Shown here piece by piece: positions 1 through 64,000 of a DNA stretch of 64,000 nucleotides; positions within the stretch are counted from its first letter, which is position 1; each line of letters starts with the position of its first letter. Made by a program: the position numbers and the translations under genes. The stretch lies in the NCBI RefSeq assembly GCF_009914755.1, contig NC_060933.1. One strand, given 5' to 3'. Source of the stretch: the human T2T-CHM13v2.0 reference genome, Homo sapiens. Below the pieces are notes generated by a model. That model was not told where the DNA came from and made no database searches. It saw only the letters and a program-made list of their open reading frames with translations.

Positions 1-2695
1 CCGTACCATTCCATTCCATTCCTTTCCATTCCAATCCATGCTATTCCACTCGGGTTGATTCCATTCCTTTCCATTCCATTCGAGTTGAATCCATTCCATT
101 CCATTCCATTCCATTCGATTCCATTCCATTGCACACGGGTTCATTTCATTCCATTCCATTCCATTCCATTCCATTCCATTCCATTCCATTTAGTTCCATT
201 CCATTCTATTCCATACCATTCCATTCCATTCCATTCCATTCCACTCCATTCCATGCTATTCCTCTCGGGTTTATTCCATTCCTTTCCATTCCATTCGGAT
301 TGAATCCATTCCTTTCCATTCAATTCCATTCCACTCGATTCCATTACATTGCACTCGTGTTGTTTCCATTCCATTCCATTCCATTCCATATCATTCTATT
401 CCATTCCATTCCATTCCATTCCATTTCATTCTATTCCATTCCATTCCATTCCATTCCATTCCATTCCATTCCATGCCATTACACTCGGGTTGATTCCATT
501 CCTTTCCATTCCATTGGAGTTGAAACCATTCCATTCCATTCCATTCCATTCTATTCCATTCCATTCCAATCCATTGCACACGGGTTTATTCCATTCCATT
601 CCATTCCATTCCATTCCATTCCATTCCATTCCATTCCATTTCGTTCCATTCCATTCTATTCCGTACCATTCCATTCCATTCCATTCCATTCCATTCCATT
701 CCATTCCATGCCATTCCACTCGGTTTTTTCCATTCCTTTCCATTCCATTCGGGTTGAATCCATTCCTTTCCATTCCATTCCGTTCAATTCCATTCCATTG
801 CACTCGGGTTGATTCCATTCCATTCCATGCCATTCCATTTCATTCCGTTCCATTCCATTCCATTACATTCGGATTGATTCTTTTCAATTCCCTTACACTC
901 CATTACATTCCATTCCATTCGGGTAGTTTCCGTTCCATTCCATTCCATTCCACTCCATTGCATTGCACTTGGGTTGATAGATTCCATTCCATTCCATTCC
1001 ATTCCATTCCATTCCATTCCGGATGAATCCCTTCCATTGCATTCCATTCCATTCCATTCCCCTGCACTCGGGTTGATTCCATTCCATTCCATTCCATTCC
1101 ATTCCGTTCCATTCCATTCCATTCCATTCCATTCTGTTCAGGTTAATTCCATTCCATTCCATTCCATTCCATTCCATTCCATTCCATTCCATTCCATTCC
1201 ATTGCAATCGAGTTGTTTCCATTGCATTCCATTCCATTCCATTCCATTGCATTCCATTGCATTCCATTCCCATGCACTCAGGTTGATTCCATTCCATTCC
1301 ATTCCATTCCATTCCATTCCGGATGATTCCATTCCATTGCCTTCCATTCCACTCCATTCCCCTGCACTCGGGTTGATTCCATTCCATTCCATTCCATTCC
1401 ATTCCATTCAATTGCACTAGGTTTGATTCCATTCCACTTCATTCCATTCCATTCCATTCCATTCCATTCCACTCCATTCCATTCCATTCCCCCGCACTCG
1501 GGTTCATTCCATTCCATTGCATTTACTTCCATTCCATTCCATTCCATTCCATTCCATTCCATTCCATTAGACTCCATTCCATGCCATTCCACTCGGTTTT
1601 ATTCCGTTCGTTTCCATTCCATTCGGGTTGAATCCATTGCATTCCATTCCATTCGATTCCATTACATTGCACTCGTGTTGTTTCCATTCCATTCCATTCC
1701 ATTCCATTCCATTCCATTCCATGCCATTCCACTCGGGTTGATTTCATTCCATTCCGTTCCATTCGAGTCGAACCCATTCCATTCCATTCCATTCCATTCC
1801 ATTCCATTCCATTCCAATCCATTGCACACGGGTTCATTCCATTCCATTCCATTCCATTCCATTCCATTCCATTCCATTTCGTTCCATTCCATTCTATTCG
1901 GTACCATTCCATTCCATTCCATTCGGTACCATTCCATTCCATTCCATTCCAATCCAATCCATTCCATGCCATTCCACTTGGGTTGATTCCCTTCCTTTCC
2001 ATTCCATTCGGGTTGAATCCATTCCATTCCATTCCATTCCATTCCATTCCATTCCATTCCTTTCAATTCCATTGCACACGGGTTGGTTCCATTCCATTCC
2101 TTTCCGTTCCATTCCGGATGACTCCATTCCATTGCATTCCATTCCATTCCATTCCCCTGCACTCGGGTTCATTACCTTCCATTCCATTTACTTCCATTCC
2201 ATTCCATTCCATTCTATTCGGGTTAATTCCATTCCATTCCATTCCATTCCATTGCAATCGAGTTGATTCCATTCCATTCCATTCAATTCCGGATGATTCC
2301 ATTCCATTGCCTTCAATTCCATTCCATTCCCCTGCACTCGGGTTGATTCCATTCCATTCCATTCCATTCCATTCCATTCCATTTCATTCCATTCCATTTC
2401 GTTCCTTTCCATTCTATTCCGTACCATTCCATTCCATTCCATTCCATTCCATTCCATTCCATTCCATGCCATTCCACTCGGGTGGATTCCATTCCTTTCC
2501 ATTCCATTCGAGTTGAATCCATTCCAATCCATTCCATTCCATTCGATTCCATTCCATTGCACACGGGTTCATTCCATTCCATTCCATTCCATTCCATTCC
2601 ATTCCATTCCATTCCATTTCGTTCCATTCCATTATATTCCGTACCATTCCATTCCATTCCATTCCATTCCATTCCATTCCATTCCACTCCACTCC

Positions 2696-3545
2696 ATGCC
2701 ATTCCACTCGGGTTTATTCCATTCCTTTCCATTCCATTCGTGTTGAATCCATTCCATTCCATTCCATTCCATTCGATTCCATTACATTGCACTCGGGTTG
2801 ATTCCATTCCTTTCCATTCCATTCCATTCCACTCCATTCCATGCCATTCCACGCGGGTTTATTCCATTCCTTTCCACTCCATTCGTGTTGAATCCATTCC
2901 ATTCCATTCCATTCCATTCGATTCCATTACACTGCACTCGGGTTGATTCCATTCCATTCCATTCCATTCCATTCCATTTCATTCCATTCCATTCCATTCC
3001 ATTCCATTCCATTCCATTCCATTCCATTCCATGCCATTCCACTCGTGTTGATTCCATTCCTTTGCATTCCATTCGTGTTGAACCCATTCCATTCCATTCC
3101 ATTCCATTCCACTCCACTCCATGCCATTCCACTCGGGTTTATTCCATTCCTTTCCATTCTATTCGTGTTGAATCCATTCCATTCCATTCCATTCCATTCG
3201 ATTCCATTACATTGCACTCGGGTTGATTCCATTCCTTTCCATTCCATTCCATTCCACTCCATTCCATGCCATTCCACGCGGGTTTATTCCATTCCTTTCC
3301 ATTCCATTCGTGTTGAATCCATTCCATTCCATTCCATTCCATTCGATTCCATTACACTGCACTCGGGTTGATTCCATTCCATTCCATTCCATTCCATTTC
3401 ATTCCATTCCATTCCATTCCATTCCATTCCATTCCATTCCATTCCATTCCATGCCATTCCACTCGTGTTGATTCCATTCCTTTGCATTCCATTCGTGTTG
3501 AACCCATTCCATTCCATTCCATTCCATTGCACACAGGTTCATTCC
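2696..3545 (+). repeat. ~425-bp tandem duplication (contains a 145-bp sub-repeat)
   Basis: atgcc markers at 2696/3121 and 2841/3266; tttgcattccattcgtgttgaaccc at 3061/3481; paired ORF-track entries are offset by 425 (2798/3223, 2714/3139). Confidence 0.85.
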
Positions 3546-6500
3546 ATTCCATTCCATTCCATTCCATTCCATTCCATTCCGTTCCATTCCATTCCATTCC
3601 ATTCCATTCCATTCCATTCCATTCCATTCCATTTCTTTCCATTCCATTCTATTCTGTACCATTCCATTCCATTCCATTCCACTCCATTCCATGCCATTCC
3701 ACTCGGGTTTATTCCATTCCTTTTCATTCCATTTGGGTTGAATCCATTCCATTCCATTCCATTCCTTTCGATTCCATTATATTGCACACGGGTTGATTCC
3801 ATTCCATTCTATTCCGTTCCATTCAGGATGACTCCATTCCATTGCATTCCATTCCATTCCATTCCCCTGCACTCGGGTTCATTACATTCCATTCCATTCC
3901 CATCCACTCCATTCCATTCCATTCCATTCCATTTCAATCGAGTTGATTCCATTCCATTCCATTCCATTCCATTCAATTCCGGATGATTCCATTCCATTGC
4001 CTTCCATTCCACTCCATTCCCCTGCACTCGGGTTGATTCCATTCCATTCCATTCCATTCCATTCCATTCCATTCCATTCCATTCCATTTCGTTCCATTCC
4101 ACTCTATTCCGTACCATTCCATTCCATTCCTTTCCATTCCAATCCATGCTATTCCACTCGGGTTGATTCCATTCCTTTCCATTCCATTCGAGTTGAATGC
4201 ATTCCATTCCATTCCATTCCATTCGATTCCATTCCATTGCACACGGGTTCATTTCATTCCATTCCATTCCATTCCATTCCATTCCATTTAGTTCCATTCC
4301 ATTCTATTCCATACCATTCCATTCCATTCCATTCCATTCCACTCCATTCCATGCTATTCCTCTCGGGTTTATTCCATTCCTTTCCATTCCATTCGGATTG
4401 AATCCATTCCTTTCCATTCAATTCCATTCCACTCGATTCCATTACATTGCAGTCGTGTTGTTTCCATTCCATTCCATTCCATTCCATTTCATTCTATTCC
4501 ATTCCATTCCATTCCATTCCATTCCATTCCATTCCATTCCATGCCATTCCACTCGGGTTGATTCCATTCCTTTCCATTCCATTCGAGTTGAAACCATTCC
4601 ATTCCATTCCATTCCATTCTATTCCATTCCATTCCAATCCATTGCACACGGGTTCATTCCATTCCATTCCATTCCATTCCATTCCATTCCATTCCATTCC
4701 ATTCCATTTCGTTCCATTCCATTCTATTCCGTACCATTCCATTCCATTCCATTCCATTCGATTCCATTCCATTCCATGCCTTTCCACTCGGTTTTTTCCA
4801 TTCCTTTCCATTCCATTCGGGTTGAATCCATTCCTTTCCATTCCATTCCGTTCAATTCCATTCCATTGCACTCGGGTTGATTCCATTCCATTCCATGCCA
4901 TTCCATTTCATTCCGTTCCATTCCATTCCATTACATTCGGATTGATTCTTTTCAATTCCCTTACACTCCATTACATTCCATTCCATTCGGGTAGTTTCCG
5001 TTCCATTCCATTCCATTCCACTCCATTGCATTGCACTCGGGTTGATAGATTCCATTCCATTCCATTCCATTCCATTCCATTCCATTCCATTCCGGATGAA
5101 TCCATTCCATTGCATTCCATTCCATTCCATTCCCCTGCACTCGGGTTGATTCCATTCCATTCCATTCCATTCCATTCCGTTCCATTCCATTCCATTCCAT
5201 TCCATTCCATTCTGTTCAGGTTAATTCCATTCCATTCCATTCCATTCCATTCCATTCCATTCCATTCCATTCCATTCCATTCCATTCCATTCCATTCCAT
5301 TCCATTGCAATCGAGTTGTTTCCATTGCATTCCATTCCATTCCATTCCATTGCATTCCATTGCATTCCATTCCCCTGCACTCAGGTTGATTCCATTCCAT
5401 TCCATTCCATTCCATTCCATTCCATTCCGGATGATTCCATTCCATTGCCTTCCATTCCACTCCATTCCCCTGCACTCGGGTTGATTCCATTCCATTCCAT
5501 TCCATTCCATTCCATTCCATTCCATTCTATTTCATTCCATTCCACTCTATTCCGTACCATTCCATTCCATTCCTTTCCATTCCAATCCATGCTATTCCAC
5601 TCGGGTTGATTCCATTCCTTTCCATTCCATTCGAGTTGAATCCATTCCATTCCATTCCATTCCATTCGATTCCATTCCATTGAACACGTGTTCATTCCAT
5701 TCCATTCCATTCCATTCCATTCCATTCCATTTAGTTCCATTCCATTCTATTCCATACCATTCCATTCCATTCCATTCCATTCCACTCCATTCCATGCTAT
5801 TCCTCTCGGGTTTATTCCATTCCTTTCCATTCCATTCGGGTTGAATCCATTCCATTCCATTCAATTCCATTCCACTCGATTCCATTACATTGCACTCGTG
5901 TTGTTTCCATTCCATTCCATTCCATTCCATTTCATTCTATTCCATTCCATTCCATTCCATTCCATTCCATTCCATGCCATTCCACTCGGGTTGATTCCAT
6001 TCCTTTCCATTCCATTCGAGTTGAAACCATTCCATTCCATTCGATTCCATTCCATTCCATTCCATTCCAATCCATTGCACACGGGTTCATTCCATTGCAT
6101 TCCATTCCATTCCATTCCATTCCATTCCATTCCATTCCATTCCATTCCATTTCTTTCCATTCCATTCTATTCCTTACCATTCCATTCCATTCCATTCCAT
6201 TCCATGCCATTCCACTCGGGTTTATTCCATTCCTTTCCATTCCATTCGGGTTGAATCCATTCCTTTCCATTCCATTCCGTTCAATTCCATTCCATTGCAC
6301 TCGGGTTGATTCCATTCCATTCCATGCCATTCCATTTCATTCCGTTCCATTCCATTCCATTACATTCGGATTGATTCTTTTCAATTCCCTTACACTCCAT
6401 TACATTCCATTCCATTCGGGTAGTTTCCGTTCCATTCCATTCCATTCCACTCCATTGCTTTGCACTCGGGTTGATTGATTCCATTCCATTGCATTCCATT

Positions 6501-9500
6501 CCATTCCATTCCATTCCGGATGAATCCATTCCATTGCATTCCATTCCATTCCATTCCCCTGCACTCGGGTTGATTCCATTCCATTCCATTCCATTCCATT
6601 CCGTTCCATTCCATTCCATTCCATTCCATTCTGTTCAGGTTAATTCCATTCCATTCCATTCCATTCCATTCCATTCCATTCCATTCCATTCCATTCCATT
6701 CCATAGCAATCGAGTTGTTTCCATTGCATTCCATTCCATTCCATTCCATTGCATTCCATTGCATTCCATTCCCCTGCACTCAGGTTGATTCCATTCCATT
6801 CCATTCCATTCCATTCTATTCGCGTTAATTCCATTCCATTCCATTACATTACATTCCATTGCAATCGACTTGATTCCATTCCATTCCATTCCATTCCATT
6901 CAATTCAAGTCCTTTCCATTCCATTCCACTCGTGTTTATTCCATTTTATTAGTTTCCATTCCAATCCTTTCCCTTCCATTCCACTCTGGTTGATTCCATT
7001 CCTTTCCATTCCACTCGAATTCATTCCCTTCTATTCCACTCGGAATGATTCCATTCCATTCCGTTCCATTCCATTCCATTCGATTCTATTTCCTACCATT
7101 GCTTTCTATTCCGTACCATTCCATTCCATTCCATTCCATGCCATTCCACTCTGGTTGATTCCATTGCTTTCCATTCCATTTGGGTTGAATCCATTCCTTT
7201 CCATTCCATTCCATTCCATTCCATTCCATTGCACTAGGTTTGATTCCATTCCACTGCATTCCATTCCATTCCATTCCATTCCATTCCATTCCATTCCATT
7301 CCATTCCGTTCCATTCAGTTCCATTACATTCGGATTGATTCTTTTTAATTCCCTCAGACTCCATTACATTCCATTCCATTCGGGTACTTTCCATTCCATT
7401 CCATTCCATTCCATTCCATTCCACTGCATTATATTGCACTCGGGTTTATTGATTCCATTCCATTGCATTCCATTCCATTCCATTCCATTCCGGATGATTC
7501 CATTCCATTGCATTCCATTCTATTCCATTCCCCTGCACTCGGGTTGATTCCATTCCATTCCATTCCATTCCATTCAGTTCCGTTCCATTCCATTCCATTC
7601 CATTCTGTTCAGGTTAATTCCATTCCATTCCATTCCCTTCCATTCCATTCCATTCCATTCCATTGCAATCGAATTGATTCCATTGCATTCCATTTCATTC
7701 CATTCCATTGCATTCCATTCCATTCCTATCCCCTGCACTCAGGTTGATTCCATTCCATTCCATTCCATTCCATTCCATTCTATTCCATTCCATTCTATTC
7801 GCGGTAATTCCATTCCATTCCATTCCATTACCTTCCATTGCAATCGAGTTTATTCCATTCCATTCCGTTCCTTTCCATTCCATTCCATTCAAGTCCTTTC
7901 CATTCCATTCCAGTCGTGTTGATTCCATTTTATTAGTTTCCATTCCATTCCATTCCCTTCCATTCCACTCTGGTTGATTCCATTCCTTTCCATTCCACTC
8001 GAATACATTCCCTTCTATTCCACTCGGAATGATTCCATTCCATTCCGTTCCATTCCATTCCATTCCATTCCATTTCTTTCCATTCCATTCTATTCCGTAC
8101 CATTCCATTCCATTCCATTCCATTCCATTCCATTCCATGCCATTCCACTCGGGTTGATTCCATTGCTTTCCATTCCATTTGGGTTGAATCCATTCCATTC
8201 CATTCCATTCCATTCCATTCCATTCCATTCAATTGCACTAGGTTTGATTCCATTCCACTGCATTCCATTCCATTCCATTCCATTCCATTCCACTCCATTC
8301 CATTCCATTCCCCCGCACTCGGCTTCATTCCATTCCATTGCATTTACTTCCATTCCATTCCATTCCATTCCATTCCATTCCATTCCATTGCAATCGAGTT
8401 GATTCCATTCCATTCTTTCTATTCAATTCCGGATGATTCCATTCCATTGCCTTCAATTCCATTCCATTCCCCTGCACTCGGGTTGATTCCATTCCATTCC
8501 ATTCCATTCCATTCCATTCCATTCCATTTCATTCTATTCCATTTCTTTCCATTCCATTCTATTCCGTACCATTCCATTCCATTCCATTCCATTCTATTCG
8601 GGTTAATTCCATTCCACTCCATTCCATTCCATTCCATTCCATTCCATTCCATTCCATGCCATTCCACTCGGGTTGATTCCATTCCTTTCCATTCCATTCG
8701 AGTTGAATACATTCCAATCCATTCCATTGCATTCGATTCCATTCCATTGCACACGGGTTCATTCCATTCCATTCCATTCCATTCCATTGCAATCGAGTTG
8801 ATTCCATTACATTCCATTCAATTCCGGATGATTCCATTCCATTGCCTTCAATTCCATTCCATTCCCCTGCACTCGGGTTGATTCCATTCCATTCCATTCC
8901 ATTTCATTCCATTCCATATCGTTCCATTCCATTCTATTCCATACCATTCCATTCCATTCCATTCCATTCCATTCCATTCCATTCCATGCCATTCCACTCG
9001 GGTTGATTCCATTCCTTTCCATTCCATTCGAGTTGAATACATTCCAATCCATTCCATTGCATTCGATTCCATTCCATTGCACACGGGTTCATTCCATTCC
9101 ATTCCATTCCATTCCATTCCATTCCATTCCATTCCATTCCATTCGATTCCATTACATTGCACTCGGGTTGATTCCATTCCATTTCATTCCATTAAATTTC
9201 ATTCCACTCCATTCCATTCCATTTCATTCAATTCCATTCCATTCAATGCCATTCCATTCGTGTTTATTCCATTCCTTTCCATTCCATTCGAGTTGAACCC
9301 ATTCCATTCCATTCCATTCCATTCCATTCCATTCCGTTCCATTCCATTGCACACGGGTTCATTCCATTCCATTCCATTCCATTACATTACATTCCATTAC
9401 GTTACATTCCATTTCGTTCCTTTCAATTCTATTCCGTTCCATTCCATTCCATTCCCTTCCATTCCACTCTGGTTGATTCCATTCCTTTCCATTCCACTCG

Positions 9501-10389
9501 AATACATTCCCTTCTATTCCACTCGGAATGATTCCATTCCATTCCGTTCCATTCCATTCCATTCCATTCCATTTCTTTCCATTCCATTCTATTCCGTACC
9601 ATTCCATTCCATTCCATTCCATTCCATTCCATTCCATTCCATTCCATTCAATTCCATGCCATTCCACTCGGGTTGTTTCCATTGCTTTCCATTCCATTTG
9701 GGTTGAATCCATTCCATTCCATTCCATTCCATTCCATTCAATTGCACTAGGTTTGATTCCATTCCACTGCATTCCATTCCATTCCATTCCATTCCATTCC
9801 ACTCCATTCCATTCCATTCCCCCGCACTCGGGTTCATTCCATTCCATTGCATTTACTTCCATTCCATTCCATTCCATTCCATTCCATTCCATTAGACTCC
9901 ATTCCATGCCATTCCACTCGGTTTTATTCCATTCGTTTCCATTCCATTCGGGTTTTATCCATTGCATTCCATTCCATTCGATTCCATTACATTGCACTCG
10001 TGTTATTTCCATTCCATTCCATTCCATTCCATTCCATTCCATTCCATGCCATTCCACTCGGGTTGATTTCATTCCATTCCGTTCCATTCGAGTCGAACCA
10101 ATTCCATTCCATTCCATTCCATTCCATTCCATTCCAATCCATTGCACACGGGTTCATTCCATTCCATTCCATTCCATTCCATTCCATTTCGTTCCATTCC
10201 ATTCTATTCGGTACCATTCCATTCCATTCCATTCGGTACCATTCCATTCCATTCCATTCCAATCCATTCCATTCCATGCCATTCCACTTGGGTTGATTCC
10301 CTTCCTTTCCATTCCATTCGGGTTGAATCCATTCCATTCCATTCCATTCCATTCCATTCCATTCCATTCCATTCCATTCCATTCCATTC

Positions 10390-13300
10390 CTTTCAATTCC
10401 ATTGCACACGGGTTGGTTCCATTCCATTCCTTTCCGTTCCATTCCGGATGACTCCATTCCATTGCATTCCATTCCATTCCATTCCCCTGCACTCGGGTTC
10501 ATTACCTTCCATTCCATTTACTTCCATTCCATTCCATTCCATTCTATTCGGGTTAATTCCATTCCATTCCATTCCATTCCATTCCATTCCATTCCATTCC
10601 ATTCCATTCCATTCCATTCCATTCCATTGCAATCGAGTTGATTCCATTCCATTCCATTCAATTCCGGATGATTCCATTCCATTGCCTTCAATTCCATTCC
10701 ATTCCCCTGCACTCGGGTTGATTCCATTCCATTCCATTCCATTCCATTCCATTCCATTCCATTCCATTTCATTCCATTCCATTTCGTTCCTTTCCATTCT
10801 ATTCCTTTCCATTCCATTCCATTCCATTCCATTCCATTCCATTCCATTCCATGCCATTCCACTCGGGTTGATTCCATTCCTTTCCATTCCATTCGAGTTG
10901 AATCCATTCCAAACCATTCCATTCCATTCGATTCCATTCCATTGCACACGGGTTCATTCCATTCCATTCCATTCCATTCCATTCCATTCCATTCCATTCC
11001 ATTTCGTTCCATTCCATTATATTCCGTACCATTCCATTCCATTCCATTCCATTCCATTCCATTCCACTCCACTCCATGCCATTCCACTCGGGTTTATTCC
11101 ATTCCTTTCCATTCCATTCGGGTTGAATCCATTCCATTCCATTCCATTCCATTCGATTCCATTACATTGCACTCGGGTTGATTCCATTCAATTCCATTCC
11201 ATTCCATTCCACTCCATTCCATGCCATTCCACGCGGGTTTATTCCATTCCTTTCCATTCCATTCGTGTTGAATCCATTCCATTCCATTCCATTCCATTCG
11301 ATTCCATTACACTGCACTCGGGTTGATTCCATTCCATTCCATTCCATTCCATTTCATTCCATTCCATTCCATTCCATTCCATTCCATTCCATTCCATTCC
11401 ATGCCATTCCACTCGTGTTGATTCCATTCCTTTGCATTCCATTCGTGTTGAACCCATTCCATTCCATTCCATTCCATTGCACACGGGTTCATTCCATTCC
11501 ATTCCATTCCATTCCATTCCATTCCATTCCGTTCCATTCCATTCCATTCCATTCCATTCCATTCCATTTCGTTCCATTCCATTCTATTCTGTACCATTCC
11601 ATTCCATTCCATTCCACTCCATTCCATGCCATTCCACTCGGGTTTATTCCATTCCTTTTCATTCCATTTGGGTTGAATCCATTCCATTCCATTCCATTCC
11701 TTTCGATTCCATTATATTGCACACGGGTTGATTCCATTCCATTCCATTCCGTTCCATTCAGGATGACTCCATTCCATTGCATTCCATTCCATTCCATTCC
11801 CCTGCACTCGGGTTCATTACATTCCATTCCATTCCCATCCACTCCATTCCATTCCATTCCATTCCATTTCAATCGAGTTGATTCCATTCCATTCCATTCC
11901 ATTCCATTCAATTCCGGATGATTCCATTCCATTGCCTTCCATTCCACTCCATTCCCCTGCACTCGGGTTGATTCCATTCCATTCCATTCCATTCCATTCC
12001 ATTCCATTCCATTCCATTTCGTTCCATTCCACTCTATTCCGTACCATTCCATTCCATTCCTTTCCATTCCAATCCATGCTATTCCACTCGGGTTGATTCC
12101 ATTCCTTTCCATTCCATTCGAGTTGAATCCATTCCATTCCATTCCATTCCATTCCATTCCATTCCATTCCATTCCATTCCATTCCATTCCATTCCATTGC
12201 ACACGGGTTCATTTCATTCCATTCCATTCCATTCCATTCCATTCCATTTAGTTCCATTCCATTCTATTCCATACCATTCCATTCCATTCCATTCCATTCC
12301 ATTCCACTCCATTCCATGCTATTCCTCTCGGGTTTATTCCATTCCTTTCCATTCCATTCGGATTGAATCCATTCCTTTCCATTCAATTCCATTCCACTCG
12401 ATTCCATTACATTGCAGTCGTGTTGTTTCCATTCCATTCCATTCCATTCCATTTCATTCTATTCCATTCCATTCCATTCCATTCCATTCCATTCCATTCC
12501 ATTCCATGCCATTCCACTCGGGTTGATTCCATTCCTTTCCATTCCATTCGAGTTGAAACCATTCCATTCCATTCCATTCCATTCTATTCCATTCCATTCC
12601 AATCCATTGCACACGGGTTCATTCCATTCCATTCCATTCCATTCCATTCCATTCCATTCCACTTCGTTCCATTCCATTCTATTCCGTACCATTCCATTCC
12701 ATTCCATTCCATTCCATTCCATTCCATTCCATTCCATTCCTTTCAATTCCATTGCACACGGGTTGGTTCCATTCCATTCCTTTCCGTTCCATTCCGGATG
12801 ACTCCATTCCATTGCATTCCATTCCATTGCATTCCCCTGCACTCGGGTTCATTACCTTCCATTCCATTTACTTCCATTCCATTCCATTCCATTCTATTCG
12901 GGTTAATTCCATTCCATTCCATTCCATTCCATTCCATTCCATTCCATTCCATTCCATTGCAGTCGAGTTGATTCCATTCCATTGCATTCAATTCCGGATG
13001 ATTCCATTCCATTGCCTTCAATTCCATTCCATTCCCCTGCACTCGGGTTGATCCATTCCATTCCATTCCATTCCATTTCATTCCATTCCATTTCGTTCCT
13101 TTCCATTCTATTCCGTACCATTCCATTCCATTCCATTCCATTCCATTCCATTCCATTCCATTCCATGCCATTCCACTCGGGTTGATTCCATTCCTTTCCA
13201 TTCCATTCGAGTTGAATCCATTCCAATCCATTCCATTCCATTCGATTCTATTCCATTGCACACGGGTTCATTCCATTCCATTCCATTCCATTCCATTCCA

Positions 13301-14950
13301 TTCCATTCCATTCCATTTCGTTCCATTCCATTATATTCCGTACCATTCCATTCCATTCCATTCCATTCCATTCCATTCCATTCCACACCACTCCATGCCA
13401 TTCCACTCGGGTTTATTCCATTCCTTTCCATTCCATTCGGGTTGAATCCATTCCATTCCATTCCATTCCATTCGATTCCATTACATTGCACTCGGGTTGA
13501 TTCCATTCCATTCCATTCCATTCCATTCCACTCCATTCCATGCCATTCCACGCGGGTTTATTCCATTCCTTTCCATTCCATTCGTGTTGAATCCATTCCA
13601 TTCCATTCGATTCCATTACACTGCACTCGGGTTGATTCCATTCCATTCCATTCCATTCCATTTCGTTCCATTCCATTCCATTCCATTCCATTCCATTCCA
13701 TTCCATTCCATGCCATTCCACTCGTGTTGATTCCATTCCTTTGCATTCCATTCGTGTTGAACCCATTCCATTCCATTCCATTCCATTGCACACAGGTTCA
13801 TTCCATTCCATTCCATTCCATTCCATTCCATTCCGTTCCATTCCATTCCATTCCATTCCATTCCATTCCATTTCGTTCCATTCCATTCTATTCTGTACCA
13901 TTCCATTCCATTCCATTCCACTGCATTCCATGCCATTCCACTCTGGCTTATTCCATTCCTTTTCATTCCATTTGGGTTGAATCCATTCCATTCCATTCCA
14001 TTCCTTTCGATTCCATTATATTGCACACGGGTTGATTCCATTCCATTCCATTCCGTTCCATTCAGAATGACTCCATTCCATTGCATTCCATTCCATTCCA
14101 TTCCCCTGCACTCGGGTTCATTACATTCCATTCCATTCCCATCCACTCCATTCCATTCCATTCCATTCCATTTCAATCGAGTTGATTCCATTCCATTCCA
14201 TTCCATTCCATTCAATTCCGGATGATTCCATTCCATTGCCTTCCATTCCACTCCATTCCCCTGCACTCGGGTTGATTCCATTCCATTCCATTCCATTCCA
14301 TTCCATTCCATTCCATTCCATTTCGTTCCATTCCACTCTATTCCGTACCATTCCATTCCATTCCTTTCCATTCCAATCCATGCTATTCCACTCGGGTTGA
14401 TTCCATTCCTTTCCATTCCATTCGAGTTGAATCCATTCCATTCCATTCCATTCCATTCGATTCCATTCCATTGCACACGGGTTCATTTCATTCCATTCCA
14501 TTCCATTCCATTCCATTTAGTTCCATTCCATTCTATTCCATACCATTCCATTCCATTCCATTCCATTCCACTCCATTCCATGCTATTCCTCTCGGGTTTA
14601 TTCCATTCCTTTCCATTCCATTCGGATTGAATCCATTCCTTTCCATTCAATTCCATTCCACTCGATTCCATTACATTGCACTCGTGTTGTTTCCATTCCA
14701 TTCCATTCCATTCCATTTCATTCTATTCCATTCCATTCCATTCCATTCCATTCCATGCCATTCCACTCGGGTTGATTCCATTCCTTTCCATTCCATTCGA
14801 GTTGAAACCATTCCATTCCATTCCATTCCATTCTATTCCATTCCATTCCAATCCATTGCACACGGGTTCATTCCATTCCATTCCATTCCATTCCATTCCA
14901 TTCCATTCCGTTCCATTCCATTCTATTCCGTACCATTCCATTCCATTCCA
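10390..14950 (+). repeat. ~2.3-kb tandem duplication
   Basis: tttcaattccattgcacacgggttggttcc 10391/12741; attaccttcc 10501/12851; cccatccactcc ~11834/~14138; ccaatccatgct ~12069/~14373. Confidence 0.8.
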
Positions 14951-17900
14951 TTCCATTCCATTCCATTCCATTCCATTCCATGCCATTCCACTCGGTTTTT
15001 TCCATTCCTTTCCATTCCATTCGGGTTGAATCCATTCCTTTCCATTCCATTCCGTTCAATTCCATTCCATTGCACTCGGGTTGATTCCATTCCATTCCAT
15101 GCCATTCCATTTCATTCCGTTCCATTCCATTCCATTACATTCGGATTGATTCTTTTCAATTCCCTTACACTCCATTACATTCCATTCCATTCGGATAGTT
15201 TCCGTTCCATTCCATTCCATTCCACTCCATTGCATTGCACTCGGGTTGATAGATTCCATTCCATTCCATTCCATTCCATTCCATTCCATTCCATTCCGGA
15301 TGAATCCATTCCATTGCATTCCATTCCATTCCATTCCCCTGCACTCGGGTTGATTCCATTCCATTCCATTCCATTCCATTCCGTTCCATTCCATTCCATT
15401 CCATTCCATTCTGTTCAGGTTAATTCCATTCCATTCCATTCCATTCCATTCCATTCCATTCCATTCCATTCCATTCCATTCCATTGCAATCGAGTTGTTT
15501 CCATTGCATTCCATTCCATTCCATTCCATTGCATTCCATTGCATTCCATTCCCCTGCACTCAGGTTGATTCCATTCCATTCCATTCCATTCCATTCCGGA
15601 TGATTCCATTCCTTTGCCTTCCATTCCACCCCATTCCCCTGCACTCGGGTTGATTCCATTCCATTCCATTCCATTCCATTCCATTCCATTTCGTTCCATT
15701 CCACTCTATTCCGTACCATTCCATTCCATTCCTTTCCATTCCAATCCATGCTATTCCACTCGGATTGATTCCATTCCTTTCCATTCCATTCGAGTTGAAT
15801 CCATTCCATTCCATTCCATTCCATTCGATTCCATTCCATTGCACACGTGTTCATTCCATTCCATTCCATTCCATTCCATTCCATTCCATTCCATTCCATT
15901 TAGTTCCATTCCATTCTATTCCATACCATTCCATTCCATTCCATTCCATTCCACTCCATTCCATGCTATTCCTCTCGGGTTTATTCCATTCCTTTCCATT
16001 CCATTCGGGTTGAATCCATTCCATTCCATTCAATTCCATTCCACTCGATTCCATTACATTGCACTCGTGTTGTTTCCATTCCATTCCATTCCATTCCATT
16101 TCATTCCATTCCATTCCATTCCATTCCATTCCATTCCATTCCATTTCATTCCATTCCATTCCATTCCATTCCATTCCATTCCATTCCATTCCATGCCATT
16201 CCACTCGGGTTGATTCCATTCCTTTCCATTCCATTCGAGTTGAAACCATTCCATTCCATTCCATTCCATTCCATTCCAATCCATTGCACACGGGTTCATT
16301 CCATTGCATTCCATTCCATTCCATTCCATTCCATTCCATTCCATTCCATTTCTTTCCATTCCATTCTATTCCTTACCATTCCATTCCATTCCATTCCATT
16401 CCATGCCATTCCACTCGGGTTTATTCCATTCCTTTCCATTCCATTCGGGTTGAATCCATTCCTTTCCATTCCATTCCGTTCAATTCCATTCCATTGCACT
16501 CGGGTTGATTCCATTCCATTCCATGCCATTCCATTTCATTCCGTTCCATTCCATTCCATTACATTCGGATTGATTCTTTTCAATTCCCTTACACTCCATT
16601 ACATTCCATTCCATTCGGGTAGTTTCCGTTCCATTCCATTCCATTCCACTCCATTGCTTTGCACTCGGGTTGATTGATTCCATTACATTGCTTTCCATTC
16701 CATTCCATTCCATTCCGGATGAATCCATTCCATTGCATTCCATTCCATTCCATTCCCCTTCCCTCGGGTTGATTCCATTCCATTCCATTCCATTCCATTC
16801 CGTTCCATTCCATTCCATTCCATTCCATTCTGTTCAGGTTAATTCCATTCCATTCCATTCCATTCCATTCCATTCCATTCCATTCCATTCCATTCCATTG
16901 CAATCGAGTTGTTTCCATTGCATTCCATTCCATTCCATTCCATTGCATTCCATTGCATTCCATTCCCCTGCACTCAGGTTGATTCCATTCCATTCCATTC
17001 CATTCCATTCTATTCGCGTTAATTCCATTCCATTCCATTCCATTACATTCCATTGCAATCTACTTGATTCCATTCCATTCCATTCCATTCCATTTAATTC
17101 AAGTCCTTTCCATTCCATTCCACTCGTGTTTATTCCATTTTATTAGTTTCCATTCCAATCCTTTCCCTTCCATTCCACTCTGGTTGATTCCATTCCTTTC
17201 CATTCCACTCGAATTCATTCCCTTCTATTCCACTCGGAATGATTCCATTCCATTCCGTTCCATTCCATTCCATTCGATTCTATTTCCTACCATTGCTTTC
17301 TATTCCGTACCATTCCATTCCATTCCATTCCATGCCATTCCACTCTGGTTGATTCCATTGCTTTCCATTCCATTTGGGTTGAATCCATTCCATTCCATTC
17401 CATTCCATTCCATTCCATTCCATTGCACTAGGTTTGATTCCATTCCACTGCATTCCATTCCATTCCATTCCATTCCATTCCATTCCGTTCCATTCAGTTC
17501 CATTACATTCGGATTGATTCTTTTTAATTCCCTCAGACTCCATTACATTCCATTCCATTCGGGTACTTTCCATTCCATTCCATTCCATTCCATTCCATTC
17601 CACTGCATTATATTGCACTCGGGTTTATTGATTCCATTCCATTGCATTCCATTCCATTCCATTCCATTCCGGATGATTCCATTCCATTGCATTCCATTCT
17701 ATTCCATTCCCCTGCACTCGGGTTGATTCCATTCCATTCCATTCCATTCTATTCCGTTCCGTTCCATTCCATTCCATTCCATTCTGTTCAGGTTAATTCC
17801 ATTCCATTCCATTCCCTTCCATTCCATTCCATTCCATTCCATTGCAATCGAATTGATTCCATTGCATTCCATTTCATTCCATTCCATTGCATTCCATTCC

Positions 17901-20900
17901 ATTCCTATCCCCTGCACTCAGGTTGATTCCATTCCATTCCATTCCATTCCATTCCATTCCATTCTATTCCATTCCATTCTATTCGCGGTAATTCCATTCC
18001 ATTCCATTCCATTACCTTCCATTGCAATCAAGTTGATTCCATTCCATTCCGTTCCTTTCCATTCCATTCCATTCAAGTCCTTTCCATTCCATTCCAGTCG
18101 TGTTGATTCCATTTTATTAGTTTCCATTCCATTCCATTCCCTTCCATTCCACTCTGGTTGATTCCATTCCTTTCCATTCCACTCGAATACATTCCCTTCT
18201 ATTCCACTCGGAATGATTCCATTCCATTCCGTTCCATTCCATTCCATTCCATTCCATTTCTTTCCATTCCATTCTGTTCCGTACCATTCCATTCCATTCC
18301 ACTCCATTCCATTCCATTCCATTCCATTCCATTCCATTCCATTCCATGCCATTCCACTCGGGTTGATTCCATTGCTTTCCATTCCATTTGGGTTGAATCC
18401 ATTCCATTCCATTCCATTCCATTCCATTCCATTCAATTGCACTAGGTTTGATTCCATTCCACTGCATTCCATTCCATTCCATTCCATTCCATTCCACTCC
18501 ATTCCATTCCATTCCCCCGCACTCGGGTTCATTCCATTCCATTGCATTTACTTCCATTCCATTCCATTCCATTCCATTCCATTCCATTCCATTCCATTGC
18601 AATCGAGTTGATTCCATTCCATTCTTTCTATTCAATTCCGGATGATTCCATTCCATTGCCTTCAATTCCATTCCATTCCCCTGCACTCGGGTTGATTCCA
18701 TTCCATTCCATTCCATTCCATTCCATTCCATTCCATTTCATTCTATTCCATTTCTTTCCATTCCATTCTATTCCGTACCATTCCATTCCATTCCATTCCA
18801 TTCCATTCCATTCCATTCCATTCTATTCGGGTTAATTCCATTGCACTCCATTCCATTCCATTCCATTCCATTCCATTCCTTTCCATGCCATTCCACTCGG
18901 GTTGATTCCATTCCTTTCCATTCCATTCGAGTTGAATACATTCCAATCCATTCCATTGCATTCGATTCCATTCCATTGCACACGGGTTCATTCCATTCCA
19001 TTCCATTCCATTCCATTGCAATCGAGTTGATTCCATTACATTCCATTCAATTCCGGATGATTCCATTCCATTGCCTTCAATTCCATTCCATTCCCCTGCA
19101 CTCGGGTTGATTCCATTCCATTCCATTCCATTTCATTCCATTCCATATCGTTCCATTCCATTCTATTCCATACCATTCCATTCCATTCCATTCCATTCCA
19201 TTCCATTCCATTCCATTCCATGCCATTCCACTCGGGTTGATTCCATTCCTTTCCATTCCATTCGAGTTGAATCCATTCCATTCCATTCCATTCCATTCGA
19301 TTCCATTCCATTGCACACGGGTTCATTCCATTCCATTCCATTCCATTCCATTCCATTCTATTTCGTTCCATTCCATTCTATTCCGTACCATTCCATTCCT
19401 TTCCATTCCATTCCATTCCATTCCACTCCATTCCATGCCATTCCACTCGGGTATATTCCATTCCTTTCCATTCCATTCGGGTTGAATCCATTCCATTCCA
19501 TTCCATTCCATTCGATTCCATTACATTGCACTCGGGTTGATTCCATTCCATTCCATTCCATTACATTTCATTCCATTCCATTCCATTCCATTTCATTCAA
19601 TTCTATTCCATTCAATGCCATTCCATTCGTGTTTATTCCATTCCTTTCCATTCCATTCGAGTTGAACCCATTCCATTCCATTCCATTCCATTCCATTCCG
19701 TTCCATTCCATTGCACACGGGTTCATTCCATTCCATTCCATTACATTACATTACATTTCGTTCCTTTCAATTCTATTCCGTTCCATTCCATTCCATTCCA
19801 CTGCATTCCATTCCATTAAATTCCCCTGCACTTGGTGTGATTCCGTTCCATTCTATTCCATTCCATTCCTTTCCATTCCATTCAATTCCATTCTATTCGG
19901 GTTAATTCCATTCCATTCCATTCCATTCAATTCCATTCCATTGCAATCGAGTTGATTCCATTGCATTCCATTCCATTCCATTCCAGTCCTTTCCATTCCA
20001 TTCCACTCGGGTTGATTCCATTCTATTCCTTTCCATTCCATTCGATTCCATTCCATTCCACTCTGGTTGATTCCATTCCTTTTCATTCCACTCGAAAACA
20101 TTTCCTTCTATTCCACTCGGAATGATTCCATTCCATTCCATTTCGTTCTTTCCATTCTATTCCGTACCATTCCATTCCATTCCATTCCATTCCATTCCAT
20201 TCCATGCCATTCCACTCGCGTTGATTCCATTCCTTTCCATTCCATTCGAGTTAAATCCATTCCAATCCATTCCATTCCATTCGATTCCATTCCATTGCAC
20301 ACGGGTTCATTCCATTCCATTCTATTCCATTCCATTCCATTCCATTCCATTTCGTTCCATCCCATTCTATTCCGTACCATTCCATTCCATTCCATTCCAT
20401 TCCATTCCACTCCATTCCATGCCATTCCATTCTGGTTTATTCCATTCCTTTCCATTCCATTCGGGTTGAATCCATTCCATTCCATTCCATTCCATTCAAT
20501 TCCATTACATTGCACTCGGGTTGATTCCATTCCATTCCATTACATTACATTTCATTCCATTCCACTCCATTCCATGCCATTCCACGCGGGTTTATTCCAT
20601 TCCTTTCCATTCCATTCGTGTTGAATCCATTCCATTCCATTCCATTCCATTCGATTCCATTACACTGCACTCGGGTTGATTCAATTCCATTCCATTCCAT
20701 TACATTTCATTCCATTCCATTCCATTCCATTCCATTCCATTCCATTCCATTGCACACGGGTTCATTCCATTCCATTCCATTCCATTCCATTGCATTCCAT
20801 TCCATTCCGTTCCATTCCATTCCATTCCTTTCTGTTCAGGTTAATTCCATTCCATTCCTTTCCCTTCCATTCCATTCCATTCCATTCCATTGCAATCGAG

Positions 20901-23900
20901 TTGATTCCATTGCATTCTATTCCATTACATTCCATTGCAATCCATTCCATTCCATTCCCCTGCACTCAGGTTGATTCCATTCGATTCCATTCCATTCCAT
21001 TCCATTCCATTCCGTTCCATTCCATTCCATTCCATTCTATTCGCTTTAATTGCATTCCATTAAATTCCATTGCATTCCATTGCAATCGAGTTGATTTCAT
21101 TCCTTTCCGTTCCATTCCATTCCATTCCATTCCATTTCGTTCCATTCCATTCTATTCCGTACCATTCCATTCCATTCCATTCCATACCATTCCATTCCAT
21201 TCCGTTCCATTCCATTCCATGCCATTCCACTCGGGTTGATTCCATTGCTTTCCATTCCATTTGGGTTGAATCCATTCCATTCCATTCCATTCCATTCCAT
21301 TCCATTCCATTCCATTCCATTCCATTCCATTCCATTGCACTAGGTTTGATTCCATTCCACTGCATTCCATTCCATTCCATTCCATTCCGTTCCATTCCAT
21401 TCCATTACATTCGGATTGATTGTATTCAATTCCCTTACACTCCATTTCATTCCATTCCATTCGGGTTGTTTCCATACCATTCCATTCCATTCTATTCCAT
21501 TTCGTTCCATTCCATTCTATTCGGTACCATTCCATTCCATTCCATTCCATTCCATTCCATGCCATTCCACTTGGGTTGATTCCCTTCCTTTCCATTCCAT
21601 TCGGGTTGAATCCATTCCATTCCATTCCATTCCATTCCTTTCCATTCCATTACACACGGGTTGATTCCTTTCCATTCCTTTCTGTTCCATTCCGGATGAC
21701 TCCATTCCATTCCATTCCATTCCATTCCATTCCATTCCCCTGCCCTCGGGTTCATTACATTCCATTCCATTTACTTCCATTCCATTCCATTCCATTCAAT
21801 TCCATTCTATTCGGGTTAATTCCATTCCATTCCATTCCATTCCATTCCATTCCATTGCATTCCATTGCAATCAAGTTGATTCCATTCCATTCCATTCAAT
21901 TCCGGATGATTCCATTCCATTGCCTTCAATTCCATTCCATTCCCCTGCACTCGGATTGATTCCATTCCATTCCATTCCATTCCATTCCATTCCATTCCAT
22001 TTCATTCCATTCCATTTCGTTCCATTCAATTCTTTTGCGTTCCATTCCATTCCATTCCATTCCATTCCATTCCATTCCTTTCCATTCTATTCGGGTTAAT
22101 TCCATTCCATTCCATTCCATTCCATTCCATTCCATTCCGTTCCATTCAATTCCATTACATTCGGATTGATTCTTTTTAATTCCCTTACACTCCATTACAT
22201 TCTATTCCATTCGGGTAGTTTCCATACCATTCCATTCCATTCCACTGCATTCTATTGCACTCGGGTTGATTGATTCCATTCCATTGCATTCCATTCCATT
22301 CCATTCCATTCCGGATGATTCCATTCCATTGCATTCCGTTGCATTCCATTCCCCTGTACTCGGGTTGATCCCATTCCATTGCATTCCATTCCATTCCATT
22401 CCATTCCATTCCATTCCATTCCGTTCCGTTCCATTCCATTCCCTTCCATTCTGTTCAGGTTAATTCCATTCCATTCCATTCCCTTCCATTCCATTCCATT
22501 CCATTCCATTCCATTCCATTCCATGCCATTCCACTCGGGTTGATTCCATTCCTTTCCATTCCATTCGAGTTGAACCCATTCCATTCCATTCCATTCCATT
22601 GCATTCCACTCGGGTTGATTCCATTCCTTTCCATTCCATTCGGGTTGAAACCATTCCATTCCATTCCATTCCTTTCGATTCCATTCCATTTCACTCGGGT
22701 TGATCCCATTCCATTGCATTCCATTCCATTCCATTGCATTCCATTCCGTTCCATTCCATTCCATTACATTCGTATTGATTCTATTCAATTCCCTTACTCT
22801 CCATTACATTCCATTCCTTTCGGGTTGTTTCCATTCCATTCCATTCCACTCCATTCCATTTCAATCGGGTGATTCCATTACATTCCATTGCATTCCATTC
22901 CATTCCGTATGATTCCATTCCATTGCATTCCATTCCATTCCATTCCCTTGCACTCGGGTGGATTCCATTCTATTCCATTCCATTCCATTCCATTCCATTC
23001 CATTCCATTCCATTCCATTCTATTCGGGTTAATTTCATTCCATTCCATTCCATTCCCTTCCATTGCATTCCATTCCATTCCATTCCATTCCATTGAAATC
23101 GAGTTGATTCCATTCCATTCCATTCCATTCCATTCTATTCCGTTCCATTCCATTCAATTACATTCGTATTGATTCTTTTTAATTCCCTTACACTCCATTA
23201 CATTCCATTCCATTCGGGTACTTTCCATTCCATTCCATTCCATTCCACTGCATTCTATTGCACTCGGGTTGATTGATTCCATTCCATTGCATTCCATTCC
23301 ATTCCATTCCCCTGAACTCGGGTGGATTCCATTCCATTCCATTCCATTCCATTCCGTTACATTCCATTCCATTCCATTCTGTTCAGGTTAATTCCATTCC
23401 ATTCCATTCCCTTCCATTCCATTCCAATCTATTCCATTCCATTCCATTCCATTCCCCTGCACTCAGTTTGATTCCATTCCATTCCATTCCATTCCATTCC
23501 GTTCCATTCCATTCCAATCCATTGTATTCGCATTAATTCCATTCAATTCCATTCCATTACATTCCATTGCAGTCGAGTTGATTCCATTCCATTCCATTCC
23601 ATTCCATTCAAGTCCTTTCCATTCCATTCCACTCGTGTTGATTCCATTTTATTAGTTTCCATTCCATTCCATTCCCTTCCATTCCACTCTGGTTGATTCC
23701 ATTCCTTTCCATTCTACTCGAATGCATTCCCTTCTATTCCACTCTGATTGATTCCATTCCATTCCGTTCCATTCCATTCCATTTCGTTCCATTCCATTCC
23801 ATTCCATTCCATTCCTTTCCATTCCATTCCGTTCCATTCCATTCCATTCCATTCCATTTCTTTCCATTCCATTCTATTCCATACCATTCCATTCCATTCC

Positions 23901-25746
23901 GTTCCATGCCATTCCACTCGGGTTGATTCCATTGCTTTCCATTCCATTTGGGTTGAATCCATTCCATTCCATTCCATTCCATTCCATTCCATTCCATTGC
24001 ATTCCATTCCATTGCACTAGGATTGATTCCATTCCACTGCATTCCATTCCATTCCATTCCATTCCATTCCGTTCCATTCCATTCCATTACATTCGTATTG
24101 ATTGTATTCAATTCCCTTACACTCCATTACATTCCATTCCACTCGGGTTGTTTCCATTCCATTCCATTCCATTCCACTCCATTCCATTGCAGTCGGGTTG
24201 ATTCCATTCCATTCCATTCCATTCCCTTCCATTCCATTTCGTTCCATTCCATTCTATTCCATACCATTCCATTCCATTCCATTCCATTCCACTCCATTGC
24301 ATTCCATTCCATTCCATGCCATTCCACTCGGGTTGATTCCTTTCCATTCCATTCCATTCGGGTTGAAACCATTCCATTCCTTTCTATTCCATTCCATTCC
24401 ATTCCGGATGATTGCATTCCATTGCCTTCCATTCAATTGCATTCCCCTGCACCCGGGTTGATTCCATTCAATTCCATTCCATTCCATTCCGTTCCATTCC
24501 ATTGCATTCCATTCCATTCCATTCCATTCCATTCCACTCGGGTTGATTCCATTCCTTTCCATTCCATTCGGGGTGAAGCCTTTCCATTCCATTCCATTCC
24601 TTTCGATTCCATTCCATTGCACTCGGGTTGATCCCATTCCATTGCATTCCATTCCATTCCATTACATTCCATTCCATTCCATTCCGTTCCATTCAATTCC
24701 ATTACATTCGGATTGATTCTATTCAATTCCCTTACACTCCATCACATTCCATTCCATTCGGGTTGTTTCCATTCCATTCCATTCCATTGCATTCCATTGC
24801 ATTCCATTCCATTCCATTCCGTATGATTCCATTCTATTGCATTCTATTCCATTCCATTCCCCTGCAGTCGGGTGGATTCCATTCTATTCCATTCCATTCC
24901 ATTCCATTCCATTCCATTCCATTCCATTCCATTGAAATCGAGTTGATTCCATTCCATTCCATTCCATTCCATTCCATTCCATTCCATTCTATTCGGGTTA
25001 ATTCCATTCCATTCCATTCCATTCCATTCCATTCCATTCCATTCCATTCTATTAGGGTTAATTCCATTCCATTCCATTCCATTCCATTCCATTCCATTCC
25101 ATTCCATTGCAATCGAGTTGATTCCATTCCATTCCATTCCATTCAATTCCATTGAACTCGGGTTGATTCCATTCCATTCCATGCCATTCCATTTCATTCC
25201 AATCCATTGCCTTCCATTCCATTCCATTCCTCTGCACTCAGGTTGATTCCATTCCATTCCTTTCCATTCCATTCCATTCCATTCCATGCCATTCCACTCG
25301 GGTTGATTCCATTACTTTCCATTACATTCGAGTTGAATCCATTCCATTCGATTCCATTCCATTCGATTCCATTCCATTGCTCACGGGTTCATTCCATTCC
25401 ATTCCATTCCATTCCATTCCATTTCGTTCCATTCCATTCTCTTCCGTAGTATTCCATTCCACTCCATTCCACTCCATTCCATGCCATTCCACTCGGGTTT
25501 ATTCCATTCCTTTCCATTCCATTCGGGTTGAATTCATTCCATTCCATTCCACTCCATTCCATTCAATTCCATTACATTGCAATCGGGTTGATTCCATTGC
25601 ATTCCATTCCATTTCAATCCATTCCCTTCCATTCCATTTCATTCCATTCCATTCCATTCCATTCCATTCCATTCCATTCCATGCCATTCCACTGGGGTTG
25701 ATTCCATTACTTTCCATTCCATTCTAGTTGAACCCATTCCATTCCA

Positions 25747-25793
25747 TTCCATTCCATTCCATTCCATTGCACACGGAATGGAATGGAATGGAA
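25747..25793. other. Satellite strand-switch (inversion) breakpoint with perfect inverted repeat (19-bp arms, 9-nt spacer)
   Basis: ...attccattccattgcacac|ggaatggaatggaatggaaacaaccc...; 25747-25765 ttccattccattccattcc pairs with 25775-25793 ggaatggaatggaatggaa; spacer attgcacac. Confidence 0.95.
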
Positions 25794-28700
25794 ACAACCC
25801 GAATGGAATGGAATGTAATGGAGTGTAAGGGAATTGAATACAATCAATCCGAATGTAATGGAATGGAATGGAACGGAATGGAATGGAATGGAATGCAGTG
25901 GAATGGAATCAAACCTAGTGCAATGGAATGGAATGGAATGGAATGGAATGGAATGGAATGGAAGGGATTGGATTCAACCCAAATGGAATGGAAAGCAATG
26001 GAATCAACCCCAGTGGAATGGCATGGAATGGAATGGAATGGAATGGAATGGAATGGTACAGAATAGAATGGAATGGAACGAAATGGAATGGAATGGAATG
26101 GAATGGAACGGAATGGAATTAACGCGAATAGAATGGAATGGAATGTAATGGAACGGAATGGAATGGAATGGGATGGAATGGAATCAATCTGAGTGCAGGG
26201 GAATGGAATGGAATGGAATGCAATGGAATGGAATGGAATGGAATGGAATGCAATGGAATCAACTAGATTGCAATGGGATGGAATGGAATGGAATGGAATG
26301 GAAGGGAATGGAATGGAATGGAATTAACCTGAACAGAATGGAATGGAATGGAATGGAACGGAATGGAAGGGAATGGAATGGAATGGAATTAACCTGAACA
26401 GAATGGAATAGAATGGAATGGAATGGAATGGAATGGAATGGAATGGAATGGAATGGAATGGAATGCAATGGAATGGGATCAACCCGAGTGCAGGGGAATG
26501 GAATGGAATGGAATGCAATGGAATGGAATCAATCAACCCGAGTGCAATAGAATGCAGTGGAATGGAATGGAATGGAATGGAAAGTACCCGAATGGAATGG
26601 AATGTAATGGAGTGTAAGGGAATTAAAAAGAATCAATCCGAATGTAATGGAATGGAATTGAAAGGAAAGGAATGGAAAGGAATGGAACGGAATGGAACGG
26701 AATGAAATGGAATGGCATAGAACGGAATGGAATCAACCCGAGCGCAATGGAATGGAATGGAATGGAATGGAATGGATTCAACCCGAATGGAATGGAAAGG
26801 AATGGAATAAACCCGAGTGAAATGGCATGGAATGGAATGGAATGGAATGGAATGGTATGGAGTAGAATGGAATGGAACGAAATGGAATGGAATGGAATGG
26901 AATGGAATGGAATGGAATGGAATGAACCCGTGAGCAATGGAATGGAATGGAATGGAATGGAATGGAATGGAATGGAATCAACCCGATTGCAATGTAATGG
27001 AGTGGAATGGAATGGAATGGAGTGGAAACAACCCGAATGGAATGGAATGTAATGGAGAGTAACGGAATTGAATAGAATCAATACGAATGTAATGGAATGG
27101 AATGGAACGGAATGGAATGCAATGGAATGGAATGGAATGCAATGGAATGGGATCAACCCGAGTGAAACGGAATGGAATCGAAAGGAATGGAATGGAATGG
27201 AATGGTTTCAACCCGAATGGAATGGAAAGGAATGGAATCAACCCGAGTGGAATGGAATGGAATGGAATGGAATGGAATGGAATGGAATGGAATGGAATGG
27301 AATGGAATGGGTTCAACTCGAATGGAAGGGAAAAGAATGGAATCAACCCGAGTGGAATGGCATGGAATGGAATGAATGGAATGGAATGGAATGGAATGGA
27401 ATGGAATGGATTCAACCCGAATGGAATGGAAGGGAATGGAATAAACCCGAGTGGAATGGCATGGAATGGAGTGGAATGGAATTGAATGGAAGGGAATGGT
27501 ACGCAATAGAATGGAATGGAACGAAATGGAATGGAATGGAATGGAATGGAATGGAATGAACCCGTGTGCAATTGAATGGAATCGAATGGAATGGAATGCA
27601 ATGGAATGGATTCAACTAGAATGGAATGGAAAGGAATGGAATCAACCCGAGTGGAATGGCATGGCATGGAATGGAATGGAATGGAATGGAAAGGATTGGT
27701 ACGGAATAGAATGGAATGGAACGAAATGGAATGGAATGGAATGGAATGGAATGGAATAGAATGGAATCCACCCGATTGCAGGGGAATGGAATGGAATGGA
27801 ATGGAATGGAATGGAATGGATTCAACCCGAATGGAATGGAAAGGAATGGAATCAAACCGAGTGGATTGGCATGGAATGGAATGGAATGGAATGGAATGGT
27901 AGGGAATAGAATGGAATGGAACGAAATGGAATGGAATGGAATGGAATGGAATGGAATGGAATGGAATGGAATCAACCTGAGTGCAATGGAATGGAGTGGA
28001 AGGGAATGTACTGGAACGGAAACAACACGAATGGAATGGAATGTAATGGAGTGTAAGGGAATTGAATACAATCAATCCGAATGTAATGGAATGGAATGGA
28101 ACGGAATGGAATGGAATGCAATGGAATGGAATGGAATGGAATGGAATGGAATGGAATGAAATGGAATGGCAGGGAATGGAATGGAATCAACCCGAGTGCA
28201 ATGGAATGGAATGGAATGGAATGGAATGGAATGGAATGGATTCAACCCGAATGGAATGGATAGGAATGGAATAAACCCGAGTGGAATGGCATGGAATGGA
28301 ATGGAATGGAATGGAATGTTACGGAATAGAATGGAATGGAACGAAATGGAATGGAATGGAATGGAATGGAATGGAATGGAATGGAATGGAATGGAATCAA
28401 CCTGAGTGCAATGGAATGGAATGGAATGGAATGGAATGGAATGGAAACAACCCGAATGGAATGGAATGTAATGGAGTGTAAGGAATTGAATACAATCAAT
28501 CCGAATGTAATGGAATGGAATGGAACGGAATGGAATGGAATGGAATGCAGTGGAATGGAATCAAACCTAGTGCAATGGAATGGAATGGAATGGAATGGAA
28601 TGGAATGGATTGGATTCAACACAAATGGAATGGAAAGCAATAGAATCAACCCGAGTGGAATGGCATGGAATGGAATGGAATGGAATGGAATGGAATGGAA

Positions 28701-42067: not shown

Positions 42068-45000
42068 CCCGAATAGAATGGAATGGAATGGAACGGAATG
42101 GAACGGAACGGAACGGAACGGAATGGAATGGAATGGAATGGAATGGAATGGTATGGAATGGAATGGAATGGAATGGAGTCAACGCGAGTGCAGGGGAATG
42201 TAATGGAACGGAATGCAATGGAATGGAATCATCCGGAATGGAATGGAATGGAATGGAATGGAATGGAATGGAATGGAGTCAACCCGAGTGCAATGGAATG
42301 GAGTGGAATGGAATGGAATGGAATGGAACAACCCGAATGGAATGGAATGTAATGGAGAGTAAGGGAGTTGAATAGAATCAATCCGAATGTAATGGAATGG
42401 AACGGAATGGAATGGAATGGAATGGAATGGAATGGAATGGAATGGAATGGAATGCAAAGGAATGGAATCAACCCGAGTACAATGGAATGGAATGGAATGG
42501 AATGGAATGGAATGGAATGGAATCCACCCGAGTGCAATGGAATGGAGAGGAATGGAATGGAATGGAATGGAAACTACCCGAATGGAATGGAATGTAATGG
42601 AGTGTAAGGGAATTGAATAGAATCAATCCGAATGGAACGGAATGGAATGGAACGGAATTTAATGTAATGGAATGGAATGGAATCAACCCGAGTGCAGGGG
42701 AATGGAATGGAATGGAATGCAATGGAATGGAATCATCCGGAATGGAATGTAATGGAATGCAATGGAATGGAATGGAATGGAATCAACCCGAGTGCAATGG
42801 AATGGAGTGAAATGGAATGGAATGGAATCGAATGGAAACAACCAGAATGGATTGGAATATAATGGAGTGTAAGGGAGTTGAATAGAATCAATCTGAATGT
42901 AATGAAATGGAATGGAACGGAATGGAATGCAATGGAATGGAATGGAATGGAATGGAATGCAATGGAATGGAATCAACCCGAGTACAGGGGAATGGAATGG
43001 AATGGAATGCAATGGAATGGAATCATCCGTAATGGAATGGAAAGCAATGGAATGGAATGGAATGGAATGGAATGGAATGGAATGGAATGGAATGGAATGG
43101 AATCAACTCGATTGCAATCGAATGGAATGGAATGGAATTAACCCGAATAGAATGGAATGGAATGGAATGGAATGGAACGGAAAGGAATGGAATGGAACGG
43201 AATGGAATGGAATGGAATGGAACGGAACGGAATGGAATGGAATGGAATTGAATGGAATGGAATGGAATCAACCCAACTGCAGGGGAATGGAATGGAATGG
43301 AATGCAATGGAATGGAATCATGCGGAACGGAATGCAATGGAATGGAATGGAATCAACACGAGTGCAATGGAATGGATTGGAATGGAATGGAATGGAATGG
43401 AATGGAACTACCCGAATGGAATGGAATGTAATGGAGAGTAAGGGAGTTGAATAGAATCAATCCGAATGTAATGGAAAGGAATGGAAAGGAATGGAATGGA
43501 ATGGAATGGAATGCAATGGAATGGAATCAAACCGAGTACAATGGATTGGAATGGAATGGAATGGAATGGAATGGAATGGAATCAACACGAGTGCAATGGA
43601 ATGGAGTGGAATGGAATGGAATGGAATGGAACAACGCGAATGGAATGGAATGTAATGGAGAGTAAGGGAGTTGAATAGAAACAATCCGAATGTAATGGAA
43701 TGGAACGGAATGGAATGGAATGGAATGGAATGGAATGGAATGGAATGGAATGCAATGGAAGGGAATCAACCCGAGTACAATGGAATGGAATTGAATGGAA
43801 TGGAATGGAATGGAATGGAAACAATGGAATGGAATCAACCCGAGTGCAATGGAATGGAGAGGAATGGAATGGAATGGAATGGAAACTACCCGAATGGAAT
43901 GGAATGTAATGGAGTGTAAGGGAATTGAATAGAATCAATCCAAATGGAATGGAATGGAATGGAACGGAATGTAAAGAATGGAATGGAATGGAATCAACGC
44001 GAGTGCAGGGGAATGGAATGGAATGGAATGCAACGGAATGGAATCATCCGGAATGGAATGGAATGGAATGCAATGGAATGGAATGGAATGGAATCAACCC
44101 GAGTGCAATGGAATGGAGTGAAATGGAATGGAATGGAATGGAAACAACCAGAATGGATTGGAATATAATGGAGTGTAAGTGAATTGAATAGAATCAATCT
44201 GAATGTAATGAAATGGAATGGAACGGAATGGAATGGAATGGAATGGAATTGAATGGAATGGAATGGAATGCAATGGAATGGAATCAACCCGAGTGCAATC
44301 GAATGGAATCGAATGGAATGGAATGCAATGGAATGGATTCAACTTGAATGGAATGGAAAGAATGGAATCAACACGAGTGGAATGGCATGGATTGGAATGG
44401 AATGGAATGGAATCAACCCGAGTACAGGGGAATGGAATGGAATGGAATGCAATGGAATGGAATCATCCGTAATGGAATGGAAAGGAATGCAGTGGAATGG
44501 AATGGAATGGAATGGAATCAACTCGATTGCAATCGAATGGAATGGAATGGAATTAACCCGAATAGAATGGAATGGAATGGAATGGAACGGAACGGAATGG
44601 AATGGAATGGAATGGAATGCAACGGAACGGAACGGAATGGAATGGAATGGAATGGAATGGAATGGAATGGAATGGAATCAACGCGAGTGCACGGGAATGG
44701 AATGGAATGGAATGCAATGGAATGGAATCTTCCGGAATGGAATGGAATGGAATGGAATGGAATGGAATGGAATGGAATCAACCCGAGTGCAATGGAATGG
44801 AGTGGAATGGAATGTAATGGAATGGAACAACCCGAATGGAATGGAATGGAATGGAGAGTAAGGGAGTTGAATAGAATCAATCTGAATGGAATGGAATGGA
44901 ATGGAACGGAATGGAATTGAATGGAATGGAATGGAATGCAATGGAATGGAATCAACCCGAGTGCAATGGAATGGAGAGGAATGGAATGGAATATAATGGA

Positions 45001-48000
45001 ATGGAACAACCCGAATGGAATGGAATGGAATGGAGAGTAAGGGAGTTGAATAGAATCAATCCGAATGGAATGGAATGGAATGGAACGGAATGGAATTGAA
45101 TGGAATGGAATGGAATGCAATGGAATGGAATCAACCCGAGTGCAATGGAATGGAGAGGAATGGAATGGAATGGAATGGAAACTACCCGAATGGAATGGAA
45201 TGTAATGGAGTGTAAGGGAATTGAATAGAATCAATCCGAATGTAATGGAATCGAATGGAAAGGAATGGAATGGAATGGAATGGAATGGAATGGAATGGAA
45301 TGGAATGGAATGCAATGGAATGGAATCAACCCGAGTGCAATCGAATGGAATCGAATGGAATGGAATACAATGGAATGGATTCAACTTGAATGGAATGGAA
45401 AGAATGGAATCAACACGAGTGGAATGGCATGGATTGGAATGGAATGGAATGGAATCAACCCGAGTACAGGGGAATGGAATGGAATGGAATGCAATGGAAT
45501 GGAATCATCCGTAATGGAATGGAAAGGAATGGAATGGAATGGAATGGAATGGAATGGAATGGAATGGAATGGAATGGAATCAACTCGATTGCAATCGAAT
45601 GGAATGGAATGGAATTAACCCGAATAGAATGGAATGGAATGGAATGGAACGGAACGGAATGGAATGGAATGGAATGGAATGGAATGGAATGGAATCAACG
45701 CGAGTGTAGGGCAATTGAATGGAATGGAATGTAATGGAATGGAATCTTCCGGAATGGAATGGAATGGAATGGAATGGAATGGAATGGAATCAACTCGATT
45801 GCAATCGAATCGAATGGAATGGAATTAACCCGAATAGAATGGAATGGAATGGAATGGAACGGAACGTAATGGAATGGAATGGAATAGAATGGAATGGAAT
45901 GGAATGGAACGGAACGGAATGGAATGGAATGGAATGGAATCAACGCGAGTGCATGCGAATGGAATGGAATGGAATGCAATGGAATGGAATCTTCCGAAAT
46001 GGAATGGAATGGAATGGAATGGAATGAAATGCAATGGGTTCAACTCGATTGCAATGGAATGGAACAGAATGGAATGGAATGGAATGGAATGGAATTAATT
46101 CGAATAGAATGGAATGGAATGGAATGGAACGGAATGAAACGGAATGGAATGTAATGGAATGGAATTGTATGGAACGGAATGGAATGGTACGGAATAGAAT
46201 GGAATGGAAAGAATTGTAATGGAATGGAATTGAATGGAATGGAATGGAATGGAATGGAATGGAATCAACGCGAGTGCAGGGGAATGTAATGGAACGGAAT
46301 GCAATGGAATGGAATCATCCGCAATGGAATGGAATGGAATGGAATGGAATGGAATGGAATGGAATGGAATCAACCCGAGTGCAATGGAATGGAGTGGAAT
46401 GGAATGGAATGGAACAACCCGAATGGAATGGAATGTAGCGGAGAGTAAGGGAGTAGAATAGAATCAATCCGAATGTAATGGAATGGAATGCAACGGAATG
46501 GAATGGAATGGAATGGAATGGAATGCAATGGAATTGAATCAACCCGAGTACAATGGAATGGAATGGAATGGAATGGAATGGAAGGGAATGGAATGGAATG
46601 GAATGATACGGAACAGAATGGAATGGAACGAAATGGAATGGAATGGAATGGAATGCAATGGAATGGAATGGAATGGAATGGAATGGAATGGAATCGTTCC
46701 GAGTGGAATAGGAGGGAAAGTATTCGAGTGGAATGGAAAGGAATGGAATCAACCAGAATGGAATGGAAGGGAATGGAATGGAATGGATACTAATAGAATG
46801 GAATCAACCCGAGAGGAATGGAATGGAAAGGACTGGAATGGAATGGAATGGAATGGAATCAACTCGATTGTAATGGAATGGAATGGAATGAAATGGAATG
46901 GAATGGAATTAACCCGAATACAATGCAATGGAATGGAATGGAACGGAATGGAGTGGAATGGAATGGAATCAACCCGAGTGCAGGGGAATGGAATGGAATG
47001 GAATGCAATGGAATGGAATCATCCGGAATGGAATGGAATGGAATGGAATGCAAAGCAATGGAATCAACTCGATTGCAATGGAATGGAATGGAATGGAAAG
47101 GAATACATTGGAATCAACCCGAGTGGAATGGAATGGAAAGGACTGGAATGGAGTGGAATGGAATGGAATGGAATGGAATGGAATGGAATGGAATCAACTC
47201 GATTGGAATGGAATGGAATGGAATGGAATGGAATGGAATGGAATTAACCCGAATAGAATGGAATGGAATGGAATGGAACGGAAAGGAACAGAATGGAATG
47301 GAATGGAATGGAATGGAATGGAATGGAATGGAAACAACCCGACTGCAGGGGAATGGAATGGAATGGAATGCAAAGGAATGGATTCAACTTGAATGGAATG
47401 GAAAGAATGGAATCAACACGAGTGGAATGGCATGGATTGGAATGGAATGGAATGGAATCTACCCGAGTACAGGGGAATGGAATGGAATGGAATGCAATGG
47501 AATGGAATGGAATGGAATGGAATGGAATCAACTCGATTGCAATCGAATGGAATGGAATGGAATTAACCCGAATAGAATGGAATGGAATGGAATGGAACGG
47601 AACGGAACGGAATGAAATGGATTTGAATGGAATGGAATGGAATGGAATGGAACGGAAAGGAATGGAATGGAATGGAATGGAATGGAATGGAATGGAATGG
47701 AATGGAATCAACGCGAGTGCAGGGGAATGGAATGGAATGGAATGCAATGGAATGGAATCTTCCGGAATGGAATGGAATGGAATGGAATGGAATGGAACGG
47801 AATAAACCCGAGTGCAATGGAATGGAGTGGAATGGAATGGAAATGAATGGAACGGAACAAACCCGAGTGCAATGGAATGGAGTGGAATGGAATGGAATGG
47901 AATTGAACAACCCGAATGGAATGGAATGTAATGGAGAGTAAGGGAGTTGAATAGAATGAATCCGAATGTAATGGAATGGAATGGAACGGAATGGAATTGA

Positions 48001-51000
48001 ATGGAATGGAATGGAATGCAATGGAATGGAATCAACCCGAGTTCAATGGAATGGATAGGAATGGAATGGAATGGAATGGAAACTACCCGAATGGAATGGA
48101 ATGTAATGGAGTGTAAGGGAATTGAATAGAATCAATCCGAATGTAATGGAATGGAATAGAACGGAATGGAATGGAATGGAATGGAATGGAATGGAATGCA
48201 ATGGAATGGAATCAAACCGAGTGCAATCGAATGGAATCGAATGGAATGGAATGCAATGGAATGGATTCAACTTGAATGGAATGGAAAGAATGGACTCAAC
48301 ACGAGTGGAAGGGCATGGATTGGAATGCAATGGAATGGAATCAACCCGAGTACAGGGGAATGGAATGGAATGGAATATAATGGAATGGAATCATCCGTAA
48401 TGGAATGGAAAGGAATGGAATGGAATGGAATGGAATGGAATGGAATGGAATGGAATCAACTCGATTGCAATTGAATGGAATGGAATGGAATTAACCCGAA
48501 TAGAATGGAATGGAATGGAATGGAATGGAATGGAACGGAAAGGAAGGGAATGGAATGGAATAGAATGGAATGGAATGGAATCAACGCGAGTGCAGGGGAA
48601 TGGAATGGAATGGAATGCAATGGAATGGAATCTTCCGGAATGGAATGGAATGGAATGGAATGGAATGGAATGGGATCAACCGGAGTGCAATGGAATGGAG
48701 TGGAATGGAATGGAATGGAATGGAATAACCCGAATGGAATGGAATGTAATGGAGAGTAAGGGAGTTGAATAGAATCAATCCGAATGTAATGGAATGGAAT
48801 GGAACGGAATGGAATTGAATGGAATGGAATGGAATACAATGGAATGGAATCAACCCGAGTTCAATGGAATGGAGAGGAATGCAATGGAATTGAATGGAAA
48901 CTACCCGAATGGAATGGAATGTAATGGAGTGTAAGGGAATTGAATAGAATCAACCCGAATGTAATGGAATGGAATGGAACGGAATGGAATGGAATGGAAT
49001 GGAATGGAATGGAATGGAATGCAATGGAATGGATTCAACTTGAATGGAATGGAAAGAATGGAATCAACACGAGTGGAATGGCATGGATTGGAATGGAATG
49101 GAATGGAATCAACCCGAGTACAGGGGAATGGAATGGAATGGAATGCAATGGAATGGAATCATCCGTAATGGAATGGAAAGGAATAGAATGGAATGGAATG
49201 GAATGGAATCAACTCGATTGCAATCGAATGGAATGGAATGGAATTAACCCGAATAGAATGGAATTGAATGGAATGGAACGGAACGGAATGGAATGGAATG
49301 GAATGGAATGGAACGGAAAGGAAGGGAATGGAATGGAATAGAATGGAATGGAATGGAATCAACGCGAGTGCAGGGGAATGGAATGGAATGGAATGCAATG
49401 GAATGGAATCATCCGTAATGGAATGGAAAGGAATGGAATGGAATGGAATGGAATGGAATGGAATGGAATCAACTCGTTTGCAATCGAATGGAATGGAATG
49501 CAATTAACCCGAATAGAATGGAATGGAATGGAATGGAATGGAACGGAACGGAATGGAACGGAACGGAGTGCAATGGAATGGAATGGAATTGTATGGAATG
49601 GAATGGCATGGTACGGAATAGAATGGAATGGAAAGAATTGGAATGGAATGCAATCGAATGGAATGGAATGGAATGGAATGGAATCAACCCGAGTGCAGGG
49701 GAATGTAATGGAAAGGAATGAAATGGAATGGAATCATCCGGAATGGAATGGAATGGAATGGAATGGAATGGAATGGAATGGAATGGAATGGAATCAACCC
49801 GAGTGCAATGGAATGGAGTGGAATGGAATGGAATGGAATGGAACAACCCGAATGGAATGGAATGTAATGGAGAGTAAGGGAGTTCAATAGAATCAATCCG
49901 AATGTAATGGAATGGAACGGAATGGAATGGAATGGAATGGAATGGAATGCAATGGAATGGAATCAACCCGAGTACAATGGAAAGGAATGGAATGGAATGC
50001 AATGGAATGGAATGGAATGGAATGGAATGGAATGGAATGGAATCAACCCGAGTGCAATGGAATGGAGAGGAATGGAATGGAATGGAATGGAAACTACCCG
50101 AATGGAATGGAATGTAATGGAGCGTAAGGGAATTGAATAGAATCAATCCGAATGGAATGGAATGGAATGGAACGGAATGTAATGGAATGGAATGGAATGG
50201 AATCAACCCGAGTGCAGACGAATGGAATGGAATGGAATGCAATGGAATGGAATCATCCGGAATGGAATGGAATGGAATGCAATGGAGTGGAATGGAATGG
50301 AATCAACCCGAGTGCAATGGAATGGAGTGAAATGGAATGGAATGGAATGGAAACAACCAGAATGGATTGGAATATAATGGACTGTAAGGGAATTGAATAG
50401 AATCAATCTGAATGTAATGAAATGGAATGGAACGGAATGGAATGGAATGGAATGGAATGGAATGGAATGCAATGTAATGGAATCAACCCGAGTGCAATCG
50501 AATGGAATCGAATGGAATGGAATGCAATGGAATGGATTCAACTTGAATGGAACGGAAAGAATGGAATCAACACGAGTGGAATGGCATGGATTGGAATGGA
50601 ATGGAATGGAATCAACCCGAGTACAGGGGAATGGAATGGAATGGAATGCAATAGAATGGAATCATCAGTAATGGAATGGAAAGGAATGGAAAGGACTGGA
50701 ATGGAATGTAATGTAATGGAATGGAATGGAATCAACTCGATTGCAATCGAATGGAATGGAATGGAATGGAATCAACTCGATTGCAATCGAATGGAATGGA
50801 ATGGAATTAACCCGAATAGAATGGAATGGAATGGAATGGAACGGAACGGAATGGAATGGAATGGAACGGAACGGAATGGAATGGAACGGAAAGGAATGGA
50901 ATGGAATGGAATGGAATGGAATGGAATGGAATGGAATGGAATCAACGCGAGTGCAGGGGAATGGAATGGAATCGAATGGAATGGAAAGGAATGGAATGGA

Positions 51001-52859
51001 ATCAACCCGATTGCAGGGGAATGTAATGGAACGGAATGCAATGGAATGGAATCATCCGGAATGGAATGGAATGGAATCAACCCGAGTGCAATGGAATGGA
51101 GTGGAATGGAATGGAATGGAATGGAACAACCCGAGTACAATGGAATGGAATGGAATGGAATGGAATGGAATGGAATGCAATGGAATGGAATCTTCCGGAA
51201 TGGAATGGAAAGGAATGGAATGGAATGGAATGGAATTCAATGGATTCAACTCGATTGCAATGGAATGGAATAGAATGGAATGGAATGGAATGGAATGGAA
51301 TGGAATTAAACCGAATAGAATGGAATGGAACGGAACAGAACGGAACGGAACGGAACGGAGTGGAATGGAATGGAATGGAATTGTATGGAATGGAATGGAA
51401 TGGTACGGAATAGAATGGAATGGAAAGAATTGTAATGGAATGGAATGGAATGGAATGGAATGGAATCAACCCGAGTGCAGGGGAATGTAATGGAACGGAA
51501 TGCAATGGAATGGAATCATCCGGAATGGAATGGAATGGAATGGAATGGAATGGAATGGAATGGAATCAACCCGAGTGCAATGGAATGGAGTGGAATGGAA
51601 TGGAATGGAATGGAACAACCCGAATGGAATGGAATGTAATGGAGAGTAAGGGAGTTGAATAGAATCAATCCGAATGTAATGGAATGGAACGGAATGGAAT
51701 GGAATGGAATGGAATGGAATGGAATGGACTGGAATGCAATGGAATGGAATTAACCCGAGTACAATGGAACGGAATGGAATGGAATGTAATGGAATGTAAT
51801 GGAATGGAATGGAATGGAATGGAATGGAATGGAATGGAGTCAACCCGAGTGCAATGGAATGGAGAGGAATGGAATGGAATGGAATGCAATGGAATGGAAT
51901 CATCCGGAATGGAATGTAATGGAATGGAATGCAAAGCAATGGAATCAACTCGATTGCAATGGAATGGAATGAAATGGAATGGAAAGGAATACATTGGAAT
52001 CAACCCGAGTGGAATGGAATGGAAAGGACTGGAATGGAGTGGAATGGAATGGAATGGAATGGAATGGAATCAACTCTATTGGAATGGAATGGAATGGAAT
52101 GGAATGGAATGGAATGGAATTAACCCGAATAGAATGGAATGGAATGGAATGGAATGGAACGGAATGGAATGGAATGGAATGGAATGGAAGGGAATGGAAT
52201 GGAATGGAAACAACCCGACTGCAGGGGAATGGAATGGAATGGAATGGAATGGAATGATACGGAATAGAATGGAATGGAACGAAATGGAATGGAATGGAAT
52301 GGAATGGAATGGATTGGAATGGAATGGAATCGTTCCGAGTGGAATAGGAGGGAATGTATTCGAGTGGAATGGAAAGGAATGGAATCAACCAGAGTGGAAT
52401 GGAAGGGAATGGAATGGAATGGAAACTAATAGAATGGAATCAACCCGAGTGGAATGGAATGGAAAGGACTGGAATGGAATGGAATGGAATGGAATCAACT
52501 CGATTGTAATGGAATGGAATGGAATGGAATGGAATGGAATCAACCCGAGTACAATGGAATGGAATGGAATGGAATGGAATGGAATGGAATGGAATGGAAT
52601 GGAATGATACGGAATAGAATGGAATGGAACGAAAGGGAATGGAATGGAAGGGAATGGAATGGAATGGAATGGAAAGGAATGGAATGGAATCGTTCCGAGT
52701 GGAATAGGAGGGAATGTATTCGAGTGGAATGGAAAGGAATGGAATCAACCAGAGTGGAATGGAATGGAATGGAATGGAATGGAATGGAATGGAATGCAAT
52801 GGAATGGAATCAAACCGAGTGCAATCGAATGGAATCGAATGGAATGGAATGCAGTGGAA

Positions 52860-55800
52860 TGGATTCAACTTGAATGGAATGGAAAGAATGGAATCAACAC
52901 GAGTGGAATGGCATGGATTGGAATGGAATGGAATGGAATCAACCCGAGTACAGGGGAATGGAATGGAATGGAATGCAATGGAATGGAATCATCCGTAATG
53001 GAATGGAAAGGAATGGAATGGAATGGAATGGAATGGAATGGAATGGAATCAACTCGATTGCAATCGAATGGAATGGAATGGAATTAACCCGAATAGAATG
53101 GAATGGAATGGAATGGAACGGAACGGAATGGAATGGAATGGAATGGAATGGAATGGAATGGAACGGAAAGGAAGGGAATGGAATGGAATAGAATGGAATG
53201 GAATGGAATCAACGCGAGTGCAGGGGAATGGAATGGAATGGAATGCAATGGAATGGAATCTTCCGGAATGGAATGGAATGGAATGGAATGGAATGGAATA
53301 AACCCGAGTACAATGGAATGGAGTGGAATGGAATGGAATGGAATGGAACAACCCGAATGGAATGGAATGTAATGGAGAGTAAGGGAGTTGAATAGAATCA
53401 ATCCGAATGTAATGGAATGGAATGGAACGGAATGGAATTGAATGGAATGGAATGGAATGCAATGGAATGGAATCAACCCGAGTGCAATGGAATGGAGACG
53501 AATGGAATGGAATGGAATGGAAACTACCCGAATGGAATGGAATGTAATGGAGTGTAAGGCAATTGAATAGAATCAATCCGAATGTAATGGAATGGAATGG
53601 AACGGAATGGAATGGAATGGAATGGAATGGAATGGAATGGAATGGAATGCAATGGAATGGAATCAACCCGAGTGCAATCGAATGGAATCGAATGGAATGG
53701 AATGCAATGGAATGGATTCAACTTGAATGGAATGGAAAGAATGGAATCAACACGAGTGGAACGGCATGGATTGGAATGGAATGGAATGGAATCAACCCGA
53801 GTACAGGGGAATGGAATGGAATGGAATGCAATGGAATGGAATCATCCGTAATGGAATGGAAAGGAATGGAATGGAATGGAATGGAATGGAATGGAATGGA
53901 ATCAACTCGATTGCAATCGAATGGAATGGCATGGAATTAACCCGAATAGAATGGAATGGAATGGAACGGAACGGAATGGAATGGAATGGAATGGAACGGA
54001 ACGGAATGTAATGGAATGGAATGGAATGGAATCAACGCGAGTGCAGGGGAATGGAATGGAATGGAATGCAATGGAATGCAAACTTCCGGAATGGAATGGA
54101 ATGGAATGGAATGAAATGCAATGGATTCAACTCGATTGCAATGGAATGGAATAGAATGGAATGGAATGGAATGGAATGGAATTAATCCGAATAGAATGGA
54201 ATGGTATGGAATGGAATGGAAAGGTACGGAATAGAATGGAATGGAACGAATTGTAATGGAATGGAATTGAATGGAATGGAATGGAATGGAATGGAATCAA
54301 CACGAGTGCAGGGGAATGTAATGAAACGGAATGCAATGGAATGGAATCATGCGGAATGGAATGGAATGGAATGGAATGGAATGGAATGAAATGGAATGGA
54401 ATCAACCCGAGTGCAATGGAATGGAGTGGAATGGAATGGAATGGAATGGAACAACCCGAATGGAATGGAATGTAATGTAGAGTAAGGGAGTTGAAGAGAA
54501 TCAATCCGAATGTAATGGAATGGAATGCAACGGAATGGAATGGAATGGAATGGAATGGAATGCAATGGAATGGAATCAACCCGAGTACAATGGAATGGAA
54601 TGGAATGGAATGGAATGGAATGGAATGGAATGGAATGGAATAGAATGATACGGAATAGAATGGAATGGAACGAAATGGAATGGAATGGAATGGAATCGTT
54701 CTGAGTGGAATAGGAGGGAATGTATTCGAGTGGAATGGAAAGGAATGGAATCAACCAGAGTGGAATGGAAGGGAATGGAATGGAATGGAAACTAATAGAA
54801 TGGAATCAACCCGAGTGGAATGGAATGGAAAGGACTGGAATGGAATGGAATGGAATGGAATCAACTCGATTGTAATGGATTGGAATGGAATGGAATGGAA
54901 TGGAATTAACCCGAATACAATGGAATGGATTGGAATGGAATGGAATGGAGTGGAATGGAATGGAATCAACCCGAGTGCAGGGGAATGGAATGGAATGGAA
55001 TGCAATGGAATGGAATCATCCGGAATGGAATGGAATGGAATGGAATGCAAAGCAATGGAATCAACTCGATTGCAATGGAATGGAATGGAATGGAAAGGAA
55101 TACATTGGAATCAACCCGAGTGGAATGGAATGGAAAGGACTGGAATGGAGTGGAATGGAATGGAATGGAATGGAATGGAATTGAATGGAATCAACTTGAT
55201 TGAAATGGAATGGAATGGAATGGAATGGAATGGAATGGAATCAACCCGACTGCAGGGGAATGGAATGGAATGGAATGCAATGGAATGGATTCAACTTGAT
55301 TGGAATGGAAAGAATGGAATCAACACGAGTGGAATGGCATGGATTGGAATGGAATGGAATGGAATCAACCCGAGTACAGGGGAATGGAATGGAATGGAAT
55401 GCAATGGAATGGAATCATCCGTAATGGAATGGAAAGGAAAGGAATGGAATGGAATGGAATGGAATGGAATGGAATGGAATGGAATGGAATCAACTCGATT
55501 GCAATCGAATGGAATGGAATGGAATTAACCCGAATAGAATGGAATGGAATGGAATGGAACGGAACGGAACGGAACGGAATGGAATGGAATGGAATGGAAT
55601 GGAATGGAATGGAACGGAACGGAAAGGAAGGGAATGGAATGGAATGGAATGGAATGGAATGGAATGGAATCAACGCGAGTGCAGGGGAATGGAATGGAAT
55701 GGAATGCAATGGAATGGAATCTTCCGGAATGGAATGGAATTGAATGGAATGGAATGGAATGGAATGGAATAAACCCGAGTGCAATGGAATGGAGTGGAAT

Positions 55801-58800
55801 GGAATGGAATGGAATGGAACAACCCGAATGGAATGGAATGTAATGGAGACTAAGGGAGTTGAATAGAATCAATCCGAATGTAATGGAATGGAATGGAACG
55901 GAATGGAATTGAATGGAATGGAATGGGATGCAATGGAATGGAATCAACCCGAGTACAATGGAATGGAATGGAATGGAATGGAATGGAATGGAATGGAATC
56001 AACCCGAGTGCAATGGAATGGAGTGGAATGGAATGGAATGGAATGGAACAACCCGAATGGAATGGAATGTAATGGAGAGTAAGGGAGTTGAATAGAATCA
56101 ATCCGAATGTAATGGAATGGAATGGAATTGAATGGAATGGAATGGAATGCAATGGAATGGAATCAACCCGAGTGCAATGGAATGGAGTGGAATGGAATGG
56201 AATGCAATGGAACAACCCGAATGGAATGGAATGTAATGGAGAGTAAGGGAGTTGAAAAGAATCAATCCGAATGGAATGGAATGGAATGGAACGGAACAGA
56301 ATGGAATGGAATGGAATGGAATGGAATGGAATGGAATGGAATGCAATGGAATGGAATCAACCCGAGTACAATGGAATGGAATGGAATGGAATGGAATGGA
56401 ATGGAATGGAATGCAATGGAATGGAATCTTCCGGAATGGAATGGAATGGAATGGAATGGAATGGAATGGAATGCAATGGATTCAACTCGATTGCAATGGA
56501 ATGGAATAGAATGGAATGGAATGGAATGGAATGGAATGGAATTAAACGGAATAGAATGGAATGGAATGGAATGGAACGGAACAGAACGTAACGGAACGGA
56601 ACGGAGTGGAATGGAATGGAATGGAATTGTATGGAATGGAATGGAATGGTACGGAATAGAATGGAATGGAAAGAATTGGAATGGAATGGAATGGAATGGA
56701 ATGGAATGGAATGGAATGGAATCAACCCGAGTGCAGGGGAATGTAATGGAACGGAATGCAATGGAATGGAATCATCCGGAATGGAATGGAATGGAATGGA
56801 ATGGAATGGAATGGAATGGAATCAATCTGAGCGCAATGGAATGGAGTGGAATGGAAGGGAAAGGAATGGAACAACCCGAATGGAATGGAATGTAATGGAG
56901 AGTAAGGGAGTTGAATAGAATCAATCCGAATGTAATGGAATGGAACGGAATGGAATGGAATGGAATGGAATGGAATGGAATGGAATGGAATGGAATGCAA
57001 TGGAATGGAATCAACCCGAGTGCAATTGAATGGAATCCAATGGAATGGAATGCAATGGAATGGATTCAACTTGAATGGAATGGAAAGAATGGAATCAACA
57101 CGAGTGGAATGGCATGGATTGGAATGGAATGGAATGGAATCAACCCGAGTATAGGGGAATGGAATGGTATGGAATGCAATGGAGTGGAATCATCCGTAAT
57201 GGAATGGAAAGGAATGGAATGGAATGGAATGGAATGGAATGGAATGGAATGGAATCCACTCGATTGCAATCGAATGGAATGGAATGGAATTAACACGAAT
57301 AGAATGGAATGGAATGGAATGGAACGGAACGGAATGGAATGGAATGGGATGGAATGGAATGGAACGGAAAGGAAGGGAATGGAATGGAATAGAATGGAAT
57401 GGAATGGAATCAACGCGAGTGCAGGGGAATGGAATGGAATGGAATGCAATGGGATGGAATCTTCCGGAATGGAATGGAATGGAATGGAATGGAATGGAAT
57501 GGAATGGAATCCACCCGAGTGCAATGGAATGGAGTGGAATGGAATGGAATGGAATGGAACAACCCGAATGGAATGGAATGTAATGGAGAGTAAGGGAGTT
57601 GAATAGAATCAATCCGAATGTAATGGAATGGAATGGAACGGAATGGAATTGAATGGAATGGAATGGAATGCAATGGAATGGAATCAACCCGAGTGCAATG
57701 GAATGGAGAGGAATGGAATGGAATGGAATGGAAACTACCCGAATGGAATGGAATGTAATGGAGTGTAAGGGAATTGAATAGACTCAATCCGAATGTAATG
57801 GAATGGAATGGAACGGAATGGAATGGAATGGAATGGAATGGAATTGAATGCAATGGAATGGAATCAACCCGAGTGCAATCGAATGGAATCCAATGGAATG
57901 GAAAGCAATGGAATGGATTCAACTTGAATGGAATGGAAAGAATGGAATCAGCACGAGTGGAATGGCATGGATTGGAATGGAATGGAATGGAATCAACCCG
58001 AGTACAGGGGAATGGAATGGAATGGAATGCAATGGAATGGAATCATCCGTAATGGAATGGAAAGGAATGGAATGGAATGGAATGGAATGGAATGGAATGG
58101 AATCAACTCGATTGCAATCGAATGGAATGGAATGGAATTAACCCGAATAGAATGGAATGGAATGGAATGGAACAGAACGGAATGGAATGGAATGGAACGG
58201 AATGGAATGGAATGGAATGGAATGGAATGGAATGGAATGGAATCAACGCGAGTGCAGGGGAAAGGAATGGAATGGAATGCAATGGAATGGAATCTTCCGG
58301 AATGGAATGGAATGGAATGGAATGGAATGAAATGCAAAGGATTCAACTCGATTGCAATGGAATGGAATAGAATGGAATGGAATGGAATGGAATGGAATTA
58401 ATTCGAATAGAATGGAATGGAATGGAATGGAACGGAATGGAACGGAATGGAATGGAATGGAATGGTATGGAATGGAATGGAATGGTACGGAATAGAATGG
58501 AATGGAACGAATTATAATGGAATGGAATTGAATGGAATGGAATGGAATGGAATGGAATCAACGCGAGTGCAGGGGAATGTAATGGAACGGAATGCAATGG
58601 AATGGAATCATCCGGAATGGAATGGAATGGAATGGAATGGAATGGAATCAACCCGAGTGCAATGGAATGGAGTGGAATGGAATGGAATGGAATGGAACAA
58701 CCCGAATGGAATGGAATGTAATGTAGAGAAAGGGAGTTGAATAGAATCAATCCGAATGTAATGGAATGGAATGCAACGGAATTGAATGGAATGGAATGGA

Positions 58801-59170
58801 ATGGAATGAAATGGAATTGAATCAACCCGAGTACAATGGAATTGAATTGAATGGAATGGAATGGAATGGAATGGAATGGAATGGAATGATACAGAATAGA
58901 ATGGAATGGAATGAAATGGAATGGAATGGAATGGAATGGAGTGGAATGGAATGGAATGGAATGGAATCGTTCCGAGTGGAATAGGAGGGAATGTATTCGA
59001 GTGGAATGGAAAGGAATGGAAAAAACCTGAGTGGAATGGAAGGGAATGGAATGGAATGGAAACTAATAGAATGGATTCAACCCGAGAGGAATGGAATGGA
59101 AAGGACTGGAATGGAATGGAATGGAATGGAATCAACTCGATTGTAATGGAATTGAATGGAATGGAATGGA
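52860..59170 (-). repeat. ~4.2-kb higher-order duplication (~52.86-54.9 kb matches ~57.06-59.17 kb)
   Basis: ttcaacttg markers 52863/57064 and 53716/57917 (both offset 4201); gtaatgtagag ~54470/~58718; cgttc[t/c]gagtggaataggaggg ~54697/~58968. Confidence 0.7.
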
Positions 59171-62100
59171 ATGGAATTAGCCCGAATACAATGCAATGGA
59201 ATGGAATGGAACGGAATGGAGTGGAATGGAACGGAATCAACCCGAGTGCAGGGGAATGGAATGGAACGGAATGCAATGGAATGGAATCATCCGGAATGGA
59301 ATGGAATGGAATGGAATGCAAAGCAATGGAATAAACTCGATTGCAATGGAATGGAATGGAATGGAAAGGAATATATTGGAATCAACCCGAGTGGAATGGA
59401 ATGGAAAGGACTGGAATGGAGTGGAATGGAATGGAATGGAATGGAATGGAATCAACTCGATTGGAATGGAATGGAATGGAATGGAATGGAATGGAATCGT
59501 TCCGAGTGGAATAGGAGGGAATGTATTCGAGTGGAAAGGAAAGGAATGGTATCAACCAGAGTGGAATGGAAGGGAATGGAATGGAATGGAAACTAATAGA
59601 ATGGAATCAACCTGAGTGGAATGGAATGGAAAGGACTGGAATGGAATGGAATGGAATGGAATCAACTCGATTGTAATGGAATGGCATGGAATGCAATGGA
59701 ATGGAATGGAATTAACACGAATACAATGGAATGGAATGGAATGGAACGGAATGGAGTGGAATGGAATGGAATCAACCCGAGGGCAGGGGAATGGAATGGA
59801 GTGGAATGCAATGGAATGGAATCATCCGGAATGGAATGGAATGGAATGGAATGCAAAGCAATGGAATCAACTCGATTGCAATGGAATGGAATGGAATGGA
59901 AAGGAATACATTGGATTCAACCCGAGTGGAATGGAATGGAAAGGACTGGAATGGAGTGGAATGGAATGGAATGGAATGGAATGGAATGGAATCAACTCGA
60001 TTGGAATGGAATGGAATGGAATTAACACGAATAGAATGGAATGGAATGGAATGGAACGGAATGGAATGGAATGGAATGGAATGGAATGGAATGGAATGGA
60101 ATCAACCTGACTGCAGGGGAATGGAATGGAATGGAATGCAATGGAATGGATTCAACTTGAATGTAATGGAAAGAATGGAATCAACACGAGTGGAATGGCA
60201 TGGATTGGAATGGAATGGAATGGAATCAACCCGAGTACAGGGGAATGGAATGGAATGGGATGCAATGGAATGGAATCATCCGTAATGGAATGGAAAGGAA
60301 AGGAATGGAATGGAATGGAATGGAATGGAATGGAATGGAATCAACTCGATTGCAATCGAATGGAATGGAATGGAATTAACCCGAATAGAATGGAATGGAA
60401 TGGAATGGAACGGAACGGAACGGAACGGAATGGAATGGAATGGAATGGAACGGAAAGGAATGGAATGGAATGGAATGGAATGGAATGGAATGGAATGGAA
60501 TGGAATGGAATCAACGCGAGTGCAGGGGAATGGAATGGAATGGAATGCAATGGAATGGAATCTTCCGGAATGGAATGGAATTGAATGGAATGGAATGGAA
60601 TAAACCCTAGTGCAATGGAATGGAGTGGAATGGAATGGAATGGAATGGAATAATCCGAATGGAATGGAATGTAATGGAGACTAAGGGAGTTGAATAGAAT
60701 CAATCCGAATGTAATGGAATGGAATGGAACGGAATGGAATGGAATGGAATGGAATGGAATGGAATGGAATGGAATGCAATGGAATGGAATCAACCCGAGT
60801 GCAATCAAATGGAATCGAATGGAATGGAATGCAAAGGAATGGATTCAACTTGAATGGAATGGAATAAATGGAATGAACACGAGTGGAATGGCATGGATTG
60901 GAATGGAATGGAATGGAATCAACCCGAGTACAGGGGAATGGAATGGAATGGAATGCAATGGAATGGAATCATCCGTAATGGAATGGAAACGAATGGAATG
61001 GAATGGAATGGAATGGAATGGAATGGAATGGAATCAACCCGAGTGCAATGGAATGGAGTGGAATGGAATGGAATGGAATGGAACAACCCGAATGGAATGG
61101 AATGTAATGGAGAGTAAGGGAGTTGAATAGAATCAATCCGAATGTAATGGAATGGAACGGAATGTAATGGAATGGAATGGAATGGAATGGAAAGGAATGG
61201 AATGCAATGGAATGGAATCAACCCGAGTACAATGGAATGGAATGGAATGGAATGGAATGGAATGGAATGGAATGGAATCCACCCGAGTGCAATGGAATGG
61301 AGAGGAATGGAATGGAATGGAATGGAAACTACCCGAATGGAATGGAATGTAATCGAGTGTAAGGGAATTGAATAGAATCAATCCGAATGGAATGGAATGG
61401 AATGGAACGGAATGTAATGGAATGGAATGGAATGGAATGGAATCAACCCAAGTGCAGGGGAATGGAATGGAATGGAATGCAATGGAATGGAATCATCCGG
61501 AATGGAATGTAATGGAATGCAATGGAATGGAATGGAATGGAATCAACCCGAGTGCAATGGAATGGAGTGAAATGGTATGGAATGGAATGGAAACAACCAG
61601 AATGGATTGGAATATAATGGAGTGTATGGGAATTGAATAGAATCAATCTGAATGTAATGAAATGGAATGTAACGGAATGGAATGGAATGCAATGGAATGG
61701 AATGGAATGGAATGCAATGGAATGGAATCAACCCGAGTGCAATCGAATGGAATCGAATGGAATGGAATGCAATGGAATGGATTCAACTTGAATGGAATGG
61801 AAAGAATGGAATCAACACGAGTGGAATGGCATGGATTGGAATGCAATGGAATGGAATCAACCCGAGTACAAGGGAATGGAATGGAATGGAATGCAATGGA
61901 ATTGAATCATCCGTAATGGAATGGAAAGGAATGGAATGGAATGGAATGGAATGGAATGGAATGGAATGGAATGGAATCAACTCGATTGCAATCGAATGGA
62001 ATGGAATGGAATTAACCCGAATAGAATGGAATGGAAAGGAATGGAACGGAACGGAATGGAATGGAATGGAATGGAATGGAATGCAATGGAATGGAAAGGA

Positions 62101-64000
62101 AAGGAATGGAATGGAATGGAATGGAATGGAATGGAATGGAATGGAATCAACGCGAGTGCAGGGGAATGGAATGGAATGGAATGCAATGGAATGTAATCTT
62201 CCGGAATGGAATGGAATGGAATGCAATAGATTCAACTCGATTGCAATGGAATGCAATAGAATGGAATAGAATGGAATGGAAAGGAATGGAACGGAACAGA
62301 ATGGAATGGAATGGGATGGAATAGAATGGAATGGAATGGAATGGAACGGAACGGAATGGAATGGAATGGAATGGAATGGAATGGAATGGAATGGAATTGT
62401 ATGGAATGGAATGGTATGGTACGGAATTGAATGGAATGGAAAGAATTGGAATGGAATGGAATCGAATGGAATGGTATGGAATGGAATGGAATGGAATGGA
62501 ATCAACCCGAGTGCAGGGGAATGAAATGGATCGGAATGCAGTGGAATGGAATCATCCGGAATTGAATGGAATGGAATGAAATGGAATGGAATCAACCCCA
62601 GTGCAATGGAATGGAGTGGAATGGAATGGAATGGAATGGAACAACAGGAATGGAATGGAATGGAATGGAGAGTAAGGGAGTTGAATAGAATCAACCCGAA
62701 AGTAATGGAATGGAATGGAACGTAATGGAATGGAATGGAATGCAATGGAATGGAATCAACCCGAGTAAAATGGAATAGAATGAAATGGAATGGAATGGAA
62801 TGGAATTGAATGGAATGGAATGGAATGCAATGGAATGCAATCAACCAGAGTGCAATGGAATGGAGAGGAATGGAATGGAATGGAATGGAAACTACCCGAA
62901 TGGAACGAAATGTAATGGAGTGTAAGGGAATTGAAAAGAATCAATCCGAATGTGATGGAATGGAATGGAACGGAATGGAATGGAATGGAATGGAATGGAA
63001 TGGAATGGAATGGAATGCAATAGAATGGAATCAACCCGAGTGCAATCGAATGGAATCGAATGGAATGGAATGCAATGGAATGGATTCAACTTGAATGGAA
63101 TGGAAAGAATGGAATCAACACGAGTGGAAGGGCATGGATTGGAATGCAATGGAATGGAATCAACCCGAGTACAGGGGAATGGAATGGAATGGAATGCAAT
63201 GGAATGGAATCATCCGTAATGGAATGGAAAGGAATGGAATGGAATGGAATGGAATGGAATGGAATGCAATGGAATGGAATCAACACGATTGCAATCGAAT
63301 GGAATGGAATGGAATTAACCCGAATAGAATGGAATGGAATGGAATGGAACGGAACGGAATGGAATGGAATGGAATGGAACGGAATGGAATGGAAAGGAAT
63401 GGAATGGAATGGAATGGAATGGAATGGAATGGAATCAACGCGAGTGCAGGGGAATGGAATGGAATGGAATGCAATGGAATGGAATGGAATAAACCCGAGT
63501 GCAATGGAATGGAGTGGAATGGAATGGAATGGAATGGAGCAACCCGAACGGAATGGAATGTAATGGAGAGTAAGGGAGTTGAATAGAATCAATCCGAATG
63601 TAATGGAATGGAATGGAACGGAATGGAATTGAATGGAATGGAATGGAATGCAATGGAATGGAATCAACCCGAGTGCAATGGAATGGAGAGGAATGGAATG
63701 GAATGGAATGGAAACTACCCGAATGGAATGGAATGTAACGGAGTGTAAGGGAATTGAATAGAATCAATCCGAATGTAATGGAATGGAATGGAACGGAATG
63801 GAATGGAATGGAATGGAATGCAATGGAATGGAATGCAATGGAATGGAATCAACCCGAGTGCAATCGAATGGAATCGAATGGAATGGAATGCAATGGAATG
63901 GATTCAACTTGAATGGAATGGAAAGAATGGAATCAATACGAGTGGAAGGGCATGGATTGGAATGCAATGGAATGGAATCAACCCGAGTACAGGGGAATGG

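What the first reader, a model, noticed from the sequence alone, without database searches (positions are those of the whole stretch)
25740..25800. Single clean satellite inversion breakpoint with 2-bp microhomology
Seen: the left arm ends inside the motif cattgcacacgg, which elsewhere continues as gttcattcc. The right arm starts inside the GGAAT run upstream of ggaaacaacccg; uninterrupted copies of that context are at ~28400-28455 and ~32266-32320. The shared GG at 25775-25776 is the only overlap, with no inserted or transposon sequence. Known: T2T assemblies show strand switches inside HSat3, especially the chr9 array. Inference: the junction arose by end-joining or template switching rather than via a TE.
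Basis: partly seen in the sequence, partly recalled or inferred. Interest (0 to 1): 0.8.

Follow-up and report, generated by a model that had tools for sequence, protein, structure and literature searches.

The report
Amplified strand-switch junction in chr9 HSat3
The head-to-head flip in this chromosome 9 satellite is real and clean, but it is one of about 85 inherited copies of a single old junction spread through the array, a kind of feature already reported for this region.

Summary

It is not a private breakpoint. All copies lie on chr9 between 52.3 and 76.4 Mb, in both orientations, and the reversed-pattern control gave 0.

All 30 loci fetched (29 other copies plus the window's own) flip strand at the k-mer. 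They share a roughly 0.5-2 kb module across the junction at a median 98% identity. The same flanks match nothing else in the window above about 85%. The twin copy 10.6 Mb away is 100% identical over 3.1 kb, which fits the published CHM13 9qh+ multi-megabase duplication.

The best reading is one old non-homologous joining that was then co-amplified with the array. A 2-bp overlap is expected by chance in 14% of random joins, so it does not identify the repair pathway. A mirror copy about 1.2 kb to the left hints at a fold-back origin but is not decisive.

Strand switches in this array are already published. Their identity by descent was not found in print.

The parts
1..25776 (.). Left arm: HSat3-type satellite in (CATTC)n orientation. 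Positions 1 to about 21000 form a domain with roughly 10.2-kb higher-order periodicity. Positions from about 21000 to 25776 are more diverged.
   Evidence: TRF period-5 CCATT array at 6-25768. GC skew about -0.64. k-mer spacings of 10179 and 2304. Best hits of 1-kb tiles are 93-97% up to 21 kb and 83-88% after that.
25764..25800 (+). Junction 37-mer (family J). It is unique in the window and repeated across the chr9 array.
   Evidence: 1 copy in the window. In the assembly: 72 exact copies (45 forward, 27 reverse) and 85 with up to 3 mismatches (49 forward, 36 reverse), all on contig C9. Reversed-pattern control 0/0.
25765..25776 (+). Truncated left motif CATTGCACACGG, cut after the second G.
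   Evidence: All 28 other copies in the window continue GT...; this one continues AATGG.
25775..25776 (.). GG shared by both parental contexts (2-bp overlap).
   Evidence: Parental contexts read. The chance of 2 bp or more is 0.138 in 200,000 simulated joins.
25777..64000 (.). Right arm: the same satellite in (GGAAT)n orientation. It starts three GGAAT units before GGAAACAACCC. 25.8-33.5 kb is a diverged zone; 34-64 kb is more homogeneous.
   Evidence: TRF GGAAT array at 25775-63978. GC skew about +0.62. Tile best hits are 86-91% and then mostly 88-96%.
25213..26119 (.). Junction module conserved among the family copies (about -564 to +343 relative to the junction).
   Evidence: In most fetched copies a contiguous HSP at 95-98% identity spans the junction (q[-386 or -564 .. 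+119 to +408]); in L025 it stops 85 bases short, and L004/L023 carry it in two pieces. Median pairwise substitution identity is 98.3% over -380..+100.
26410..26978 (.). Second colinear conserved piece of the right arm (+634 to +1202), shared with roughly a third of the fetched copies after a variable stretch.
   Evidence: HSPs such as q[634..1138]->s[609..1113] at 96-99% in L001, L002, L005, L006, L007, L008, L010, L012, L014 and L024. Part of this output was cut from view.
24745..24775 (-). Inverted copy of the right-arm start (three GGAAT units then GGAAACAACCC), about 1.0 kb left of the junction. It is a possible remnant of a fold-back template.
   Evidence: Minus-strand copy at 24760 with the same three GGAAT units. 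The equivalent copy lies 1060-1215 bases left of the junction in 11 of the 19 other 10-kb loci; the window's own nearest copy is at -1001. 350-bp identity reaches 92-94% in seven of the 30 loci, but only 80.8% in the window copy.
25716..25835 (+). Quasi-palindrome across the junction. As a single strand it folds into a long hairpin.
   Evidence: DNA fold gives -34.3 kcal/mol against -14.4 +/- 2.75 for 200 shuffles, z = -7.2.

Best explanation
Window position 25775/25776 is one copy of an identical-by-descent strand-switch junction (called J here) inside the large HSat3 array of chromosome 9.

Inferred: the junction formed once, when two HSat3 positions in opposite orientation were joined directly, without filler. 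One break lay inside a CATTGCACACGG|GTTCATTCC motif. The other lay in the GGAAT run before GGAAACAACCC.

Shown: the junction sits in a roughly 0.5-2 kb module that is present about 85 times in both orientations across 24 Mb of the array.

Inferred: it was carried along as the array expanded by duplications ranging from about 10-20 kb to several megabases, some of them inverted. Flanks beyond the module were reshuffled by unit gains and losses.

Shown by the 100%-identical twin and by colinear spacing: the window's copy was last copied by the multi-megabase duplication described for this assembly.

The junction has no known function. Its physical consequences are that the G-rich strand changes sides there, and that the site is a quasi-palindrome able to form a hairpin.
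For: - Copy number: 72 exact and 85 (up to 3 mismatches) copies of the 37-mer, all on C9 at 52.34-76.36 Mb, with control 0/0.
- 100-bp probe: 40 candidates scored of 91. Of these, 39 are full-length at 95-100% and differ by 5-bp unit indels.
- All 30 of 30 fetched loci, including the window's own, show a complete CATTC-to-GGAAT switch at the k-mer.
- The junction-spanning module is 95-98% identical to the window in the fetched copies. Median pairwise identity is 98.3% over -380..+100. The same flanks match nothing else in the window above about 85%.
- In the tree of the 30 copies, forward and reverse copies are interleaved, for example L027r/L028f and L022r/L030f.
- L003 at C9:67.744 Mb is 100% identical over 3.1 kb.
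- Spacing of copies at 54.93-60.69 Mb is repeated at 65.50-71.35 Mb (offset about 10.6 Mb). Spacing at 52.3-54.5 Mb is repeated at 61.1-63.3 Mb (offset about 8.74 Mb).
- Nurk et al. (PMC9186530, passages read) report a recent multi-megabase tandem HSat3 duplication on chr9 in this assembly and a mosaic inversion structure in HSat arrays.
- The Altemose et al. preprint (10.1101/2021.07.12.452052, section 7 read) reports over 200 inversion breakpoints in arrays that include the chr9 HSat3B5 array.
Against:
- Shared colinear span does not grow smoothly with core identity: Spearman 0.05, p = 0.53 over 190 pairs. Only the 8 near-identical pairs share long flanks. A short module spread by gene conversion rather than by segmental duplication is therefore not excluded.
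- Over -750..+130 the window copy is only 91-92% identical to most others. Its homology to most other copies stops at about -400 to -550, so it is a divergent member.
- No reads, other human haplotypes or ape genomes could be examined. The age of the junction and whether it varies among people are unknown.
Confidence: 0.85

Rival explanations
1. Origin sub-model: J arose as a fold-back (inverted duplication). A 3' end or nascent strand at the CATTGCACACGG site re-primed on the complementary strand about 1.2 kb behind it, using the GG. It then copied backwards, so the right arm began as a mirror of the left arm beyond a roughly 1.2-kb spacer.
For: - A reverse-complement copy of the right-arm start lies 1060-1215 bases left of the junction in 11 of the 19 other 10-kb loci. 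It lies about 1.0 kb left in the window (24760).
- The right arm aligns from its first base to that mirror copy: 93.8-94.0% over 369-698 bp in L001, L005 and L006, and 91% over 710 bp in L024.
- Over 350 bp the mirror copy is the best match in 7 loci, at 92-94%.
- Patchy bins of 90-96% reach about 1.25 kb in L012, L016, L017 and L019.
- By my own average's figures, the first 1.25 kb scores about 83% for mirror copies against about 78% for other copies.
Against: - The unit is a common sub-repeat. Direct copies elsewhere reach 91-98%.
- Mirror identity (at most 94%) is lower than identity between junction copies (98%), so the arms would have had to diverge before amplification.
- In the window's own copy the mirror is only 80.8% identical.
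- The loci share ancestry, so they are not independent observations.
Confidence: 0.35
2. This is a private, recent two-break inversion or rejoining that happened at this place.
For: The junction is single and clean within the 64-kb window.
Against: There are 72 exact copies elsewhere on chr9 with the same flanking module. No high-identity mirror or parental sequence lies nearby.
Confidence: 0.02
3. The same junction formed repeatedly and independently at a sequence-directed hotspot, for example hairpin-driven template switching at the CACACGG motif.
For: The site folds strongly as a hairpin. The 2026 preprint 10.64898/2026.07.22.740206 (passages read) interprets the switches as stochastic by-products of array expansion.
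Against: - 27 intact copies of the left motif in the window's left arm are not switched.
- Junction copies share about 1 kb of flank at 98%, while generic units are 80-85% alike.
- The number of GGAAT units after the junction is the same in all 85 copies.
Confidence: 0.03
4. It is an assembly or library artefact, such as a chimeric fold-back read.
For: Satellite arrays are hard to assemble. A head-to-head junction is the shape that fold-back chimeras give.
Against: - The arms are not mirror images: there is no dominant reverse-complement diagonal, and the best reverse-complement identity of the flanks is 80-85%.
- 13 of the 85 copies carry their own substitutions, and flanks differ among copies.
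- Nurk et al. (PMC9186530, passages read) report that Strand-seq and Hi-C show no misorientations.
Confidence: 0.02

Closest known systems
Inversion breakpoints (strand switches) of the chr9 HSat3B5 array in T2T-CHM13 (Altemose et al. preprint 10.1101/2021.07.12.452052; 'mosaic inversion structure' in Nurk et al., PMC9186530)
   Same: Same array, same assembly and same kind of feature. The window's junction is one of those switches. 85 J plus 11 J2 C-to-G junctions imply about 190 or more switches in all, in line with 'over 200'.
   Different: The passages I read count switches but do not describe their sequences. Here most clean C-to-G switches prove to be copies of one junction.
Population surveys of chr9 HSat3 orientation switches (preprints 10.64898/2026.09.03.749043 and 10.64898/2026.07.22.740206, passages read)
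   Same: They report about 129 switches per haplotype, and a switch number that scales with array length (r = 0.90).
   Different: The second preprint reads the switches as stochastic by-products of expansion. Co-amplification of a few inherited junctions would give the same correlation without new inversions. Their supplements were not visible to me.
Fold-back inversions, that is inverted duplications with a short spacer made by template switching or hairpin-capped breaks (general knowledge, recalled)
   Same: Head-to-head junction, no filler, 0-4 bp microhomology, and a mirror copy about 1.2 kb back from the junction.
   Different: Mirror identity is only 81-94% and lies within a repetitive unit. 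No near-perfect palindrome arms are present.
Inversion inside the active alpha-satellite array of chr1 (Altemose et al. preprint, section 7)
   Same: An orientation change inside a single satellite array.
   Different: That is one large (1.7 Mb), polymorphic inversion. It is not a junction amplified tens of times.

Membership tests
HSat3 (CATTC)n-derived satellite, chr9 array (HSat3B5) | Pentameric CATTC/GGAAT repeat interspersed with diverged motifs | tested here: met
   TRF period 5, 5156 and 7653 copies, 73% matches.
HSat3 (CATTC)n-derived satellite, chr9 array (HSat3B5) | Location inside the chr9 pericentromeric array | tested here: met
   The window is C9:57102001-57166000. All family copies lie at C9 52.3-76.4 Mb.
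HSat3 (CATTC)n-derived satellite, chr9 array (HSat3B5) | Subfamily-specific B5 marker k-mers | not tested
   No marker set was at hand. The B5 label is taken from the Altemose preprint's statement about the chr9 array.
Strand-switch (inversion) breakpoint within a satellite array | Abrupt, complete change of repeat orientation | tested here: met
   Seen in 30 of 30 loci.
Microhomology-mediated junction (MMEJ / MMBIR-type) | Microhomology longer than random joining would give | tested here: not met
   2 bp observed. P(2 bp or more) = 0.138 in 200,000 simulated joins.
Microhomology-mediated junction (MMEJ / MMBIR-type) | Templated insertions or several switches at the junction | tested here: not met
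   No extra bases lie between the two parental contexts.
Fold-back inverted duplication | Right arm is the reverse complement of the left arm beyond a short spacer | tested here: inconclusive
   Mirror copy about 1.0-1.2 kb left of the junction, 81-94% over 350 bp, patchy to 1.25 kb. Direct copies can be equally similar.
Transposon-mediated rearrangement | TE or foreign sequence at the junction | tested here: not met
   The arrays abut within 6 bases, and those bases belong to the left motif.

The most novel reading that the evidence does not exclude
Nearly all clean C-to-G orientation switches of the 24-Mb chr9 HSat3 array descend from one ancestral junction: 85 J copies, plus 11 copies of J2, whose junction reads four bases shorter.

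The 'mosaic inversion structure' would then be an amplified module rather than hundreds of separate inversions. Switch number would scale with array length because junctions are copied with the array.

The junction k-mers and their private variants would serve as lineage markers for reconstructing how the 9q12 heterochromatin block expanded and why it varies (9qh+).
Probability: 0.6. Interest if true: 0.5.

Novelty: already known. Interest (0 to 1): 0.3.

Why it matters
Strand switches in the chr9 HSat3 array are a published feature of the complete human genome, so this junction is not a discovery in itself.

What the check adds is that the breakpoint is not a local event. It is a marker inherited in about 85 copies.

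If this holds in other haplotypes, a handful of junction k-mers could trace the duplication history of the largest satellite block in the human genome. They could also separate old from recent expansions (such as 9qh+). And they could replace the idea of frequent new inversions with co-amplification of a few old ones.

The result also shows that the 2-bp overlap cannot be used to name a repair pathway.

Tried and rejected
- Mirror-image test of the two arms. 31-mer diagonals gave no dominant diagonal. Blast of the 3-kb flanks gave only 80-85% reverse-complement hits. A recent perfect palindrome is rejected.
A first anchored-extension script let the anchored end slide and gave meaningless right-arm extents. 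One search replaced it.
- Global alignments of 5-kb arms broke at unit indels and understated homology. Chained HSPs were used instead.
- The generic short-spacer G-to-C pattern found only 20 intervals and misses family K, so it is not a census. No G-to-C family with J's copy number was found (K has 30 copies).
- K is not J's exact reciprocal. Its G-arm ends in a complete CAACCCGAGTGCA motif rather than at the complement of J's cut.
- There is no overall correlation between core identity and shared span.
- The Altemose Science paper could not be opened under the PMC id I recalled for it.
- PMC11526998 has no mention of inversions.
- Seven literature searches turned up no sequence-level description of junction families: the listings suggested none, and passages read in six of the papers describe none. 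Preprint supplements are closed.
Full report
**Observation**

The window is one HSat3-type satellite that changes orientation exactly once.
- GC skew is about -0.64 from 1 to 25000 and about +0.62 from 26001 to 64000.
- Tandem Repeats Finder reports a CCATT array at 6-25768 and a GGAAT array at 25775-63978.
- Among 200-bp tiles, only the two that overlap the junction contain both motifs.

The sequence reads ...CCATTCCATTGCACACGG|AATGGAATGGAATGGAAACAACCC....

- CATTGCACACGG occurs 29 times. The other 28 copies all continue GT (19 as GTTCATTCC), and only the copy at 25765 continues AATGG.
- GGAATGGAAACAACCC occurs 10 times, including 28438 and 32305. Three copies are inverted in the left arm.
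- The overlap is exactly GG at 25775-25776, and nothing is inserted.

**Significance of the 2-bp overlap**

I joined 200,000 random pairs of positions from the two arms. Of these, 13.8% had 2 bp or more of overlap and 2.4% had 3 bp or more. The GG therefore says nothing about the pathway beyond 'direct joining'.

**Not a palindrome**

The right arm is not the mirror of the adjacent left arm.
- There is no dominant reverse-complement diagonal.
- The best reverse-complement hits of the 3-kb flanks are 80-85%.
- The junction lies in a zone from about 21 to 34 kb that matches the rest of the window at only 83-91%.
- On either side lie more homogeneous domains: 93-97% for most tiles on the left, with a roughly 10.2-kb period, and mostly 88-96% on the right.

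**The key result**

In the window's own assembly:
- The 37-mer occurs 72 times exactly (45 forward, 27 reverse), and 85 times with up to 3 mismatches (49 forward, 36 reverse).
- All copies are on contig C9 between 52.34 and 76.36 Mb.
- The reversed pattern occurs 0 times.
- A 100-bp probe gave 39 full-length matches at 95-100% among the 40 candidates scored of 91. They differ mainly by gain or loss of one pentamer.

I fetched 30 loci: 20 at 10 kb, including the window's own, and 10 at 3.1 kb.
- All 30 flip from CATTC to GGAAT at the k-mer.
- In most of the fetched copies a contiguous alignment at 95-98% spans the junction, typically from -386 or -564 to between +119 and +408. In L025 it stops 85 bases short of the junction, and L004 and L023 carry it in two pieces. 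About a third of the copies have a second colinear piece at +634..+1202 (part of whose output was cut from view).
- Median pairwise substitution identity over -380..+100 is 98.3%. For the window's copy against the others it is 98.1%.
- Generic units of this satellite are only 80-85% alike.

This is identity by descent, not recurrence.

**How it spread**

- Spacing between the 85 copies ranges from 9.5 kb to 1.12 Mb, with a median of 167 kb. There is no regular period.
- Forward and reverse copies are interleaved both on the map and in the tree.
- Both orientations of J read as C-to-G on the plus strand, so a G-to-C switch must lie between any two neighbouring copies.
- One such family, K (found in L013), has 27 exact copies and 30 with up to 3 mismatches, all on C9. 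One K copy lies 58 kb left of the window's junction.
- K lies inside only 27 of the 84 J-J intervals, so other G-to-C families must exist.
- Colinear homology between copies has a median of about 840 bp on the left and about 160 bp on the right, up to the first unit indel.
- Only the 8 near-identical pairs share several kilobases. Overall, identity and shared span are uncorrelated (Spearman 0.05). Spread of a short module by conversion therefore cannot be excluded for the older copies.

**The most recent step**

The last copying step is clear. L003 at 67.744 Mb is 100% identical to the window over 3.1 kb. Copy spacing at 54.93-60.69 Mb recurs at 65.50-71.35 Mb, and spacing at 52.3-54.5 Mb recurs at 61.1-63.3 Mb. 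[quoted passage not shown] (PMC9186530, passages read).

**Share of all switches**

A strict generic C-to-G pattern gave 358 intervals genome-wide. The rows shown listed only chr7 (2 sites) and chr9. A second family, J2, has 11 copies.

The arithmetic 49x5 + 36x2 + 11x~3.5 + 3 comes to about 358. This suggests that J and J2 account for nearly all clean C-to-G switches. It is an estimate, because the listing was truncated. The matching G-to-C pattern is not a census.

**Origin**

The junction could come from a two-break inversion or from a fold-back.

In favour of a fold-back:
- A reverse-complement copy of the right-arm start lies 1060-1215 bases to the left in 11 of the 19 other 10-kb loci, and about 1.0 kb to the left in the window.
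- The right arm aligns to it from its first base, at up to 94% over 370-700 bp.
- Patches of 90-96% reach about 1.25 kb.

Against:
- The unit is a common sub-repeat, and direct copies reach 91-98%.
- Mirror identity is below the identity between junction copies.
- The loci are not independent observations.

I put the fold-back origin at about 0.35.

**Physical property**

The 120 bases around the junction fold as single-stranded DNA at -34.3 kcal/mol, against -14.4 +/- 2.75 for shuffles (z = -7.2). Any head-to-head CATTC/GGAAT join would do this.

**Comparison with print**

- The Altemose et al. preprint (section 7 read) states that arrays including the chr9 HSat3B5 array contain over 200 inversion breakpoints.
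- Preprint 10.64898/2026.09.03.749043 (passages read) reports about 129 switches per haplotype.
- Preprint 10.64898/2026.07.22.740206 (passages read) reports hundreds of switches whose number correlates with array length (r = 0.90), and calls them stochastic by-products of expansion.
- Seven searches turned up no description of the junction sequences or of their shared descent in the listings or in the passages I read.

**Verdict**

The feature is real, ordinary for this array and already known as a class. The breakpoint is an amplified heirloom rather than a single local event, and the microhomology carries no mechanistic weight.

Noticed in passing
window 1-21000 and 34000-64000: The two arms have different higher-order structure. 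On the left, rare k-mers recur at about 10.18 kb and 2.3 kb, and most 1-kb tiles match at 93-97%. On the right beyond 34 kb, tiles match at 12-23 kb offsets, mostly at 88-96%. The 21-34 kb zone around the junction is the least homogeneous, at 83-91%.
   Followed up: partly
L013 at about +3370 from its junction (C9:52,957,865); nearest copy to the window at C9:57,069,698, about 32 kb before the window start: A G-to-C junction family (K) has 27 exact copies and 30 with up to 3 mismatches, all on chr9. In L013, J and K flank a GGAAT-oriented segment of only 3.4 kb, inside a 21.2-kb tandem duplicate.
   Followed up: partly
own assembly C9, e.g. 52,748,574; 11 sites: A second C-to-G junction family (J2) reads like J without four bases at the join. 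Whether it derives from J by deletion or arose independently was not tested, because no sequence was fetched.
   Followed up: no
own assembly C9 52.3-63.3 Mb versus 61.1-71.4 Mb: Junction spacing shows two colinear duplicated blocks, with offsets of about 8.74 Mb and about 10.6 Mb. The duplication reported for this assembly is therefore not a single simple tandem copy on this evidence.
   Followed up: partly
own assembly C7 58.73-59.04 Mb: There are four clean orientation switches: C-to-G at 58,725,948 and 59,037,544, and G-to-C at 58,746,830 and 59,010,650. Their junction strings are reverse complements of each other in pairs, which suggests a nested palindromic arrangement.
   Followed up: no
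L005 (C9:65.01 Mb): This junction copy lacks about 430-550 bases of the left module relative to the others. It is the outlier of the tree.
   Followed up: no
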